A DNA stretch of 64,000 nucleotides. Origin: a virus. Taxonomy: Duplodnaviria > Caudoviricetes. Every line of letters begins with the position of its first letter. The first letter of the stretch is position 1. The translations under genes and the position numbers were made by a program. Positions 1 through 64,000 of this stretch are shown here, in pieces. The notes below the pieces were generated by a model. It saw nothing but the letters and a program-made list of their open reading frames with translations, was not told the DNA's origin and did no database searches. Where the stretch lies: positions 201,110 through 265,109 of the IMG/VR virus record IMGVR_UViG_3300043093_000048; one strand, 5' to 3'.

Positions 1-1087
1 CATTAAACATAATTTTTTCTTGTTGTATTTTTAATTGTTCTGCATTTTTTCTACGATCCCCATCTAATTTATCCTGCTGAACTTTTATTAAAGTATCTTT
101 AAAAGCTTTATCATTAGTCATTAATTCCATCATTTGTTCTTCAGTCATATCAGTATCTTGATATTCATCAACAACTTCTTCAATCTTTTTATCTACTTCA
201 GAAATATTGTCATCATCTTCATTAACAGAAATACCAATTTCTTCAGCCATTTTTTCTTTAATATTATTTTTAGTAATTTCTTTTTCATCAGCTATAGCAT
301 TCTTTGAATTAACTTTTTCTATAAAATTACTTGAAGGAGTATTATTAGATACTTCATTTGTTTCAATACCTTCTTCAGATTTTATAACTTCTTCTAATTC
401 ATCAGAGCTTAATAATAAATGATTAATTCTAATATTGAATTTTTGTTTATTTTTATAAAAATCATCATCTACTGTAAATTTAAAGAATGTTTTATTCTTA
501 GCTGATAAGAATATAAATTGTACTCCTTTAAAATACTCTAAGAAATAGTCAACTCTTTTCTTAATTGCAGTTACAAAGTAATAAAGAAAACTTGTATTAT
601 CAGTAGCATCCATTCCATCTACATTAAATACAATAGCTTTATAATCATATTTAAATTCATTATATTTAACATTAATTTCATCAAAGAAATCTTTCATTTT
701 TACTAAAGGACTCTTTTTAGTAGATTCTTGATTAATTAATAAATAAGGTGTCATATCATAAAATAAATTAAGATTTTTATAACTACTTATATTTTGTCTA
801 CAAAGTAAATTATAATTTACTTTTTCTAAGAACTCTTTATAATGATTTGACTGATTAACCATTTTTCTTATTTTTTTATTATCTGAAACTAATAATCTTT
901 CTCTATAATAGCTTTTATAATAAGCTGGCATAAATATATTTGAATTAATAGTCTCTATAAAATTTTCACTAGTTTTACCAATATGTAGAATTAATTGATT
1001 CTTTCTTAATTCTTTATTCTCACTTGATAAATTTTTAATAGGCTTCTTTATAAGTTTATAATCTTTATATTTATCTAAAACTATCAT
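1..1087 (-). CDS. 5' part of a large late gene running off the window; possibly the N-terminal region of the virion RNAP beta subunit
   Basis: Not in the ORF track because it is truncated. ATG at 1085-1087 (minus) with AGGAGGT RBS; reads MIVLDKYKDYKLIKKP...NLFYDMTPY...QEKIMFN open to the window edge; late-type promoter at 1176-1187. The product guess rests on recalled resemblance to jumbo-phage vRNAP beta N-termini only. Confidence 0.45.
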   Translation of the reverse strand, partial: MIVLDKYKDYKLIKKPIKNLSSENKELRKNQLILHIGKTSENFIETINSNIFMPAYYKSYYRERLLVSDNKKIRKMVNQSNHYKEFLEKVNYNLLCRQNISSYKNLNLFYDMTPYLLINQESTKKSPLVKMKDFFDEINVKYNEFKYDYKAIVFNVDGMDATDNTSFLYYFVTAIKKRVDYFLEYFKGVQFIFLSAKNKTFFKFTVDDDFYKNKQKFNIRINHLLLSSDELEEVIKSEEGIETNEVSNNTPSSNFIEKVNSKNAIADEKEITKNNIKEKMAEEIGISVNEDDDNISEVDKKIEEVVDEYQDTDMTEEQMMELMTNDKAFKDTLIKVQQDKLDGDRRKNAEQLKIQQEKIMFN

Positions 1088-1175
1088 TTATTAACCTCCT
1101 TAATAAAATTATTTTTATTTTATAAATTTAAATTTTAAAAATTAAATAAATTAAATTATATTTTATCTAGTTTTA

Positions 1176-1187
1176 TAATAAAAAGTT
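1176..1187 (-). promoter_or_regulatory. late-type promoter AACT-N6-TA
   Basis: Minus strand AACT TTTTAT TA upstream of the 1087 gene; same motif precedes the other late genes. Confidence 0.5.
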
Positions 1188-1213
1188 AAACAAAAAATTT
1201 AAATACAAAAAAT

Positions 1214-1233
1214 AAATATATATTATTTTTGTG
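1214..1233 (+). promoter_or_regulatory. early (vRNAP-type) promoter AAATATATATTAT-N4-GTG
   Basis: 20-mer identical to 35447-35466; contains the TATATTAT core similar to phiKZ/AR9 early promoters. Confidence 0.75.
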
Positions 1234-1284
1234 TCAAAGTATAATTTGACAGAAAATTTTATTTTATAACGGAGGTCATATTAA

Positions 1285-1602
1285 ATGATTAACTCAAAGT
1301 TAAAGAAATTCGCAGAGCAGATGAATCTTAATGTATTGGATAATGAGGAAACTTATTATCTTTCATTGGATGAAATCAGTATCAATGACTACTTAAAGAG
1401 TCATGTAAAAGAAGATGAAAGTGGTATTTATGCAACAAGTATTAGTACCTCAGATGAAACCCATTCAATTTCATTAATTGAAGATGAAAATAAGAATTTC
1501 GTTGAAATTAATTTCATTGATAATGAAACTGGAAACTATGTCGTTTATTCATTTAATGATGTAATTAACGAATATGTAGAAGAATTAATCGTTGAATTTT
1601 AA
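1285..1602 (+). CDS. hypothetical acidic early protein
   Basis: GGAGGT RBS, 105-aa ORF directly downstream of an early promoter. Confidence 0.8.
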   Translation: MINSKLKKFAEQMNLNVLDNEETYYLSLDEISINDYLKSHVKEDESGIYATSISTSDETHSISLIEDENKNFVEINFIDNETGNYVVYSFNDVINEYVEELIVEF

Positions 1603-1616
1603 GGAGGAAATTAAAA

Positions 1617-2804
1617 ATGATTAAGAAAACTAGTAAACGCACATTCACTGAAATGATTACAGAAGCCGATACAAACAATAATAAGGAGGAAACTAAAATG
1701 GCTGGAAAGAGAATCACAAAGAAGGTTACTAGAACAATTGAACCTGTAGTAGACGAAATCGATGTAACAGAAGAAGATGTTATTGAAGTAACAAAGCCTG
1801 CTAAGACAATTACTAAGAAGCCTAAGACAATCAGCAAGAAGATTGAAATTGATGAAGAAGATGATAATGAAGTAGAAGTAAATAATACTTCAGAAAATGA
1901 AGAAGATGAAGATAATGATATTATTAATAATGAAGAAGGAGATGAAAATTCCTATGATCCAGAAGGTGAAGAAGATAATGAAGAATCTGAAGGAAACAAT
2001 GAAAGCGAAGATTCAGATGAAGATTCAGTTAAAGAAGAAGTTGTAATTAATAAGCCTAAGACTACAACAAAGAAAACATCTGAAAAAGAAATCAGTAATA
2101 AGGAAGAAGATAAGACTGATAAAGTAGATAATAAGCCTAAGCCTAAGACTAAAAATACTGCTAATAAAATTAATAGAGATAAACTTAATGCTTATAACAG
2201 ATTAATGGATAATATTAATGAAATCAGTAAGCTTCCTATGGCTGGACCTGAAAGAGGTCGTCGTCTTTATGATGAAGATTTTGAAGATACTAAAGTTGTT
2301 TCAACAAGAAAATCAAGCAAGGAAGAAAACCTTGATAGATTCGTTGAAGCTCTTGAACTCAATGGTTTAGACTATATCTTTGGAAAGGTTTCTACAGGCA
2401 TTGGAAAGAGAAGAATTGCTTCTCAGATCTATGAGAGCTTTGAAGAAGCTTTCCTTCGTTCAAGTTTCCTTGATAATAATGGATTTGTATTCCTTGGTGG
2501 TTATATTAACGTAGAACATGTTAATGCAAAGCTCTTTAAGAAATTTAAGGATGGTCCTATGAAGCATGACGTAATGAAGCTTGATCACTATAAGATTAAT
2601 ACTGTAAATTGCAATTACAATACTAGTCTTGGAAATAGCTATAAGACAAATGGTTCTTATGATATTTCAATTCCAGTTGATGATAATGAAGATGGAACAG
2701 CTACTATTGCTGAAGACAATCTCTTCTTCAAGAAGGGTGATGTTGTAACTATTAATGACAAAGGAAAGGTTGTTAAGGTTACTAAGAAGAAGACAACTAA
2801 GTAA
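1617..2804 (+). CDS. protein with long acidic/basic disordered N-terminus and possible HU/IHF-like DNA-binding C-terminal domain
   Basis: AAGGAGG RBS; second in-frame RBS+ATG at 1698. The C-terminal helix-helix-strand pattern (KEENLDRFVEAL...ASQIYESFEEAF...FVFLGGYINVEHVNAKLF) loosely resembles the HU fold. Confidence 0.4.
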   Translation: MIKKTSKRTFTEMITEADTNNNKEETKMAGKRITKKVTRTIEPVVDEIDVTEEDVIEVTKPAKTITKKPKTISKKIEIDEEDDNEVEVNNTSENEEDEDNDIINNEEGDENSYDPEGEEDNEESEGNNESEDSDEDSVKEEVVINKPKTTTKKTSEKEISNKEEDKTDKVDNKPKPKTKNTANKINRDKLNAYNRLMDNINEISKLPMAGPERGRRLYDEDFEDTKVVSTRKSSKEENLDRFVEALELNGLDYIFGKVSTGIGKRRIASQIYESFEEAFLRSSFLDNNGFVFLGGYINVEHVNAKLFKKFKDGPMKHDVMKLDHYKINTVNCNYNTSLGNSYKTNGSYDISIPVDDNEDGTATIAEDNLFFKKGDVVTINDKGKVVKVTKKKTTK

Positions 2805-2836
2805 GAATTTATAAATAACAAAAAGTGATAAGATAG

Positions 2837-2870
2837 AAAGGAGAGATTTAAAAATCTCTCCTTTTTATTT
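2837..2870 (+). terminator. intrinsic terminator
   Basis: AAAGGAGAGATTT/AAATCTCTCCTTT stem followed by a T-rich tract. Confidence 0.75.
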
Positions 2871-2891
2871 TTTACATAGGAGGAAAAATAA

Positions 2892-3635
2892 ATGGCTATT
2901 TTTAATATTATTTCAAATAATCAAATTCAGATTAATATGGTTGAGTTCATTAAAGGACAGATTCCAATTAATGAAAAATTTCCTAATCCAAATAGAGGAA
3001 GTAAATTTGTAAATGTCTTTGACAATATGGTAGGTCAAATTGAAGAAGAGATTTATGAAACTAAAGAAGCTCTACACAAAAATGTAAAGTTTAAAAGTTC
3101 TACTTATCAGACTAATGAATCATTGGAAGAATTTGTTGATTCATTTATGTATATTGGTAGCTTACTTGTAGAAGCTGCTAATTATTTTAATGTAGATATT
3201 AATGAAATACTTCTTGAAGAAAAGTTAAATTATGTAAATATTTATAATAATTATGTAAAAGATAATCTTAATGATAGATGTATTCCACATGATGAATTTC
3301 TTTCTCATATTCGTAGAAAAATTTATGATCGTAAATATCATAAAGAAGCTGGACAAGTTCCTGTTAATTATGATACAAAGATTATAGATAGTATTATCGT
3401 AGGTGGATTACTTCCTAGAATAGGAGATAGTGATTCTTCATTCCATAATAAATATCTAGCTTATAAAATTCCAAAGTTTGTTGATAATATGAATCCTTTT
3501 ATGCAAGATTTATTTTTCTGCTATGATAATGGATTCTGTAAATCAGATGATGAAAGAATTAAAACTATTCCAAAGAGAATTTCAACTTTAAATGATATTA
3601 TTAATAAAAAGCAGAACTTTATTAGTTCTCTTTAA
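2892..3635 (+). CDS. putative all-alpha NTP pyrophosphatase (MazG / dimeric dUTPase-like)
   Basis: Acidic helix motifs QIEEEIYE and LEEFVDSFMY match the ExxE...ExxD metal-binding pattern of the superfamily. Confidence 0.5.
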   Translation: MAIFNIISNNQIQINMVEFIKGQIPINEKFPNPNRGSKFVNVFDNMVGQIEEEIYETKEALHKNVKFKSSTYQTNESLEEFVDSFMYIGSLLVEAANYFNVDINEILLEEKLNYVNIYNNYVKDNLNDRCIPHDEFLSHIRRKIYDRKYHKEAGQVPVNYDTKIIDSIIVGGLLPRIGDSDSSFHNKYLAYKIPKFVDNMNPFMQDLFFCYDNGFCKSDDERIKTIPKRISTLNDIINKKQNFISSL

Positions 3636-3644
3636 TTAATATAT

Positions 3645-3692
3645 TATCCCATAAGGCTTAAATTAATAAAGCCTTATGGGATATTTTTTTTT
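3645..3692 (+). terminator. intrinsic terminator
   Basis: TATCCCATAAGGCTT/AAGCCTTATGGGATA stem plus long T tract. Confidence 0.8.
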
Positions 3693-3717
3693 TGGTTTTG
3701 AGAAATTTCTAATTTTT

Positions 3718-3729
3718 AACAAGCATTTA
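3718..3729 (+). promoter_or_regulatory. late promoter AACA-N6-TA
   Basis: AACA AGCATT TA, ~45 nt upstream of the 3774 start; matches the AR9 late consensus. Confidence 0.65.
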
Positions 3730-3773
3730 TACTTATTTTATATAAATTATTTTAAGAAAGGAAGTGAAATTAA

Positions 3774-6700
3774 ATGGCTGGTTATAAATCTAGTAAAGAA
3801 TTGTTAGACAAAGGAAAAAACAATTTAAAAGAAATGTCTGGACAAAATAAAGATTTAAATGAAACTATCGCTAGTTATTCTGAAGAGGAAACAAGATTAA
3901 ATGCTCCTACAAGTTCTAGAATGCAAGCAATAGCTGTTAGTGAAAAATTTATAAGTTCATTACAAGAAACTTCATCTTTAATAGAACAAACTAATTCTAG
4001 TTTAGTTGGTTTTAAAAGTGCTTTAGAAGGTGTTGCGTCACAAGCTACAACAGCTACAAATTGTTTATTAGCTTCTAACTTAGTAAGCTTAACTCAAATT
4101 AATAGTGTATTAAGTGCTTTTAGAGCGGATTTCTTAATAAATAGCTCTGGCGGAAAAGCTGATGGTACAGGTTATTATGATAAAAATCTTTTAACACAAT
4201 CTTTAAGAGATATTAAAATACAAGATAGGGCTGTATTATCAATATTAAAGTATGTAAATAAAGCTGCTAATTATGCTAATAAATCTTCAAATACTGTTAG
4301 AAGCCAACTTGGTAATAATACTATGGCTAAAGATGATGATGAATCAAATGGTATTATGGATAAACTACTTGGTGGTTTAACACAAGCAAAAGGTCTTGCA
4401 GGTTTAGGAGCATTTCTACAATTAGCTCCAGGAAAAGGAAAGGTTGGTAAAGCTTTAAATAAAATAGGTGGTAAAGCTGCTAATTTTGCACAAGCTGATA
4501 CATCTAGTATAGGTGGATTACTTGAATCATTAATGTCTGATAAACAAAAAGCACAAATTTTAGATCCTTTAAAATCTCTTGGTATGGATTTAGGTAATAA
4601 AAATGACCCTTTAAGCCAAATGCTCGGAGATTTTATGAAAAAGAATGGTCTTTCTAAATCTAAAAAAGAAAAAGAAAAAGACCCTAAATTAGTAATGACA
4701 TCATTAGCTCCTTTTGCAGATGATATTAAAGATATGGTTGAAGTAAAAGTAAAAGCTATGCATGCTAGACCAACTTCAATACCTGATTATGCAACTCCTG
4801 TATGGGTTGTTAATAGTGAAGAACAAACAGACTATGTAAAAAATAAAGATAAAACTAAAGATAAAGAATTAACTAATAAAAGAATTGATGAAATATTCCA
4901 AGGTGTCGCCAATAATACTAAAGATAAATTTGGTAATGATTTATTAACTGCTAACTATGGAGAAAATGGTGTTACATACTCTGGCGTATTAGCTGATAAA
5001 TATAGTAAGGGTAAAAAAGCTGTTAATGCTAGAAATGAATTAAATGATAAACAAAAAGCATCACAGAAAAAAGTTTATGACAGAAACCATGAAGATTCTA
5101 GTTGGGTTGATGAAAATGGTAAAATACAAAAAGGTGGAGGAGATTTTAAACAAGCAGCTGAAGAATTTAGTAAAAGCAGAGGTGCTGCTGATAACTCTGG
5201 TATTTTAGGAGCTGCAGGTAGTTTATTAAGCGGTGATACTGAAGGAGCTTTAAATGTAGCATTACAAAGTATAATGAGCGGTGATGGTATCTCTGGTGCT
5301 TTTGGATATGGTAAAGGTTTATTTAATTTAGGAAAATCTGCTTTTGGTGGCATTAAAGGTTCACATAAAGGTGGTAAAAAGAAAGGAACTGGTAGTAAAC
5401 CATATTTAGTACAAGTTCATGATAATGAAAGAATTCTTGGACCAGATAATGTAGCTGAACAAACAGCAATAAATGATACATCTAAAATACTCGGTATGAC
5501 AATTGGTATGTTAAACTATGGTATTTCATTAACACAAATGAAAAATCAGTTATTTATTAAATATGTCAATAAAGAGAAATTTTCTCCTGAAGAATTACAA
5601 ACTAATAATGAATTATTAGGTGCAGATGCTATTGCACAAATAGGTAAAGTATCTGATGCTTCTGAATATTTAAGAACTATTTCAGATTTAAAACAAAAAT
5701 TATCTGGTAAGAAACAAGATAGACAGCTTGCAGAAAGACTAGATGATGGAAAACAAGAAAAAAAGAAATCTTTAAAAGATATAGTTAAAGAAAAATTAAA
5801 AGATGCTGAAAAAAAATTAAAAGATAAAGTTCAAGACTTCTTAGGTCTAAAAGAGGAAGAGGAGAAAAAAGATAAAGAAGATAAAGAGAAAAAAGTAGAT
5901 GAGAAAAAAGATGAAATAGACCAACAATCTGATGCAGAAGTCTCTGAATATCAAGAAGAAAAAGCACAAGAAGTAGAAGATCAAAAAGAAGAAGCTGAAA
6001 AAAATGCACAAGCACAAGTTGCTGCAAATCAAGAAAAAATAGATCAACAAGTAGAAGATCAAGAAAAAGCACAAGAACAAGAAGGACAAGCACAAGTTGC
6101 TGCAAACCAAGAAAGAATAAATCAAGAAGTTAAGCAAAAAATTGAAGAAGATAATGAAAATGCTGAAGAAAAAAAGAAAATAATTGATAAATATGAAAAT
6201 AAAATTAATGAAGTTGAGAAAAAAAGTAAAATGAAAGCTTTAAAAATAAAAATTAAAGGAACTAAAAAAGCATTAAAAGAAAAAATGAAAGGTGTTAAAG
6301 AAGCTTTTGATCTTTCGATGTTAGCTAATATTGATTTAAGTAATCTTAGTATTGATGGTATAAAAGAAATAATAAAAGATAAAATAAATGATATTAAAAG
6401 AAGTTTAATAAATAAATTAAAAGCAAAAGCTAAAATTATTCTTAAAAGTTTAACAAAGAAAAATCTTATAGAAACTTTAAAAACTGAAAAGACTAATTTA
6501 CTTGAACGTATTAAAGGTATGGCTCATAATGCATCCGATATTATAGAAACTATTGGTACTGGTATGGGTGCAGCAGTAGATGCTTTAGAAGCAGTTCCTA
6601 TAGCAGGTCCAGCCTTAAAATTAGCAGCAGGTATTGCCGCAGGTACAGCAGTTGCAGGAATTGGTTTAGCAATTAAAAAAGCTATTGATAAAGGTAAAGA

Positions 6701-9700
6701 AGCTAATGTAAATGCAGATAAAGAAACTAAAAAATTTGAAAAGACAGCAGATAAAGAAAAAAAGAAAGCAGAAAAAGAACAAGAGAAAAAAGATAAAGAA
6801 AAAGAAAAAGAAGAAAATTCTAAAGCTAAAGCTTCAACAACTCAAGAAAAAGAAAAAGATGATAAAGATATAGATAAAACTAAAGATGAATTAGATAAAT
6901 TTAAAACTGATGATGAAAAAAATGGAAAAGCTAAACCTCATAAAAAAGGTGGTTTATTAGGTGCTTTGCTTGGTGGACCAAAAAATGATTTATTACATTA
7001 TTTAAATAAAAATCAAATAAAAGCTTTAGAAACAGGTTCTAAAAGCAAATTTGCTAATTTAATGCTAAAAGATCCTAAAAAAGCAGCAAATATTATATTT
7101 ATGCTTAATGGTGGACCAATGCTTTTAGGGTTTAAAGATACTAAAACAGAAGATTTAAATAATCTTGAGAGTGTTACAGCTACCAATTCTAATTCAAACT
7201 CTAGTTCTAGTAGTAAAAATACTATTTGGTCTAAATTAAAAAATAAACTTAGTCAAAAGAAATTACTTTCTGATGATTTAAGTGATGAAGGATATTCTGA
7301 GAATATTGATACTGCTGCTTTACAATATGAACAAACTAAAAATAGTGCTAATATAATTTCTGCTTTTGCTAGTGGATTAGGTTTTGCAAAATTAGAAGAT
7401 GACTCAGGAACTTCACTATTTACAACAACTATTAGAAAAACAGCACAGCAAGAAGCTTTAACTAAAAACTTAGGAACAGCAACTGCTGCTTCTACAACTT
7501 CAACTGGTACTACTGCTGCTTCTACAACTTCAACTGATGATGATAGTAGCTCTTCAGACAATCGATTTAATGGTAGTAAATATATTGGCTATGATGAAGA
7601 TGGTACTTGGAGTAATAGTACTACTAATAGTGATATTGATAGTAGTGGTTATTTTTCTAAAAGTAATTCTTCATCGTCAAAAACTTTAGTTACAAAAATA
7701 TTAAATAATAACTGGCTTAAATATAAAAATGATAATAATATAACTGATAGTACAACAACTAATGGTAGTTCTTACCCTAGAAAATTTTTAAATTCTGAAT
7801 ATGATAAAATGTATACTGCATTTATTAGTGGTGTTCCTTTTAGTGGAACAACTTCTAAAAATTATATGCATTCTAAATTAGCAAGTTCTATTAGTGAATC
7901 AGATGCTTGGACTGTTCCAGATTCTATTAAAAACTCAGATACAGAAAAAAATGCTGTAAGAGATTATATAAATAAAAAATCTGGAGTTAAATATACTAAA
8001 TATGGTTTAGGTATTTCTGGGTTATATGGATTAGGTGATGAAAATGATGAAGACTTCTTAGATGCTTCAGGATATGCTCTTTCTAAAGGTTACAAAGAAA
8101 AAGATGGTGGTACTTATCCTCAATTTTTTACTGACTATCTTAAAAAAGATAATATCGAAGTAGAAAATGCTGGAAGTGTTAATAAAATAAAAAATAGATT
8201 AGCTAGTGGTAGTCCAGTAATTCTTATGGGTAAAGATGAATCAGAAAACGGTACAACTCCTTATGGAGCAGAACCTCACTATGTAGTAGCTACTGGATAT
8301 GATGGTAAAAATATTAGAGTAGTTGACTCTGAAAGTACTAATGATTATGATATTTATAATGCTGATAAAGTATTAAGTCATTCATCAATTAAATTAGGAA
8401 CTACTAATAGTAAAAAAGGTAAAGGAAGAAAAGTTAGAAGTAAATCTGGAAGAGCTAGAAAAACTTCAAAAAATAAAAAATATGATAATAAAAGAACAGT
8501 TGGTGGTTCTAGAACATATAGTACAACTATAATAAAATCTGCTTCTGATTACGGTACTTCAAGTTCTTCAAAAATTTCTAATAATTATTCAAAACAAAAT
8601 AATTCTTCTAGAAGAGTTAGTAATAATAGAAGAAAGAGTTATTTAAAATCAGGAAAAGGAAAATATGGAAGAGGTTATGTTGAACAAATTAATGCAAATC
8701 CAGAATTATTAAAAGGTGCTCAAGATGGTTGGACTATGTATGGTATCTTAGCATCAGTAACATTAGCACAGTCTATTATTGAATCTGGTTTTGGTACTTC
8801 TAATTTAGCAAAGAATTATCATAACTGGTTTGGACATACTGCTGGATTTGCTAGTGATAAATATATGACTGGTACATATCAAGGATCACATGAATGGGCT
8901 GTATATGCTTCTGATGGCGACTGCTTTAGAGACCATGCTTATGTATTATCTGGTCAATCAGGTAATACTAGATACATGGCTGCAGTAGGCGAAGCAGATC
9001 CTAGAGCTTCTATTACAGCAATTGAAAATGGTGGTTATTGCGAAGGTGATCCAAATTCTTATATTGATAAAGTAATGAATATTATTGATAGTTATAATTT
9101 AACTCAATTTGATGTAGGCGAGTATAATGGTGTTGCAGCAGGCAGTGGAGCAGTAGTTTATTCTAAGACTTGTTGGACTGGTGACTCACGTACAGAACAA
9201 ATGGCTAATTACTTTAGTGATTTAGAAGTATATGCTACAAAAGGTGGACAAACTATTGATTACTTTAATCAACACTATTCAGAAATTTCTGATAAAGAAG
9301 GCTATAATATTTTCTGTTGGTATGGTGTAAATGGTGCAACAGCATCTGGAGCACAAAAGACAGCAGAAGCTTATAATAAATTAGCTACTGACTTAAAAGG
9401 TAAGTCACAAGTATTCGCTGGTACAATCGGTCATTGTCCCAATGGTACAGGAAGTGGTAAAGTAGAAGGCGGTGCAGGGCAATCTATTGAAACACAAAAT
9501 GAAGGTGTTGTTACATTCAATACTGAATTATTACAGAATCTTTCAAGTGATATTATAGTTATTGATACTTATACTTATATTAAAAGTCTTGAAGATAGTA
9601 TGGGTGCAGAAGCTATGACTACAGATAACTTACATTATACTAAAGAATGTAGTCAAAAAATTAGAGAATATGTAAATCAACAAATTCAAGCAGCTTCAGC

Positions 9701-10379
9701 AACTGCAACTACGGCTACTTCAGATGCAGGTGTTGCTATTGGTGATTTATATGTAACATTAGAAGGTTATGTTGATGCTAAAGATGTTTTATCACAATAT
9801 GCTTCTGGAGATGATATATGGGATGGCGTTTCATCTTATAATTATGCGGATAGCTCGGATTATACATCTACCGCTGCTGCAAATTATGATCCAACAAGTA
9901 GTAGTGAAGATGACGAAACATCTACTGCAACTCCAACAGCTTCTAGCAGTTCTTCATCTACACCAACATCTAGTAGTACACCTTCTTCTAGTGATAGCAC
10001 TTCTAGTTCTACTAGTAGTAGTACTCCATCATCTAGTAGTACACCTTCTTCTAGCGGTAGTACTTCTGGTTCTACTAATAATCCTACTACAACAACCACT
10101 ACTACAACTCCAACAGTATCTACGCCAACTGATAGCAATACATCTACAGAAATATATCAAAGTAATGGTACATTATATGTAGTAAATAATATTGAATATG
10201 GAATTAAAGCTAATATAGCAGATATTCTAAAAGAATTTAATGAATTAAATGACATACAAGATGATAGCTTAGATATATTAAATGTAATATATCAAAAATT
10301 ATTAAAACGTAATGGAAAAAGTAAAAATACAAAAATTGATGGTTATGACTATTCTTTAAAGTATAGAAGATTCGTATAA
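3774..10379 (+). CDS. tail-associated polyprotein / lysin A (tape-measure-like N-terminus; C39-like His/Asp half, GH73 glucosaminidase, SGNH hydrolase)
   Basis: Helical/coiled-coil N-half. PVILMG...PHYVVATGYDG...VVDS (~8040-8400). GILASVTLAQSIIESGFGTSNLA..HNWFGH (GH73, ~8680-9120). GDSRT...GVNG...DNLHY (SGNH, ~9170-9690). S/T-rich linker. Confidence 0.8.
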   Translation: MAGYKSSKELLDKGKNNLKEMSGQNKDLNETIASYSEEETRLNAPTSSRMQAIAVSEKFISSLQETSSLIEQTNSSLVGFKSALEGVASQATTATNCLLASNLVSLTQINSVLSAFRADFLINSSGGKADGTGYYDKNLLTQSLRDIKIQDRAVLSILKYVNKAANYANKSSNTVRSQLGNNTMAKDDDESNGIMDKLLGGLTQAKGLAGLGAFLQLAPGKGKVGKALNKIGGKAANFAQADTSSIGGLLESLMSDKQKAQILDPLKSLGMDLGNKNDPLSQMLGDFMKKNGLSKSKKEKEKDPKLVMTSLAPFADDIKDMVEVKVKAMHARPTSIPDYATPVWVVNSEEQTDYVKNKDKTKDKELTNKRIDEIFQGVANNTKDKFGNDLLTANYGENGVTYSGVLADKYSKGKKAVNARNELNDKQKASQKKVYDRNHEDSSWVDENGKIQKGGGDFKQAAEEFSKSRGAADNSGILGAAGSLLSGDTEGALNVALQSIMSGDGISGAFGYGKGLFNLGKSAFGGIKGSHKGGKKKGTGSKPYLVQVHDNERILGPDNVAEQTAINDTSKILGMTIGMLNYGISLTQMKNQLFIKYVNKEKFSPEELQTNNELLGADAIAQIGKVSDASEYLRTISDLKQKLSGKKQDRQLAERLDDGKQEKKKSLKDIVKEKLKDAEKKLKDKVQDFLGLKEEEEKKDKEDKEKKVDEKKDEIDQQSDAEVSEYQEEKAQEVEDQKEEAEKNAQAQVAANQEKIDQQVEDQEKAQEQEGQAQVAANQERINQEVKQKIEEDNENAEEKKKIIDKYENKINEVEKKSKMKALKIKIKGTKKALKEKMKGVKEAFDLSMLANIDLSNLSIDGIKEIIKDKINDIKRSLINKLKAKAKIILKSLTKKNLIETLKTEKTNLLERIKGMAHNASDIIETIGTGMGAAVDALEAVPIAGPALKLAAGIAAGTAVAGIGLAIKKAIDKGKEANVNADKETKKFEKTADKEKKKAEKEQEKKDKEKEKEENSKAKASTTQEKEKDDKDIDKTKDELDKFKTDDEKNGKAKPHKKGGLLGALLGGPKNDLLHYLNKNQIKALETGSKSKFANLMLKDPKKAANIIFMLNGGPMLLGFKDTKTEDLNNLESVTATNSNSNSSSSSKNTIWSKLKNKLSQKKLLSDDLSDEGYSENIDTAALQYEQTKNSANIISAFASGLGFAKLEDDSGTSLFTTTIRKTAQQEALTKNLGTATAASTTSTGTTAASTTSTDDDSSSSDNRFNGSKYIGYDEDGTWSNSTTNSDIDSSGYFSKSNSSSSKTLVTKILNNNWLKYKNDNNITDSTTTNGSSYPRKFLNSEYDKMYTAFISGVPFSGTTSKNYMHSKLASSISESDAWTVPDSIKNSDTEKNAVRDYINKKSGVKYTKYGLGISGLYGLGDENDEDFLDASGYALSKGYKEKDGGTYPQFFTDYLKKDNIEVENAGSVNKIKNRLASGSPVILMGKDESENGTTPYGAEPHYVVATGYDGKNIRVVDSESTNDYDIYNADKVLSHSSIKLGTTNSKKGKGRKVRSKSGRARKTSKNKKYDNKRTVGGSRTYSTTIIKSASDYGTSSSSKISNNYSKQNNSSRRVSNNRRKSYLKSGKGKYGRGYVEQINANPELLKGAQDGWTMYGILASVTLAQSIIESGFGTSNLAKNYHNWFGHTAGFASDKYMTGTYQGSHEWAVYASDGDCFRDHAYVLSGQSGNTRYMAAVGEADPRASITAIENGGYCEGDPNSYIDKVMNIIDSYNLTQFDVGEYNGVAAGSGAVVYSKTCWTGDSRTEQMANYFSDLEVYATKGGQTIDYFNQHYSEISDKEGYNIFCWYGVNGATASGAQKTAEAYNKLATDLKGKSQVFAGTIGHCPNGTGSGKVEGGAGQSIETQNEGVVTFNTELLQNLSSDIIVIDTYTYIKSLEDSMGAEAMTTDNLHYTKECSQKIREYVNQQIQAASATATTATSDAGVAIGDLYVTLEGYVDAKDVLSQYASGDDIWDGVSSYNYADSSDYTSTAAANYDPTSSSEDDETSTATPTASSSSSSTPTSSSTPSSSDSTSSSTSSSTPSSSSTPSSSGSTSGSTNNPTTTTTTTTPTVSTPTDSNTSTEIYQSNGTLYVVNNIEYGIKANIADILKEFNELNDIQDDSLDILNVIYQKLLKRNGKSKNTKIDGYDYSLKYRRFV
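4371..4574 (+). repeat. 204-bp exact direct repeat, copy 1 (within paralogous tail genes)
   Basis: Identical by eye to 11037-11240; lies inside a ~1.3-kb homology (~4110-5380 vs ~10770-12050). Confidence 0.9.
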
Positions 10380-10403
10380 TTATTGAGATAGGAGTGATAA
10401 GAT

Positions 10404-13400
10404 ATGGCAAATATGAAATCTTCAAAACAGACAGCTAATCAAGCTACTAACAATCTTGATCCAAATATGAGTAAAATAGCTGAGCAAACAAGTGCTATAG
10501 CATCAAGCTTATCTCAACAAAGTAGTTCGATTCAAGCTTTAAAAGATTCTATATCTAGAAAAGAAGCTAGTGATGAAAAATCTAATAAACAAATTACTTC
10601 ATCATTACAAAATTCTGATAAATATATACTTTCTATTAATACTAATTTAAAAAATATGAATCAAACAATAAGCTCTATGTCAAGTGTTGTATCTAATATG
10701 ACAATGAATAGTAGTGCTACAGTATCATTGTTAGGTTCTATTCAAACAAGTTTAGTACAAATTACAAGCGTATTAGCAGCTTTTAGATCAGATTATTTAT
10801 TAGTAAGTAGTGGTAATAAAGCAGATGGTACAGGTTATTATGATATGAACCTCTTAAAAGAAATTGGCAGTTCTTTAAGAGGTGTTAAAAGTGCTGAATT
10901 ACAAAGACAAATTAGTTCAATTATTAAAGCTGCTAATTATGCTAATATGGCTTCTAATTCCGTTAGAAGTAAGCTTGGTAATAAAAATATGGCTAAAGAT
11001 GGTGATGAACCAACAGGTGCTATAGATAAATTATTAGGTGGTTTAACACAAGCAAAAGGTCTTGCAGGTTTAGGAGCATTTCTACAATTAGCTCCAGGAA
11101 AAGGAAAGGTTGGTAAAGCTTTAAATAAAATAGGTGGTAAAGCTGCTAATTTTGCACAAGCTGATACATCTAGTATAGGTGGATTACTTGAATCATTAAT
11201 GTCTGATAAACAAAAAGCACAAATTTTAGATCCTTTAAAAAGTTTAGGAATGGACTTAAAAGGTAAAAATGATCCTTTAAGCCAAATGCTTGCTTCTTTT
11301 ATGGATAAAAATGGATTATCAAAAGATAAAAAAGAAAAAGAAAAAGATCCTAATCTAGTTTGGTCGGCTTTAGCTCCTTTTGCAGATGATATTAAAGATA
11401 TGGTTGAAATGTCTTATGAAGGAGTTAAAAAAAGACCTAAAGCTATTCCTATATATGCTACACCTGTATGGGTGGTTAATAGTAAAGATCAAAATAATTA
11501 TGTAGATCATTCTAAAGGAACTAATGAAAAAGATTTACTTAATAAAAGAATTGATGAAATATTCCAAGGTGTTGCTAATAATACTAAAGATAAATTTGGT
11601 AATGATTTATTATCCATTAACCAAGGTGATAATGGTACAACATACTCTGGCGTATTAGCTGATAAATATAGTAAGGGTAAAAAAGCTGTTAATGCTAGAA
11701 ATGAATTAAATGATAAAAGAAATGCTGCTAATAAAAAAGTTTATGATAGAAATCATGAAGACTCTAGTTGGGTTGATGAAAATGGTAAAATACAAAAAGG
11801 TGGAGGAGATTTTAAACAAGCAACTGAAGAATTTAGCGGTATTAATGGTGCAGCAGGCAATTCTGGTATTTTAGGTGCAGCTGGTAGTTTATTAAGTGGC
11901 GATACTGAAGGAGCTTTGAATGTAGCATTACAAAGTATAATGAGTGGTGATGGTATCTCTGGTGCTTTTGGTTACGGTAAAGGTTTATTTAAAATGGGAA
12001 AAGCTGCTTTTGGTGGCATTAAAGGTTCACATAAAGGTGGTAAAAAAGGTAAAGGTGTAGATCCACGTAAAAAAAATGATAAAAACTCTTATGAAAATAG
12101 AGATGAAACTACTAATGAGCATGAAGTAACTCCTATTACTGCAGAAACTACTATTTTAAATGAAAAAGATACTAAAGAAGCTAAAACTAATAGAGATATT
12201 TTAACAGGACAAATTACTGTAGCAGGTGCTATTAATGCTTTAGTAGATATGAGCACACAAGAAAATATTTATTTAAGTCAAGCTGTAAATGATGGCAAAG
12301 TTGATCCAACTAAAGTTAAAAAATATCCAAGTTCTTTTGATAGTTTAATAAAATTAGCTTCTTCTTTAAAAATAGATAAAGCAGGTTTAAAAGCTATTAG
12401 TCAATTTAAAAAAGTTTCTGATTTAACTAAAGTTATTAAAAAACCTAAAAATAAAACTATGACAACTTCTGAATATTTTTATGGCAAAACTCCTGAAGAA
12501 TTAGAAGAAGAAAATAATGAAAAAGAAGGAGAAGAAAAGAAAGAAACTCCACTCGAAAAACTTATGAATAAAATTAATGACAAGAAAAAAGATATTACTG
12601 ATAAATTAAAGGATAAAGTTACAGGTAAATTAAAAGATAAAGTTATGCCTAAAGCTAAAGAATTAGGAAAAAAAGTATTAAATAAAGTTGAGAATAAGTT
12701 TGGAATGGCAGCAGGATCTGTAGGTAAAAAAATTAAATCTATGAAAGATATGAAAAAAAATTTTGAGGATAAAGTAGATAAAAAAGTAGATGCTGCTCTT
12801 GATAAAGGTATGGATTTAGCTGCAAAAGGTGCTAAAAAAGTTGGTGGTGCTTTAGTAGGTCTTGGTAAAAAAATGGCTAATAAAATGAAAAAGAAAAAAG
12901 ACCCAAATGCCGAACTTGAGAAAATGTATGAAGACCAATTAAAAGCTAAACAAGATGTTGGTGAAAAAGAAAAGGAAGCTGCAGAATATGCAGTAGCTAA
13001 AGAAAAGGAAGCTGCAGAAGATGCAGCAGCTAAAGAAAAAGAAACAGCACAGGAAATATCGGATGAAGAAAAGAAGGCTGCAGAAGAAAGAGAAAAAACT
13101 AGAAAAGAAAATGAAGAAAAGCTTAAAGAAAAAAGAGAACAAGCACAGAAACAAGAAATAGAACATGAACAAGCTGCTGCAGATGCTGAACTAGCAGTTA
13201 AAACAACAACTGCTGAAACTGAAGGAGCAGTTCAAGAAGCTGCTGCTACTGGTGAATCTGGTTTTAGTATTACTGGTGCTATTAAAAATGCTATAACAAA
13301 AGTTTCTGGTTTGCCATTGCCTGCTAAAATAGCATTAGGTGCTGCTGGTGTTGCTGCAGTAGGTGCTTTAGGAGCAAAGTTAATTAAGAAAATTAAAAAA

Positions 13401-16400
13401 ATGGCATCAGGCAAAGGTGGAAAAGGTTCTGGAGATTCTGGTGGCAGTGAAGCAAAAGCTTCAGTTAGTAAAGATGCTACAAAAGCTGCTAAAAAAGAAC
13501 AAAAGAAACAAGAAAAAGAACAAAAGAAACAAGAAAGAAAAGAAAAAAGAGAAAAAGCTAAAAAGAAAATAAAAAGAGGTGCAAGATCTTTTCTTAATAG
13601 ATTAACTGGTGGATTAACTGCTGCAAAAGTTTATGTAGATGAAAATGGTGATGTTTTAAAATCTAAAGGTGACGAACCAATCATGATGTTAGATGATAAT
13701 GGCGATGAAACAGACCAAACTTTAAATGTTAAAGATAGTGATGGTAAAAAGCAGTTTCTTAAAAGATTAATGAAAAGAGAATTTAAAATAGATAAAGGTA
13801 AAGCTCTTAAACAAGCTTTAAATAAAATTAAAAATAAAGCTAAAGAAAAAATAGAAGCTGCTAAAGAAAAAATATCTGAAGGTAAAGAAAATGCTAAATC
13901 TTCTTTAAAAAAAGGTCTTGGAATTGCAGGAAAAATAGGTCTTGGATTAATAGGTGGTCCAGGTGCTTTAATTGCAGGTGGTTTAGCTAAAAAAGCTATT
14001 GGTGGATTAACTAAAAAGAAAAATGAAAAAGCCGATAAATTAAATCAATTATTATTAATGTCATCTTCTGCTTATTTATTCATGGATTCTAAACTTCAAG
14101 AACAATTAGAAAATATTGAAAATAGTGATTTTGGTAAATTAATAAATGAAAATCCACAACAAGCTTCTAGCTTATTATTTAGTACTGCTGCAAGTAGTCT
14201 TAATAGTATAATTAGTGGTGTATCAGATGTTACAAGTGATTTATCGTCTGTTGTAAGTAGCTTAGTCGATAAGGTTACTGGTGATGATGAAGAAACTAAA
14301 GCTAAGTCTGCATATTCTTCAGACTTATCGGATGGCTCTTTCAGTGAAAGTGCTACAGTTGCTTATGCACAGATGAATGAACGTAATAATAATAATGAAG
14401 TATTAAACTCTTTTGCTAAAAGTATAGTCGGAACAGCTTCTACTGCTAGTGATAATGGTAATGCAATGACTACTTCTAAATTAGTTAATTCAGAAAGAAA
14501 AAATAATGCTGTAAAAATTGGTGTAGTAGATGGTGTGGCAGGAAGTTCAGCAACAGCTTCTAGCGGTAATGGTGGTGCAGGTGTCTTAGCTGCAACAGCT
14601 CAAGTCTGTGTAGCTTATAACAACGCAGGTATTACTGGTAAAGAAGGTGACTATAATCAAGATGGCTTAACCCTTGATATTAATGTTGGTGGGCAAACTA
14701 TTAATACTAGACCTGACTGTACTGGTTTGATTGATGCTGTACTTGAATATATGGGTTATGATTCTGAAAAAATGAATTCTCTTAAATTTAAAGAATGCTC
14801 AGGTATTAAAGACTCTTCTGGTAATATTTCTACAGACTGGACTCTTATTGATAGCCCTGAATTAACTGATATTCAAGCAGGCGATATTTGTATCGTAAAT
14901 AGTAATGGTAATCACCATGGTGAAATTGCTGCTGGTCCTATTGATGATAGTGGTACATTATATGGATTTAACTATGGTTGGGAAACAGGTATGAAAAGAT
15001 CAAATGCTGCTGCAGCAGAAGCTTTAGCAGGCACTGATTATTTAACTGCTTGTATTAACAATAGTTCTACAATTAATGGACATAAATATTATGACCGTAT
15101 TATTAGATATAATGTTGCTACAACTACTAACTCTAATTCATCTTCTTCTGCTTCTGTATCAGCAGGTATGTCAGCTGATACATTCTTTATTAATGATTTA
15201 GGATTAGATTCTTCTAATCCAACATCTAGAGGATTCTCTGCACATAAAGGTACTGACTATAGAGCAGCTTCTGGTACAGCAGTTCATACACCAACAGGTG
15301 GTACTGTTGTTAAAGCTACTAAGGATCAAGCATCTATTTCATCATCTATGGGTAGATATGTAATAATTAAAGATAATGATGGTAACTATTGGAGATATAT
15401 GCATTTTAGCGCTATACCTTCTGTTGCTACTGGAGATAGTTTAACACCTGGTCAACTTATTGGTTATTCAGGTGGAGATACTAGTGACCCTTATAGAGGT
15501 GATTCTACTGGAGCACATCTTCACGTAGACTTATCATCATCAAGCACAGTTGATGGCAAGAATAATAATATGATGGATGTACAAAAGTATACTTTAACTG
15601 GTAAAGGTAGATCAAGTAATAATCATATTTATCAAAGAGATTATTCTAATTATATTTATAATACCGATAAAGACTCTGAATTACAAACATTAGGTGACTC
15701 TGGTTGTGGACCTGCTGCAGCAACTGCTGTTAAAAGATATTATGTCGGAAGAGGTCTTAAGAAGTATGGTGGAGATAAAGAAGATGATACAACTACAACT
15801 GATACAACAACAGCAACTGCTTCTGAAGATACAACTGATACAAATACTGCAACAGATAGTACAGCAGATGCATCTACAACACAAAAAACTGCAACTGTTG
15901 GTGAATCAGTAACAGTTGTTGATGAGAAATTTAATCATACTTATGAATTAACTTTACAACAATGTCATATAGATGTATGGAATGGAATAAAAGCTGCAGG
16001 ACTTACTGACGAAGCTGCTTGTGGTGTTTTAGGTAACTTTCTATCAGAATGTGGTAGCGGTGACTGGAACGAAGAAGTTGCTAAAGGTAAAACAGGTTAT
16101 GGCGGTGGTCTTATGCAATGGACTCCTTATACTAAGCACCAAAATTGGTGTACTTCAAATGGTTATAGTGGTAAAGATACTACAATGGAAGCAAATATAG
16201 CTCATGTCGTTTATGCTTTACAAAATGAAGGTAACTTCTCAAATCCAGCAAGTGCTGATCCTTCTTTAGCTTCACAAGGTTATAATCCTGTAAGTTCTTA
16301 TGAAGAATTTAAAGCTTTAACTAGTGTAGAAGATGCAGCAGTTAACTATGAAAGAATTTACGAAGTATCATATAACTGGAATGGTAAAACTAGCGAAAAT

Positions 16401-17399
16401 GCACATGCTCTTGAAGATTGGGAAATGTATGATAGACCTAGAGTATATCACGCTATATGTTTCTATAATTTACTCTGTGGTACATATAAAGGCGGTACAA
16501 CATCAGGTTCTACTTCTGCTGTTTCAGGAAATCTTGGTTTAACTGGTTATATTAATTTAATTACAGATAGCGCAGTTGATGGTTCTTCATTATCTAGCTA
16601 TTTATCTGGTTCTAATATCTGGGATACATCTTCAAGTTCATCTTCAGATAGTAGTGATGGTAGTACAGATAGTAGTACAACTTCAACTGATAGTAATTCA
16701 TCTTCAGGGTCTGGTAGAGGAAAACGAAGATTTGCTAGAAGTCATAAAAGAAATGGAAAAGGTAAATATGGTTTTGGTATTACAAGTGAAGATTCAGTAG
16801 GATTTGCTAATACACACTTCGTTGCAGCAGGTAGTGATGATGATTCTTCAACAGATAGCACAACTTCTTCAAGTAGTTCTTCTAGTGATAGTTCTTCATC
16901 AGCATCTCCTTCAAGTAGTTCTTCTTCAAGCAGTAGTAGCTCATCATTAAATAATACATCAAGCAGTAGTACAAATTCATCTAATAATAATAGTAGTAGT
17001 TCTTCAAGTAGTAGTACTCCTTCTACAAATTCATCTAATAGTTCTTCATTAAGTGCAACAATAGATTCTTATATTAAAAATAAAATGACACTAACTGATG
17101 TAGATAGTAATGGTAATAAATCTTCAACTACTAATATATATACTAGTGATAATAAAACTACTTTAACAACTAATGGTAAAACTACTATAGTAATTTGTAA
17201 TAATTTTGCTGAAAAATCAACAACTGATTTAAGTAATATATTAACTAATTTTAAACGTTTAAATGGAACACAAAACAATGCATTAAAAGTATTAAACGCT
17301 ATTTCAGATTTAATTAAAGAAGAAAATACTAGCGAAGATGGAATAACTAAATTAAGATTAGATAATGATGGATTAGATTATATATTAAAAGGATTATAA
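10404..17399 (+). CDS. tail-associated polyprotein / lysin B (paralogue of 3774; NlpC/P60-like amidase, M23 peptidase, C39-like Cys half, phage-tail lysozyme)
   Basis: RPDCTGLI...GDICI...HHGEI (NlpC/P60/CHAP-like). HKGTD...YMH...STGAHLH (M23). YQRD...GDSGCGPAAA (C39-like N-half). AACGVLGNFLSECG...GLMQWT (phage tail lysozyme family). Confidence 0.8.
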   Translation: MANMKSSKQTANQATNNLDPNMSKIAEQTSAIASSLSQQSSSIQALKDSISRKEASDEKSNKQITSSLQNSDKYILSINTNLKNMNQTISSMSSVVSNMTMNSSATVSLLGSIQTSLVQITSVLAAFRSDYLLVSSGNKADGTGYYDMNLLKEIGSSLRGVKSAELQRQISSIIKAANYANMASNSVRSKLGNKNMAKDGDEPTGAIDKLLGGLTQAKGLAGLGAFLQLAPGKGKVGKALNKIGGKAANFAQADTSSIGGLLESLMSDKQKAQILDPLKSLGMDLKGKNDPLSQMLASFMDKNGLSKDKKEKEKDPNLVWSALAPFADDIKDMVEMSYEGVKKRPKAIPIYATPVWVVNSKDQNNYVDHSKGTNEKDLLNKRIDEIFQGVANNTKDKFGNDLLSINQGDNGTTYSGVLADKYSKGKKAVNARNELNDKRNAANKKVYDRNHEDSSWVDENGKIQKGGGDFKQATEEFSGINGAAGNSGILGAAGSLLSGDTEGALNVALQSIMSGDGISGAFGYGKGLFKMGKAAFGGIKGSHKGGKKGKGVDPRKKNDKNSYENRDETTNEHEVTPITAETTILNEKDTKEAKTNRDILTGQITVAGAINALVDMSTQENIYLSQAVNDGKVDPTKVKKYPSSFDSLIKLASSLKIDKAGLKAISQFKKVSDLTKVIKKPKNKTMTTSEYFYGKTPEELEEENNEKEGEEKKETPLEKLMNKINDKKKDITDKLKDKVTGKLKDKVMPKAKELGKKVLNKVENKFGMAAGSVGKKIKSMKDMKKNFEDKVDKKVDAALDKGMDLAAKGAKKVGGALVGLGKKMANKMKKKKDPNAELEKMYEDQLKAKQDVGEKEKEAAEYAVAKEKEAAEDAAAKEKETAQEISDEEKKAAEEREKTRKENEEKLKEKREQAQKQEIEHEQAAADAELAVKTTTAETEGAVQEAAATGESGFSITGAIKNAITKVSGLPLPAKIALGAAGVAAVGALGAKLIKKIKKMASGKGGKGSGDSGGSEAKASVSKDATKAAKKEQKKQEKEQKKQERKEKREKAKKKIKRGARSFLNRLTGGLTAAKVYVDENGDVLKSKGDEPIMMLDDNGDETDQTLNVKDSDGKKQFLKRLMKREFKIDKGKALKQALNKIKNKAKEKIEAAKEKISEGKENAKSSLKKGLGIAGKIGLGLIGGPGALIAGGLAKKAIGGLTKKKNEKADKLNQLLLMSSSAYLFMDSKLQEQLENIENSDFGKLINENPQQASSLLFSTAASSLNSIISGVSDVTSDLSSVVSSLVDKVTGDDEETKAKSAYSSDLSDGSFSESATVAYAQMNERNNNNEVLNSFAKSIVGTASTASDNGNAMTTSKLVNSERKNNAVKIGVVDGVAGSSATASSGNGGAGVLAATAQVCVAYNNAGITGKEGDYNQDGLTLDINVGGQTINTRPDCTGLIDAVLEYMGYDSEKMNSLKFKECSGIKDSSGNISTDWTLIDSPELTDIQAGDICIVNSNGNHHGEIAAGPIDDSGTLYGFNYGWETGMKRSNAAAAEALAGTDYLTACINNSSTINGHKYYDRIIRYNVATTTNSNSSSSASVSAGMSADTFFINDLGLDSSNPTSRGFSAHKGTDYRAASGTAVHTPTGGTVVKATKDQASISSSMGRYVIIKDNDGNYWRYMHFSAIPSVATGDSLTPGQLIGYSGGDTSDPYRGDSTGAHLHVDLSSSSTVDGKNNNMMDVQKYTLTGKGRSSNNHIYQRDYSNYIYNTDKDSELQTLGDSGCGPAAATAVKRYYVGRGLKKYGGDKEDDTTTTDTTTATASEDTTDTNTATDSTADASTTQKTATVGESVTVVDEKFNHTYELTLQQCHIDVWNGIKAAGLTDEAACGVLGNFLSECGSGDWNEEVAKGKTGYGGGLMQWTPYTKHQNWCTSNGYSGKDTTMEANIAHVVYALQNEGNFSNPASADPSLASQGYNPVSSYEEFKALTSVEDAAVNYERIYEVSYNWNGKTSENAHALEDWEMYDRPRVYHAICFYNLLCGTYKGGTTSGSTSAVSGNLGLTGYINLITDSAVDGSSLSSYLSGSNIWDTSSSSSSDSSDGSTDSSTTSTDSNSSSGSGRGKRRFARSHKRNGKGKYGFGITSEDSVGFANTHFVAAGSDDDSSTDSTTSSSSSSSDSSSSASPSSSSSSSSSSSSLNNTSSSSTNSSNNNSSSSSSSSTPSTNSSNSSSLSATIDSYIKNKMTLTDVDSNGNKSSTTNIYTSDNKTTLTTNGKTTIVICNNFAEKSTTDLSNILTNFKRLNGTQNNALKVLNAISDLIKEENTSEDGITKLRLDNDGLDYILKGL
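11037..11240 (+). repeat. 204-bp exact direct repeat, copy 2
   Basis: Identical by eye to 4371-4574. Confidence 0.9.
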
Positions 17400-17404
17400 T
17401 AAAA

Positions 17405-17439
17405 ATAAGCTTAAAGGAATCCATTTCCTTTAAGCTTAT
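17405..17439. terminator. long intergenic hairpin (terminator or processing stem)
   Basis: ATAAGCTTAAAGGAA/TTCCTTTAAGCTTAT stem with no clear T tract. Confidence 0.5.
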
Positions 17440-17470
17440 AATTAAATTTAAATTGAAGGGAGTAATTAAT

Positions 17471-18946
17471 ATGCCAGATAGTTTTACTGATACTTCTTCA
17501 GCTTTTGAAGGTACTGACTTAGAAACTGAAGGTTATGAAACTTTTTATTCAGAAGATAGTGAACATTCTAATGTTATTGACACTACTGATACTCAAGATT
17601 CAGAAGGTCTTACGACAACTGGACAAGCTATGTCTTCTCATATGGTAACAACTTTAACAGGTTCAACATTTAAGGGTATGGTATATGGTTATGATAATAA
17701 AGTATTTGGAATGCCTTATAAATATACAACTTTAGCAGATCCTTTAGCTAGAGTTTATCAATCTACTTTTGAATCAGATAATACTTGTATAGCATTTATT
17801 AAATTTGGAACACCTAATATTAATAGACTTTTATATCAAAAAATGTCAGCCGATACTACTGATGCTGAAAATTCATCATTTGGTATTGGCTCTAGTATCA
17901 TGCTAGGACTTAGATCTGCAGTAGACCCTGAGCATAAAGCCACGGATCAAAATTTAATTTCTTTTCATGAAGATATGTCTGAATTTATGAAATATGCTTC
18001 ATCTTCATTATCACAAGTTTATACATTATTAGACCTTCCAGGTTATTTCTCAGCAGATGATTCTTGGGATGTTTTTAATGATAATGGTTTTGCTTTTTAT
18101 TGTGTAAAAACTGGTTCCTTTCAAGAAGGTGTTTCAAATACTTATACTGAACCATCTATTATTTCAAGTATGAATGGTAAAGCTGCTGAAATGAGAGAAA
18201 ATTATCAGTTATATGGTACTTATGGAAATGTAAATACTGGTGGCTCAGCTACAAGTTGGTTAAATAATATTGCTACAGGTTTAGTTGAAAATATTACAAA
18301 TGCTATTGCAAGTCTTCCAATTGTTGGTTCTGTAGCATCTGTATTCATGACAACCAATAAAGGTTCTATGTCATATTATGGAAAAATATGGTCTGATTCT
18401 AAATCAGATAGATCAATATCAATGTCATTTAAATTTAGAACACCATATGGTAATAAATATGATATATTTAGAAATGTATTATTTCCATTTTTATTATTAC
18501 ACACAGCTTCAATCCCTAAACAAGATGGTAGATATAGTTATCAAGAACCTTTTATGATACAAGTAGATTTTCCAGGATGGTTTAGAGTAAATTGTGGTGT
18601 AATTACTAATTTATCATGGGTCAAAGGTGGAGATAATCAACTATGGAATAGTGATGGATTACCATTAGAATTAAGTGTAACAATGGCTATTGAAGATTTA
18701 TATCCTATTGAATTATCTTCAAAAAATATGACTGTTATTGCTTATAATTATGGTTTATTATCATTTCTAGAAAATTTAGCAGGATTAACTACAAGTGAAT
18801 GCTCATCCTTCTTAGGTGATGAAGCAATGGGTATTTATATAAAACAAAATTTAGCTAAATATGGCGGAACAATAGGTGGAACAATTCATTCTTATATGAA
18901 TGCAGCATTCCGTAGATTTACAGGTAGTTCATTTATGGGTTTTTAA
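17471..18946 (+). CDS. conserved jumbo-phage virion structural protein (baseplate hub / tube-initiator-like)
   Basis: Likely ATG at 17471 after GGGAG. Motifs IWSDS..RS..FRTPYG..., PFMI..G.F....G.I..LS..KG...W..DGLP..V...IEDLY recalled from phiKZ-like tail modules; follows the tail polyproteins. Confidence 0.55.
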   Translation: MPDSFTDTSSAFEGTDLETEGYETFYSEDSEHSNVIDTTDTQDSEGLTTTGQAMSSHMVTTLTGSTFKGMVYGYDNKVFGMPYKYTTLADPLARVYQSTFESDNTCIAFIKFGTPNINRLLYQKMSADTTDAENSSFGIGSSIMLGLRSAVDPEHKATDQNLISFHEDMSEFMKYASSSLSQVYTLLDLPGYFSADDSWDVFNDNGFAFYCVKTGSFQEGVSNTYTEPSIISSMNGKAAEMRENYQLYGTYGNVNTGGSATSWLNNIATGLVENITNAIASLPIVGSVASVFMTTNKGSMSYYGKIWSDSKSDRSISMSFKFRTPYGNKYDIFRNVLFPFLLLHTASIPKQDGRYSYQEPFMIQVDFPGWFRVNCGVITNLSWVKGGDNQLWNSDGLPLELSVTMAIEDLYPIELSSKNMTVIAYNYGLLSFLENLAGLTTSECSSFLGDEAMGIYIKQNLAKYGGTIGGTIHSYMNAAFRRFTGSSFMGF

Positions 18947-18964
18947 ATAATATTAAAAATTATC

Positions 18965-18976
18965 AACTTTTAATTA
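18965..18976 (+). promoter_or_regulatory. late-type promoter AACT-N6-TA
   Basis: AACT TTTAAT TA upstream of 19008. Confidence 0.55.
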
Positions 18977-19007
18977 TTAATAAAAAAGAAAGGTGTGAAT
19001 TTAAATT

Positions 19008-19622
19008 ATGTTTAGAATTCCTAGTAGTGCTTTACAGTACGAAAAATATATGAGATTATTAGAAGATGAACAACAAGCAGAAGATCCTAATGCAACTCAA
19101 GATCCTAATGCTCAACAACCAATGGATGATCCTAATGCCCAGCAACAAGCAGAAGATCCTAATGCTCAACAACCAATGGATGATGGTACACAAGGAGCAG
19201 GTGCAACTCAGCCATCAGGTATTGAAAATGCCCAAACACCAGAAGATGCTTATGAAGCAGGTTTAAAAGAAATTCAAAATACGATTGCTACAACAGGTAG
19301 AAAAAGATATCAAAGATATAAATTAAATGGTGGTAAAGATAGTTGGGAAATATTTAGAAAAAATCTTGAAGATTCTTTAAAGCAAGAACTTGAAGATGAT
19401 TGTAAAGAGATGTATGGATATAACCCAGGAAAAACTACTGAAAAAGATATTTTATTAATGATTAAGAATGGTATAGATCAATTAAATCAAGCTATGCAAG
19501 CAGGTATGGCACAGGATCAGCAACAAGCAGAAGATCCTAACGCACAACAAGCTATGCAAGAAGCATATGATTATATTGCTGAAAGAAGTTATAGAAATTA
19601 TATGAGAAAGAATAGATTCTAA
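19008..19622 (+). CDS. hypothetical late protein with QQAEDPNAQQ repeats (putative head-internal protein)
   Basis: AAAGGTG RBS; internal peptide repeats; RYQRYKLNGG module shared with other small late proteins; LLED site near the N-terminus. Confidence 0.7.
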   Translation: MFRIPSSALQYEKYMRLLEDEQQAEDPNATQDPNAQQPMDDPNAQQQAEDPNAQQPMDDGTQGAGATQPSGIENAQTPEDAYEAGLKEIQNTIATTGRKRYQRYKLNGGKDSWEIFRKNLEDSLKQELEDDCKEMYGYNPGKTTEKDILLMIKNGIDQLNQAMQAGMAQDQQQAEDPNAQQAMQEAYDYIAERSYRNYMRKNRF

Positions 19623-19638
19623 TAAGGAGGTAATTAAA

Positions 19639-20853
19639 TTGTTTACCACTTATATGAATGAAAATATTTCTTTAACTGAAGAAATATATCCTATATTTAT
19701 TTTACTAACAAGAGGAAAAAGTATTATTAGTGGACCAATTAGTAAAATAACTAAATCTCCTTTTACACATTGTTCAATAAGTTTAGATCCTAAACTTAGA
19801 TATTTCTATAGCTTTAATTTTTTAGATAAATTTAATCGAGGTTTTGTAAAGGAAACTAGACAAAGCTTAACAAAAAATACAAATTCAACTAATATTTCAG
19901 TATTTTTTGTTAATAAAGTAATATATAAAAATATTAATAGAAATCTTAAATTTTTTAGTGATAATAAGGATAAAACTAAATATAGTTTTAAGAGATTATT
20001 TGAAGCAGCTTTTAATAAAGGAAAAGAAAAAAATCCTTATGAACAAGTATGTTCTTCATTTGTATACTCTATATTGAAAAATGCAGGTGTACAATTAGCT
20101 CCAGATAATATAAAATGTGTAAAACCTTCTGATATAGCAAAAACAGTAATTAACAATAATAAATATATCTATGAAATTTTTGATGGTCCAATATTAGATT
20201 TAAATACAGATGATATTACATTAAAAATAGAAAAATTAAAAAACTCTTCTAAATCTAGATTATATAATCAAGATAAAATAGTTTTAGAAGAAAGCATCCA
20301 TCCAGAAACTGTTGATCGTTCTAATTATGATAACTTTACTTTATATGGTTTATTTCATATTTATACTACTAATTTTTCTTTAAGAAACGATCCAAAATTT
20401 TTAGAGAATATGAAATGGGTTAAAGAACGTATAGAAGAAATTTGTAAAATGGCTGGATGGATAGCTTTTCCTTATGAATTAACTTTATGTGATACTTTTG
20501 ATGATTTAAATGTATTTTATAATTATGAAGCTCCTATATGGGTAACAGGATTTACATATGGTGATAAAGTATATATGAAAGCACCAAATATTTATCCAGG
20601 TACTCTCTATTATAATGTAGTATTACATGAATGTATACATGTTCAAATATATTTAAATGAAAAAGTTAAAGGAAAATTTATTAGTAGAGAAGATGAAGAA
20701 GGAATGGCAGTTTTCTTTAGTACACCATTGGATGTTTGGCTTAGAGAACTTAATCACGGTCCAAATTGGTATTATTATGAAAGTTCTATAAGAGTTCAAG
20801 ATGATTTTATGCGTGGTGGAATGGAATATGTTAAAGAAAAACGATTTATTTAA
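19639..20853 (+). CDS. two-domain protease-like protein: permuted papain/NlpC-P60 (YiiX-like) domain plus HExxH zincin
   Basis: ISKITKSPFTHCSISLD...CSSFVYSIL (His before Cys, permuted order); VVLHECIH...EEGMA (gluzincin); AAGGAGG RBS with TTG start. Confidence 0.7.
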   Translation: MFTTYMNENISLTEEIYPIFILLTRGKSIISGPISKITKSPFTHCSISLDPKLRYFYSFNFLDKFNRGFVKETRQSLTKNTNSTNISVFFVNKVIYKNINRNLKFFSDNKDKTKYSFKRLFEAAFNKGKEKNPYEQVCSSFVYSILKNAGVQLAPDNIKCVKPSDIAKTVINNNKYIYEIFDGPILDLNTDDITLKIEKLKNSSKSRLYNQDKIVLEESIHPETVDRSNYDNFTLYGLFHIYTTNFSLRNDPKFLENMKWVKERIEEICKMAGWIAFPYELTLCDTFDDLNVFYNYEAPIWVTGFTYGDKVYMKAPNIYPGTLYYNVVLHECIHVQIYLNEKVKGKFISREDEEGMAVFFSTPLDVWLRELNHGPNWYYYESSIRVQDDFMRGGMEYVKEKRFI

Positions 20854-20859
20854 ATAATT

Positions 20860-21822
20860 ATGAAAGAGATGATTAATATGAATTATATAATTAAACAATA
20901 TAAAATCCTTTCAGAATGTTATAGTAACCCTAATTTTTCAACTAAAGTATATTTAAGATTAATTAATGAAAATCCTAATTTAAATATTAGTCCTGAAGAT
21001 TTTGATTGTATGATAGATGATATGTATAATAATTTTCTTAATGAAAATGCAGAATATATTGATGAATTTTTTTACTATAATGAAGGATTTTTTGGGAATA
21101 TTGCTGAAAAAACTAAAAATATGGCTGGAAAAACTAAAAATAAATTTAGTGAAGTAAATCAAAAAAGAAAAGAAAAAATGGAAGAAAAGAAAAATGGAAG
21201 AAAAGAAAGAAAAGAAGAAAAGAAAAATGAAAGAAAACAAAGAAAAGAAGAAAGAAAAAATACTAGTAAAAAAATTAGTAAATCCGCTTCAAATATTGAA
21301 GAAGTTACAAATACTGCTAAAAGTGTTGCTAATAAAGCTGATAGTACTATGGATGATGTAAAAGGTGTAGCTTCTAATGTTAGATCGGCTACTGGTAAAG
21401 TAAATAGAGCTATGGATGATGTAAAAGGTGTTACTGATAAAGCTAATAATACTATGATTAATGTTCAGAATGCTTCTTCCGATGTTAAGAAAGTAACTAG
21501 AGATGCTGCTGAAATAACTAATGATGTAAATAAACGTTATAAAAATGCTACAAAGAAAATAGACAACACTAAGCAAAATATTAAGAAAAATGGTAAAAAA
21601 GTAGCAATAGGTGGTGCTGCTGTTGGTAGTGCAGCAATTGCTACTAAAATTATTTTAGATAAAAAAGATAGACAGAGATATAATGAATGGAAGGCTAAAC
21701 ATAAATCTAAGAGAGAATTAGTTACATTTAAACAATGGAAAGATTTAGGAAAGCCATTAAATGAAGATTACATTCAAGGTTATAATGATGCTATTGAATA
21801 TTTAAATAATTTAGATTATTAA
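20860..21822 (+). CDS. basic late protein with apolipoprotein-like amphipathic repeats, Gly/Ala hydrophobic segment and C-terminal YIQGYNDAI tag
   Basis: MDDVKGV repeats; VAIGGAAVGSAAIATKIIL segment; family motif at 21769-21795. Confidence 0.7.
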   Translation: MKEMINMNYIIKQYKILSECYSNPNFSTKVYLRLINENPNLNISPEDFDCMIDDMYNNFLNENAEYIDEFFYYNEGFFGNIAEKTKNMAGKTKNKFSEVNQKRKEKMEEKKNGRKERKEEKKNERKQRKEERKNTSKKISKSASNIEEVTNTAKSVANKADSTMDDVKGVASNVRSATGKVNRAMDDVKGVTDKANNTMINVQNASSDVKKVTRDAAEITNDVNKRYKNATKKIDNTKQNIKKNGKKVAIGGAAVGSAAIATKIILDKKDRQRYNEWKAKHKSKRELVTFKQWKDLGKPLNEDYIQGYNDAIEYLNNLDY

Positions 21823-21825
21823 AAT

Positions 21826-21861
21826 AATTAGAGTAAACAGAATATTCTGTTTACTCTAATT
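21826..21861. terminator. bidirectional terminator / 36-bp perfect palindrome between convergent genes
   Basis: AATTAGAGTAAACAGAAT|ATTCTGTTTACTCTAATT. Confidence 0.75.
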
Positions 21862-21864
21862 TTA

Positions 21865-22173
21865 TTATTTATTAAGATTCTTTAAAGCTTCAATTGTAGA
21901 ATCTGGAACAGTCATATCATTATCAATACCTGCTGATAATAATAAAGTACTAACTGTATTTAAAGTTTGTTTCTTAGAAATATCATTTGGAAGATCTTTC
22001 ATATATACATAACCTTGCTTAGATATTTCTTTATACATATAAGCTTTAGCATCGGCACTATCTGCTCTTGGACCTAAAAATTCTTTTAAACAAATAGGAT
22101 CTTCTTTATATGATAATAAAGAATAGGACTCTGAATCGCTGATTCGAGCGATTTTATCATCTGATGTAACCTG
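21865..22173 (-). CDS. exon 2 of virion RNAP beta C-terminal subunit
   Basis: Reads QVTSDDKIARISDSESYSL...LKEFLGPRADS...LLSAGIDND...KNLNK*, continuing the exon-1 end MKTG in frame after splicing. Confidence 0.85.
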   Translation of the reverse strand, partial: QVTSDDKIARISDSESYSLLSYKEDPICLKEFLGPRADSADAKAYMYKEISKQGYVYMKDLPNDISKKQTLNTVSTLLLSAGIDNDMTVPDSTIEALKNLNK

Positions 22174-22574
22174 CTTTTTTATTTAGACTATATCTTCAAC
22201 TGTAATAACAGTTGTCTCCTGTTTCCATTTAAGGGATTTTCACCCACTATAAAAGCCGTACTCTTATTGCTTATTTCAAAGCTACTCACAAATAAAATTA
22301 TTATTTATTTGCTTTCAGATAGTCGTTGAACGTTTATCTTAAGACTTCTTAAGATACTTCGCTGCTGATTAACCATTATTTCAAAGTACTTAGGATCTTA
22401 AACTTTCATTTAAGACTTTTATTTCACCATATACTATCTTAACTATTTTTTCTGTCTTTCGACTGCATTCACACTTAGAGTTACCTCTTATGTTGTAGCT
22501 AGTTAAGCTTTAGGAACTTCCAGCAATTAAGGAGATAAAACCACTATATCACTATAATGGCTGAGCCAAAGTTA
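22174..22574 (-). ncRNA. group I self-splicing intron (IA2-like), no homing endonuclease ORF
   Basis: Minus strand: exon ends ...GGGU; P AAUUGCUGGAA (22518-22528), Q AAUCAGCAGC (22361-22370), R GUUCAACGACUA (22320-22331), S AAGAUAUAGUCU (22185-22196); terminal G at 22174; removal restores the reading frame. Confidence 0.93.
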
Positions 22575-24788
22575 ACCCGTTTTCATATTACGTTTATTTA
22601 TATCTAAACTATAAGTATTCTTTTTGCTAAGCATCTGCTGTAGTCTTCTTAAGTTTATATATAAAATAGGAACTTTATATCTAGTTCTTATTGGATTTTC
22701 TTCATGACCATCATGTCTATAATAAAGATATTCTTCAGTAGGAACTTTAAGATAATCTAAAGCTTCTTTACAATCTTTAATTCTAGGACAATTTTTATTA
22801 GGCAATACTTCAAGATAAAAATTCTTCTTATCATCTAAAATAAGATCTTTAATATATTTATCAAATTTCTCATCTGACATTGATTTAAATAAGTTTTTAT
22901 ATTTTTGAGTGTTAGCACCTGTTTTATCTAAAATATCAAAGACTTTATAAACTTTTTCTTCAATTTGTTTTCTTTTATTAGCATTAATAGCTTCATTTAA
23001 TACTAATTGATCCTTATTAGATTCATTAATACTTTCAAATAAAGTAAAAGGTAAATCAGGATTATCAATTTTTCTATATTCATCAGTTGCTTCTATTTTA
23101 TCAGCTAATAAGAAATTTCTACATTCTATTCTTAAATCAGTTATATTTAATTTTCTTTTAACATAATTAATCATAGCCATTTCAATTCCTTGAAGCTTAT
23201 AATCAGAACTAGCTTCTAAAGCTACAACTGTTTTAATGGTTCTATTTAAAGCAGTTTGTAAATTATAAATTTTATCTTCAATTATAATATATCCTGCTAT
23301 ATTTTCGTTACTATCAATAAACATAAAACCATGTTGATTTCCAGGAAGTTTTTGACAATTTCTTAATTTATAATGTGTTTTACCATATTTAAATAAATTC
23401 TGTGGTGTCATTTCTTTAATGTCAAATTCAGATATAATACTATCTTTGAAATCTTGCTCATCTTGAACTGTATTAGTATAAATAAAGTTTTCTTTTTGTT
23501 TATTATTTAAATCTATTAATCTAGTTAAGAATTCTTTATTATCTTTAGAATTATTCAAAATAAACTTTAAAACACTGTCAGTTAAACCCTCAATAGTAAT
23601 AAATAGATTATCATAATTATCTTCATTATAAACTTCATTTAATACACTATACATATCTTCAATAGAATCAAATTCATTAATACCTTTCATTATATTATCA
23701 TTACATTCAATATAATATATAGAATCTTCTATTTGGAATGTAGGAATTAATGAAGTGGTTTCACCTAATGAATATACATTCATTTTAGGATTATATCCTA
23801 ATTCATATAGCTTATTAAATACTGAACTAGATCTTTGTGCAGCTATATTTAATCCAACAGCATTTGGAGCTATTGCACCTTCTTTAATAATTGAAAAATA
23901 ATCATAGACATCTTCATAATTATTAAAATCAAAATTTTCTAATAAAGGACTTTCATCATTATTAATATATTTATCTAAGAACTCTTTAGAAGTTAAATAA
24001 ATATCTATTCTATCCTCTCCATACCTTTCAAAATTTAAATCCATTTCAATTGATTGGAAATTTAATAATCTAGTATCATAATCAATTATATCAATATTAG
24101 GAACATGAATTAATTCAAAGATATGTAATAAATAATTTATAGCTGCATATTCATAATAAGTCTTTTTAACTTTAATATCATCTAATAAATTCCAATTAAT
24201 AGAATTATATAATGAAAATAAATCAGAAATATCATATGAACTACTAAACTCTTCAAGATTTCTTAAGAATCTTTCATAAGTTTCATCAGGAACAATTTTG
24301 TTACATACTTTTATTCTATAATCTTTTAATACTGAATTATTATCTTTATCAAAATCCTGTAAGATGTTTTTATAAGAAATTTCAGTTAATTTAAACTTTA
24401 AACAATCTTTAACATCAGGAACTATACCAAAAGTATTATTAATATAATCATTATCCCATGTAATACAAAGATTAGTAAGTATATTCATATTATTAACATT
24501 TTTAAATATAGGAACTACACTTAATACATGATAAGATCTATTATTATTCCTAATAAGATAATTTCTATTATAACTTTGAGAGAATGGTAATTTATCTTGT
24601 ACTGATATAAATGAATCATAATGAATAAAATCATCAGGATCATTTAATTTAGGAATATCAAAATAATTTTTAATACGATTTGATTCAGCATAATTTAAAT
24701 GGTCATTGCAAATAGGACAAGGTGTTTCCAATAATGAACCATCAAATATAGAATTACACGTATTACATTTACAATATAAGTATCCCAT
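22575..24788 (-). CDS. exon 1 of virion RNAP beta C-terminal subunit, with ~600-aa N-terminal extension (Zn-ribbon, GNAT-like region)
   Basis: ATG 24788 with GAGGTGA RBS and late promoter. C-terminal VPILYINLRRLQQMLSKKN...RNMKTG|QVT corresponds to the beta C-terminal conserved region. N-terminal CxxC...CxxC. Spliced product is 840 aa. Confidence 0.8.
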
Positions 24789-24815
24789 AGTTATATTCAC
24801 CTCTTTTAAAAAATA

Positions 24816-24827
24816 TAAAATATTGTT
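24816..24827 (-). promoter_or_regulatory. late promoter AACA-N6-TA
   Basis: Minus strand AACA ATATTT TA, 28 nt upstream of ATG 24788. Confidence 0.65.
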
Positions 24828-24840
24828 GACGTGCAAATAA

Positions 24841-24872
24841 AATCCTAAAGAGTTTTAAAACTCTTTAGGATT
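24841..24872. terminator. 32-bp perfect palindrome downstream of the 3502-aa gene (terminator-like)
   Basis: AATCCTAAAGAGTTTT|AAAACTCTTTAGGATT. Confidence 0.65.
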
Positions 24873-24878
24873 AATTTA

Positions 24879-27800
24879 TTACTTAATAAAATCTATATTA
24901 GTTGAAATATTTTCTTTTGTTGTTGAGCTTAAATCAATTTCTCTAATACCGCCAGCAAATGAAATTCTAACTAAGTTATTTGAAATTACAGTATTTTTTA
25001 ATAAGTCATTATAAATATCATGTAAATTATATATTGTATTATTAAATGTAAATTCTTTATCTTCAACATTTAAAGTATCATAATAATCTTCAGCTAAAAT
25101 AGTTACTGTATCTGAGAATGAACGATAACCTTTCTTTTCATTTTCTTTCATCCAACCATTAACTCTATAACCTACAATTTTATTGGCAGTACTATCATAA
25201 ATAACGCCAAATAATCTATAAATAAATGAGAATCTATTTAAGCTAGACGTTTTAAGTTTATCATCATTTTCTTTACTAATTATTATATTAGTTGTAGCAT
25301 TAGGGATTGTTCTAAATTGATTTGTATTAGTATATTTTTCATTATAGTCATATACATTTCTAATATTAATATAATAATTACTATCTTTATTAGTTATATC
25401 ACAATCTTTTAAGAATATAGTATTAGTGTCTTTTAATAAATAGTTATCTTCGCTATCTGTAAAATCTTTTATAGGATAATTTGCGGAAATATCATATAAT
25501 GTTATACCATTATAATTCTCTGCATTAAATCTACCTCTAGGATTTTCCATACCTAACATTCCATAAGCAATACAACCAAATCCGTCTAATTGATAGGAAG
25601 TAGCATAATTTAAAACTGAAGGCGTTAAAGGCTTTGAAGTATTATCTTTATTTACTAATTCATTAAAATCACTTTCATTTAAACTTAAAGTACCACAAAC
25701 ATCATCTGGATCATCTGGATTCTTTTCAAATTTTCTACCTTCATAGAAATGACAGAAATTTTTATAATTGCTTTTATACTTTGAGTTTGCTAAATCTTCA
25801 AGTGTAGTATCTAATAATATTCTACTAGCTCCATTATATCCATATCGATACATATATGAAATATTATCTTTAAATATTGGATTATTAATTGAATTATCTA
25901 CTACATCTGAAATTAATTCTTGAATAGTTTCATTAAATAAAGCAATTTTCTTACCAGATCTTTCATAATTAGACACATAATAACCTGTGTAATCATCATT
26001 ATCAAAATCTAAATTAAAATATTGATAACCATCAATAAAATTTCTAGAAGGAATTTCGTAATCAATATTATCTATATTTATATTTCTCATTTTACTTTTT
26101 ACAGTAGCTTTAAATAGATATAAATTTTTATTTGCATATTCTGATTCATTATCACTAAATTTATTCTGATTAAATTTAATAATATTTAAATCTTTAATAT
26201 AATTTTTAAATATTTCTTTTTTAATATCATCATCATCTGTATAGTATCTATCAGGAAATGCATCTAAGCTTTCAGTTTTAGTTCTATGATATTCATTCGT
26301 AGAAAATTTTGGTACATTTTCAGTACTACTTGGCAAATATTTTTCAACTTTTAAAGGATCTATATACCAATATTCATTAGATCTTTTTCTTTCATCGCTA
26401 TAAGTGCTACCAGCTATTTTATTTTCATGTATAGTAGCTAATACGCTATCAATATTATTATAAGTATTTTTAGCTCTTAAATAAAGAGAATTTAAAGGGT
26501 CACCATCATAAGTAAAATTATTGTCTGGATTAAAATCTTTTAAACTATAAATAGTAAATGTATAATTATTATCTTTTTCATAAGTGTTGTCATTCTTTTT
26601 ATATGTTTCTAAAGAATCAAAATAAAGTTCAGAATCATTCATTGTTAGAGTAAAATAGTTATTACCAGTAAAGTTATCATCTTTTTCATGTAAATATGGT
26701 AAATCACCAACTTTACTATATGGACTTTCTATACGTTTATTTGAAACAGTTGAGATATTTTTATATTTTTGTTTATTACCTCTTGCATTCCAGTTAATTT
26801 TCTTTCTAACTTCTTTAAATTCATCATTTGTTCCATGATATATTATATTAAATGCATCATTATAAATAATATCATTAATTTCAACTGCAATAAGACTGTT
26901 CCAATTTACATATGGTTTATTTACATCATAGAATTTTTCAATATATTTTACATTATTATCTTCAATTGAAAAATCACTATCATCTTTTATTAATTCACCT
27001 AAATCAATAATATTATCTTCTGTATAGTCACTATCTATTGAGTATAAATGATTATTATTAATTCTTAATTTACCACAATTTATAAAGTTATTATCTGAAA
27101 TAATATATAATTTATTACCAAACTCAACATTTACTAAAGATATACAATTTTCACAAACTTTAGAAACATTAGAAGCAGTTGTTACCATTACTTTTTCAGC
27201 ATTATAACCAGAGTTAACATATTCTAAATAATAATCTTTAAATTTAGTTACCAATAATGTACTATCTTCTCCATTGTTATATATTTCAGGTTTTTCTTCT
27301 ATAACACTTTCAATGTAATCTATATATTCATCATAGTCTGTATAACCATCTCTTTCATAGTATATATATTTAGGATCAATATAATAATCTTCACCATCTA
27401 CTTCATCTTTATTTTCTTCATAAATATCAACCATTTTACCATGAAAATTTTTATCATCATGATTATAATATAACCAACCAGTTTTACAATTAACATAAAT
27501 TGCATGGTTTCCTATATAAGTACCATTAAAGCAGCTAGTCATAATTTCATAAGCTTTTCCATCAATATTAACACGATAACCACTTTCAATATCAGAATCT
27601 TTATAATAATAAGCAAGATATTTTTTATTATTATAATTTATTATAAAAGATTTAACTCTAGGATCAACATCCATAGAACTTTGAACGTTTTCTACAAAAA
27701 AGTTACCAAAATATATAACTTCTGGTAATAATAAATTCATTAATCTACTACAACCGGAAAAACAGCTATAACCTATTGCATAAGCATTGCCAGTATCTAT

Positions 27801-30800
27801 AGTTTTAGCATATATATCATCTATAAATACATTAGAATGAAATCTATTTATAAATACATTATCACCATGTTTAAATTTAATGCTAAGTTGATCTGAAAAT
27901 TTATAACCATTAGTAGGTTGTAATTTTTCATCAAATACTGTAGTATTATATTCTTGGAAGTTTCCTTCTGAATCATAAGAATACTTTGAATCATCCATTT
28001 TAGCTTGTCCTTCATATACTAAATTATCATCTTCATCTCTATAATCATTACCTTTAAAATCTACTATATAACGTCTATTTAAATATTCATTTTCAGAAAA
28101 AGCATTAATACTAGTAGTATAAATATAATTACAATTATCAAATATAATTTGATTTAATGTAGAAAGATAAAATGCTTCACTTTCAATAAATCCAAGATTA
28201 TAAGGAAGTTTAATACTAAAATGATTATCTTTAAAAGTACTAATATTTTTAAATGATTTACTCCCGAAAGTAGCAAATCCATAAATATTATCATTACTAT
28301 TATAAGGTATATAATTTATATTAAATGATGAATCAGAATATACAGGAGGAGTTTTTTTATCTATAGTTCTTCTATAATTTGAGCATGTTAAAGCATTATT
28401 TAAAAAATAAACTTCTTTCAATAATGAATTTTCAAATAAAGATTCTCCATAATAAGTAGCTAAAGGACCAAATGTAAATGAATCAAAATTTTTATTATTT
28501 TTAAATACGCCTTCTCCAAAATAAACTATGGTTGAAGGTATTCTTGCGTTAGTAATATATTTATTAGAAGTATTTGTAACTGTAACTGATGGCGCTCTAT
28601 TGTTAATATCTTTAAATATTCCATCATCATTAAATAAATATGAATATGAAGTTTCTAATTTATTATTACCATATTTTAGAATATAATTATTATTAGTTTT
28701 ACTCCAATATTTAGTTCCATTTATATCATAATTAATTTTAGTATTAAATGTTGCTACATCTTCACCTTTACCATCATCACCATTATAAATAGCATTATCA
28801 TTTTCATCATAACCAATAATAATTTTATTTGTTGTTGTATTTTCTATTTCTTCTTTATATAATAAAAATGGCATCGTTATAGTATAATTATCTGTAGTAA
28901 GCCAATAATTATCAATAGCAAAACAATAGTTAGTTATAGGATTATAATTTGAATACTCATTTGTAGCTCTATTATTATGTGCTGACATTGGTAAGCCAGT
29001 AGATATCATTACTCTTCTTTGTTTTTTGTCATCATCACTAGTATCAAATTCATGTGTAGTATAAGTAAATGGCATTGATTGTAATCCACTTCCATCACCA
29101 TAATAAACAATTGAACCGCAATGTGTATGGACATCTTTTTGGTTTTTAGTAGCATCACTTTGTAAATTACGATTTTTACTAGGAGAAATTAATAATAATT
29201 TATGTGTATCAGAATTCTCATCTGTAAAATCATAATCTAAAATAGTTTCAAATATAATAATACCTGACATTTTAAATTTAAGATTACATTCCTTTTTAGT
29301 AGGAGTAAAATCAAAATTTAAAATAGCTATAGAATTTCCATATATATCAGAATCATAAGTTACTTTTTTATTTGAAACATCACAACCAACAGTTTTATCA
29401 TCATCTATATCTAAATTAAATAAGAAATTACCATTATTAGCTCCAGTATTTTGTATTAAAGTTTCTACATATACTTTATAAGTACTATTACGTTTAATAG
29501 TTTCACTATCGTTATTTAATTTTAATGATTCATTAAAGCAATTATTATCTTTACTACTATATGAGTCATAAATTATTTCATTTTCATCTAAATTTTTAAT
29601 AATAATATGAGTTTCTACTAAATCATTTGATAATGGACCATCACAAATACCAGAATCAATAATTTTTTCAGTTGCACCAATTTCTTTAGCATAATCATAA
29701 TCATAAAAGAATTCTTTATCTTTTTCATTACCACCAAGTATATCTGAACCAAAATCACTATAATCATTAAATTTATTAAAAGTCTTTAGTCTTACATAGT
29801 TATAATTTTCATCATATACTATATTACTTTCATCATGTTGACCTTCAAGTGTTAAAATATTTTTATCAGATATATTATTTAAATAACTTTCAACTGTAAA
29901 TCTACCAACTTTAGACATTTCATTAATAGCTGCTGCAGCATCTTTAGCACTCTTAGAAATCTTTTTATTAGTACTAATATTTTTTAATCCTAAACTACTA
30001 GCAAATTTACTAATTTCATATAATAAAGGTCTAGTTTTATATGTATAACTTTCAGTATTATAGTCGGTAATACCTTTATTTTCAACTGCAATATATGCAA
30101 AATTTTGTGTGATAGAAGATTCATCATCTGAATCAGTCGTGTCAGTAATTTCAATTGTAATATTAGTAGAAGTATCTGGTTTTTCAATATTTTGGTATAA
30201 TGTTACTAAATAAGCATTATTATTAATAGTGCTTGGAATACTTAATTTAAAATTATCATCTAAAGCATTAAAGCTTGTTCCAGCATTCATCATTAAATCA
30301 GAAGTTAAAAGATCTTTTGTTATTATAATATCAAAATTAGTTTCACTTTTATTACTATTAATATAATCAATATAATAATGATTTTTATTATTATTATCAG
30401 TATAATTATTAGCTGAATAATTTTTAATTGTATAGAAAAAGTCAAATATATTACCAGTGTAATAATTAAATGCGCTATCATTCATAATTGAAAACTTTTT
30501 AAGTTGTTCTTCAGTATAATCTGTATGGAATACTTTTAAAATACCATCTTCTTCAGTTAATATAGGTTCTGGAAGTAATTCTTCACCAGAATTAATAGAA
30601 ACAGCTAATGGTAATACACTAGTTTTTCCATTAATAATTTCATCTGTATATTCTATCTGATTATGAAAATCTTCATAATTATAATATCTTAATGCTTCAT
30701 AAAGAATATTAATTGAAAATTTATCACTTTTATTAAGAGTATAACCATAACCTATTTTATATAATTTATCAGTAGTACTGCACTCGTGATCATATTTATA

Positions 30801-33800
30801 AATAGTTGTAGAACCAGTACTATTATCTACTACAAAATAAATTTTATATTTTAACATTTCATCTAAAGGATCATATATAACTTTAATACCTTCAGTTTGA
30901 TTAGAAATATTTGAAAACATAAAAGGATTATCTTTATTATATCCTAAATCACTATCTCTAGAACTACCAACTTTATCAATAAAATTTAATAATTCACTTA
31001 AAGAATTTTCATCCAATAAATCAGTCATGCTTTTTTTAACGCCTTTTTTAGTTTTAAAAGTTACTGCATAAGTTTTATATTCTGTATCTGTAGTATCTAT
31101 ATTTTCGATAATATTTTTCTTTTCAGAATCTTCTATATCTATTATTGAAATTAAATCAAAATCAAATTTAAGTGCTGTATCGATATTAATTTTATCTATA
31201 AAACTATCAACACCTGTTCCATTCATTTTAATATAAATTGTTTTTTCTTTAAATATATCTGAGTAATTCATATCTTCATACATTTTTATTAAATCTGAAT
31301 ATGAATAATGTACATTTAAATAATATTTTTTACCAAGCTCCAATTCAATAGATTTAACTTCATTTCCTTTAATGGAAGTAGTATATATATTTGTCAAACT
31401 TTCAGCGTTATCATTAATTTTATATTTATTAGTATTATCAATTTCCGTAGTTGAATAATATGTATAATCAGCACTATCTTTTAATTTATAAATATAATCA
31501 CCATTTACCATATCATTTTCATTTAAATAATTAATATAATCAATATCTGGAACAGTAACAATTTCTTTGTGTATTTTTTCATTATAATAAATTCTACCAG
31601 TTTCAGTAAAATTATATCCTCTATTATCTCTCATATAAAATAAAGTTTCACGTCTATTATCAGTCTTTCTGCTTGTATCATTATAATTATTTAAATAATA
31701 ATCAGTATTTAATGATAAAAACATTAAATCGTTATCTTCACTATTTATATTTGTTAAAGGATTGTAATAATAAACGTTGGAATAATAACCACATTCAAGA
31801 TATGGGTCATAATAAACATTAAAATCTCCTTCAGACATATCATGCTCAACTAAATAATTAATAAAATTATTATTAAAAAATGAAACAGATAAAAATCCAG
31901 ATTTTTCTGCTGGTTCAAATTTATTAGTTTCATGATTATAAATATTTAAAGTAAATTTATATTTACTTCTAGTTACATTTCCATCTGAAATATCAACATT
32001 AGAGATATTGCTAATATATGCAATATTATCATTTTCTCCTATTTCTTCTATCTTATAAGTATTATTTGATGATGGTTTATAAATATAATAAGTAGAATTT
32101 TTATAAACAATATAACCTCTGCTATCTCTATCATTACTTTCATCTAAATCATTTTCTTTATTAATGCATATATTGTAGCTTATTGTTTTATTTTGATTTT
32201 TATCATAATAATTAAAACTTTTTATAGAATTAATATCACATTCACCAGTATAACTATTTTGTAAATACCAGTAAGAATCTTCTATATAATTATACTTATA
32301 GGTTTCATTGCTAAGACCTAAAGGACTTGATAAAATTACATCACCATATTTTATCTTAAACTCAGAAGGAGATAAATTAGTAACTGCATAAGGAAGATTT
32401 TCTGAACCTTCATAAATATTTACATAAGCTTTAATATATTGCAAATATTCATCTTTTAATGATAATTCTTCATCACTTTCAAATGTATTTAATATAAGAT
32501 TTCTTATAAATAAATTATAACTAGAATCTATATCGCCATTATCTTTTCTAATATCATCTTGAATATCTAAATATTCTGGTTCAGCATCTAATTGAAAATG
32601 CTCAAAATCAATATCATCCATTTCATCAAATATTTTAATTTGTTCTCCAACTGGATCATCAAAATCTAAAACATTATTAGAATAAAGAGTATCTAATGTA
32701 TAAGCTTTAAATACTTCAATTAGTAATGAAGCAAATTCTTTCATATTAGAAAATATTACATTAAATGTACTATTATAAACTATATTACCATTAGAAGCAA
32801 TATATGTTTCAATAGCAGTAGATAATTCAAGAATTCTTTCTTCAATTTCTTCTCTTCTTTCATTATCTGTATTAAATGTTCCAAATTCTGTTACAAAGTT
32901 ATATAATTCTTCATCATTATTTAATAAATATTCCTTAAAGCTTTCAAATTCATGATAAATATCAAAATTAAAATCAGATTTAAATTTAATATTTAATAAT
33001 TTCTTTAACTCAAGATAAATTTCACGTTCTTCACATTCAGTTATATATCTTTCAAGTTCTGATCTTATTTGTTCATTTTTATTAAGAACTTGCATTAAAG
33101 TAGATATATTAATATCTGAATAGTTAGATGACAAATTAGTTAATCCAGTTACTTCAAGACTTGAAGAAGAATTCTTAGAATTAATTTCCTTTGAAAGTAC
33201 TGAAAATACTTCAAGGAATGTTAATAGATTTCTGTATTTATAAAGTATATCACTAGTAAAGAAATTATTTTTAACTAAATTAATAAACTTCATAAAATAA
33301 TTAAGACCATCTTCATTATATCTATTATCTAAAAAATTATTAAAATAAGCAACTTTATAACCATACATTTCATGACAATAATCTACTAATTCATTATAAA
33401 TTACATCATTATGAATCATAAATGTATAAAATAAATCATATTTAGGATTATAATAAGTATAGAAATTATCTTCATCACCTAAGTCTTCAGAAGTTACAAT
33501 ATCATTATTAATAATACAATAAGCTAAATACTTTTTAAATAAAATCTTAAAATTACTATGAATTGATAAGAATTCTACATTTAGATCTCCATTAAATATA
33601 AGAGTCTTTAAATAAGAAAGAGCTTCTTGTAAATTATCATTTTTAACTTCAGTATAAAGGTTAAATCCTTTATGATAAACATCATCTAAATCTGTATAAC
33701 CATTAATTGATTGATTATAAGAATTATAATTAACAGTATCATAAATTTCATTAGCTTTTATAAAATTGGCTAATTCTAAGAATTCACTCTTTATAGTCAT

Positions 33801-35387
33801 ATTACCTACAGTAGCATTATCTGTAGAACTTAGTGATAATAATTTATATGGGTTATTATAAAGATTTTCAATTGTTTCAAATGAATAATTTTCACTATAA
33901 TGAAAATCTCTTAAATTAAAATCATTTAATAAGAAATCTCTTAAATTATTATTCCATGAAATTATTGAAGAGGAAATTACTATTTCATTATTTTCATATT
34001 TCTCGGAAATTTCATCAATTATATTAACTATTTTAATAATTTGATCTTTAACTGTTTCATCATTAATATAACTTGAATAACCATAGATATTAATAATTAA
34101 AGGATTATCACTATTATCTTCTGAATAAATATTACGATTATTTTCTGAATCTTCATCATATACAAATCCATCACCATCTTGATCAATTGCATCTGCAGGT
34201 TCTCCATCAAATTGATCATTTTTGATATATGTATAGAATAAAGAATATAAAGCTAACATAGCATCATATAGTTTAATAGTATTTGAACTAATATCAGTAT
34301 TTTTAAATGATAAAGAAGTATTTACTCCATTTTCTCTATCTTGTAACATAGCATCATTTAAAAGATACATAAAATAAGAAAGTGCTTTACCATTTTTAAT
34401 CATATCTACAACATATTCAATAGAAATATACTTAGTATCTAAAGTATTGAAAGACTGATAAAGTACTTCATCTTTACTAGCTCTCCAATATGGATCATCA
34501 CCAGTAATTTCTTCAAAAGTATAAGTTTCATTAGTATCAGTATTTAATTCTTCATCATAAGGTACTTGATAAAAAATTAAATCACCCTTTGGATTTTCTT
34601 TAGTTGGTTGATACTTTGCTAATACATATTTGTAAATATTAAGATTATTTACCATTAAGACTTCTTTAATATATTCAAATGCTGTATCGTCACCTTTATC
34701 TCTTTGTAAATCATTTAATAATTTAATTAATCTTCTCTGATAAGTAATTGGGAGACTATCAAAATAATCAACACCATTTGAAATAAAATAGTTCTTACAC
34801 TGGAATTTATTAAAAGTATCTACATCAAATTGATTTTTCATTCTATAAGTAATATATCTTTGAATTGCCATGAATAAAAGATATACTTCAGAAAATCCTC
34901 TATATAAATCTTCATTCTTAAAAGATTTTGTTCTAGTTACATTATTCCAATAAAATAATGATTCATTATAACATTTTAAGAATAACTGTTCTTGCCATTC
35001 TTCTAATAATACATTACCATCATTATCTGTTGTATTAATACAAGTTAGTATACTATAATCTTCAGCCATTCTTGAATCTAATGGATCAATATTATAATCG
35101 CTTAATAACCAAGCATAGTATTTATTAGTTTCCTCATACATTCCTTTTAATTTTTCTCTTTGAGTTTCAGTATAATCATCTTGCTTGTAACAAGCTTTAA
35201 TATATACATTAGCATTTCTTGCGGAAGTATCAGTTTCATATTTATCTGCCATATCAGAATCTTTAACAACTACACCAGAAGTATAATCAAAAAGATTCTG
35301 GAGTTCATCTATATCCTCTGTATTGACTAAACCATATGAATATTTTTTAAATAATTCTCTACGGCTCAATGTATCCATAAATAACAC
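24879..35387 (-). CDS. giant virion structural protein: baseplate-wedge-like N-terminus, BspA-type LRR region in the C-terminal part
   Basis: N-terminal YEETNKYY..., LQRDKGDDTAFEYIKEV, DDPYW, TKYISIE motifs recalled from phiKZ-like baseplate proteins. IPSTIVYFGEGVF / LPYNLGFIESEAF / IGYSCFSGCSRL repeats at ~27060-28560. Late promoter upstream. Confidence 0.65.
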   Translation of the reverse strand: MLFMDTLSRRELFKKYSYGLVNTEDIDELQNLFDYTSGVVVKDSDMADKYETDTSARNANVYIKACYKQDDYTETQREKLKGMYEETNKYYAWLLSDYNIDPLDSRMAEDYSILTCINTTDNDGNVLLEEWQEQLFLKCYNESLFYWNNVTRTKSFKNEDLYRGFSEVYLLFMAIQRYITYRMKNQFDVDTFNKFQCKNYFISNGVDYFDSLPITYQRRLIKLLNDLQRDKGDDTAFEYIKEVLMVNNLNIYKYVLAKYQPTKENPKGDLIFYQVPYDEELNTDTNETYTFEEITGDDPYWRASKDEVLYQSFNTLDTKYISIEYVVDMIKNGKALSYFMYLLNDAMLQDRENGVNTSLSFKNTDISSNTIKLYDAMLALYSLFYTYIKNDQFDGEPADAIDQDGDGFVYDEDSENNRNIYSEDNSDNPLIINIYGYSSYINDETVKDQIIKIVNIIDEISEKYENNEIVISSSIISWNNNLRDFLLNDFNLRDFHYSENYSFETIENLYNNPYKLLSLSSTDNATVGNMTIKSEFLELANFIKANEIYDTVNYNSYNQSINGYTDLDDVYHKGFNLYTEVKNDNLQEALSYLKTLIFNGDLNVEFLSIHSNFKILFKKYLAYCIINNDIVTSEDLGDEDNFYTYYNPKYDLFYTFMIHNDVIYNELVDYCHEMYGYKVAYFNNFLDNRYNEDGLNYFMKFINLVKNNFFTSDILYKYRNLLTFLEVFSVLSKEINSKNSSSSLEVTGLTNLSSNYSDINISTLMQVLNKNEQIRSELERYITECEEREIYLELKKLLNIKFKSDFNFDIYHEFESFKEYLLNNDEELYNFVTEFGTFNTDNERREEIEERILELSTAIETYIASNGNIVYNSTFNVIFSNMKEFASLLIEVFKAYTLDTLYSNNVLDFDDPVGEQIKIFDEMDDIDFEHFQLDAEPEYLDIQDDIRKDNGDIDSSYNLFIRNLILNTFESDEELSLKDEYLQYIKAYVNIYEGSENLPYAVTNLSPSEFKIKYGDVILSSPLGLSNETYKYNYIEDSYWYLQNSYTGECDINSIKSFNYYDKNQNKTISYNICINKENDLDESNDRDSRGYIVYKNSTYYIYKPSSNNTYKIEEIGENDNIAYISNISNVDISDGNVTRSKYKFTLNIYNHETNKFEPAEKSGFLSVSFFNNNFINYLVEHDMSEGDFNVYYDPYLECGYYSNVYYYNPLTNINSEDNDLMFLSLNTDYYLNNYNDTSRKTDNRRETLFYMRDNRGYNFTETGRIYYNEKIHKEIVTVPDIDYINYLNENDMVNGDYIYKLKDSADYTYYSTTEIDNTNKYKINDNAESLTNIYTTSIKGNEVKSIELELGKKYYLNVHYSYSDLIKMYEDMNYSDIFKEKTIYIKMNGTGVDSFIDKINIDTALKFDFDLISIIDIEDSEKKNIIENIDTTDTEYKTYAVTFKTKKGVKKSMTDLLDENSLSELLNFIDKVGSSRDSDLGYNKDNPFMFSNISNQTEGIKVIYDPLDEMLKYKIYFVVDNSTGSTTIYKYDHECSTTDKLYKIGYGYTLNKSDKFSINILYEALRYYNYEDFHNQIEYTDEIINGKTSVLPLAVSINSGEELLPEPILTEEDGILKVFHTDYTEEQLKKFSIMNDSAFNYYTGNIFDFFYTIKNYSANNYTDNNNKNHYYIDYINSNKSETNFDIIITKDLLTSDLMMNAGTSFNALDDNFKLSIPSTINNNAYLVTLYQNIEKPDTSTNITIEITDTTDSDDESSITQNFAYIAVENKGITDYNTESYTYKTRPLLYEISKFASSLGLKNISTNKKISKSAKDAAAAINEMSKVGRFTVESYLNNISDKNILTLEGQHDESNIVYDENYNYVRLKTFNKFNDYSDFGSDILGGNEKDKEFFYDYDYAKEIGATEKIIDSGICDGPLSNDLVETHIIIKNLDENEIIYDSYSSKDNNCFNESLKLNNDSETIKRNSTYKVYVETLIQNTGANNGNFLFNLDIDDDKTVGCDVSNKKVTYDSDIYGNSIAILNFDFTPTKKECNLKFKMSGIIIFETILDYDFTDENSDTHKLLLISPSKNRNLQSDATKNQKDVHTHCGSIVYYGDGSGLQSMPFTYTTHEFDTSDDDKKQRRVMISTGLPMSAHNNRATNEYSNYNPITNYCFAIDNYWLTTDNYTITMPFLLYKEEIENTTTNKIIIGYDENDNAIYNGDDGKGEDVATFNTKINYDINGTKYWSKTNNNYILKYGNNKLETSYSYLFNDDGIFKDINNRAPSVTVTNTSNKYITNARIPSTIVYFGEGVFKNNKNFDSFTFGPLATYYGESLFENSLLKEVYFLNNALTCSNYRRTIDKKTPPVYSDSSFNINYIPYNSNDNIYGFATFGSKSFKNISTFKDNHFSIKLPYNLGFIESEAFYLSTLNQIIFDNCNYIYTTSINAFSENEYLNRRYIVDFKGNDYRDEDDNLVYEGQAKMDDSKYSYDSEGNFQEYNTTVFDEKLQPTNGYKFSDQLSIKFKHGDNVFINRFHSNVFIDDIYAKTIDTGNAYAIGYSCFSGCSRLMNLLLPEVIYFGNFFVENVQSSMDVDPRVKSFIINYNNKKYLAYYYKDSDIESGYRVNIDGKAYEIMTSCFNGTYIGNHAIYVNCKTGWLYYNHDDKNFHGKMVDIYEENKDEVDGEDYYIDPKYIYYERDGYTDYDEYIDYIESVIEEKPEIYNNGEDSTLLVTKFKDYYLEYVNSGYNAEKVMVTTASNVSKVCENCISLVNVEFGNKLYIISDNNFINCGKLRINNNHLYSIDSDYTEDNIIDLGELIKDDSDFSIEDNNVKYIEKFYDVNKPYVNWNSLIAVEINDIIYNDAFNIIYHGTNDEFKEVRKKINWNARGNKQKYKNISTVSNKRIESPYSKVGDLPYLHEKDDNFTGNNYFTLTMNDSELYFDSLETYKKNDNTYEKDNNYTFTIYSLKDFNPDNNFTYDGDPLNSLYLRAKNTYNNIDSVLATIHENKIAGSTYSDERKRSNEYWYIDPLKVEKYLPSSTENVPKFSTNEYHRTKTESLDAFPDRYYTDDDDIKKEIFKNYIKDLNIIKFNQNKFSDNESEYANKNLYLFKATVKSKMRNINIDNIDYEIPSRNFIDGYQYFNLDFDNDDYTGYYVSNYERSGKKIALFNETIQELISDVVDNSINNPIFKDNISYMYRYGYNGASRILLDTTLEDLANSKYKSNYKNFCHFYEGRKFEKNPDDPDDVCGTLSLNESDFNELVNKDNTSKPLTPSVLNYATSYQLDGFGCIAYGMLGMENPRGRFNAENYNGITLYDISANYPIKDFTDSEDNYLLKDTNTIFLKDCDITNKDSNYYINIRNVYDYNEKYTNTNQFRTIPNATTNIIISKENDDKLKTSSLNRFSFIYRLFGVIYDSTANKIVGYRVNGWMKENEKKGYRSFSDTVTILAEDYYDTLNVEDKEFTFNNTIYNLHDIYNDLLKNTVISNNLVRISFAGGIREIDLSSTTKENISTNIDFIK

Positions 35388-35405
35388 CTCTTTTGTAAAA
35401 TAATT

Positions 35406-35417
35406 TAATTTGTTGTT
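35406..35417 (-). promoter_or_regulatory. late promoter AACA-N6-TA
   Basis: Minus strand AACA ACAAAT TA upstream of the 3502-aa gene. Confidence 0.6.
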
Positions 35418-35446
35418 AAATTATTAAATTAAATATAAATATATAT

Positions 35447-35466
35447 AAATATATATTATTTTTGTG
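35447..35466 (+). promoter_or_regulatory. early promoter AAATATATATTAT-N4-GTG
   Basis: Identical to 1214-1233; upstream of 35548. Confidence 0.75.
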
Positions 35467-35547
35467 ATTAAAATAATTTAATTTTTTAAATTTAATTTTT
35501 AAATTTTAAATAAAATATAATATTATATAAAAGGAGGAAAAAATAAA

Positions 35548-36321
35548 ATGTCTTTAAGCTCAAAGCATAATTATATTAATAAAAATATTAAATATATTAA
35601 AAATGCAATTATTACTGAATATGATATGAAGAATGGAGGAATATCAATTTTATATCATAAAGGTTTTTTAACAAAAGATGAATATGATTATTTAATGAAT
35701 AATTTAAATAAATTAGAAAGAAATATTGAAATAGGTAAATGGTTAAAGAATAATAAAGAAGTTTCTATAGGTTTAATGGAAGGGTTTAAAGAAGCTAGAG
35801 AATTATTCTTCAATGAAAATGATATTAATGATTCAGATGTTTTATCTATTAAAAAAGATGCAATATTTCTTATTGATAAACAAGTAAAAGTTAAACAACT
35901 AAATGAAGATTATTTATTTAGAGAAAAAAATCAATATTCTTCTTATTTAAATCTTTCAAATAAAGAATTTTATTTTTCTTTAATGGATAATATTTTAGAT
36001 GTAAAAGGTTTTAGTGAAGATGTAGTAAATATTCAAAAGAATTATTTATTTAAATTTATTCAAGAATGTTTAGAATTAAATGCTGATAGCAAAAATGAAA
36101 AATTATTTATAAAACTATTAGAATTTAAAAATAACTATATCACTAAGAAATTACCATTTGAATATTATTATGATATTAATTTTGGAGGATATTTATTTAA
36201 ATATGATTATTATACAATTATATTAGATTCAATCAATAATGAACTTTTAAATAATGAGTATTTCAATATAAATACTAATTTAAATGTCATTATTGAATTA
36301 ATATCTAATTTATTAGCTTAA
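35548..36321 (+). CDS. small family-B DNA polymerase-like (palm-domain) protein
   Basis: ITEYDMKNGGISIL (motif A-like) and VLSIKKDAIF (motif C-like); early promoter. Confidence 0.55.
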   Translation: MSLSSKHNYINKNIKYIKNAIITEYDMKNGGISILYHKGFLTKDEYDYLMNNLNKLERNIEIGKWLKNNKEVSIGLMEGFKEARELFFNENDINDSDVLSIKKDAIFLIDKQVKVKQLNEDYLFREKNQYSSYLNLSNKEFYFSLMDNILDVKGFSEDVVNIQKNYLFKFIQECLELNADSKNEKLFIKLLEFKNNYITKKLPFEYYYDINFGGYLFKYDYYTIILDSINNELLNNEYFNINTNLNVIIELISNLLA

Positions 36322-36325
36322 CTTC

Positions 36326-36354
36326 AAAAAAGGATAATATTATCCTTTTTTTTT
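36326..36354 (+). terminator. intrinsic terminator
   Basis: AAAAAAGGATAAT|ATTATCCTTTTTT palindrome plus T tract. Confidence 0.7.
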
Positions 36355-36379
36355 AATAGTTGTTAAATAAATATCTAAC

Positions 36380-36391
36380 AACAATGAATTA
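36380..36391 (+). promoter_or_regulatory. late promoter AACA-N6-TA
   Basis: AACA ATGAAT TA at the head of the 36457-50906 operon. Confidence 0.6.
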
Positions 36392-36456
36392 TAAACTAAA
36401 AAGATTTAAATTATATAAAGAAAATAAAGAAATTAAAAAAGAGAGGTGGATTAAAG

Positions 36457-36984
36457 ATGAATTATTATTTATTATTCCCACTTCTATCTCTAAATAATTT
36501 CTTTACAGATGATTTTCTTAGTGCAGATAGAATAACTGCAATACTGGCAGGATTATTATCTGGAGGTTTACTTACATTAATTGGTACTATCCTGACAAAT
36601 CGGAAAGACGATAAGAAAAGTAAAAGAGATAATAGAAGTGATATTGAAAAAACTTATACTGAGAACGCTAAAGAACTAATGGATTCCTATAATGACTTTA
36701 CTAATAAAATTAATGAAAGACTCGCTCATGTTGAAAAACAGCTACAAGAAAAAGACGAAGAAATTGAACAGAAAGATCAGACTATCTCCGATTTAAAAGA
36801 AAAAGTAGTACAATTAACAGCTGAAATAGAAAAACTTATGGAACAAAATAAAATTTTGATAACACAAAATAATAGCTTGAGTGTTAAAAATTCGGAATTA
36901 ATGGAACAAAATAAAAAGTTACTTGGTCATTTAAAAACAGATTTGAATAATGATGATAATGATAATATCGAAAATATGAAATAA
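36457..36984 (+). CDS. membrane-anchored coiled-coil protein (holin-like)
   Basis: TM segment ITAILAGLLSGGLLTLIGTIL followed by a basic stretch and a long heptad coiled coil. Confidence 0.5.
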   Translation: MNYYLLFPLLSLNNFFTDDFLSADRITAILAGLLSGGLLTLIGTILTNRKDDKKSKRDNRSDIEKTYTENAKELMDSYNDFTNKINERLAHVEKQLQEKDEEIEQKDQTISDLKEKVVQLTAEIEKLMEQNKILITQNNSLSVKNSELMEQNKKLLGHLKTDLNNDDNDNIENMK

Positions 36985-36996
36985 AAAATTATTATT

Positions 36997-37026
36997 TTGG
37001 AAAACATTGATATCAATGTTTTCCAA
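36997..37026. other. 30-bp perfect palindrome inside an operon
   Basis: TTGGAAAACATTGAT|ATCAATGTTTTCCAA between co-oriented genes. Confidence 0.8.
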
Positions 37027-37055
37027 TAAATTATATTTATGTGAGGTGAAATTAG

Positions 37056-40000
37056 ATGGCAAATGAAAATTTAACGATTAAAAATTTATCTTCAGCAGTT
37101 ATTAATGGTGATGTAACAAGCTTTAAATCAGTTAATGGCTCAGGTGAAGAAGGTGAAGATTCTGGTTATATTTTAACAAATAGCTTAAAAATAGGATCAA
37201 ATGTAGTTGAATTAAGTTATGATGGTATGACAACTAATACTAAATATTATATATCTCGTAAAACTACAGATGAACTAGATAATAGTCAAAATACTAAATA
37301 TTATTTGTTATTAAATGATAATCTATCAAATTATTTGTATTATATGAATAAAGATATAGAGTCAGTTTATTCGTTTGAAGATACTAATAGTGAAGATAAT
37401 TTATTTATTGTTGATAAGAGTATAATAGAAGATGATGTTAAAGATGATTTTAATGATTATATGATTGATTTTTCAAATAGCTCAATATCAACTTCTGTTG
37501 ATAATATATTTTATAATGGTTCATTATTAGCTGAAATTTTTAGTTCAGATTTAATTTATGGAACAAAATCAAGTGATAATGGTTATATTTATTTATACTT
37601 AAATAAAAATGCAAATCAAGATTTAAAATTTGATATATCTGATTTTATTTTTGAAGTAAGAGTTAATAATATTCCGACAAAATTCTTTGAAGTTAGTGAA
37701 AAGACTTTAGACGTTGGAACGAATTCAATCTATAATGTATTAGTAAAAATAAATGCATCTAAATTTAAGAAAGAAACAGATATGGACGAATTAAATTATT
37801 TCTTAATAGTTGTTAAGAATAAATATACTACTGATACAATGAGTTTTTCATATTCTAAATTTGAAGATTATATGAAACCATTTATTTCTTACGATTCAAT
37901 GCTTCAAACAACTGATGATATTACTATTAACTGTAGATATGATTTATCTATAGCTACTACAAATCAAACAAATAATGTAGTTGTAAATATTAATGATGAT
38001 GACTTATTAGAACTAATTGAAGGAAAGAAACGACCTGTAATAGATGGTTCAATAGTATTTGAAATGACTGATAAAAATATTAATATTAGAGCTTTAACTC
38101 AAACAATTGTTAAAATGTATATTGAAAGTAGTAATAATTATTATTTAATTTCAAGTAATGATATTAATTTTGAAAAGACTAATTATAAATGTTATTCATC
38201 TTCATATAATTATTTTAATGGTACTAAGTCATATATTCTTAATTCAAATAATAGTGAATTGAGTTTTATTGTAGAAAGTACTACAGATATTGATTATAAA
38301 TTTAAAGATACATTTGCTATTAATATAATTAAAATTAAAGATAGTAGTAAAACTAAAGTTGATAATAATGATTCTGATTTAGGAATTAATGATATAGAAT
38401 GCGTTATTACTGTTAATTTTAATGTAAATATTAATCCAGACCCTAAATTTGAATTATCTGAAGATGAAGAGTCTATATTAAAAAATATTATGTCATTCCA
38501 AACTGATACATTAACTGCAGAATTTGGTGGTACATCTTTATTTTCTATAAAAGCTAATAATAATATTGTATTAAATGATTCTGATTTAAATTCTACTGCT
38601 CTTAAAAATTATATAAGCGGTGGTGGTAGAAATCTAACTTATATTGAAGAGAATTTTGATAATTTTGATATTTCTTTTTATGGTATTTATGTAGATTATA
38701 TGGTATTGGATAATAGTGAAATAGGTCAAATATGGTTTAATAAATTTGAAGATGCTGATTTAACTAATGATAACCCTGTAATTACAAAACAAGAATTAGT
38801 TTGTAATGCTAGTTCTTCAGCAGATAATTGTAATGATGGTTTTAATGAAAATGCTTTTTCTGTAACACTTGATGGAGTTACTAAACGTATTTTAATAGTT
38901 CCTGAAGATGTCTTTAAGTTATTTAATTATCTTAATACTTCTGATACTAAGCTTTTTTCTATTGATAATACAACTGAAGATATTTTTTCATTATCTTCTG
39001 ATGAGTTTGTTGAATTAGTTTCAAAAACAAAAAATACTAATAATTTTGCTTTTTATCCTTATGCTGATTTAATATTTTTAGCAAATGAAAATGATGAAGA
39101 TGAATTTGTTAATTCAAATTTATATATAGATTATTATCCTGTAATCCATAGACTTACTAAAAAAACTGATTCAAAAGAAAAAATAGTATGGTCAATTTAT
39201 GATGGTGAAAATGTTACTAATTTGAAACAAGAAAAGATTATTAAATTAGCAGCACAAGAAAAAAATGATAGTGATAGTGATTTATCATCTATTGCAACAG
39301 GTGAATTAGGAACTATAAATGATTCAAATAGTATTATATCATATCCGTCATTTGTTACTTTTAAAGTTTTAATGGAAACAGATAGTGGCGAACCTACTAG
39401 TATAGATTCTGTTACATATACTGGTAAAATAACTAATGGATCAGAATTTCCTGTTTTAATTAAAGATATAAGTTTATCTAATATAGCTGATGATAGTGAT
39501 TTATTTACTTTAAATGAAGATAAAAGCGATATTAGTAGCGATAGCTTTATGGACTATAACCTAGAAATAGGCAATAATTGTATTTCTCTCAGTAAACTTA
39601 ATATAGGTGCTTATAATGATCATAGTGATCTTACAGTTATAACTGCTGAAGATGGCAGTTTATTATATTTATTAAAAGCTGGAGGAACTTTAAACGTAAA
39701 TATTACAAATACTGATGAAGTTAATAATATTCCTGCTGATTTTGGTAAAACTATTAATAATTTAAAGGATTCATTACATTTTGAATTATATTATATTCAA
39801 GAGAATACTGATAGCGATAGTAGTTCATTAAAATATACATTCAGAGAAGATGGTTCTACCGTAGCTACTAATTTTGAAACAGTTATTTCAGTTTATCCTT
39901 TTATTTCTAGTATTAATTTCGATAGTTCTTATTATAGATATGGTGATACTGTTTATAATATAATATCTGACGATATAAAATTAAGATCTGTTGTATTTAG

Positions 40001-43000
40001 AATAGTTAAAGATAGTAATGATACATCAAGATATTCATCTGAAGTAAATTATAAAGATCTTATTGATAATGCTGTAGATAAAGACATAACTGAAAATGAA
40101 AATGATATTTTTTATACTATAAAAGATATTTCAATATTTGATATGCAAGATATTTATTTCTTAGAAAGTGGTAAAGATTTTTCTTATCGTAATATAATTA
40201 ATTTAATTAAATTTAATTATCCTGATAAAACTAGTGTAATAAATAATGCAATAGGTATTCAAGTTATAGCTAGAACTACATATCAAAATAATAATACTGA
40301 ATATGATATGGTTATTATTGATAATTATTTAGATTTATATAGTAATGAAGAAAATTTCTTACCAACTTTAAATAGACTAACTGGTAGTCTATATCATCTT
40401 ATTAAAATTAATAATAAATATGATGATCTTTATGAATATAAAATCATGGTTGATGGTAAAGAATATCATGAAGGAGATATTATATATAATAAATATGCTA
40501 ATGAAATTGCTTTACATAAGTTTAGACTATATTATAAACCTAAATTTACTGTTAATAAAGTTGGTCTAGTTATAGAAGATATAAGTAGTCCTTATAACGG
40601 ATATATTTATGGTGATTTAGATGGTAATGGAATAATTGACTATGTTGAATATAGATTACTTAAAAATTATATAGAAACCCAAGATAGCTCTGGTATTATT
40701 TTAGAATTAGCTGATTTAAATAATGATGGTATTATTGATGTAAATGATTTAAATCTTCTTGAAGAATATTTATCCTCTGTTAATAATATTGGTAAAGCTT
40801 TTACATATACAGACTCAGAAGGTAAAAAAATAACTAGATATGTCGGAAATCTAAATATGTATTTAGAAAATGGCGTAGAAAAATCTTATAATTATACTAG
40901 TGTCGATAAAAGTACTAATAGTGATCATAATATAAATAAAAGAATATATTTAGATTTAAATACACTTCCAGACAGTAGTACAAAAAATGCTGGTTATAGT
41001 GACGTTCAAGCAATTTATGATTATGCAGAGAATATTGGTAATAACACTCCTAGTGATTTAGCTTTACATTTAGCTGATCTTAATAATGATGGAAAAATAA
41101 CAGAAGAAGATGCTAAATTATTAGAAGATACAATTAAAAAATATGGCTATTTAGTTGGTGACATAGACAAAGATGACAATCTTAATATGAATGATGTTAA
41201 TGATATAATACAATTGAATAAAGACAATAAATTAAATAATTTAAGCGATGAAGAAATTAGAATTTATGATGTCAAAAATAGCTATGATCCAAATGGAGAT
41301 CTATTTATTAAAAGTATTAGTGACTTTACTGAAGAAGAATTAAAAGAAATTGATGATCATGATATAATATATAATATAGAAACATTAAAAACGAAATCTA
41401 TTAATTTTAATATAGCATATTATTATGCTAGGGCTGCAGTGGAGCTAAATCCTATTGAATATAAAGATAATTTAATTAGCGATGATAATGAATCTCATGA
41501 AATGTTATTAGGTAAATATTTATTAGAAGTTCCTTTTAATAATGATTCTGATGTAATTACTTCTGAAAATGGATGGTTATTAGCTGATAGTTTTGAAGGT
41601 TGTATAGATGGAACTAAACCAGTAGTTCCTAATTTAACAATTTCAGATTCAGAAATAGATAATGATAATAATTATAAAGAACTTCATAAATATTCTACAT
41701 TAACTAGAGATGAGTTAAAAAATATTATTTATAATCCTAAAGATAATATAATAAGTGAAGTATCATATTACAATAATAATACAAATATTCTTAATGATAT
41801 TTCTTATGATATGAAATACGAAATTCAAGGAACATCTGGTATTTCTATTTTAAAAACACCTAGTGTAGAATTAGATGAAGATGGTAAATATATATATTCT
41901 GTAACTGCTTCAGATATCGTTCAAGGAATGTTTCAAATTGAAAATACTAACGTTGAACCAATCAATGTAGAAATTAACCAAGCAAAAATTAATGATGAAT
42001 CAGGTTATCCATTTAAGATTACTTCAAGTGCTTTATTAAGCCATACTACTTATAATAATGATTATCAACCAATTTATAGAGTAGAACCTAATACTACTTT
42101 AAGTATATTTATAATATTTAACTCTAAATTAGATAACTATTCAACAAATCTTAATATAAGAGTACAAAATAATTATAAGAAAAAATATTCAGATGATAAT
42201 ATAAAATGGGATAGCTATACAATAAGATTAAATTGTGTTCAGAATTATAGTTTTAATAAAGAAATTATTAAACAAATATTACCTTATAAATTCTATGATG
42301 AAAATAATGAAGATACAATAAAAGCTGAATATTATAATATAGTTGATAGCAATGGTAATATAGATTCTGAAAAAATATTTAATATAATTGATGTAAATAA
42401 CTTTAATAAAAACATACTTTATTCAAATTTATTATATTTAGACGATACATTAATTTATGATTCACATAATCCTTCTCCTTTAAAAGATATTAATGATGAG
42501 TCATATCCTTTATTAGTATCTAAAAAAGTTCTTGACAGAAAATTATATATGGGTGATCATACTTTAACACTAATTACTGTAAAGTTTAATGGTTTAATTA
42601 ATTATCATAATTATTATATAACTATAATAGACCAAAATGTATATAACTATAATAACTCTAATAATAGTTTAAATTATTTTAAAGATCAATCAAAATATTA
42701 TAAAAATAATTTAGAAGATAGTTATAGTAGAAATTCTATTATATTAAGACAACCTAAGAATGAAGGTTATGATAAAGAAGACTTTGAAAATGAATTATTC
42801 TTAGATACTAATGGTGATATATCAATGGTAACTAAGGATCTTTCTAAGGGTAAAAAAGATTCTTATTATTTATATAAATTTACTGAAATAATACATCATT
42901 ATATGAATTTCTCTAATTATATTGTAGATAGCGAACAATATTTATTTGAAAAGAATTATCAAGAAATATTAATGTATTATGATGAAATAAAAGAACAATT

Positions 43001-45899
43001 TAATTCTTATACGAATACAATTTATGCTAAATTAAATAAATCTACAGGTGAATTATATACAATCATTAATAGTATTGAATATAGATTTACTACTTATGAT
43101 AGTATATTAGAAGAAATAGAAGCAACTAAAGAAGCTGAAGAGAATAATGTAAGTAGTGAAACAACAACTTCTACTGCAATTAATTATTATAATGATGATG
43201 ACCATTTTATTAGTAGATTATTCTATGAAGATAATATTTTATCAAAATATAAAGAATATAATATTTTATATAGTCCTGACTCTGATTCTAATGATAAAAT
43301 AGAGATTGAAATAAGTAAAGATGATATTGCAACGTTTGAAATTCCTGATGAAGATGTTCTTTATATTAATATTGAAAAAGAAGAAAATATAAAAATAAAT
43401 AGCGTTAAAATCATTTCTGCTACACCAACTGTTGGAAGCACGCCAGTTACTTGTACTGATAATTCAATAAGCAGTAATTCTACTATTGTTTCTATTGAAA
43501 ATGGTAAAATTGTTTTTAGTGTTAATAATGCTATAACACAAATTAAAAGTAGTGTTGAATTAAATGAAAATGATAATCATAAAGTATATGTAGAACTAAG
43601 TAATACTAATGCTGGAACTACTTATCTTTATATCTTTAATTTATTAAATGCTTATAGCAGCTTAAAAATAAGTGATTCTAATGATATTAAATTTTCTGCT
43701 TTACAACAACCTAGTAGAACTTTAACTAATACAACTAAATATCCAATAACATTTGCAATATATTATAAAAATACAAGATTAAAATCAAATAAATTTTATT
43801 CTTTTGATTCAACTATGAATATTATTGATGCTGCTAATGATAAATGTAGTTTTAAAATAAATTATCAAAATAATGGAAAAATAGAAGATAACGATGATGG
43901 TACTATTATTACATTATCTCCATTTGCTTCTTGTAATATTACATTTACTGGTAGCTGTAGTGATAGCTCTAGTATTTCTCTTAAGGATAGCTTAATTCCT
44001 TTATTAGATGTACCAAGTGCTACAACATCATCTAATACTAGTATAAGTAAATTATTAGAAACATTAAACAAAAAATCAATGATTAATCATAGTATTTCTA
44101 TTAAAATAGAATCTATTGGAGATAAAGATGATATAACTATGGGATATTATAGTTATTTAGCCACTAATACATCAAGTTATGATTTAACTGTTAAATATAT
44201 GGAATTTAATGCAATTTATTTAAGTGATTTTTATTATTCGAAAGACGGTTCTATTTTTAATAAAACTCATTCAAAGACTTATGATATTTATAAAGATAAA
44301 AGTAATAATGCTTTAGTGTTACTTATAAATGACTCAAACGAAATAAATAAAAATGCTTTTGGCAATTTTATAGTAAATGGTTTTAATGATGTTATTAAAA
44401 CAGATAGTAATAAATTTAAAACTTATTATCCATTTAGACGCAATGCAATTAATTGTAATGTATCGTCTGATAATATAAATTCAGAAATAGCATTAAATTT
44501 ACAATATAATAATTCATTTAATATATCAAATATGACTAGTGTAATAAATAGTGTTACTTCATTTACTACAACTAATATATTTCCTATGATACTTGTAAAG
44601 AGTGACACTGACAATGATACTAACCCTAATATTTCATTCGCTGTTAATTTTGGTACTTTTAAAAATAAAACTTTTAGTAGTATGAATAATTTTAATTATA
44701 GCACAATTACTACAACACCTGAGAATAGAAATAATCTTGAATATAAGAAGATAAGTGAATTAGTTACTAGTAAAAATTCTACTTATAGTATTTACGATGG
44801 TAAACCAAATAATGGTGAAGATACTTCTTATAAATATGGAAAAATAATAGATAATAATATTGAATATTTTATAGCAAATCTTAACGATATTCAAATTGAT
44901 GAAAATAATACAAATCCTATTTATTTATATTTCAATTTTATAGAAGATGGTAAAAAAGAAGATATTTCGGATCAATCTGGAATAGTTTATCATATTGATG
45001 ATGACCCTAATATGAGTGAAGGATTAAGAAATTTATTTACTTATGGTTCAAAACAACAAACATTAAAATGGATTTATAATGCATTAATTGGTTCAGATAA
45101 TGATATTGATGGTACATTAGGACAATTTTATGATGATAGTCTTTTAAATATTGTAAATTGGGTTAAAGATTCTTATAATAATTTAAGTAAAAAAGAAGAA
45201 AAGTTTAAAGATATTATAGATGAAATATATGATACTAAATCTACTATAGCAGTTTTATTACAAAATATATCAAATCAATTTAATCAATTAAATGATAAAG
45301 CTGATGTTAAAGAATTTAAAGAATGGATAAATGAAAATGTATATAATTTAGCAGATTTTGAATATTCTATATCTGAAATTTTTGCAGATATTTATTATTT
45401 ATCAGATAAAGGTGTATCATTATCTGTAAAAATAACTGATAGTGAAAATAATGAAACTACTAAAGATTTTAGTTTTAAAAATTCTTTACCATTAGTTAAT
45501 AAATATAAATATTGGGAGAAAGATTCTACCAATAATATCATAGAAGATACTAAAACTTTTGTAAAAAATATTAAAACTACTGATAATAGTGAAGATGATA
45601 CTAGTAGTAATACAGCTAGCAATACTAGTACAGATTCTACAGATGACTCAAATTCTGCTACTGAAGTTACTGATTCAGTTGATGTTTCTTTACATCCAGA
45701 TATTTGGAATAGTTCATTAATAACATCTAACTTTGAAGATGATAATTATTTTATAGAAAAAATTTGGATTAATCCAACTAATACAGATATAGATCCTATT
45801 TTTTATAAAAAGAATTTTATTGAGACATCAACTTTACTCAAAAATTCTAATTGTTATACAAATATTAGTAGTTCAATAAAATATAATTTTAGCAATTAA
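37056..45899 (+). CDS. giant putative virion protein with tandem dockerin-like modules
   Basis: 2947 aa, N/D/S-rich, beta-strand-rich. YGDLDGNGIIDYVEYRLLKNYI...ADLNNDGIIDVNDLNLLEEYL at 40608-40772, plus further repeats to ~41300. Confidence 0.75.
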   Translation: MANENLTIKNLSSAVINGDVTSFKSVNGSGEEGEDSGYILTNSLKIGSNVVELSYDGMTTNTKYYISRKTTDELDNSQNTKYYLLLNDNLSNYLYYMNKDIESVYSFEDTNSEDNLFIVDKSIIEDDVKDDFNDYMIDFSNSSISTSVDNIFYNGSLLAEIFSSDLIYGTKSSDNGYIYLYLNKNANQDLKFDISDFIFEVRVNNIPTKFFEVSEKTLDVGTNSIYNVLVKINASKFKKETDMDELNYFLIVVKNKYTTDTMSFSYSKFEDYMKPFISYDSMLQTTDDITINCRYDLSIATTNQTNNVVVNINDDDLLELIEGKKRPVIDGSIVFEMTDKNINIRALTQTIVKMYIESSNNYYLISSNDINFEKTNYKCYSSSYNYFNGTKSYILNSNNSELSFIVESTTDIDYKFKDTFAINIIKIKDSSKTKVDNNDSDLGINDIECVITVNFNVNINPDPKFELSEDEESILKNIMSFQTDTLTAEFGGTSLFSIKANNNIVLNDSDLNSTALKNYISGGGRNLTYIEENFDNFDISFYGIYVDYMVLDNSEIGQIWFNKFEDADLTNDNPVITKQELVCNASSSADNCNDGFNENAFSVTLDGVTKRILIVPEDVFKLFNYLNTSDTKLFSIDNTTEDIFSLSSDEFVELVSKTKNTNNFAFYPYADLIFLANENDEDEFVNSNLYIDYYPVIHRLTKKTDSKEKIVWSIYDGENVTNLKQEKIIKLAAQEKNDSDSDLSSIATGELGTINDSNSIISYPSFVTFKVLMETDSGEPTSIDSVTYTGKITNGSEFPVLIKDISLSNIADDSDLFTLNEDKSDISSDSFMDYNLEIGNNCISLSKLNIGAYNDHSDLTVITAEDGSLLYLLKAGGTLNVNITNTDEVNNIPADFGKTINNLKDSLHFELYYIQENTDSDSSSLKYTFREDGSTVATNFETVISVYPFISSINFDSSYYRYGDTVYNIISDDIKLRSVVFRIVKDSNDTSRYSSEVNYKDLIDNAVDKDITENENDIFYTIKDISIFDMQDIYFLESGKDFSYRNIINLIKFNYPDKTSVINNAIGIQVIARTTYQNNNTEYDMVIIDNYLDLYSNEENFLPTLNRLTGSLYHLIKINNKYDDLYEYKIMVDGKEYHEGDIIYNKYANEIALHKFRLYYKPKFTVNKVGLVIEDISSPYNGYIYGDLDGNGIIDYVEYRLLKNYIETQDSSGIILELADLNNDGIIDVNDLNLLEEYLSSVNNIGKAFTYTDSEGKKITRYVGNLNMYLENGVEKSYNYTSVDKSTNSDHNINKRIYLDLNTLPDSSTKNAGYSDVQAIYDYAENIGNNTPSDLALHLADLNNDGKITEEDAKLLEDTIKKYGYLVGDIDKDDNLNMNDVNDIIQLNKDNKLNNLSDEEIRIYDVKNSYDPNGDLFIKSISDFTEEELKEIDDHDIIYNIETLKTKSINFNIAYYYARAAVELNPIEYKDNLISDDNESHEMLLGKYLLEVPFNNDSDVITSENGWLLADSFEGCIDGTKPVVPNLTISDSEIDNDNNYKELHKYSTLTRDELKNIIYNPKDNIISEVSYYNNNTNILNDISYDMKYEIQGTSGISILKTPSVELDEDGKYIYSVTASDIVQGMFQIENTNVEPINVEINQAKINDESGYPFKITSSALLSHTTYNNDYQPIYRVEPNTTLSIFIIFNSKLDNYSTNLNIRVQNNYKKKYSDDNIKWDSYTIRLNCVQNYSFNKEIIKQILPYKFYDENNEDTIKAEYYNIVDSNGNIDSEKIFNIIDVNNFNKNILYSNLLYLDDTLIYDSHNPSPLKDINDESYPLLVSKKVLDRKLYMGDHTLTLITVKFNGLINYHNYYITIIDQNVYNYNNSNNSLNYFKDQSKYYKNNLEDSYSRNSIILRQPKNEGYDKEDFENELFLDTNGDISMVTKDLSKGKKDSYYLYKFTEIIHHYMNFSNYIVDSEQYLFEKNYQEILMYYDEIKEQFNSYTNTIYAKLNKSTGELYTIINSIEYRFTTYDSILEEIEATKEAEENNVSSETTTSTAINYYNDDDHFISRLFYEDNILSKYKEYNILYSPDSDSNDKIEIEISKDDIATFEIPDEDVLYINIEKEENIKINSVKIISATPTVGSTPVTCTDNSISSNSTIVSIENGKIVFSVNNAITQIKSSVELNENDNHKVYVELSNTNAGTTYLYIFNLLNAYSSLKISDSNDIKFSALQQPSRTLTNTTKYPITFAIYYKNTRLKSNKFYSFDSTMNIIDAANDKCSFKINYQNNGKIEDNDDGTIITLSPFASCNITFTGSCSDSSSISLKDSLIPLLDVPSATTSSNTSISKLLETLNKKSMINHSISIKIESIGDKDDITMGYYSYLATNTSSYDLTVKYMEFNAIYLSDFYYSKDGSIFNKTHSKTYDIYKDKSNNALVLLINDSNEINKNAFGNFIVNGFNDVIKTDSNKFKTYYPFRRNAINCNVSSDNINSEIALNLQYNNSFNISNMTSVINSVTSFTTTNIFPMILVKSDTDNDTNPNISFAVNFGTFKNKTFSSMNNFNYSTITTTPENRNNLEYKKISELVTSKNSTYSIYDGKPNNGEDTSYKYGKIIDNNIEYFIANLNDIQIDENNTNPIYLYFNFIEDGKKEDISDQSGIVYHIDDDPNMSEGLRNLFTYGSKQQTLKWIYNALIGSDNDIDGTLGQFYDDSLLNIVNWVKDSYNNLSKKEEKFKDIIDEIYDTKSTIAVLLQNISNQFNQLNDKADVKEFKEWINENVYNLADFEYSISEIFADIYYLSDKGVSLSVKITDSENNETTKDFSFKNSLPLVNKYKYWEKDSTNNIIEDTKTFVKNIKTTDNSEDDTSSNTASNTSTDSTDDSNSATEVTDSVDVSLHPDIWNSSLITSNFEDDNYFIEKIWINPTNTDIDPIFYKKNFIETSTLLKNSNCYTNISSSIKYNFSN

Positions 45900-45906
45900 A
45901 AAATTA

Positions 45907-45938
45907 ATATGGATTCTATGATTACATAGAATCCATAT
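45907..45938. other. intergenic 14-bp-stem hairpin
   Basis: ATATGGATTCTATG-ATTA-CATAGAATCCATAT. Confidence 0.7.
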
Positions 45939-45957
45939 ATTTATTTTTAAAAAGGAG

Positions 45958-48240
45958 ATGAAATTTATGTCTTTTAGATTAATATCAGTTCCTTTAAATA
46001 AAAGAACGGAACAAGAAGCAATTAATAATGAATTAATTGTAGATAATATACATGGTAATATAGGTATATCAACAACTGATAGCTCTGATAATAAAATATA
46101 TAATTCAGGCACAGAAAATTTAAAAGCAGAATTAGATTCATTAAAGATTAGAAACGCTAATATGAATAAAGACTTGGTAAAAATTTCTTATGGGTCTGAA
46201 ATGAATACAAAGCTTCCTGATTTTGAACCTAATAATGCTTTAGAAAATAAAGATTTATTAGGAAGCATTCAATATCTCAGAGATTTATATATGGATTTCA
46301 TAGATTCAATAGATGAAGATGGTAATCCAATTCTTAAAGAAGATGCTTTTGAATATTCTTCAGAATTAAAAGCTATTGTTACTAGATTATATGAAAAAGA
46401 TGGTTATAGTTATAGTTCTAAATTTAGAACTATATTAGAAGAACTTTATGTTGAAGAACTAAATAATACTACTTTAAAAGATAAAGATGAAGATAAAACT
46501 TCTATGATTAGTGATAGTACAACTATTAACTATTTAAATTTAGCGGTTGCAATTAATGATATTATTCCTTTCTTATATAGAATGGAATCAGAGATTATAA
46601 ACTTAGAAGCTATGATAAATACAATAAACTCTGATATTGGTTATAAAGGTAATAATGGTAATATTGAATTAGCTTTAAAAGATGCTAAAGAACAAATAGA
46701 AAATCTAAAATATAAAACTAAATGTAAAAAATTTAAGGAATTTAATTTTAGCGATAATATATCAAAATATCAAATATTAGATAGTGATAAAAAATATAAA
46801 TTTTCTAATGAAAAAGAAAAAACTTATGAAAATATATCAAAAGTATTTAATGATAATTTCATAAGTTCTGTTTTAGATGATAATTATGATGGTGATGTTA
46901 ATCTACATCAAATAGATGGTATTTATAATTTAAAACAATATGCAAATAATGACTTAATAAGAAGAATTTCAGGTGCTTATATTTCTGGTAAAAAGCAAAA
47001 ATATTTTTATCCTCCAACTACAAATTTATACGCTTATAATGGTAATAAAACAACAGATTTTTGTAGAGCTGTTTATGATCCAGAATTAGGTAGAGTAATT
47101 TATAAATATGAAGATTTTAGTTATTATGATGATAAAGAAGATTTTGATTGCTTTGATTATCCATTATTAGAATATTATTATAATGATAATAATTTAATTA
47201 TACAAAATGTCACTTATGGAAAAACTGCTAATTTTGAAATAAAAAACTTAGATTCTGATAGTCAACAAAATATAAGTAAACTTCTTCTAAGCTCAAATAT
47301 TGTTGAAAGTAAGTTTACTAATGGTGAATTTTATTTTCCTACTTTATATAATTTAAATGCTACATTTCCTACATTTGACTTTACTGATAAAAGTAATTTT
47401 GATTTTAACTATTTTGTTGGTTTGAATTTAATTATTCCTATAGCTATAACTAAAACTGTTACAACTACAACAACTACAACTGTTGATAAAGAAGAAACAA
47501 CCGATAGTAATACCGCCAGCAACACAGCTAGTAATACTAGTACAGATGAAACTACAGATACAAATAGTTCAACGGATAGTACAGAAACTGAAACTACAAC
47601 AACTACTACTTCTAGCACATCTGATTATTTTTATTATTTGTTAAGAGAAGGTTATGAAAAAGCTAGTTATGGGTATAATACTACAGGAATACCTAATGAA
47701 AGATTTTCAGCTGATAATAATTCTATTAAAAATAATAAAACTTCAATGTCTAATTTATATTATAAAGGATTTAATCCTTATTATTCAGATAGTGAAATGA
47801 ATAGAAAATTTTCTATTAATAGTATTAATACAGTAAAAAAAGATTTTAATAATTATATAGATTATTTAGATAAAAATATAGAATATTTATTAGATAATAT
47901 TGATAAACTTAATTTTCCAAATTTCTTTAATACAAGTATTCTTATAAATAGTAATAATACTCATACTATGAATTTTATATTTAAACAATCCACTGAAAAA
48001 AATAAAACAGCCAGTGCAAGTTATTATTTTACTAAATATTTAGATAATAGAGAAAATAAAATTGGATTACTACCAAATAGTAATATAACAATAAATAAAT
48101 CAGATAATACAACAGATGTTACATATAATATTACTTATTCAGCTATGCAAACTTATAAATTTAAGATAGCTTGTAATAATTTATTTGGTGGTTACAATTG
48201 TAGTACAGAAAAAACTTTAAATAAGTTTGAGTTGGAATAA
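45958..48240 (+). CDS. putative tail-fibre/adaptor structural protein (likely start ATG 45967)
   Basis: AAGGAG RBS; N-terminal R..VPL...ELIVDNIHGNIGI module shared with 48261; coiled coil; T/S-rich linker. Confidence 0.55.
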   Translation: MKFMSFRLISVPLNKRTEQEAINNELIVDNIHGNIGISTTDSSDNKIYNSGTENLKAELDSLKIRNANMNKDLVKISYGSEMNTKLPDFEPNNALENKDLLGSIQYLRDLYMDFIDSIDEDGNPILKEDAFEYSSELKAIVTRLYEKDGYSYSSKFRTILEELYVEELNNTTLKDKDEDKTSMISDSTTINYLNLAVAINDIIPFLYRMESEIINLEAMINTINSDIGYKGNNGNIELALKDAKEQIENLKYKTKCKKFKEFNFSDNISKYQILDSDKKYKFSNEKEKTYENISKVFNDNFISSVLDDNYDGDVNLHQIDGIYNLKQYANNDLIRRISGAYISGKKQKYFYPPTTNLYAYNGNKTTDFCRAVYDPELGRVIYKYEDFSYYDDKEDFDCFDYPLLEYYYNDNNLIIQNVTYGKTANFEIKNLDSDSQQNISKLLLSSNIVESKFTNGEFYFPTLYNLNATFPTFDFTDKSNFDFNYFVGLNLIIPIAITKTVTTTTTTTVDKEETTDSNTASNTASNTSTDETTDTNSSTDSTETETTTTTTSSTSDYFYYLLREGYEKASYGYNTTGIPNERFSADNNSIKNNKTSMSNLYYKGFNPYYSDSEMNRKFSINSINTVKKDFNNYIDYLDKNIEYLLDNIDKLNFPNFFNTSILINSNNTHTMNFIFKQSTEKNKTASASYYFTKYLDNRENKIGLLPNSNITINKSDNTTDVTYNITYSAMQTYKFKIACNNLFGGYNCSTEKTLNKFELE

Positions 48241-48260
48241 TATATGAAAGGAGATATAAA

Positions 48261-49166
48261 ATGGCTAGATATGTTTTTAAACCATTAATTACGTATTTTT
48301 CTGGTGATCCAGAAGAAAAAAAATTTGATTTTATAAGAGCTTATAAAGATTCATTAACTTCTGGCGAATTATTAGTAGATTTATATAATTATGAAATATA
48401 CGTAGCTAGTAATGGTATGGAATATCCAATTCCTTCAACTCCTGAATTAAGACAAGAGATTATTGATTATATAGAAAGTGATGATGGACCTTTAGGATCT
48501 TTAAGTAAAAATGATCTTTTAAATACAGAAAGTGATGATTCCTCAGAAGCTAATATTACTAGAAAAAAAGAAAAATTAGAAAGCTTAATGGAAGAAGTTA
48601 AAAAATATAATGAAGCTTGTATAGAGAAAATTAATTCTAATGAAAATAGCCTTAAGAGAATAAATAGAGAAACTGCTAATTGGTATAATAATTTATCTAG
48701 ATATGTATATAAGCAAATGTATACTTCTAATGTAGATGGTTCAGAAATAGTTAAAGTAGCTTATAATATAATAAATAAATATATTGACTTATATAAAAGA
48801 TTATATTATATTGATATATTTATGGAAAATTTTAATAATGATAGACAAGCGATAACTGCAAAATTAAATGAATTTAAAAAAGAAGCTAAAGATTTATTTG
48901 TAGAAATAGCAAATAATCAAGCAGCTGTCAATCAAAAATTAGATAAGAGCGAAATTATGGATAGTTCTAATAACTATAAAGTTCCAGAATATACTTTCAA
49001 TATTGATTTTGATGTTTCAATTTCAGAAGATAATATTAGTGATTTTGAAAATAATATAAATAGTCTTAAAAAAATAGATGGAAAAATTATTAGAACTATA
49101 AATTTTAATAAACAAGATTCAAAAATTAAATTTTCGCTTAATAATAATAATAAAAAGGAGGAATAA
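48261..49166 (+). CDS. putative structural coiled-coil protein, N-terminally related to 45958
   Basis: RYVFKPL...GELLVDLYNYEIYV module; heptad repeats; AAGGAG RBS. Confidence 0.55.
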   Translation: MARYVFKPLITYFSGDPEEKKFDFIRAYKDSLTSGELLVDLYNYEIYVASNGMEYPIPSTPELRQEIIDYIESDDGPLGSLSKNDLLNTESDDSSEANITRKKEKLESLMEEVKKYNEACIEKINSNENSLKRINRETANWYNNLSRYVYKQMYTSNVDGSEIVKVAYNIINKYIDLYKRLYYIDIFMENFNNDRQAITAKLNEFKKEAKDLFVEIANNQAAVNQKLDKSEIMDSSNNYKVPEYTFNIDFDVSISEDNISDFENNINSLKKIDGKIIRTINFNKQDSKIKFSLNNNNKKEE

Positions 49167-49169
49167 TAA

Positions 49170-50906
49170 ATGTCTTCTTATAAACAAATTTTAAGTAATT
49201 CTAAAAGAAATATAATAGATCAACCTAATATAATAAAGAGTAAAATTAATTATAATTATGAGAAATATTATAATACTCCTAAAATGATTTTAGTTATTGA
49301 AAATAAACAAATTTCTAAAGAAGTTTTAAATACTTTAGCACTTAATGATGATAATATTTCATTTAATATAGATTATGATGAACTAAATCCTGCTGTTTCT
49401 ACTAATATTTTTAATTTCTTTAACCAATGGCATAGTAATTTAATAACCTCTATTGATGAAGAAACTGGTAGTAAATATGATAATGCTTTTTATACTAATA
49501 ACTATAATTTTGCTTATCATTATTTTATAGATAAAAAAGGTAATATATATGAAGGAAGACCGCATAATATAAGAGCCTTTAATTTAGATATCTATAAATA
49601 TGATAGAGAAATAGAAAGTGTTGAATCAAATAGAATATATGATGATAGTGGTAAAAGATTTCTTCCATTACTCAATCAAGGAAATCTTTTATTTAATGAT
49701 TGCTTAGTTATTTTAACTGAAGAACAAACAGATAGTATTGATACTACTAATGCTACATATACAGCTTTAAAAACATTATTAGTTTATTTAAGACAAAATT
49801 ATGGATATGATAAATTCTTTGGATATAGTGAATTAAAAGGTGTTCCTTTTTCACAAGAAGATTATGAAAATAAAGATATATATAAATATAATAATCCAGG
49901 AGTATTTTTTAAAATTAATGAATTACATTCAGCAGTTGAAAATACACAATTAGTTTCTTATAATAAAGTTAATGGCTCTACTATTACAACTTATACATAT
50001 GGTAAAAGATCTCTTAAATATAATAAACCAAAACAAATGGAAGGTAATGACGTAATAATGTGTCAAAAAATGTTATATAAATTAGGACTATTGCCTAAAT
50101 ATAAAAGCATCACTGGATCATACAATTTAGAAACTAAAAATGCTATTAAAGAATTTCAGCAAAAATATTATATAACACCAGAAAATGATTATGGTATGGC
50201 AGATGTTAATACACTTAATATTCTAAGAAGTAAAATATATGATAAAAAAATGGAGAATATTAAATTAATTGATGATAATTATTCTCCATTTAGAGTATTA
50301 GAATATATTGAAGATAATAATATGACTGGTTATGATGTATTAATATTGCAAACTAAACTTAAGAAAATAATTTATCCAATTCTAGAAGTTAATGGTATTT
50401 TTGATGAATATACTAGAGATGCTGTATTACTCTTTCAAGCAAAATACTCAACATATGTAGATGGTGAAATGATTGATGGAAAAGTTGGTCCTGCTACTTG
50501 GAAATTAATAATTGAAAATACAGATACTATTTTTGTTAGCAATAGTGATAGCTATATTGAAGGAGCTATTACACCTACTAAATGTACAGTTAGTAAAGCT
50601 AATATTACTTATCTACAACAGGCTCTTAATAAAATGCTTAAAACATATGGGGTTGAAATTCCAGTAACTGGTGGTTATGATGAATTAACTCAAAAATATA
50701 TTAAGATGATTAATGAAAATGAATCTAATAGAAAAATTATTGGTTTAGATAAATATACTTATATAGATGAAAATGGAGAAACACAGTATTTAGATTGGAC
50801 AAATGATGCTGTTCTTAAAACTTGTTATCCTGCTGAATTTATTTGGTTAATAAAGCATTATTTATTAAATGAAGATATAGATTTAGATTTAGTTCGTGAA
50901 AATTAA
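49170..50906 (+). CDS. Amidase_2/PGRP-fold protein with three peptidoglycan-binding domains; Zn ligands appear substituted
   Basis: AYHYFIDKKGNIYEGRP amidase motif; GNDVIMCQKMLYKLG...AIKEFQ, GYDVLILQTKL...DGKVGPATW and YLQQALN..G..TGGYD PG_binding_1-type repeats. Confidence 0.8.
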   Translation: MSSYKQILSNSKRNIIDQPNIIKSKINYNYEKYYNTPKMILVIENKQISKEVLNTLALNDDNISFNIDYDELNPAVSTNIFNFFNQWHSNLITSIDEETGSKYDNAFYTNNYNFAYHYFIDKKGNIYEGRPHNIRAFNLDIYKYDREIESVESNRIYDDSGKRFLPLLNQGNLLFNDCLVILTEEQTDSIDTTNATYTALKTLLVYLRQNYGYDKFFGYSELKGVPFSQEDYENKDIYKYNNPGVFFKINELHSAVENTQLVSYNKVNGSTITTYTYGKRSLKYNKPKQMEGNDVIMCQKMLYKLGLLPKYKSITGSYNLETKNAIKEFQQKYYITPENDYGMADVNTLNILRSKIYDKKMENIKLIDDNYSPFRVLEYIEDNNMTGYDVLILQTKLKKIIYPILEVNGIFDEYTRDAVLLFQAKYSTYVDGEMIDGKVGPATWKLIIENTDTIFVSNSDSYIEGAITPTKCTVSKANITYLQQALNKMLKTYGVEIPVTGGYDELTQKYIKMINENESNRKIIGLDKYTYIDENGETQYLDWTNDAVLKTCYPAEFIWLIKHYLLNEDIDLDLVREN

Positions 50907-50942
50907 TTTGTTATTTATATAAAAATTCTAATTTAACAAATA

Positions 50943-50962
50943 AAATATATATTATTTTTATG
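50943..50962 (+). promoter_or_regulatory. early promoter AAATATATATTAT-N4-ATG
   Basis: Matches the early consensus; upstream of the RNAP gene at 51003. Confidence 0.75.
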
Positions 50963-51002
50963 TACAAAAATGTATAATAAAATTAAATAGGAGGAATAAT
51001 TT

Positions 51003-52346
51003 ATGCATTTTAAAGTTATTAATTTTGACGACATTTACAAACCTGAAAACGTTATTACTTCTACTGATTATATCAGTAGTGGTAAAAAGGAGAAGTTCAA
51101 TGATGATGGTCTTTTCTCTGAAAGGATTTTTGGAGAAAATGCCGATGATACTTCAATTGACACAATTGGATGGATTTTATTTAAAGGGTTTAAGGTAATT
51201 TCACCTCTACATTTTGAAAGACTTAAAAAAGTCTTCAAGAATAAACCTTTGAATAAGATGTTGTCATATGAAACAAAGACTAATGAAACAGGTGAATTAC
51301 TTCCAGTAGAAAACCTTGCTAATGATTGGTATAATATTGGAATTATTGGTTTCATTAACAACTTTGAACAAATATTAGAAGAATTAGGCAATAAAGAAGT
51401 TCCTGAATATAAAACTATTAAGAAAGTTTATGATGATGGATTACTCTTTATTGATAAGTTTCCTGTAATATCTTCTAAGCTAAGACCTGGTATGATTATT
51501 AAAGGTAGTAAAAATAAAAATAAAAATAAGAAGATTACTAAAACTACTGTTAAATATGATGATATTAATGGTCTTTATAATTTTATCTTAAAGTATTCTT
51601 TAGATATCCAAAAAAATCTTGAAACTATTGGTGGCATTGATCATATTGAAGATGAATGTAATGCAGATATTAAAGCAGGAATTTATCCTATGCTTTATAA
51701 TCTTCAGGATTATTGTAATCAAGTAATTATTTATATTATTAATAACTTCCTTAAAGAAAAGAAAGGAACATTAAGAAAACATATCGCTTCTTCTAGAGTT
51801 AATTATTCTGCAAGAAATGTATTGACTCCAAGACTTAAAGGAAATATTAATGATGTAGAATTACCTTATTTAACATTCCTTGAGCTATTTAGATTTCCAT
51901 TAACTAATATGATAGTAAAAGGCGAAGGAATCACTTATAATGAAGCCGATGAATATATTCAGAATAGTAAAAGATATTTTAATAAAAAGCTTTATAATTA
52001 TATGAATGAATATATTAAGAATAGTAAGGAAGGTGTTTCAATACTTCTTAATAGAAATCCATCTATTGCTATTGGTTCTATATTACAACTTAATGTAGCT
52101 GGAGTTAAAAGTGATTTTAGTGATTTAACTATTTCTGTAAGTAATAACATTCTATCTAATCTCAACGCTGATTATGATGGTGATGTTTTAAATATTTTTG
52201 CTTTGTTAACTCAGGAGCAAAAACATTATTTTGATACACTAAAACCAACTAATTTAATCATCGATAAAAACAACGGAAAATTCGACAGAGGATTTTCTTT
52301 GTCTAAGGATGCTAGATATGGATTAGAAATCCTTACAAAGATTTAA
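51003..52346 (+). CDS. phage multisubunit RNA polymerase beta'-like catalytic subunit (probably non-virion RNAP)
   Basis: GLFSERIFG, LRP, RVNYSARNV, LLNRNPSI and catalytic NADYDGD; the early promoter implies nvRNAP. Confidence 0.92.
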   Translation: MHFKVINFDDIYKPENVITSTDYISSGKKEKFNDDGLFSERIFGENADDTSIDTIGWILFKGFKVISPLHFERLKKVFKNKPLNKMLSYETKTNETGELLPVENLANDWYNIGIIGFINNFEQILEELGNKEVPEYKTIKKVYDDGLLFIDKFPVISSKLRPGMIIKGSKNKNKNKKITKTTVKYDDINGLYNFILKYSLDIQKNLETIGGIDHIEDECNADIKAGIYPMLYNLQDYCNQVIIYIINNFLKEKKGTLRKHIASSRVNYSARNVLTPRLKGNINDVELPYLTFLELFRFPLTNMIVKGEGITYNEADEYIQNSKRYFNKKLYNYMNEYIKNSKEGVSILLNRNPSIAIGSILQLNVAGVKSDFSDLTISVSNNILSNLNADYDGDVLNIFALLTQEQKHYFDTLKPTNLIIDKNNGKFDRGFSLSKDARYGLEILTKI

Positions 52347-52358
52347 AATAAATTTAAT

Positions 52359-52398
52359 TTGAAGTAACTCTTCTTTAAGAGTTACTTCAATATTTTTT
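52359..52398 (+). terminator. intrinsic terminator
   Basis: TTGAAGTAACTCTT/AAGAGTTACTTCAA stem plus T tract. Confidence 0.75.
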
Positions 52399-52444
52399 AG
52401 AAAGGTAAAATTTATATGATTTTTAAAATATAAATTCAAAATAT

Positions 52445-52464
52445 AAATTTATATTATATTAATG
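52445..52464 (+). promoter_or_regulatory. early promoter variant AAATTTATATTAT-N4-ATG
   Basis: One mismatch to the consensus; heads the 52501-55364 cluster. Confidence 0.6.
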
Positions 52465-52500
52465 ATAAAATTTTATAATTTTATTAAATAACTAAAAGGA

Positions 52501-53052
52501 GTGAAAAGAATGTCAAAGAAAAAAAATAAAAAAAGGAGGAATAGAAATAGTTATATTCCACGTAAAAGAGTGGAAGTAGATTCACCTCTTTCTTTGGAAG
52601 TAATGCATATTACTGAAAAGATTCAAGAAGAGGAAGGAAACTTATTTAAATTAGACAAAGAAAAAAGGGCTATTGTTGAAACAATTGTCGATAAAATTTT
52701 GCTCAATTCAGAGCTAAAAGATTTAATTAGTAACTATTGCTGTTTAAATCATGAAATCGAAGAGAGAAAAAACACACAAAATAATCGTAAGAGAGATTTG
52801 GAATATAAGCAGTCTAAGTTAACTGAAGAAAATAAAACTGAAGTTAAAGTAATTACTGATTATATGAAAATCGGAGATGACGAAAGACCTGTTGGACTTT
52901 ATAATACAGAATGTAAACATCCTGTAGCAATCTGTAAGCAAAAAGAAGTATACTTATCATATACAGATATAAAATTTAAAGGCTGTTTAAAACATAAAGA
53001 TAAGAAACCATGTAAACATTTACAATGGCTTCCTACAGACAAATATTTTTAA
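52501..53052 (+). CDS. hypothetical basic protein with C-terminal Cys/His cluster (likely start ATG 52510)
   Basis: CKHP..C...GCL...CKHL; AAGGAG RBS. Confidence 0.65.
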   Translation: MKRMSKKKNKKRRNRNSYIPRKRVEVDSPLSLEVMHITEKIQEEEGNLFKLDKEKRAIVETIVDKILLNSELKDLISNYCCLNHEIEERKNTQNNRKRDLEYKQSKLTEENKTEVKVITDYMKIGDDERPVGLYNTECKHPVAICKQKEVYLSYTDIKFKGCLKHKDKKPCKHLQWLPTDKYF

Positions 53053-53072
53053 TTCATGAGGAGGAAATCATA

Positions 53073-53636
53073 ATGACTACTAGAAAAGATTTAAACTTTT
53101 TAATTTTATGTGGAGGTACTGGTAGTGGAAAAAGTTATATTAAAAATATGCTATGCGGACAACAGGGTGAATTTAACGCAGATCAAAGATTAACTTTTAA
53201 TTCACCAATTCAAGTCACTACAAGAAAACAAAGAGAGGAAGAACCTTATAATTCTTATTTATTTATCAATAAAGAAACTTATGATGAACTTGTACTTAAT
53301 AGTTGCCTAACTGCAAAGACACATTTTCATGATAATTATTATGGTACTTTAAAGAGCTCTTTAGTATATGGTAGATATGCAATTAATGTAATTGTAGCTT
53401 CTAAAGAAGGTGCTGCTGATATTGCTAATATGTATGAAACAGATTCTTTTGTAAATATTAAAAAGGCTTTAATTCTTTCAGATATTAATGATGAAATTAT
53501 TGAAGCACATCATCGCAATAAGGATTTTGTAAAACAGGAAATCTATGATCTTTTAGCAGATTCTTATGATTACTATATTCCAAATTATATTGGAAAAAGA
53601 GCAACTCTTAAAGATGTTTTATCAATAATTTCTTAA
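53073..53636 (+). CDS. gmk: guanylate kinase-like P-loop nucleotide kinase
   Basis: GGTGSGKS P-loop, TTRKQREEE, YLFI, NYYGT; GAGGAGG RBS favours ATG 53073. Confidence 0.8.
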   Translation: MTTRKDLNFLILCGGTGSGKSYIKNMLCGQQGEFNADQRLTFNSPIQVTTRKQREEEPYNSYLFINKETYDELVLNSCLTAKTHFHDNYYGTLKSSLVYGRYAINVIVASKEGAADIANMYETDSFVNIKKALILSDINDEIIEAHHRNKDFVKQEIYDLLADSYDYYIPNYIGKRATLKDVLSIIS

Positions 53637-53647
53637 AAGGAGAATGT

Positions 53648-54241
53648 ATGAAAGAATTAACTATCTATTCGGATGGTGGCTCTTTCAATAATGGCTATAA
53701 AGACCCAGACAAACCAATGTATGGGTCTTATGGCTCTATTATTGTAAGAGATGGAGAAATAATTCATGAATATAGTGATTGGTATGAAAATATGACCAAT
53801 AATCAAGGAGAACTTTATGGATTTATTAAAGCATATATGCAATTTTTAAAAGGTTATAAATCAAATGAACCTTATACAATTACAGTTGTATCAGATTCTC
53901 AATATCTGATAAATGGTGTTAATAAATACTTAAATAACTGGAAGAAGAAAGATTGGCATACTGCTTCGGGTGATGATGTTAAGAATAAAAATATGTGGAA
54001 AATTATAGATTTTCTAATAAATTTTAATCCAAACATCAAATTAATTTTTAAATGGCAAAAAGGACATAAAGGTAAGACAGTTAGTAAAGAAGAAAATATT
54101 GATATATATTTTAATGAACACTGTGATTCAATAGCTACTGAACAAATTAGTTTTGCTGTTGAAAATGGTGGAAAATACTTTCCACCAGATGTGTTTGAAA
54201 ATATTATTGATAGTTTAGTAAAATTATTTAATATAAATTAA
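53648..54241 (+). CDS. rnhA: ribonuclease HI
   Basis: YSDGG, TNNQGEL, SDSQY, VKNKNMW, WQKGH and NEHCD catalytic motifs. Confidence 0.93.
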   Translation: MKELTIYSDGGSFNNGYKDPDKPMYGSYGSIIVRDGEIIHEYSDWYENMTNNQGELYGFIKAYMQFLKGYKSNEPYTITVVSDSQYLINGVNKYLNNWKKKDWHTASGDDVKNKNMWKIIDFLINFNPNIKLIFKWQKGHKGKTVSKEENIDIYFNEHCDSIATEQISFAVENGGKYFPPDVFENIIDSLVKLFNIN

Positions 54242-54257
54242 AAGGAGTAAAAATATT

Positions 54258-55364
54258 ATGAGTAATTATTCAATTGATGTATTTATTAAGAAGATGGAAA
54301 AGGAATTTGTTAATCAGCCTATGGTAATTTATGGTACAATTTATAATAGTTGTACTTATATGTATAAGGTTGATAAGAATACACTTTTATTTAGAGTTGA
54401 TACAATGGATCAGGAAGTTCTTGATGATTCAGTAATTAGTAAGTCAACTAAGGAATTTAAGCTTCCTATTATTGATTGTGGTTCACTTTCTCAGAATCAT
54501 GTAACTGTTAAGAATTATTATGATTTTTGGATGCCACTTGAAGATTTTATTAAGGCTGATTCAACTAATGAATTTAAGTCTAATAAAAATAATCTTTCTA
54601 GAAATAAGACTTATAAGTCATATATTCCTGAAAGAGAAAATATAAAGGATATTAATAAATATAAGATTAAGGATATTAAGAGTAAGTGTAAAGATAATAA
54701 TAAGCTAGATAATAAGAAGAAGACTACTTTTAATGATTATCTTGCTAGTAATAAGAATAAGGAAAAGTCACTTGCTGAAAAATATAATGAAAAATTCAAT
54801 AGCTATGTAAAGAAGATTACTTCATTACCTTTAGATCTTATTGATGTTCTTTCAAATAATACTACAGTTTCTTATGAAAAGAATAGAATGGATAGCGAAA
54901 CTATTTACTATGATATTACTTATAATCGTAAGACTTTAGATGGAGTTTATTATCTTGCTGGTTGGGATAAGAAGCAAGAATTAATCTTCTTTAGAAATGT
55001 TAAGACTAATAATAAGATGTCAATTGGTTTAAATTCTCTTGCCACAGGAACAACTGCAGTTTCTATTCATGAAGATAAGAAGAATCAGAAAGAATCACTT
55101 TCAGAATTTATTGATAAGATTTATTCTATTTATGATGATGAATGTGAATATAATAATTGTGAACCATGTAATTGTTGTAAGAAAGAAACTACTAATGAAA
55201 AGGATAGTGAATTTGATGTTGTTTCCTTTGAAGATTTCATTAAGTTAATTTCTGATTATAATAAGAATGAAGATAATAAGGAAGATGATAAGTTTAAAAT
55301 TACAAAGCTTACTGAAGATGAAGCTAGTAGTATCATTCCTTTCTTAACTATGCTTTTTGATTAA
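54258..55364 (+). CDS. hypothetical early protein
   Basis: AAGGAG RBS, 368-aa ORF, AAG/CTT-rich codon style like other early genes. Confidence 0.75.
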   Translation: MSNYSIDVFIKKMEKEFVNQPMVIYGTIYNSCTYMYKVDKNTLLFRVDTMDQEVLDDSVISKSTKEFKLPIIDCGSLSQNHVTVKNYYDFWMPLEDFIKADSTNEFKSNKNNLSRNKTYKSYIPERENIKDINKYKIKDIKSKCKDNNKLDNKKKTTFNDYLASNKNKEKSLAEKYNEKFNSYVKKITSLPLDLIDVLSNNTTVSYEKNRMDSETIYYDITYNRKTLDGVYYLAGWDKKQELIFFRNVKTNNKMSIGLNSLATGTTAVSIHEDKKNQKESLSEFIDKIYSIYDDECEYNNCEPCNCCKKETTNEKDSEFDVVSFEDFIKLISDYNKNEDNKEDDKFKITKLTEDEASSIIPFLTMLFD

Positions 55365-55383
55365 TTAATTCAATATAAAATAA

Positions 55384-55420
55384 TGAATGAGAACTACTAA
55401 TCTTTAGTAGTTCTCATTCA
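55384..55420. terminator. 17-bp-stem hairpin
   Basis: TGAATGAGAACTACTAA-TCT-TTAGTAGTTCTCATTCA. Confidence 0.6.
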
Positions 55421-55444
55421 ATTTAATTAAAGGAGAAAATAAAA

Positions 55445-55687
55445 ATGAATAATGAAGAATTATTTAAAATTTTAGATGAAGGAAATTTCAATGTTGAAAA
55501 AGATGATAATAATGATAGAATTAAATTAGTTTTTACAACTAGCTTTGGTTTTAAAACTGATATTATTAGTGATATTTCATTATATACTTCAAATATTGAA
55601 TTATGCGAAGAATATTTTAAATTAAAAAAGAATGAAATTACTGATGAAGATATTGAAGATTTAGAATATTATAGTGAATGGAGATGA
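55445..55687 (+). CDS. hypothetical acidic protein
   Basis: AAGGAG RBS, 80 aa. Confidence 0.7.
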   Translation: MNNEELFKILDEGNFNVEKDDNNDRIKLVFTTSFGFKTDIISDISLYTSNIELCEEYFKLKKNEITDEDIEDLEYYSEWR

Positions 55688-55693
55688 AATTAA

Positions 55694-56197
55694 ATGACTG
55701 CTGATCTATATATTAGATATACAGCAGTTATATTCACAATAATTGCACTAATTTTATTAGTGCAATTATTTTTTAGCCTATATAGGATAATTTTTAGAAA
55801 TAATGGGCAAAGTAATATAACTGCTAATAATTCAACTTATCAAAAGATAATGGAAGATTTAGATAAAATAGTTCAAAGAAAATGTTATACTGCTTATAGA
55901 AGAGCTTTACAGCCTTATGTCAATAAGGCTTTAAAAAATAAACCATTAATAAATGATAAAGTAGTGAATGAAATTTCAATACAAATAACTAAAGAATTAT
56001 TTGAAGAATTATCTAATGAATATTTACAGAAATTATATGCTATTTATAAAGAAGAAAAAGTTGAAGATATTATTTTAGAATTAGTATATAATACTGTAAC
56101 TGAAATGGCTATGAATATTAATAAAAATTCTATAAATAAAATGAACTTTATAAATAGAATAGGAACTATTCAAAAGAATGATTTTGATAGTGAATAA
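55694..56197 (+). CDS. hypothetical protein with N-terminal transmembrane helix
   Basis: YTAVIFTIIALILLVQLFFSLY segment; GGAG RBS. Confidence 0.7.
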   Translation: MTADLYIRYTAVIFTIIALILLVQLFFSLYRIIFRNNGQSNITANNSTYQKIMEDLDKIVQRKCYTAYRRALQPYVNKALKNKPLINDKVVNEISIQITKELFEELSNEYLQKLYAIYKEEKVEDIILELVYNTVTEMAMNINKNSINKMNFINRIGTIQKNDFDSE

Positions 56198-56202
56198 ATT
56201 AT

Positions 56203-56238
56203 TCCCATAAGAACTTTTGTTCTTATGGGATTTTTTTT
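56203..56238. terminator. bidirectional terminator between convergent genes
   Basis: TCCCATAAGAAC/GTTCTTATGGGA stem plus T tract. Confidence 0.75.
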
Positions 56239-56996
56239 TAGGCTACTTCATCCATTTCTTCTAATTTAATTTTTTCTAAGAAATCAGTATTTTGCATTTC
56301 TAAGTATACTTTCTTAATTTGTAATTTAGATAAATCTAATTCAGTTTCTCCATCAATTATTTCATTAGTTTTATTTTGAATTAAATTTAATACTTCTTTA
56401 TAATTACTATAATCTTTAGCATTATATTCTTCAATAAATTTATCATAATTACCAAATACAAATTCATCAGTTAAAGGTATAAATAACTCTCCTGCATGGT
56501 ATAATTCATGAGGTGTTATAGTTAAAGGAACTAAACCTACTTTACCTTCATAATGAAGTCTTAAAACTTCTTTAGAAATTGAAAAAGGATTTAATACTCT
56601 ATCAAATTTCTTTTTATTAACTGGATCTTCTTTTTGATCTTTTATTCTATTTTGAATTACAATAGATACTATATCAAAAATAGTAAATGGATAATGATGC
56701 ATTTCAAAGGATATTTTATTTACATCCATAATATCAATATTTTTAAAGAAAGCACATTTAGTTAAATCAAATTCAGTTTTTAATAGTTTAATATATTTTC
56801 TATATTCATAACTACTACGAACCATTTTTACTATTTGTTTAGTATAATCGGTTAAAGCTTTTTCATCATCAAGCACATCCATATATAATTCTCTAAAATC
56901 AGTAAAATTATTTTCATTTACTGGTAAGATTACATTATTTTTAGTTTCTATTTTATTTTTAGGGATTAAAGTTTCATCTAATTTTGGTATTAACAT
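56238..56996 (-). CDS. conserved jumbo-phage protein with His-Me-finger/HNH-like motifs
   Basis: VRSSYEYRKY...C...EMHHYP...LVPLTITPHELYH; late promoter at 57024-57035. Confidence 0.55.
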   Translation of the reverse strand: MLIPKLDETLIPKNKIETKNNVILPVNENNFTDFRELYMDVLDDEKALTDYTKQIVKMVRSSYEYRKYIKLLKTEFDLTKCAFFKNIDIMDVNKISFEMHHYPFTIFDIVSIVIQNRIKDQKEDPVNKKKFDRVLNPFSISKEVLRLHYEGKVGLVPLTITPHELYHAGELFIPLTDEFVFGNYDKFIEEYNAKDYSNYKEVLNLIQNKTNEIIDGETELDLSKLQIKKVYLEMQNTDFLEKIKLEEMDEVA

Positions 56997-57023
56997 ATTT
57001 ATTCACCTTCTTTATAATAAATA

Positions 57024-57056
57024 TAATAGATAGTTTTTTAATAAAACTATTATTTA
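57024..57056. promoter_or_regulatory. back-to-back late promoters AACT-N6-TA (57024-57035 minus; 57045-57056 plus)
   Basis: Minus AACT ATCTAT TA and plus AACT ATTATT TA in a divergent intergenic region. Confidence 0.6.
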
Positions 57057-57085
57057 TATTAATTTACTTAAGGAAGTGATAATAA

Positions 57086-57715
57086 ATGGATTATTCTTAT
57101 TTTTTAGAAGAAGATGATAATACTAAAAAAAGTAGTAAAATAAAAAAAGGTGCAGCTTTAGGTGTAGGAGCTTTAGGTGTAGGAGCTTTAGGTGTAGGAG
57201 CTACTGCAGCAGGAATAACTATTGATATTCTTAAAAAAGATTTTAATAGATATAAAAAATTGGGCGGTTATAGAACTTTTAAATCATATATTATTCAAAG
57301 AAAAAAAGGTAAAACTAATAGTGATTTAATAGAAGAAGAAAAGATAGAAATAAAAAATAGTAGAGAACTTAAAGATATGGAAGAAGAAAAAAAGCCTAAA
57401 AGAAGATTTAGTGAATCATTATATGATTCTATTAATGGAGAACATATAACTGATGTTTTTGATAATTTTGAAGATAAGTTTAGTAATGATAATACTACTG
57501 AGCTAACTACATTTAAAGATATGGAACAAAGAAGAGGATTCCCAAGTAATGATTTTGATCATAAAAAAATTAACTTAATGAAAGCTATATATGAAAGAGA
57601 TAAACATAATAGCATTAATCAAAAAGTATTTGATAAAATGAATTATTTAAGAGAAGAACAATACTGCGATTTATATTTAGAAGGTTATTATGATGCATTA
57701 GTTGATATATCTTAA
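57086..57715 (+). CDS. small late protein with (ALGVG)3 hydrophobic repeat and C-terminal YLEGYYDAL tag
   Basis: 15-nt tandem repeat at 57155-57199; motif at 57674-57700. Confidence 0.75.
   Translation: MDYSYFLEEDDNTKKSSKIKKGAALGVGALGVGALGVGATAAGITIDILKKDFNRYKKLGGYRTFKSYIIQRKKGKTNSDLIEEEKIEIKNSRELKDMEEEKKPKRRFSESLYDSINGEHITDVFDNFEDKFSNDNTTELTTFKDMEQRRGFPSNDFDHKKINLMKAIYERDKHNSINQKVFDKMNYLREEQYCDLYLEGYYDALVDIS
57155..57199 (+). repeat. 3 x 15-nt tandem repeat GCTTTAGGTGTAGGA
   Basis: Exact triplication encoding ALGVG x3. Confidence 0.9.
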
Positions 57716-57723
57716 TTAAAAAT

Positions 57724-57758
57724 AATTTCTTATAGAGATAACATCTCTATAAGAAATT
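57724..57758 (+). terminator. hairpin terminator
   Basis: AATTTCTTATAGAGAT/ATCTCTATAAGAAATT. Confidence 0.6.
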
Positions 57759-57785
57759 TATTAAACCGTATTAAACTATATATTT

Positions 57786-57805
57786 GTATATATATTATAA
57801 TTGTG
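57786..57805 (+). promoter_or_regulatory. early promoter TATATATATTAT-N4-GTG
   Basis: Consensus match ~180 nt upstream of 57985. Confidence 0.65.
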
Positions 57806-57984
57806 AATAAAGTATTTAATTACTTATATTCATAATAGTGTAGATAATTAAATCCAATAGCACTTAAATAAATATTGGAGTTTGTATGTTCCTTCGAAGG
57901 AAACTTGTGACCTGAAAAGATAGGGTCGTTATACAAGATAACAGAGTAGAAATAATATAGTACAAATATATTTCGGAGGTCATT

Positions 57985-58218
57985 ATGACTAACAATGCTA
58001 AGAGAAACAATAATTCATATTCTTTCATCACTATTGGCACAAAGCCTACAAAGGCTTCTACACATGACATCGTACATGATACTGCAATTAGTACTGTAAC
58101 AACTGTTGTTGTAAGCGCACTTGCAAGTGCTGCAGTTGGTGGTGTTCAGTGTGGAATAGCTAAGATGAAAGCTAGAAAAGAAGAGAAGAAGAGAAGAAAG
58201 GAAGAAAGAAACTTCTAA
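57985..58218 (+). CDS. small single-TM protein with basic C-terminal tail
   Basis: GGAGGT RBS; TAISTVTTVVVSALASAAVGGVQCGIA followed by KMKARKEEKKRRK. Confidence 0.65.
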   Translation: MTNNAKRNNNSYSFITIGTKPTKASTHDIVHDTAISTVTTVVVSALASAAVGGVQCGIAKMKARKEEKKRRKEERNF

Positions 58219-58260
58219 ATAATCTCTATCTCTGTGAATATTTAATCTCTCTGAATTCTT

Positions 58261-58295
58261 AAAAGAAGCCTATAAATATGAGGCTTCTTTTTTTT
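58261..58295. terminator. bidirectional terminator
   Basis: AAAAGAAGCCT/AGGCTTCTTTT stem with A and T tracts between convergent genes. Confidence 0.75.
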
Positions 58296-59040
58296 AGTTT
58301 TCTTCTCTAAGTTCATTAATCATATCGACTAATTTATCATATTTTTTATCATATACTTTAATATAATGTACCTTTTTATTTTTTACATCATCCATTACAG
58401 ATTCTTCTTTAAGAACTTCTAATCCATAATCTCTATCTCTATATCCATGACCTGACTGTGTTCCTTTAACTTCTATTAATAATTTAATATCAGCTAAATA
58501 AATATCTGGTATATAAAAATGTCTTTTTCCTTCATACATATATCTATAAACTTGTGGTGCAGGTGCGAATACTTCACAACTAGGATATTGTAAAACTTTA
58601 TCTAAATATTCTAATATATCTTTTTCATATGTTCCTGTATATGTAAATATCTTTCCATCTGTCCATTTATATTTTCCCGAAATCTTTCTATTCTCTAACA
58701 TTTGTTTTTGTCTTTCAGGATCTTGTAATTGTGTTATAGGATCTTTTCCTTTAGCTAACATTCTACTTCTGAACTTAGCAACATAAGCATCTTTACATTT
58801 AGGATTTTTACATAATCTATCATATTTTTCAGTTTTTTCATTAAATTGAGTTTCTTTTCCACATTCTGTACATTTTCCTTTATGCGTTTTATTTCTATTT
58901 CTAAAGTCAAAATAATAATGAGCAGGAGTTAATCCTAATAAATTATCTCTATGTAAATTGTCCATGTGATCGTATAATGATTGTTTTGAAACATATTTTT
59001 TATCACAGAAAGGACATTTAAAAGTTTTATTATTAACCAT
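58294..59040 (-). CDS. C2H2 zinc-finger plus PD-(D/E)xK (TnsA-N-like) nuclease
   Basis: CPFC...HMDNLH; CTEC...CKNPKC; HFYIPDIY...LIEVKG; late promoter at 59072-59083. Confidence 0.75.
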   Translation of the reverse strand: MVNNKTFKCPFCDKKYVSKQSLYDHMDNLHRDNLLGLTPAHYYFDFRNRNKTHKGKCTECGKETQFNEKTEKYDRLCKNPKCKDAYVAKFRSRMLAKGKDPITQLQDPERQKQMLENRKISGKYKWTDGKIFTYTGTYEKDILEYLDKVLQYPSCEVFAPAPQVYRYMYEGKRHFYIPDIYLADIKLLIEVKGTQSGHGYRDRDYGLEVLKEESVMDDVKNKKVHYIKVYDKKYDKLVDMINELREEN

Positions 59041-59071
59041 CTGTTTTTCACCTCTTTATTTTAAAGTCTAA

Positions 59072-59083
59072 TAATTGATAGTT
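59072..59083 (-). promoter_or_regulatory. late-type promoter AACT-N6-TA
   Basis: Minus strand AACT ATCAAT TA. Confidence 0.55.
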
Positions 59084-59109
59084 TAATTATAAATTTATTT
59101 TATCAAAAT

Positions 59110-59129
59110 AAGTATATATTATTAAAGTG
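59110..59129 (+). promoter_or_regulatory. early promoter AAGTATATATTAT-N4-GTG
   Basis: Consensus match heading the 59233-60299 cluster. Confidence 0.7.
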
Positions 59130-59232
59130 GTATATTAATAATATCTACAATATTTTTACTTAATGAGGTGAATAAACATATGTATGTTAAAACAATTTTT
59201 ATTATAAGTAAATAAAAGAAAGAGGTGATAAT

Positions 59233-59520
59233 ATGAAAAATTCTTATGCTAAGAATATTAAAAATTTTACAGTAGGTATTAAAGATGGATTAGATGATCT
59301 TACAATATTAGTTTCTAATTTTTATGATGATGAAAATAAGATAAGTATTGTTAAGAATCCTTCAAATGGAAATGTTCTAACACTTAGAACTAAATCTGTA
59401 GATATAGAAGGAAATATACCAAAGGCATATCTATCTTTAAATAATTTTAAAAAATTAGGTTGTGAAATAGGTGGAGACACTATTAGTACTATCTTAAATA
59501 ATGGAGGAACTTTAATATGA
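59233..59520 (+). CDS. hypothetical early protein
   Basis: GAGGTG RBS; overlaps the next gene (ATGA coupling). Confidence 0.7.
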   Translation: MKNSYAKNIKNFTVGIKDGLDDLTILVSNFYDDENKISIVKNPSNGNVLTLRTKSVDIEGNIPKAYLSLNNFKKLGCEIGGDTISTILNNGGTLI

Positions 59521-59948
59521 TAGTAAAACAAATAAAAGATATAAGTGAAATAGAAGAAGCTACTTTTGAAGTTTTATCGCAATACACTAATATGCCTTCT
59601 ATTAAAAATTTTGATAATGATAGTAAAGAAGATACATTTGAATTTGGTATTGATAGAGAAATTAATGATTTTGATACAAAAGAAAACTTTGATTCTTTAG
59701 GAATAGTTAAGCTTAATAAAAGAGTATATCCTTATGTAGTAAAAATACTTTTTAAAGTAGATAATGTAATTGAATTAGTTAGTGATTTAACAGAATATAA
59801 AGATGTACTTAATAAGCATATTATTAAATCAGAAGAAATTAAAAATATTTTATTTGAAAAGACTAAAAAATTCTGTGATTTAAATAATATAGATATATCT
59901 ATATTAAATGAATTATTAACAGAAAAGATAGAAGAGGAGAAAAATTAA
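59517..59948 (+). CDS. hypothetical early protein
   Basis: GGAGG RBS, translationally coupled. Confidence 0.7.
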   Translation: MIVKQIKDISEIEEATFEVLSQYTNMPSIKNFDNDSKEDTFEFGIDREINDFDTKENFDSLGIVKLNKRVYPYVVKILFKVDNVIELVSDLTEYKDVLNKHIIKSEEIKNILFEKTKKFCDLNNIDISILNELLTEKIEEEKN

Positions 59949-60299
59949 ATGGAAAAATTTAAAATGGAGCTTGAAGAATATAGAAAATTAATTGGTTATA
60001 TTAGTGAATTAGAAAAACATCCCGATCCATGTAAAAGATGTTCAATGATAAATTATTGTGGATGCTTTAGTATAAGTCCTACTAGCTGTAATGAATATAA
60101 TGATTATCAATTATTTAGAAATAAACTAAATGAAACATTAGATAATCCAAGTATTCTAGACGAAGAAAATGTTAAAAAGTTTATTAAAAATCATTTAGAA
60201 ATTCATGAAATGCATCAAAAAAAGAAATTATTAGATCAAGGAATTGACAAATTAGTAAATAAAAATAATGAATTAATTGAAACATATGTAAAAGAATAA
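59949..60299 (+). CDS. hypothetical protein with Cys cluster and coiled coil
   Basis: PCKRCSMINYCGC...C; GAGGAG RBS. Confidence 0.7.
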   Translation: MEKFKMELEEYRKLIGYISELEKHPDPCKRCSMINYCGCFSISPTSCNEYNDYQLFRNKLNETLDNPSILDEENVKKFIKNHLEIHEMHQKKKLLDQGIDKLVNKNNELIETYVKE

Positions 60300-60329
60300 A
60301 TTATAATTAAATTAATAAATTATAATAAA

Positions 60330-60373
60330 AACTCTAATGACTATTTTAAAAGTCATTAGAGTTCTTTTTTTTT
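60330..60373. terminator. bidirectional terminator
   Basis: AACTCTAATGACT/AGTCATTAGAGTT stem plus T tract. Confidence 0.75.
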
Positions 60374-60500
60374 ATCCGTGTAGTACCTTTGGCTTTGGTA
60401 AATCTTTAATAGAGTGAATACCATCTCCAATTACAATAGTGCCATCTTCTAGAATTACCTGTTCACCACTTTCAGGAATTCTATCTTTTTCATTTTCCAT
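60372..60500 (-). CDS. 42-aa microprotein resembling a stand-alone Mtd-N/hyaluronidase-N tail-fibre module
   Basis: Below the ORF-track cutoff: MENEKDRIPESGEQVILEDGTIVIGDGIHSIKDLPKPKVLHG; GGAG RBS, late promoter at 60527-60538, terminator downstream. Confidence 0.65.
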   Translation of the reverse strand: MENEKDRIPESGEQVILEDGTIVIGDGIHSIKDLPKPKVLHG

Positions 60501-60586
60501 ATAAACATCTCCATTCATATTTTAATTATTTTTATGTTAAAATAATTTTTTATTATAAAATATATTTAAAAATAAATACTTATACC

Positions 60587-60598
60587 AACAAAATTATA
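60587..60598 (+). promoter_or_regulatory. late promoter AACA-N6-TA for the tRNA
   Basis: AACA AAATTA TA, 8 nt upstream of the tRNA 5' end. Confidence 0.6.
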
Positions 60599-60605
60599 TA
60601 AAGAT

Positions 60606-60682
60606 GGAGGTGTAGCTCAGTCGGTTAGAGCAGAGTCCTTATAAGGCTTGTGTCGTTGGTTCAAGTCCAACCATCTCTACCA
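60606..60682 (+). tRNA. tRNA-Ile (anticodon UAU) with encoded CCA
   Basis: Acceptor GGAGGTG/CATCTCT, D arm GCTC/GAGC, anticodon arm GAGTC-CT TAT AA-GGCTT, T arm GTTGG-TTCAAGT-CCAAC, discriminator A, CCA. Confidence 0.92.
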
Positions 60683-60731
60683 CTTTTTTAAATTTGTTAT
60701 TTGTCATTATTTTTGTTTTTTTATTACTTTT

Positions 60732-60768
60732 TTCCATTAAGACTTTAAAGTCTTAATGGAATTTTTTT
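60732..60768 (+). terminator. terminator after tRNA (30-bp perfect palindrome)
   Basis: TTCCATTAAGACTTT|AAAGTCTTAATGGAA plus T tract. Confidence 0.75.
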
Positions 60769-60790
60769 AATCGTAATAAAAATTATATAA

Positions 60791-60810
60791 AAATATATAT
60801 TATTATTATG
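60791..60810 (+). promoter_or_regulatory. early promoter AAATATATATTAT-N4-ATG
   Basis: Perfect consensus match; drives a ~200-nt unit with only a micro-ORF. Confidence 0.65.
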
Positions 60811-60911
60811 TATAATGTGATATGTATTTATCATGTTTACAAAAAAGAAAGGAGGATATATTTATTATTATATTTTATATTAATTTGAAATCGGAAAGGA
60901 GGCTAGGAAAA

Positions 60912-60962
60912 ATGGGAGATCTCTTTGATGATTGGGAACTAGGAGTAGATTGGGATGATTGA
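60912..60962 (+). CDS. possible 16-aa acidic/aromatic micropeptide MGDLFDDWELGVDWDD
   Basis: AAAGGAGG/AGGA upstream, GC-richer than the flanks, lies between an early promoter and a terminator; the frame is also open from ATG 60822. Confidence 0.35.
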   Translation: MGDLFDDWELGVDWDD

Positions 60963-60979
60963 TTAAAAATACTAATTTT

Positions 60980-61020
60980 AAAATAGATATAACCTTTTAA
61001 AGATTATATCTATTTTTTTT
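60980..61020. terminator. bidirectional terminator
   Basis: AAAATAGATATAA/TTATATCTATTTT stem plus T tract. Confidence 0.65.
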
Positions 61021-62537
61021 TAATAAGTCATAGAATAAATAGCTTGAATTGCTTCATTTTTAACTGTTCTACTAGTTCCACCAGAAACATTAAGTAAATA
61101 GTTTTTAGAATTAATAAGTTCTTCAGCTTCAGCATTAGCTTCTTGTGTAAAAACACCTCTTATTGATACGGTATCGCCATCAAAGTCCCCACCCATTGCA
61201 GCTAAATAATAACTATTAATTCTACAAGTATCTACGAAATAATCATGTTGACCCTTTTTAGATTTTTCTGGATATTCTTCTAATATTAAAGGATATTCTT
61301 CAAAATAATCATTTCCTAAAGTCATTTTACATGTTTTCTGTGTTGAAAGAACTTTAATACGGCTAGGATAGATATTATGAAAGTTAGTAATAGGATATCT
61401 AGTAACATATACATGTTTATTTTCTACAACTTTAATAGCTACTATATATAATAAATCTGTAAGAGTAAAATCTCTCTTTAATTCATTTTTATATAAAGAT
61501 AAATATCTAATAGTTCCTGTATCATCTTTAAAAGAAATTTTATCAAATCTTGCTTCATGATTTTTAATAAATGTATTCATTAATTTTTTTATATGTTCCT
61601 CATCAAAGTTATCCATAAAATGATCTACAGAAGTATTATGTAATTTAGCTTCATCTTTTATTTGGTCTAATCTAGTTTCAAACCAAGATTGAATTTCATA
61701 AACAAAAAAAGGAAAAAATATAGTAATTACTTGTGATAATGGAACACCAGTTTCACCAAATCTTACTTGAGTAGTTTTCCATGTTTGTGAATTTACTTGA
61801 GGACAAGAAATAACTGAACGAGTAGCATAGTCTATAGATTTACCTAATAAACTTCTATGAATTAAACCAGTCTTTTTAGCTAATTGACTAGTACAATAAT
61901 CATAAATTTCTACTAATAAATCTTGTATTAAAGCATCATTATTATATGATAAAAAACTAAAACTAAAATCATCAGATGATTGACAATATCTAATTAATTT
62001 AGAATATAAATCATTAATACTATCTACAGCATCAACTCTTTCATTATTATCTGTAGGAGTAAAGTCTCTAATAAATGGTGGCATTACTAAAAACTTATCA
62101 ATAAATAATTCATTCTTACTTTTTTTAGTTAAAATAGTTATTTTATCATTTCTAGTAAATGAATCAGAAGCTTTCCATTTAATATTATCCCAATTATCAT
62201 AAAGAAATTTTATACCAGTTTCACCATCTTCAGGAGCTTCAACTATTTCTCCTTTACCATTTAATTTAAAATATTTAGTACCATTAATACATTGAGATAG
62301 TTTTCTATTCATAGAAATTAATATTTTATATACTAATGGATGTAAGTATTTCTTTTTTAAATCTATATATCCAAATATATTTTTTCGATCATCAGAACCC
62401 ATTTGACCAAATAATTCTATAGATAGTAAACCATCTTCAGTAGGTTTATTACCAAAATTAAATAATATTGAATTCTTAATTTCTGGACATTTATTTCTTT
62501 TAATAAATGTATCCATATCTAATAAATCTATTTTCAT
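61020..62537 (-). CDS. phage multisubunit RNA polymerase beta'-like catalytic subunit (probably virion RNAP)
   Basis: PTEDGLLSIELFG, FGYIDL, LLGKSIDYATRSVIS, VTRYP and catalytic GGDFDGD; RBS favours ATG 62537; the late promoter implies vRNAP. Confidence 0.92.
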   Translation of the reverse strand: MKIDLLDMDTFIKRNKCPEIKNSILFNFGNKPTEDGLLSIELFGQMGSDDRKNIFGYIDLKKKYLHPLVYKILISMNRKLSQCINGTKYFKLNGKGEIVEAPEDGETGIKFLYDNWDNIKWKASDSFTRNDKITILTKKSKNELFIDKFLVMPPFIRDFTPTDNNERVDAVDSINDLYSKLIRYCQSSDDFSFSFLSYNNDALIQDLLVEIYDYCTSQLAKKTGLIHRSLLGKSIDYATRSVISCPQVNSQTWKTTQVRFGETGVPLSQVITIFFPFFVYEIQSWFETRLDQIKDEAKLHNTSVDHFMDNFDEEHIKKLMNTFIKNHEARFDKISFKDDTGTIRYLSLYKNELKRDFTLTDLLYIVAIKVVENKHVYVTRYPITNFHNIYPSRIKVLSTQKTCKMTLGNDYFEEYPLILEEYPEKSKKGQHDYFVDTCRINSYYLAAMGGDFDGDTVSIRGVFTQEANAEAEELINSKNYLLNVSGGTSRTVKNEAIQAIYSMTY

Positions 62538-62571
62538 TATTAATACACTTCCTTTCACAAATATAAAAGTA

Positions 62572-62618
62572 TAAGATAATGTTGACATATAATTTTTTAA
62601 TATAAAAACTATTATTTA
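62572..62618. promoter_or_regulatory. back-to-back late promoters (62572-62583 minus AACA-N6-TA; 62607-62618 plus AACT-N6-TA)
   Basis: Minus AACA TTATCT TA; plus AACT ATTATT TA (same 16-mer AAAACTATTATTTATA as upstream of 57086). Confidence 0.65.
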
Positions 62619-62651
62619 TAAATATAAAAGAAAGGTAGATGATATTTTACA

Positions 62652-63128
62652 ATGTATTATGATTATGATGATATTTATTTAGAAGGTTATTATGATGCTT
62701 TAGAATATTTAGATGAAAATGCAATTGTAGATTTTGGTGCAGATGTATTTAATGGTACTATACCACTTATAGCTAATAAAAATAAACATACTAAAAAATT
62801 ATATAAAAAAGGAACAAATATAGCTGGAAAATATATAGATAAAGCTACAAAAAGATCCTTTAGTAATGCTTTAGAAAAACATATAAAAAAAGGAAAAAAT
62901 GATGTTAGTCCTGAAGTTGAAGCAAGATATAAAAGATATAAAAATTATAAATATAAAAAATATGGAAAAGCTGCAGTAAGTGTTCCACTTATAGCTCCAA
63001 CCAGCCCAACAAAACTTCCAATTACGGCTGCTGGTATAGGAGCAGGTATTAAAAAAAGTAAAGAACGTAGAAATAAAAAAAGAGCATATGCTGAAGGGTA
63101 TTATGACGCTTTAAATGAAATGTATTAA
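62652..63128 (+). CDS. small basic late protein bracketed by two Y-x-EGYYDAL tags
   Basis: YLEGYYDAL at 62676-62702, YAEGYYDAL at 63087-63113, AAGIGAGI segment. Confidence 0.75.
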   Translation: MYYDYDDIYLEGYYDALEYLDENAIVDFGADVFNGTIPLIANKNKHTKKLYKKGTNIAGKYIDKATKRSFSNALEKHIKKGKNDVSPEVEARYKRYKNYKYKKYGKAAVSVPLIAPTSPTKLPITAAGIGAGIKKSKERRNKKRAYAEGYYDALNEMY

Positions 63129-63136
63129 TAAAAAAT

Positions 63137-63165
63137 TCTCATTATAGGAAATTCCTATAATGAGA
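63137..63165. terminator. bidirectional hairpin between convergent genes
   Basis: TCTCATTATAGGA/TCCTATAATGAGA. Confidence 0.65.
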
Positions 63166-63171
63166 TTTAAT

Positions 63172-63897
63172 TTAAAAATTATGATATGGATTCATAGCTT
63201 TCATATTATATCTATTTAATTCCATAAATTTATTCATATCAATTGGATCTTTTCTATTAGCTAATACATCATTTAAGAAATAATAATCTTCTTCATATTT
63301 AAAATTATACTTCTTAACAAATTGTCTATAATCATTATATGAAATTAAATTAGTATAATCTCCTTCAAGTCTAGATATATAATTTCTATAAAATTTCTTG
63401 ATATCCTGCTCAGTTAATTTATAAATTAAAACACCTGCACCTACTAAAGTTGCACCTGTAAATATAGGTTTACTATATTCACCACCAAGTTTATCTGCCA
63501 CACCTTTTGCAACAACTGCAGTGCCACCTAGCATTAAACCTTTAGAAGTTAAATCTGCTGCATCTTCGTTATAAGTTGTATTTAAAGGATGTTCACATAA
63601 AGGTTTTCTAGATTTACGAAAGTGTTGAATATGCTGAGCTTTATTATTGTCTTTATTATTTTCATCACAATTTGAATCGCAATCCATTGTAGGTTTACTA
63701 CATTTATTAGTCTTTTGTTTACCTGTATTATCTAATATAATTGAATTATAATTTTCTGGATCATCAAAATCAGTCATTCTGTCTCTATATGTAGGATAAA
63801 TATCACTAAGTTTTTCTTTCTTTTCTCTACCGCCTAAAAATATTTTTTTATCTTCAATATTTCCATAAGGTAGATCGTCATAAAAATGTTTTGACAT
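63172..63897 (-). CDS. hypothetical late protein with two Gly-rich hydrophobic segments
   Basis: GLMLGGTAVVAKG and GATLVGAGVLIY after a YNED site; GAGGTG RBS; late promoter at 63923-63934. Confidence 0.7.
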   Translation of the reverse strand: MSKHFYDDLPYGNIEDKKIFLGGREKKEKLSDIYPTYRDRMTDFDDPENYNSIILDNTGKQKTNKCSKPTMDCDSNCDENNKDNNKAQHIQHFRKSRKPLCEHPLNTTYNEDAADLTSKGLMLGGTAVVAKGVADKLGGEYSKPIFTGATLVGAGVLIYKLTEQDIKKFYRNYISRLEGDYTNLISYNDYRQFVKKYNFKYEEDYYFLNDVLANRKDPIDMNKFMELNRYNMKAMNPYHNF

Positions 63898-63922
63898 AAA
63901 ATATCACCTCTCTTTAAAAATA

Positions 63923-63934
63923 TAAGAATATGTT
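63923..63934 (-). promoter_or_regulatory. late promoter AACA-N6-TA
   Basis: Minus strand AACA TATTCT TA. Confidence 0.65.
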
Positions 63935-64000
63935 GAATTCTTATTTATTTAGTTACAAAAATGTGAAAAAAAAAATTCCCTAAGCCAATATGACTTAGGG

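Follow-up and report, generated by a model that had tools for sequence, protein, structure and literature searches.

Complementary halves of a C39-like peptidase domain in two adjoining giant tail proteins of a jumbo phage: a putative two-chain peptidase

Introduction

Can a single peptidase domain be distributed over two structural proteins of a phage tail and still give rise to an enzyme? The question is raised by two adjoining giant tail proteins, here called A and B, encoded in the 265-kb genome of an uncultivated jumbo phage. The stretch of 64,000 nucleotides that contains both genes was analyzed (the window, to which all coordinates refer; features lie on the plus strand unless stated otherwise). 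According to the original prediction, A and B are duplicates that each lost the reciprocal half of a C39-like cysteine peptidase domain, and the protease is reconstituted when both proteins co-assemble in the tail, acting as an assembly-gated maturation switch. The Peptidase_C39_2 family is counted among the catalytic domains of lysins in phages of Gram-positive hosts (PMC8223927). A full-text literature search returned no description of a papain-fold peptidase encoded as two fragments within two structural proteins.

Results

As read from the open reading frame list and the translations, gene A (3774..10379) encodes a protein of 2201 aa and gene B (10404..17399) one of 2331 aa. With a ribosome-binding site (AGGAG) but no terminator in the 24-nt spacer between them (10380..10403), the two genes seem to be co-transcribed. 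A terminator-like hairpin with a T-run, read off the sequence, lies 5' of A (3648..3693), and a 15-bp hairpin is found immediately 3' of B (17405..17439, no strand assigned); hairpins flank the pair on the outside only, and both frame it as a single unit. The gene 3' of the pair has a match (E 6.5e-70) to the virion structural protein phrog_20401, and by synteny A and B take the positions of the genes that are labeled 'tape measure protein' and 'tail lysin' in the Staphylococcus jumbo phage PB50, both labels being depositors' predictions. The virion protein next door and the synteny with PB50 place the pair in the tail module. The proposed paralogy was borne out by BLASTP, with 72% identity over the N-terminal ~480 aa (aa 57-524 of A, 3942..5345; aa 62-536 of B, 10587..12011).

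Both proteins carry peptidoglycan-hydrolase domains recognized by Pfam. A contains a Glucosaminidase domain (PF01832, aa 1649-1776, 8718..9101, E 2.4e-23), and B contains a Peptidase_M23 domain just 5' of its peptidase half (PF01551, aa 1613-1711, 15240..15536, E 1.9e-16) and a Phage_lysozyme2 domain (PF18013, aa 1857-1992, 15972..16379, E 1.4e-17), the latter also coming after the intact C39 domain in single-gene relatives (e.g. P0003). Pfam gave no match for aa 1385-1610 of B and aa 1785-1975 of A. The pair stands in a tail-gene module that contains wall hydrolases; an ABC exporter or other transporter was not found in this context.

Scans of the whole proteins against Pfam and PHROG reported no C39 domain, which appeared only when segments were scanned alone. 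The Pfam profile Peptidase_C39_2 (PF13529, cut-off 24 bits) matched aa 1437-1519 of A above its cut-off (35.9 bits, E 1.4e-8), covering profile positions 56-142 of 143 only; on B it gave a weak match of its N-terminal part, below the cut-off (17.2 bits, E 1e-3). No further PF13529 match was found in the whole 265-kb genome. A profile built exclusively from intact relatives, 8 in number, matched aa 1735-1783 of B (15606..15752) at its positions 3-53 with 40.8 bits and aa 1425-1545 of A (8046..8408) at its positions 54-175 with 134.3 bits, so that B has the N-half and A the C-half, as predicted. The two matches are exactly complementary, with neither overlap nor gap, and the pieces concatenated in silico, B before A, gave one end-to-end domain of 177.7 bits.

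The gene and residue coordinates of the original prediction all hold in the translations. Gln1744 (codon 15633) and the predicted nucleophile Cys1768 (codon 15705) lie in the N-half in B, and His1502 (codon 8277-8279) and Asp1518 (codon 8325-8327) in the C-half in A. Gln and Cys are confined to B and His and Asp to A: there is no Cys in A between aa 98 and 1716 and no His in B between aa 1769 and 1844. Neither protein has a complete catalytic set of its own, and neither half can be catalytic alone. Gln1761 of B (codon 15684) stands 7 residues before Cys1768 in the N-half and is kept in 15 of 16 sequences; to judge by its spacing, it could be the oxyanion Gln just as well as Gln1744.

The junctions are likewise as first described. 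At the end of the Cys helix, B reads Y-Y-V-G-R-G (aa 1779-1784, 15738..15755) and breaks off at YVGRG into a T/D-rich low-complexity linker (15756..15953; orthologue identity 0.17), which stands in place of the absent C-half. The half in A begins after YGLGISGLYGLG, with a double Y-G-L-G motif (aa 1410-1421, 8001..8036) immediately before it. Two ideas about these motifs were dropped. The Y-G-x-G linker motif does not go along with the C39 domain, being enriched in the C39-less PB50 proteins too, and Y-G-R-G in the loop, considered as a self-cleavage site predating the genetic split, is a common motif among intact domains. The profile matches, residues and junctions support the view that the two pieces derive from one ancestral domain as its complementary halves, with all catalytic residues kept.

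Cys and Gln1744 are present in 16 of 16 N-half sequences, and His in 18 of 18 and Asp in 17 of 18 C-half sequences, in line with the claim that the catalytic residues stayed intact after the split. Mean identity is 0.72 in the N-half versus 0.17-0.27 in its flanks, and 0.66 in the C-half versus 0.14-0.15, making the halves the sharpest conservation peaks of their regions. Across 9 split phages the core Q-T-L-G-D-S-G-C-G-P has two variable positions: A replaces the G before Asp in P0011 and the G after Cys in L015. Moderately low dN/dS ratios, below 1 in 20 of 20 pairs (0.16-0.87 for the N-half, 0.27-0.70 for the C-half), were obtained by NG86, which is noisy for short segments of a very AT-rich genome and inflated by AT-biased codon use; relative conservation was given more weight. 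Neutral decay in relatives, against which the proposal had been set, was not what we saw, the halves being under constraint. Conservation of the halves is compatible with a purely structural docking role as well.

The split forms fall into a single clade (support 98/99) with a depth of more than 1 substitution per site and branches that are not lengthened. This tree shows one origin of the split, which is old and conserved. In all seven related contigs with DNA, an A-like gene with the C-half only lies directly upstream of a B-like gene with the N-half only; three more contigs have the same gene pair, and the break point is identical in all split members. The sequence-level signs of fragment complementation, namely pieces that are complementary without overlap, conserved on both sides and co-occurring (7/7), were all found. 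We infer that reciprocal loss followed the duplication of A and B. The pre-split state was not observed, because none of the 148 best representatives turned out to be of the A/B type with the domain intact. All members of the split clade are metagenomic and none is cultured, and a tblastn search of 50,697 GenBank phages with the C-half and the A/B N-terminal block gave no match.

Comparison with single-copy homologues revealed how the domain is usually encoded. It was detected in 4969 database clusters at E<=1e-3 and in 451 at E<=1e-30, and in all 148 of the best clusters the two halves are adjacent and the domain intact; the split forms scored below this top-150 list, the size of which is uninformative on how common the split is. 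The giant phage tail proteins with this domain form a huge family in which it is as a rule intact and keeps company with Phage_lysozyme2 and CHAP in peptidoglycan-hydrolase cassettes. At the syntenic position, L008-L011 have one giant gene. Giant single tail proteins of related jumbo phages (e.g. L008-L010, P0003, P0008 and P0009; identity: C-half 36-47%, N-half 27-45%) resemble A and B in the catalytic motifs, the Phage_lysozyme2 neighbor and the position upstream of the same virion protein. The domain is continuous in these proteins, whereas in A and B the break follows the Cys helix and the C-part is encoded first.

An AlphaFold2 model of an intact relative (pLDDT 91.4) places the break in a surface loop after the Cys helix (helix 38-51), and by this model a cut at this site is harmless to the structure. 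The intact relative has a papain-like fold, in which the helix that starts with the Cys packs on the sheet that bears the His. Sequence search of the PDB gave weak partial matches only, to papain-like toxins, and a fold search was needed: with Foldseek the model resembled PeiR (8z4h), ComA PEP (3k8u) and PCAT1 (E 4e-6 to 1e-5, TM 0.57-0.60), the top match being PeiR, a cell-wall endoisopeptidase that acts on pseudomurein. The two halves are predicted to co-fold and dock, with a complex score of 0.89 versus 0.01 for the best of 3 controls, a value that is expected for halves of a known fold, may reflect model memory of single-chain papain folds, and indicates likeness, not binding, since the score cannot separate a living from a dead pair. 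Of 80 solved complexes 58 attain the mark set for this score, as do 2 of 110 mismatched pairs. Runs share at least 89% of contacts with a partner pLDDT of at least 75, and the modeled contacts join Cys-helix residues 32-47 of the B half to residues 83-86 of the A half, His included. The A half has a pLDDT of 88 with the B half and of ~60 with unrelated partners.

Discussion

We favor the reading that a two-chain peptidase is rebuilt in trans from A and B, and give it a probability of roughly 0.6. A single Peptidase_C39_2-type, papain-fold domain has been divided between the probably co-transcribed genes in a clade of AR9/Staphylococcus-jumbo-like phages, B retaining the first ~50 residues (the N-terminal strand and the helix with Cys1768 and Gln) and A the other ~120 with His1502 and Asp1518. 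Docking would most likely be non-covalent, the Cys helix of B packing on the sheet of A, and the enzyme would form where the two proteins are neighbors, be it in the tail or once they are ejected; that the halves come close within the tail, as parts of multi-domain proteins that each exceed 2000 aa, is assumed. The activity, substrate and timing of such an enzyme are inferred. Because the company of the domain consists of M23, lysozyme, glucosaminidase and CHAP, the suggested substrate is a cell-wall peptide bond cleaved during infection, cleavage of the proteins' own linkers being a less likely alternative. It is conceivable, though we hold it doubtful, that the split was selected as a two-key lock that prevents proteolysis during synthesis, chaperoning and threading and leaves the enzyme active only when both C-terminal cassettes exit the tail together at the host wall.

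The rebuilt protease was originally assigned to maturation. In a fuller form of this reading, it would, once the tail is assembled, cut A, B or other virion proteins at the recurrent basic Y-G-x-G linkers and free or activate their enzyme modules. A, B and their relatives have 3-5 fold more [YF]GxG than expected, and the motif is found at module borders, about two-thirds of intact domains have a motif of this type just before and after, and the structural neighbors ComA PEP and PCAT1 are double-glycine leader peptidases. However, the motif is equally enriched in the PB50 pair without a C39 domain (observed/expected 3 vs 0.96 and 4 vs 0.77), the family in general has Y-G where the Cys helix ends, with [YF]GxG in the loop of 38 of 129 intact domains, and the neighbors of the domain are exclusively wall hydrolases. 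Nothing points to a maturation substrate, and with the wall-hydrolase cassettes and the PeiR fold match this part of the original prediction found no support; we regard a maturation switch as unlikely, and a cell-wall peptidase of the tail lytic cassette as more likely. A module that docks without catalysis, a press-stud keeping A and B in register with the catalytic residues as buried structural positions, would agree with the predicted co-folding, the strict co-occurrence of the pair and the N- and C-terminal blocks common to A and B, which suggest common assembly partners. Yet Cys, His, Gln and Asp are all kept over a clade more than 1 substitution per site deep and the core near the nucleophile varies at two positions only, which pure docking would not demand, and we find such a role improbable.

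The remaining explanations deny that the halves meet as proteins or that they are separate at all. Independent remnants with unrelated local roles or in slow decay, complementary by an accident of module shuffling, are what free shuffling (orthologues differ by whole domains) and the dN/dS values of up to 0.84-0.87 in two N-half pairs might lead one to expect. This is hard to reconcile with halves that form the sharpest local conservation peaks, are paired in 7 of 7 cases, share one break point and sit on branches that are not accelerated; furthermore, neither a Cys helix deprived of its sheet nor a sheet deprived of its central helix is likely to be stable, in keeping with the modeled pLDDT of ~60 for the unpartnered C-half. 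We consider remnants of this kind very improbable. Least credible by far, and considered excluded, is an artefact, be it misassembly, a frameshift, or a rearrangement at the RNA or DNA level that restores one domain: 7 or more independent assemblies, made from different samples and 56-78% identical, have the arrangement in common, and the N-half lies ~2500 codons downstream of the C-half, in another gene. No splicing or read-through gives an N-to-C domain, because the C-half precedes the N-half.

If the halves reassemble, A and B would provide a natural papain-fold peptidase made of two fragments in two different structural proteins, and a clean case of paralogues that became mutually dependent via reciprocal loss of sub-domains. 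They would also hold built-in evidence that both giant tail proteins sit together in these jumbo phages, and protein engineering would gain a natural split protease of small size (about 50 + 120 residues). Were the two-key lock true as well, nature would have built an AND-gated enzyme out of two structural proteins, and it could serve as an orthogonal split protease that is ready for use. For annotation the locus carries a warning, as each half alone is missed or misread, Pfam seeing the C-half only, and that on an isolated segment.

Among the closest known systems are the Staphylococcus jumbo phages PB50 and DC4 and the AR9/PBS1 group, which have tandem 'tape measure protein' and 'tail lysin/tail lysozyme' genes in the manner of A and B, likewise upstream of a homologous virion protein (33% identity). 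Their proteins, of ~1900-2000 aa, also carry M23 and lysozyme modules (PMC10638138); the C39 halves are absent. PB50 is cultured and has the same gene pair without a C39 domain; the domain is dispensable for the tail plan, because the PB50 pair does without it. ComA PEP (3k8u) and PCAT1, which are C39 peptidase domains of bacteriocin ABC exporters, and PeiR (8z4h) share the papain-type layout of Gln/Cys followed by His/Asp. They are single-chain domains with an identity of only 14-16%, and the ABC exporter and double-glycine leader substrate that mark C39 bacteriocin processing have no counterpart with A and B, where neither an ABC transporter nor a leader-peptide system is present.

The two-chain form of lysosomal papain-family cathepsins, such as cathepsin B, has a light chain with the Cys and a heavy chain with the His. 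The division of labor is that of A and B, in which the short N-terminal piece bears the nucleophile and the long one the His. The cathepsin chains result when a single folded precursor is nicked by proteolysis, and a disulfide links them; by contrast, the halves in A and B come from separate genes, are embedded in proteins of 2200-2300 aa and would have to meet after synthesis. That jumbo phages tolerate separately encoded enzyme fragments is known from the phiKZ/AR9 type, in which the beta and beta' genes of the multisubunit RNA polymerase are split. Those are collinear, free-standing fragments of large subunits, whereas in A and B a domain of 170 residues is divided into embedded pieces whose order is reversed.

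Gene pair and its setting

The window is the final 64 kb of a 265,109-bp jumbo-phage record in IMG/VR that is rated 100% complete. In it, gene A (3774-10379, + strand) and gene B (10404-17399, + strand), whose ORF translations are 2201 and 2331 aa long, lie head to tail with a 24-nt spacer containing an AGGAG site. Hairpins flank the pair, before A and after B, and none lies between the genes, which gives A and B the appearance of a single transcription unit. The proteins share ~480 N-terminal residues at 72% identity (paralogous blocks at 3942-5345 in A and 10587-12011 in B, both on the + strand, with long near-identical runs) and a C-terminal block of ~80 residues at 32% identity, the middles and all the remainder being unrelated. 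This pattern suggests gene conversion or common assembly partners. A contains a Glucosaminidase domain, and B contains Peptidase_M23 and Phage_lysozyme2.

The gene downstream of B encodes a conserved structural protein of the virion (phrog_20401, E 6.5e-70) with cultured homologues in Listeria phage LPJP1, Staphylococcus jumbo phages and Bacillus AR9/PBS1. In Staphylococcus phage PB50 this position is occupied by a 'tape measure protein' gene and a 'tail lysin' gene, as annotated, and similar predictions were published for phage DC4 (PMC10638138). On the grounds of position and predicted annotation, A and B can fairly be called jumbo-phage tail proteins. An RNA-polymerase-beta-like ORF (phrog_3233 and phrog_23439; 22572-24836, - strand) beside giant ORFs of 3502 aa (24879-35387, - strand) and 2947 aa (37056-45899, + strand) fits a phage of the AR9/phiKZ type with its own multisubunit RNA polymerases. 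A tail-module ORF at 19639-20853 weakly matches an enoyl-CoA hydratase/ClpP-like family (phrog_1128, E 2.7e-9) and is 68-70% conserved in three related loci (L006, L007 and L014).

A and B carry exact complements of one domain

The original prediction had placed a Gln and a Cys in B (Gln1744, Cys1768) and a His and an Asp in A (His1502, Asp1518), and all of its coordinates proved correct. When residues 1395-1560 of A were scanned alone, Peptidase_C39_2 scored above cut-off over model positions 56-142 of 143 only, and a search of the whole genome matched exactly two places, this segment and, weakly and over the N-terminal portion of the model, B. A profile made from eight intact relatives, with no split forms included, aligned to B 1735-1783 over positions 3-53 (40.8 bits) and to A 1425-1545 over positions 54-175 (134.3 bits), while the two pieces concatenated in silico in the correct order gave one uninterrupted domain of 177.7 bits. 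A is free of cysteine from residue 98 to residue 1716, exclusive, and B has no histidine in the 76 residues past the Cys helix; thus, the pieces are exact complements of one domain, with no hidden partner in cis for either. The domain is assigned to Peptidase_C39_2 by sequence and predicted fold, but one defining feature of that family, a full catalytic set in one chain, is absent from the split pair, and therefore neither gene product alone is a C39 peptidase.

In the AlphaFold2 model of the intact domain from a related locus, L008 (pLDDT 91.4), the invariant Cys starts a helix (38-51). The split forms are broken in the loop right after this helix, which leaves the N-terminal strand and nucleophile helix in one piece and all the rest in the other. 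Prediction of the complex between the A and B halves scored 0.89 with both alignments, against 0.01 for the best of three controls; the mark used is one that 58 of 80 solved complexes attained, as did 2 of 110 mismatched pairs. Contacts agreed between runs by at least 89%, partner pLDDT was at least 75, the Cys helix of B was predicted to touch the His strand of A, and with a replaced partner the confidence of A's half dropped to about 60, from 88. The two halves belong to a well-known fold, so the pass may reflect memory of single-chain structures; the model shows pieces that still resemble a matching pair, a likeness and not binding.

Origin and maintenance of the split

Searches with each half recovered 12 A-like sequences with the C-half only (51-100% identity in that half), B-like proteins confined to the N-half (7, and 3 more read from loci) and 8 single giant proteins of 3116-3786 aa in which the domain is whole. 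All seven contigs with readable DNA (the window, L006, L007 and L012-L015) have an N-only B-like gene that immediately follows a C-only A-like one, the same pair recurs in three further contigs without DNA, and the break point is identical across all split contigs. Searched with a profile, a set of 1.84 billion representative proteins yielded 4969 relatives at E≤1e-3, of which 451 reach E≤1e-30; in 148 of 148 of the best of these, mostly proteins of 3000-6000 aa, the halves are adjacent. Intact domains are thus the rule, and the split is a derived state.

On L008-L011, a giant single gene precedes the gene for a distant homologue of the virion protein encoded after B and is thus the positional counterpart of A plus B. 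None of the intact proteins carries the A/B-type N-terminal block, so the pre-split protein implied by reciprocal loss after duplication was not seen among them.

Both halves form sharper conservation peaks than the M23, lysozyme and glucosaminidase domains: identity to the window protein across orthologues is 0.72 for the N-half (flanking linkers 0.17-0.27) and 0.66 for the C-half (flanks 0.14-0.15). All sequences keep the Cys, the His and one Gln, and 17 of 18 keep the Asp. The ratio dN/dS was below 1 in 20 of 20 pairwise comparisons, though noisy (0.16-0.87). In the maximum-likelihood tree of the C-half, the split forms, a clade more than 1 substitution per site deep, fall on one side of a 98/99 branch, and their branches are not longer than the intact ones. 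Together, these sequence comparisons argue for a single ancient split, maintained since.

Elsewhere in these proteins, several relatives' B-like proteins (P0006, encoded at L007 4373-12031, aa ~1560-1800; P0010, P0011 and P0012) have another ~250-aa Cys/His-rich module, and B of the window has a different Cys-containing module at the corresponding place (aa 1385-1610), neither with a Pfam match; orthologues swap whole enzyme modules. A segment of A without a Pfam match (aa 1785-1975, 9126-9698) shows 0.42 identity among A-like proteins. In P0006, a ~38-aa linker segment starting T-L-T-G-K-G-K-Y-N-I-P is exactly duplicated in tandem immediately before the N-half (aa ~1920-1995, L007 ~10200-10430).

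Putative function

The best solved-structure matches to the L008 model in Foldseek were the pseudomurein endoisopeptidase PeiR, the ComA peptidase domain and PCAT1 (E 4e-6 to 1e-5, TM 0.57-0.60). The intact domain adjoins Phage_lysozyme2 and CHAP, or M23 and glucosaminidase, and Peptidase_C39_2 is counted among the lysin catalytic domains of phages of Gram-positive hosts (PMC8223927). Given these hydrolase neighbours, the lysin listing and a cell-wall isopeptidase as top structural match, we favour a putative wall-cutting peptidase in a tail lytic cassette.

A less likely alternative, for which the enrichment of the motif speaks, is a processing protease cutting the recurrent basic Y-G-x-G linkers. 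Motifs of the form [KR]-[YF]-G-x-G do stand at enzyme-module borders (8001-8036, 8661-8675, 15738-15755 and 16764-16778, i.e. A aa 1410, 1418 and 1631 and B aa 1780 and 2122), in relatives too, and, compared with shuffled sequences, [YF]GxG is enriched 3-5-fold in A, B and their relatives (the 148 intact giants have 955 where 339 are expected). However, the PB50 pair, which lacks the C39 domain, shows equal enrichment, so that the motif is not tied to the domain, and a Y-G following the Cys helix is usual in the family; both weaken this reading. No evidence points specifically to the proposed assembly-gated 'maturation switch'. What stands of the original interpretation are complementary, conserved halves with their catalytic residues and a complex model of a matching pair, and we put the probability that the halves rebuild a working peptidase in trans at about 0.6.

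Comparison with known systems

No account of a split papain-fold peptidase in tail proteins of phages turned up in full-text literature searches. The nearest functional analogy known to us is with the two-chain papain-family cathepsins, in which a short chain bears the Cys and a long chain the His, and which are produced by nicking one folded precursor. Jumbo phages of the AR9/phiKZ group encode their RNA polymerase subunits in pieces.

What the first reader, a model, noticed from the sequence alone, without database searches (positions are those of the whole stretch)
40608..41300. Tandem cellulosomal dockerin-like modules in a giant phage structural protein
Seen: a canonical duplicated Ca-binding loop-helix, YGDLDGNGIIDYVEYRLLKNYI-x10-LADLNNDGIIDVNDLNLLEEYL (40608-40772). 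A second unit ends LADLNNDGKITEEDAKLLEDTI, and a third degenerate one reads LVGDIDKDDNLNMNDVNDIIQL...LSDEEIRIYDV. Known: this is the type I dockerin signature that binds cohesins of cellulosome scaffoldins in Ruminococcus/Clostridium. Inference: the gene is in a late structural operon, so the virion may dock onto host cell-surface cohesins/cellulosomes as a receptor or tether. That would be hijacking of the cohesin-dockerin system by a phage.
Basis: partly seen in the sequence, partly recalled or inferred. Interest (0 to 1): 0.85.

Follow-up and report, generated by a model that had tools for sequence, protein, structure and literature searches.

The report
Dockerin cassette in jumbo-phage giant protein
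A 265-kb phage related to Bacillus phage AR9 carries two genuine "dockerin" plugs (the calcium-dependent modules that fibre-degrading bacteria use to clip proteins onto surface sockets) in an optional insert of a 2,947-residue late protein. The phage may therefore tether itself to its host's sockets, but no socket, host or binding has been shown.

Summary
Window 37056-45899 (+) encodes a 2,947-aa protein. Residues 1185-1239 pass Pfam Dockerin_1 (30.8 bits against a cut-off of 22.9; EF-hand models fail). They fold at pLDDT 96-98 onto solved cohesin-bound dockerins (rmsd 1.1-1.9 Å). Residues ~1337-1387 form a second, short-linker dockerin that scores just under the cut-off.

Both modules lie in a ~340-aa cassette (aa 1168-1506) inserted where three syntenic orthologues have only a ~10-residue linker. 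A fourth orthologue has a homologous cassette without module 1. The cassette is therefore an old, dispensable accessory.

The phage is an AR9/PBS1-like jumbo phage (24.8% GC, split RNA polymerases, AR9 early-promoter consensus 37 times). The gene has no early promoter and lies in the same non-early block as the endolysin gene, among virion-protein genes. Virion location is inferred, not shown.

No cohesin is encoded by the phage, and the host is unknown. The only host clue is a related phage contig that encodes a secreted protein with a Ruminococcus flavefaciens group-2-type dockerin.

Cohesin-mediated tethering is the best reading (~0.4) but is untested. The scan has noted phage dockerins on other DNA before. 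I found no paper describing one in a virion protein.

The parts
37056..45899 (+). Giant gene (2,947 aa, P0002). It is an orphan family found only in a small clade of AR9-like jumbo phages. It has no signal peptide and no PHROG hit; Dockerin_1 is its only Pfam family above cut-off.
40557..41573 (+). Accessory cassette, aa 1168-1506. It replaces a ~10-residue linker between two strongly conserved body segments (…HKFRLYYKPK | W-x-LADSFEGC…). It is absent in orthologues P0003/4/5 and present in a diverged form in P0174.
40608..40772 (+). Dockerin module 1 (aa 1185-1239). It is a canonical duplicated loop-helix, with loops DLDGNGIIDYVE (40614-40649) and DLNNDGIIDVND (40713-40748).
   Evidence: Pfam 30.8/39.1 bits; PDB phmmer 1.3e-9 to 8x39 and 3.8e-8 to 5lxv_B; AF2 pLDDT 96-98; Foldseek TM 0.78-0.91 to solved dockerins
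40773..41063 (+). Inter-dockerin spacer (~97 aa), predicted as a beta-hairpin-rich stretch with low confidence. It has no relatives apart from weak similarity to the segment that follows the dockerin in a dockerin-LRR_5 (BspA-type) bacterial protein.
41064..41216 (+). Dockerin module 2 (aa ~1337-1387), a short-linker type. Its loops are DLNNDGKITEED and DIDKDDNLNMND (Asp instead of Gly at loop position 6). Pfam reads a shifted register, aa 1316-1358.
   Evidence: 21.9 bits, just under the cut-off; independent hits to natural short-linker dockerins up to 28.3 bits; AF2 pLDDT 72-77 for the first half only
41217..41573 (+). C-terminal part of the cassette (~119 aa), predicted helical at low confidence. 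It is homologous only to the same part of the P0174 cassette.
35447..35466 (+). Exact AR9-type early promoter (AAATATATATTAT-N6-G) driving the upstream 257-aa gene. This gene is therefore not part of the late block.
   Evidence: consensus from PMC5312081
36326..36353 (+). Intrinsic-terminator-like hairpin plus T-run that ends the early 257-aa gene.
   Evidence: read directly
36380..36391 (+). Match to the AR9 late-promoter consensus AACA-N6-TA, upstream of the 175-aa gene and the giant gene. The motif is short (about 0.6 per kb per strand by chance).
45907..45938 (+). 14-bp-stem terminator-like hairpin directly after the giant gene's stop codon.
49170..50906 (+). Endolysin (Amidase_2 plus 2x PG_binding_1) in the same non-early block. 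It is syntenic with AR9 g272 ahead of the RNA polymerase beta' gene.

Best explanation
What it is (shown): a giant late protein of an AR9/PBS1-like jumbo phage carries an optional ~340-aa cassette, spliced into a linker between two conserved body domains. The cassette holds one canonical type-I dockerin and one short-linker dockerin.

How it most likely works (inferred): the protein is part of the particle surface. It has no signal peptide, so a dockerin in it can meet an extracellular partner only on a virion or after lysis. Its calcium-loaded dockerins bind cohesin modules displayed on the envelope or cellulosome-like complexes of a fibre-degrading Ruminococcus-type host. Two modules would add avidity.

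This would give reversible first-contact tethering that raises the chance of productive adsorption. It is an accessory adhesin, not the essential receptor step, because sister phages do without it.
For: - Dockerin identity: Pfam above cut-off with EF-hand models below; best PDB sequence hits are cohesin-binding dockerins; module 1 folds at pLDDT 96-98; the top 29 Foldseek hits are all dockerins, nearly all chains from cohesin complexes, at rmsd 1.1-1.9 Å.
- Module 2 aligns with natural short-linker dockerins, with both acidic loops intact.
- Clean domain insertion into a linker flanked by invariant segments. Gain and loss across five orthologues is the pattern expected of accessory host-interaction modules.
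- Timing and context: no early promoter, one late-consensus motif, in the same non-early block as the endolysin gene. Neighbours include virion-protein homologues (phrog_20751 / AR9 g260, phrog_20401) and giant peptidoglycan-hydrolase proteins. In AR9 the equivalent position holds Ig-like and PKD-repeat proteins among proteins annotated as virion proteins.
- Host clue: a syntenic relative (contig of P0004) encodes a signal-peptide protein whose dockerin matches the R. flavefaciens FD-1 group-2 dockerin (9gvb_B, 9e-10) and the ScaH dockerin. Another relative has a further partial dockerin hit. The clade therefore deals repeatedly in dockerins.
- No signal peptide at the N-terminus.
Against: - No cohesin, host or binding is shown.
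- Virion location rests on context only. The protein has no PHROG, PDB or AR9 homologue.
- Equally similar dockerins occur in non-cellulosomal phyla, and non-cellulosomal dockerins of unknown function are widespread (Peer et al. 2009, cited in PMC2930009).
- This phage itself has no Ruminococcus-type dockerin motif, so the host clue is indirect.
- Position 12 of loop 1 is Glu, and loop position 6 of the last repeat is Asp rather than Gly.
- The second half of module 2 folds with low confidence.
- A spacer search of 20 kb against 401 genomes of one cohesin-bearing family gave only chance matches.
Confidence: 0.4

Rival explanations
1. Cohesin-independent dockerin. The modules are calcium-binding structural or adhesive units that stabilise or stiffen the giant protein, or bind some other ligand, as proposed for the many non-cellulosomal dockerin-like modules. 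No cohesin is involved.
For: Dockerin_1 relatives at 34-43% identity lie in Planctomycetota, Omnitrophota, Verrucomicrobiota, Prevotellaceae and Bacilli. The top exhaustive hits are proteins with 5-9 tandem dockerins and no cellulase context. No cohesin is present in this phage or in two relatives. The rest of the cassette is an orphan.
Against: Module 1 is closest in sequence and fold to dockerins solved in complex with cohesins. The body works without the cassette in three lineages, so it is not needed for structural stability. A relative encodes an R. flavefaciens-type secreted dockerin.
Confidence: 0.3
2. Post-lysis or non-virion role. The giant protein is not a particle component but is released at lysis. 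It then docks onto cellulosomes or scaffoldins of neighbouring cells or fibre-bound complexes, for example to mark, block or remodel them. Alternatively, virions only hitch-hike on fibre-bound cellulosomes rather than on the cell.
For: There is no direct evidence of virion location. Relatives encode secreted small dockerin proteins, which points to cellulosome manipulation during infection. AR9 g275, at the equivalent position, is not annotated as a virion protein.
Against: A 2,947-aa protein conserved in synteny among virion-protein and lysin genes, and apparently late, is more typical of a structural component. It lacks a signal peptide.
Confidence: 0.15
3. Phage-internal plug and socket. 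The dockerins bind a divergent cohesin-like domain of another phage protein and serve particle assembly or decoration.
For: Earlier notes of this scan describe one soil phage with both modules (e1-3295112, unchecked). Many ORFs of this phage are of unknown fold.
Against: There is no PF00963 match even at E<=10 in this phage, or at E<=1 in two relatives. Neighbouring genes are conserved in relatives that lack the cassette, so none is a cassette-specific partner.
Confidence: 0.08

Closest known systems
Type I dockerins of cellulosomal proteins (Pfam PF00404), e.g. the R. flavefaciens dockerin bound to the ScaC cohesin (PDB 5LXV chain B), C. thermocellum Doc918 (3UL4) and C. acetobutylicum CaDoc0917 (6KGE)
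   Same: Module 1 has the full duplicated loop-helix and both 12-residue acidic loops. It is 43% identical to 5lxv_B and superposes at rmsd 1.1-1.9 Å with TM 0.78-0.91.
   Different: It is embedded in the middle of a 2,947-aa phage protein without a signal peptide, not at the end of a secreted enzyme. No cognate cohesin is known. The putative recognition positions 10/11 differ between the two repeats (Y-V against V-N), which suggests a single rather than dual binding mode; this is inference only.
Cellulosomal double-dockerin of C. thermocellum Clo1313_0689 (PDB 8X39/8X3A)
   Same: It is the best PDB sequence hit (1.3e-9) and has two dockerins in one polypeptide.
   Different: There the two dockerins are contiguous. 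Here they are ~97 residues apart and of different subtypes.
Ig-like, PKD and carbohydrate-binding decoration domains on phage particles (e.g. the AR9 g275/g276 region)
   Same: These are accessory, swappable adhesion modules in large late proteins. AR9 has Ig-like and PKD-repeat proteins at the syntenic position.
   Different: A different fold with a different expected ligand (a protein socket rather than glycan). There is no sequence homology.
Secreted dockerin proteins of related jumbo phages
   Same: Same phage clade and same module family, pointing to use of a host cohesin system.
   Different: Those are small, signal-peptide-bearing and of the R. flavefaciens group-2/ScaH type. Here the dockerins are of the classical type and sit inside a giant protein without an export signal. 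This phage has no homologue of the small proteins.

Membership tests
Dockerin type I (Pfam PF00404) | Profile score above the curated gathering cut-off (22.9 bits) - module 1 | tested here: met
   30.8 bits on the protein and 39.1 bits in six-frame search, profile 1-56 of 57
Dockerin type I (Pfam PF00404) | Profile score above the cut-off - module 2 | tested here: inconclusive
   21.9 bits, just below the cut-off, but phmmer hits up to 28.3 bits to natural short-linker dockerins
Dockerin type I (Pfam PF00404) | Two ~22-residue repeats, each a 12-residue Ca-binding loop (Asp/Asn at positions 1, 3, 5; acidic at 12) followed by a helix | tested here: met
   Loops at aa 1187, 1220, 1341 and 1369; helices after each loop in the model. 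Deviations: Glu at position 12 of loop 1; Asp instead of Gly at position 6 of loop 4.
Dockerin type I (Pfam PF00404) | Dockerin fold | tested here: met
   Module 1 has pLDDT 96-98, and the top 29 Foldseek PDB hits are all dockerins. Module 2 is only partly confident (72-77, then below 60).
Dockerin type I (Pfam PF00404) | Ca2+-dependent binding to a cohesin | not testable with these tools
   No host and therefore no cognate cohesin is identified. The complex-prediction job was not spent on a stand-in.
Cohesin-dockerin system (complete pair) | A cohesin (PF00963) encoded by the same genome | tested here: not met
   No match at E<=10 in the 265-kb phage and none at E<=1 in two relatives. A host-encoded partner remains possible.
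Cellulosomal component (secreted dockerin-bearing protein) | N-terminal signal peptide for export | tested here: not met
   The N-terminus MANENLTIKNLSS… has no hydrophobic leader. By contrast the relative's 255-aa dockerin protein starts MKNKIFISIIMSLFIVLTMV….
Generic EF-hand (PF00036, PF13202, PF13405) | Score above the family cut-off | tested here: not met
   20.3, 13.5 and 11.6 bits against cut-offs of about 25
AR9/PBS1-like jumbo phages (Takahashivirus-like) | Split multisubunit RNA polymerase genes, AR9-type early promoter consensus and syntenic amidase-beta' arrangement | tested here: met
   beta' N-terminal part is 40% identical to Bacillus phages Goe21 and AR9. Further RNAP fragments are seen. 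AAATATATATTAT-N6-G occurs 37 times in the genome. Synteny is shown.
Virion structural protein | Homology to a protein detected in particles, or direct detection | tested here: not met
   No PHROG, GenBank-phage, AR9 g275 or PDB homology. Only context supports it.

The most novel reading that the evidence does not exclude
Virus particles adsorb through the host's own cohesin-dockerin assembly code. A clade of herbivore-gut jumbo phages has repeatedly captured dockerins, here inside a giant particle protein and in relatives as secreted proteins. The dockerins plug into anchored scaffoldin cohesins of Ruminococcus-type bacteria. This would make the cellulosome a phage receptor and make dockerin specificity a determinant of host range.
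Probability: 0.3. Interest if true: 0.8.

Novelty: new variant of a known kind. Interest (0 to 1): 0.6.

Why it matters
Cohesin-dockerin pairs are among the tightest and most specific protein-protein interactions known, and they organise fibre digestion in the rumen and gut. If phages display dockerins to latch onto those sockets, the cellulosome would be a phage receptor. Phage pressure could then help explain the strong diversification of dockerin and cohesin groups in Ruminococcus. Phage dockerins would also be a natural source of new orthogonal binding pairs.

The full-text searches made here found no paper describing a dockerin in a phage particle protein. UniProt holds a few uncharacterised viral 'Dockerin type 1' entries, so the module's presence in phages is not itself new. 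What is new is the architecture, the gain-and-loss history and the proposed use.

Tried and rejected
- Single-sequence AF2 of the cassette gave a useless model (pLDDT 33.7). It was replaced by a 92-row alignment.
- GenBank phages: no DNA or protein match to the giant gene, the cassette or the 760-aa neighbour.
- hhalign of the orthologue profile against AR9 g275 gave no homology. ESM Atlas features gave nothing above noise. The profile against PDB sequences gave nothing.
- Donor or host from dockerin similarity: the first genome scan found nothing and two alignments were too diverse to use. The third gave 16 hits scattered over many phyla at 34-43% identity, so there is no host signal.
- CRISPR attempt: 20 kb of the window against 401 genomes of the family of a cohesin-rich Oscillospiraceae MAG gave only short AT-rich matches. 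The five best are not in repeat arrays. Only one 20-kb piece and one family were sampled.
- Sample identifiers (SRR11794470/76, JGI 3300043094, 3300043019, 3300028591, ERZ28564867) occur in no searchable paper. The environment is therefore not established by a tool. My recollection that 3300028591 is a rumen sample is unverified.
- The spacer after module 1 resembles the start of a BspA-type LRR region in a dockerin-LRR_5 protein (P0109/P0164), but only at 13.6 bits. I kept this as a weak lead, not a claim.
- Flanking direct repeats as a sign of a mobile insertion: none convincing. Cassette GC and GC3 equal the rest of the gene, so there is no sign of recent import.
- I first read the cassette as a single gain in this lineage. 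I rejected that after finding P0174 and building the tree.
- Complex prediction was not run, because without a host cohesin a stand-in pair would pass or fail uninformatively.

Full report
**Observation**

Frame 1 of window 40608-41300 gives exactly the peptides quoted. They lie in one ORF, 37056-45899 (+), 2,947 aa, here P0002.

Four 12-residue acidic loops, each followed by an amphipathic helix, start at aa 1187, 1220, 1341 and 1369. The strict loop pattern occurs four times in the six-frame translation of the whole genome, and three of those are here. Shuffles of this Asn/Asp/Ile-rich protein give 0.01 per shuffle.

Pfam Dockerin_1 covers aa 1185-1239 end to end at 30.8 bits, against a cut-off of 22.9. 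All EF-hand models stay below their cut-offs. A six-frame search gives 39.1 bits, plus a second hit of 21.9 bits at aa ~1316-1358.

The identical protein is encoded on seven contigs; the four listed come from four different samples, so this is not an assembly artefact.

**What the modules are**

*Module 1.* Its best PDB sequence hits are:
- the C. thermocellum double-dockerin of Clo1313_0689 (8x39, 1.3e-9);
- an R. flavefaciens dockerin solved on the ScaC cohesin (5lxv_B, 3.8e-8, 43% identity);
- C. thermocellum, P. cellulosolvens and A. cellulolyticus dockerins.

Without an alignment AF2 failed. With 92 rows, module 1 is predicted at pLDDT 96-98. The first 29 Foldseek PDB hits are all dockerins, nearly all chains from cohesin complexes (TM to target 0.78-0.91, rmsd 1.1-1.9 Å).

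*Module 2.* I read it as LADLNNDGKITEED-helix, a 7-residue linker, then GDIDKDDNLNMND-helix. It aligns with natural short-linker dockerins that also lack Gly at loop position 6. Only its first half is moderately confident in the model. Pfam prefers a register shifted by one repeat, so the stretch aa 1316-1390 can also be described as three consecutive repeats, the first degenerate.

*Rest of the cassette.* An exhaustive HMMER search of 1.84 billion representatives found 202 proteins at E<=1e-3, matching essentially only the two dockerin segments. The remainder has no relatives outside this phage clade.

**Where they sit**

Three orthologues (P0003, P0004, P0005; 2,533-2,634 aa; 44-47% identity; same gene neighbourhood) align on both sides of aa 1168-1506. 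At that point they have only about ten residues, between the invariant segments …ALHKFRLYYKPK and W-x-LADSFEGC-x-DGTKP.

A fourth orthologue, P0174 (2,840 aa), lies on a 305,865-bp IMG/VR record. It has a 305-aa cassette at the same point. That cassette is homologous to ours at 36% identity through the spacer, module 2 and the tail, but it has nothing in place of module 1. Its module 2 is more degenerate, at 18.6-22.4 bits.

A maximum-likelihood tree of the bodies with the cassettes removed groups P0002 with cassette-less P0003 (100/100). P0174 falls on the other side with P0004/P0005. At least two events are therefore needed. The similar divergence of cassette and body favours an old cassette lost twice, although recombination cannot be excluded.

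Either way the cassette is dispensable for the protein's core role, and the canonical module 1 is seen only in this phage. Cassette GC (24.4%) and GC3 (9%) equal the gene's, and there are no flanking repeats.

**The phage and the gene's setting**

The window is the last 64 kb of a 265,109-bp virus record rated complete, with 24.8% GC.

- It has split multisubunit RNA-polymerase genes. The beta' N-terminal part is 40% identical to that of Bacillus phages Goe21 and AR9, followed by Listeria and Staphylococcus jumbo phages.
- The AR9 early-promoter consensus AAATATATATTAT-N6-G (PMC5312081) occurs 37 times in the genome. One copy is at 35447, ahead of the 257-aa gene, which ends at a terminator (36326-36353). 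Another is at 50943, ahead of the beta' gene.
- Between those points lie five co-oriented genes: 175 aa, the giant, 760 aa, 301 aa and the endolysin. This block has no early promoter. It has one match to the AR9 late consensus AACA-N6-TA at 36380, which is weak because the motif is short. A strong hairpin follows the giant gene at 45907-45938.
- Nearby are a 3,502-aa protein whose N-terminus matches AR9 virion protein g260, a phrog_20401 virion protein, and two >2,200-aa proteins with glucosaminidase, M23 and tail-lysozyme domains.
- In AR9 the position ahead of the amidase and beta' genes holds virion proteins, an Ig-like protein and a PKD-repeat protein.

The giant protein itself has no PHROG, GenBank-phage, AR9 or PDB relative. 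'Late' is reasonably supported. 'Structural' is inferred from context.

**Partner and host**

No cohesin profile match exists in this phage even at E<=10, nor in two relatives.

The closest dockerins in 185,579 species genomes are 34-43% identical and are scattered over Omnitrophota, Planctomycetota, Prevotellaceae, Bacilli and Clostridia. The dockerin therefore identifies neither a donor nor a host, and by itself it does not imply a cellulosome.

There is one indirect clue. The 41-kb contig that carries orthologue P0004 also encodes a 255-aa protein with a signal peptide. Its C-terminal dockerin matches the R. flavefaciens FD-1 group-2 dockerin (9gvb_B, 9e-10) and the ScaH dockerin. In FD-1, group-2 dockerins were reported to resemble no dockerin outside that organism (PMC2930009). 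The 306-kb relative has a further half-dockerin in a 258-aa membrane or secreted protein. Our phage has no homologue of these small proteins.

By analogy with AR9, whose GC content I recall to be roughly 15 points below that of B. subtilis (from memory, not tested here), the 24.8% GC of this phage does not exclude a ~40% GC Ruminococcus host. A limited CRISPR search found nothing. The sample identifiers appear in no searchable paper.

**Mechanism**

Shown: genuine dockerin modules in an accessory cassette of a giant, apparently late phage protein that has no export signal.

Inferred: the protein is on the particle. The Ca2+-loaded dockerins bind host-surface cohesins, with two modules adding avidity. 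The effect is reversible tethering that precedes the essential receptor step. I put this at about 0.4.

Rivals:
- a cohesin-independent calcium or adhesion role (0.3);
- a non-virion or post-lysis role on cellulosomes (0.15);
- a phage-internal partner (0.08).

**Comparison and novelty**

By sequence and fold, module 1 is a member of the type-I dockerin family. Functional membership, meaning cohesin binding, is untested, and a complete pair is not present in the phage.

BFVD holds a few uncharacterised viral proteins with this fold, one of them named 'Dockerin type 1'. The full-text searches found no study of a dockerin in a phage particle protein. The nearest is a note on dockerin genes on a putative ANME virus contig (PMC13452462).

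Earlier notes of this scan report dockerins in other jumbo phages on other DNA. These notes are unchecked and are not used as evidence here.

I class the finding as a new variant of a known kind, with interest 0.6.

Noticed in passing
L030:1414-2181 (-), on IMGVR_UViG_3300028591_000390, the contig of orthologue P0004: A 255-aa protein with a clear signal peptide and a C-terminal dockerin nearly identical in motif to the R. flavefaciens FD-1 group-2 dockerin (PDB 9gvb_B, E 9e-10). It is the best host clue for this phage clade.
   Followed up: partly
L031:844-1620 (+), on IMGVR_UViG_3300032030_000005: A 258-aa protein with an N-terminal membrane or signal segment and a single dockerin-like loop-helix at its C-terminus (Dockerin_1 20.3 bits, profile 2-31).
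   Followed up: no
window 1214, 35447, 50943, 52445, 59110, 60791 (+): The AR9 early-promoter consensus AAATATATATTAT-N6-G is conserved in this distant relative. There are 37 copies in the genome at up to one mismatch, 32 of them on the + strand. This allows early and non-early genes to be told apart by sequence.
   Followed up: partly
window 36996-37021: A perfect 26-nt palindrome (GGAAAACATTGATATCAATGTTTTCC) lies between the 175-aa gene and the giant gene, without a T-run. It could be an attenuator, a processing site or a protein-binding site.
   Followed up: no
window 36457-36984 (+): A 175-aa protein with an N-terminal membrane segment and a long coiled coil (weak PHROG 'hol-like chemotaxis' hits), conserved directly upstream of the giant gene in all relatives.
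   Followed up: no
window 24879-35387 (-): A 3,502-aa protein. Only about the first 920 residues match AR9 virion protein g260 (738 aa); the remaining ~2,600 residues are unexplained.
   Followed up: no
window 3774-10379 and 10404-17399 (+): Two adjacent giant proteins (2,201 and 2,331 aa) carrying a GH73-type glucosaminidase and M23 peptidase plus tail lysozyme respectively. They are probably particle-borne cell-wall hydrolases, suggesting a thick-walled host.
   Followed up: no
window 60606-60682 (+): tRNA-Ile with anticodon TAT, fitting the extreme AT bias (24.8% GC; GC3 of the giant gene 7.7%).
   Followed up: no
protein P0016 (899 aa, metagenomic, 9 contigs): Among the dockerin hits is a protein with ricin-type lectin repeats, three dockerins and an M23 peptidase. 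It may be a cohesin-targeted cell-wall hydrolase of unknown origin.
   Followed up: no
L003 and L010 compared with the window: In relatives the RNA polymerase beta' gene is followed or interrupted by an HNH/NUMOD4 homing-endonuclease gene, as in AR9 g271. In the window the beta' ORF (51003-52346) is uninterrupted at that point.
   Followed up: no
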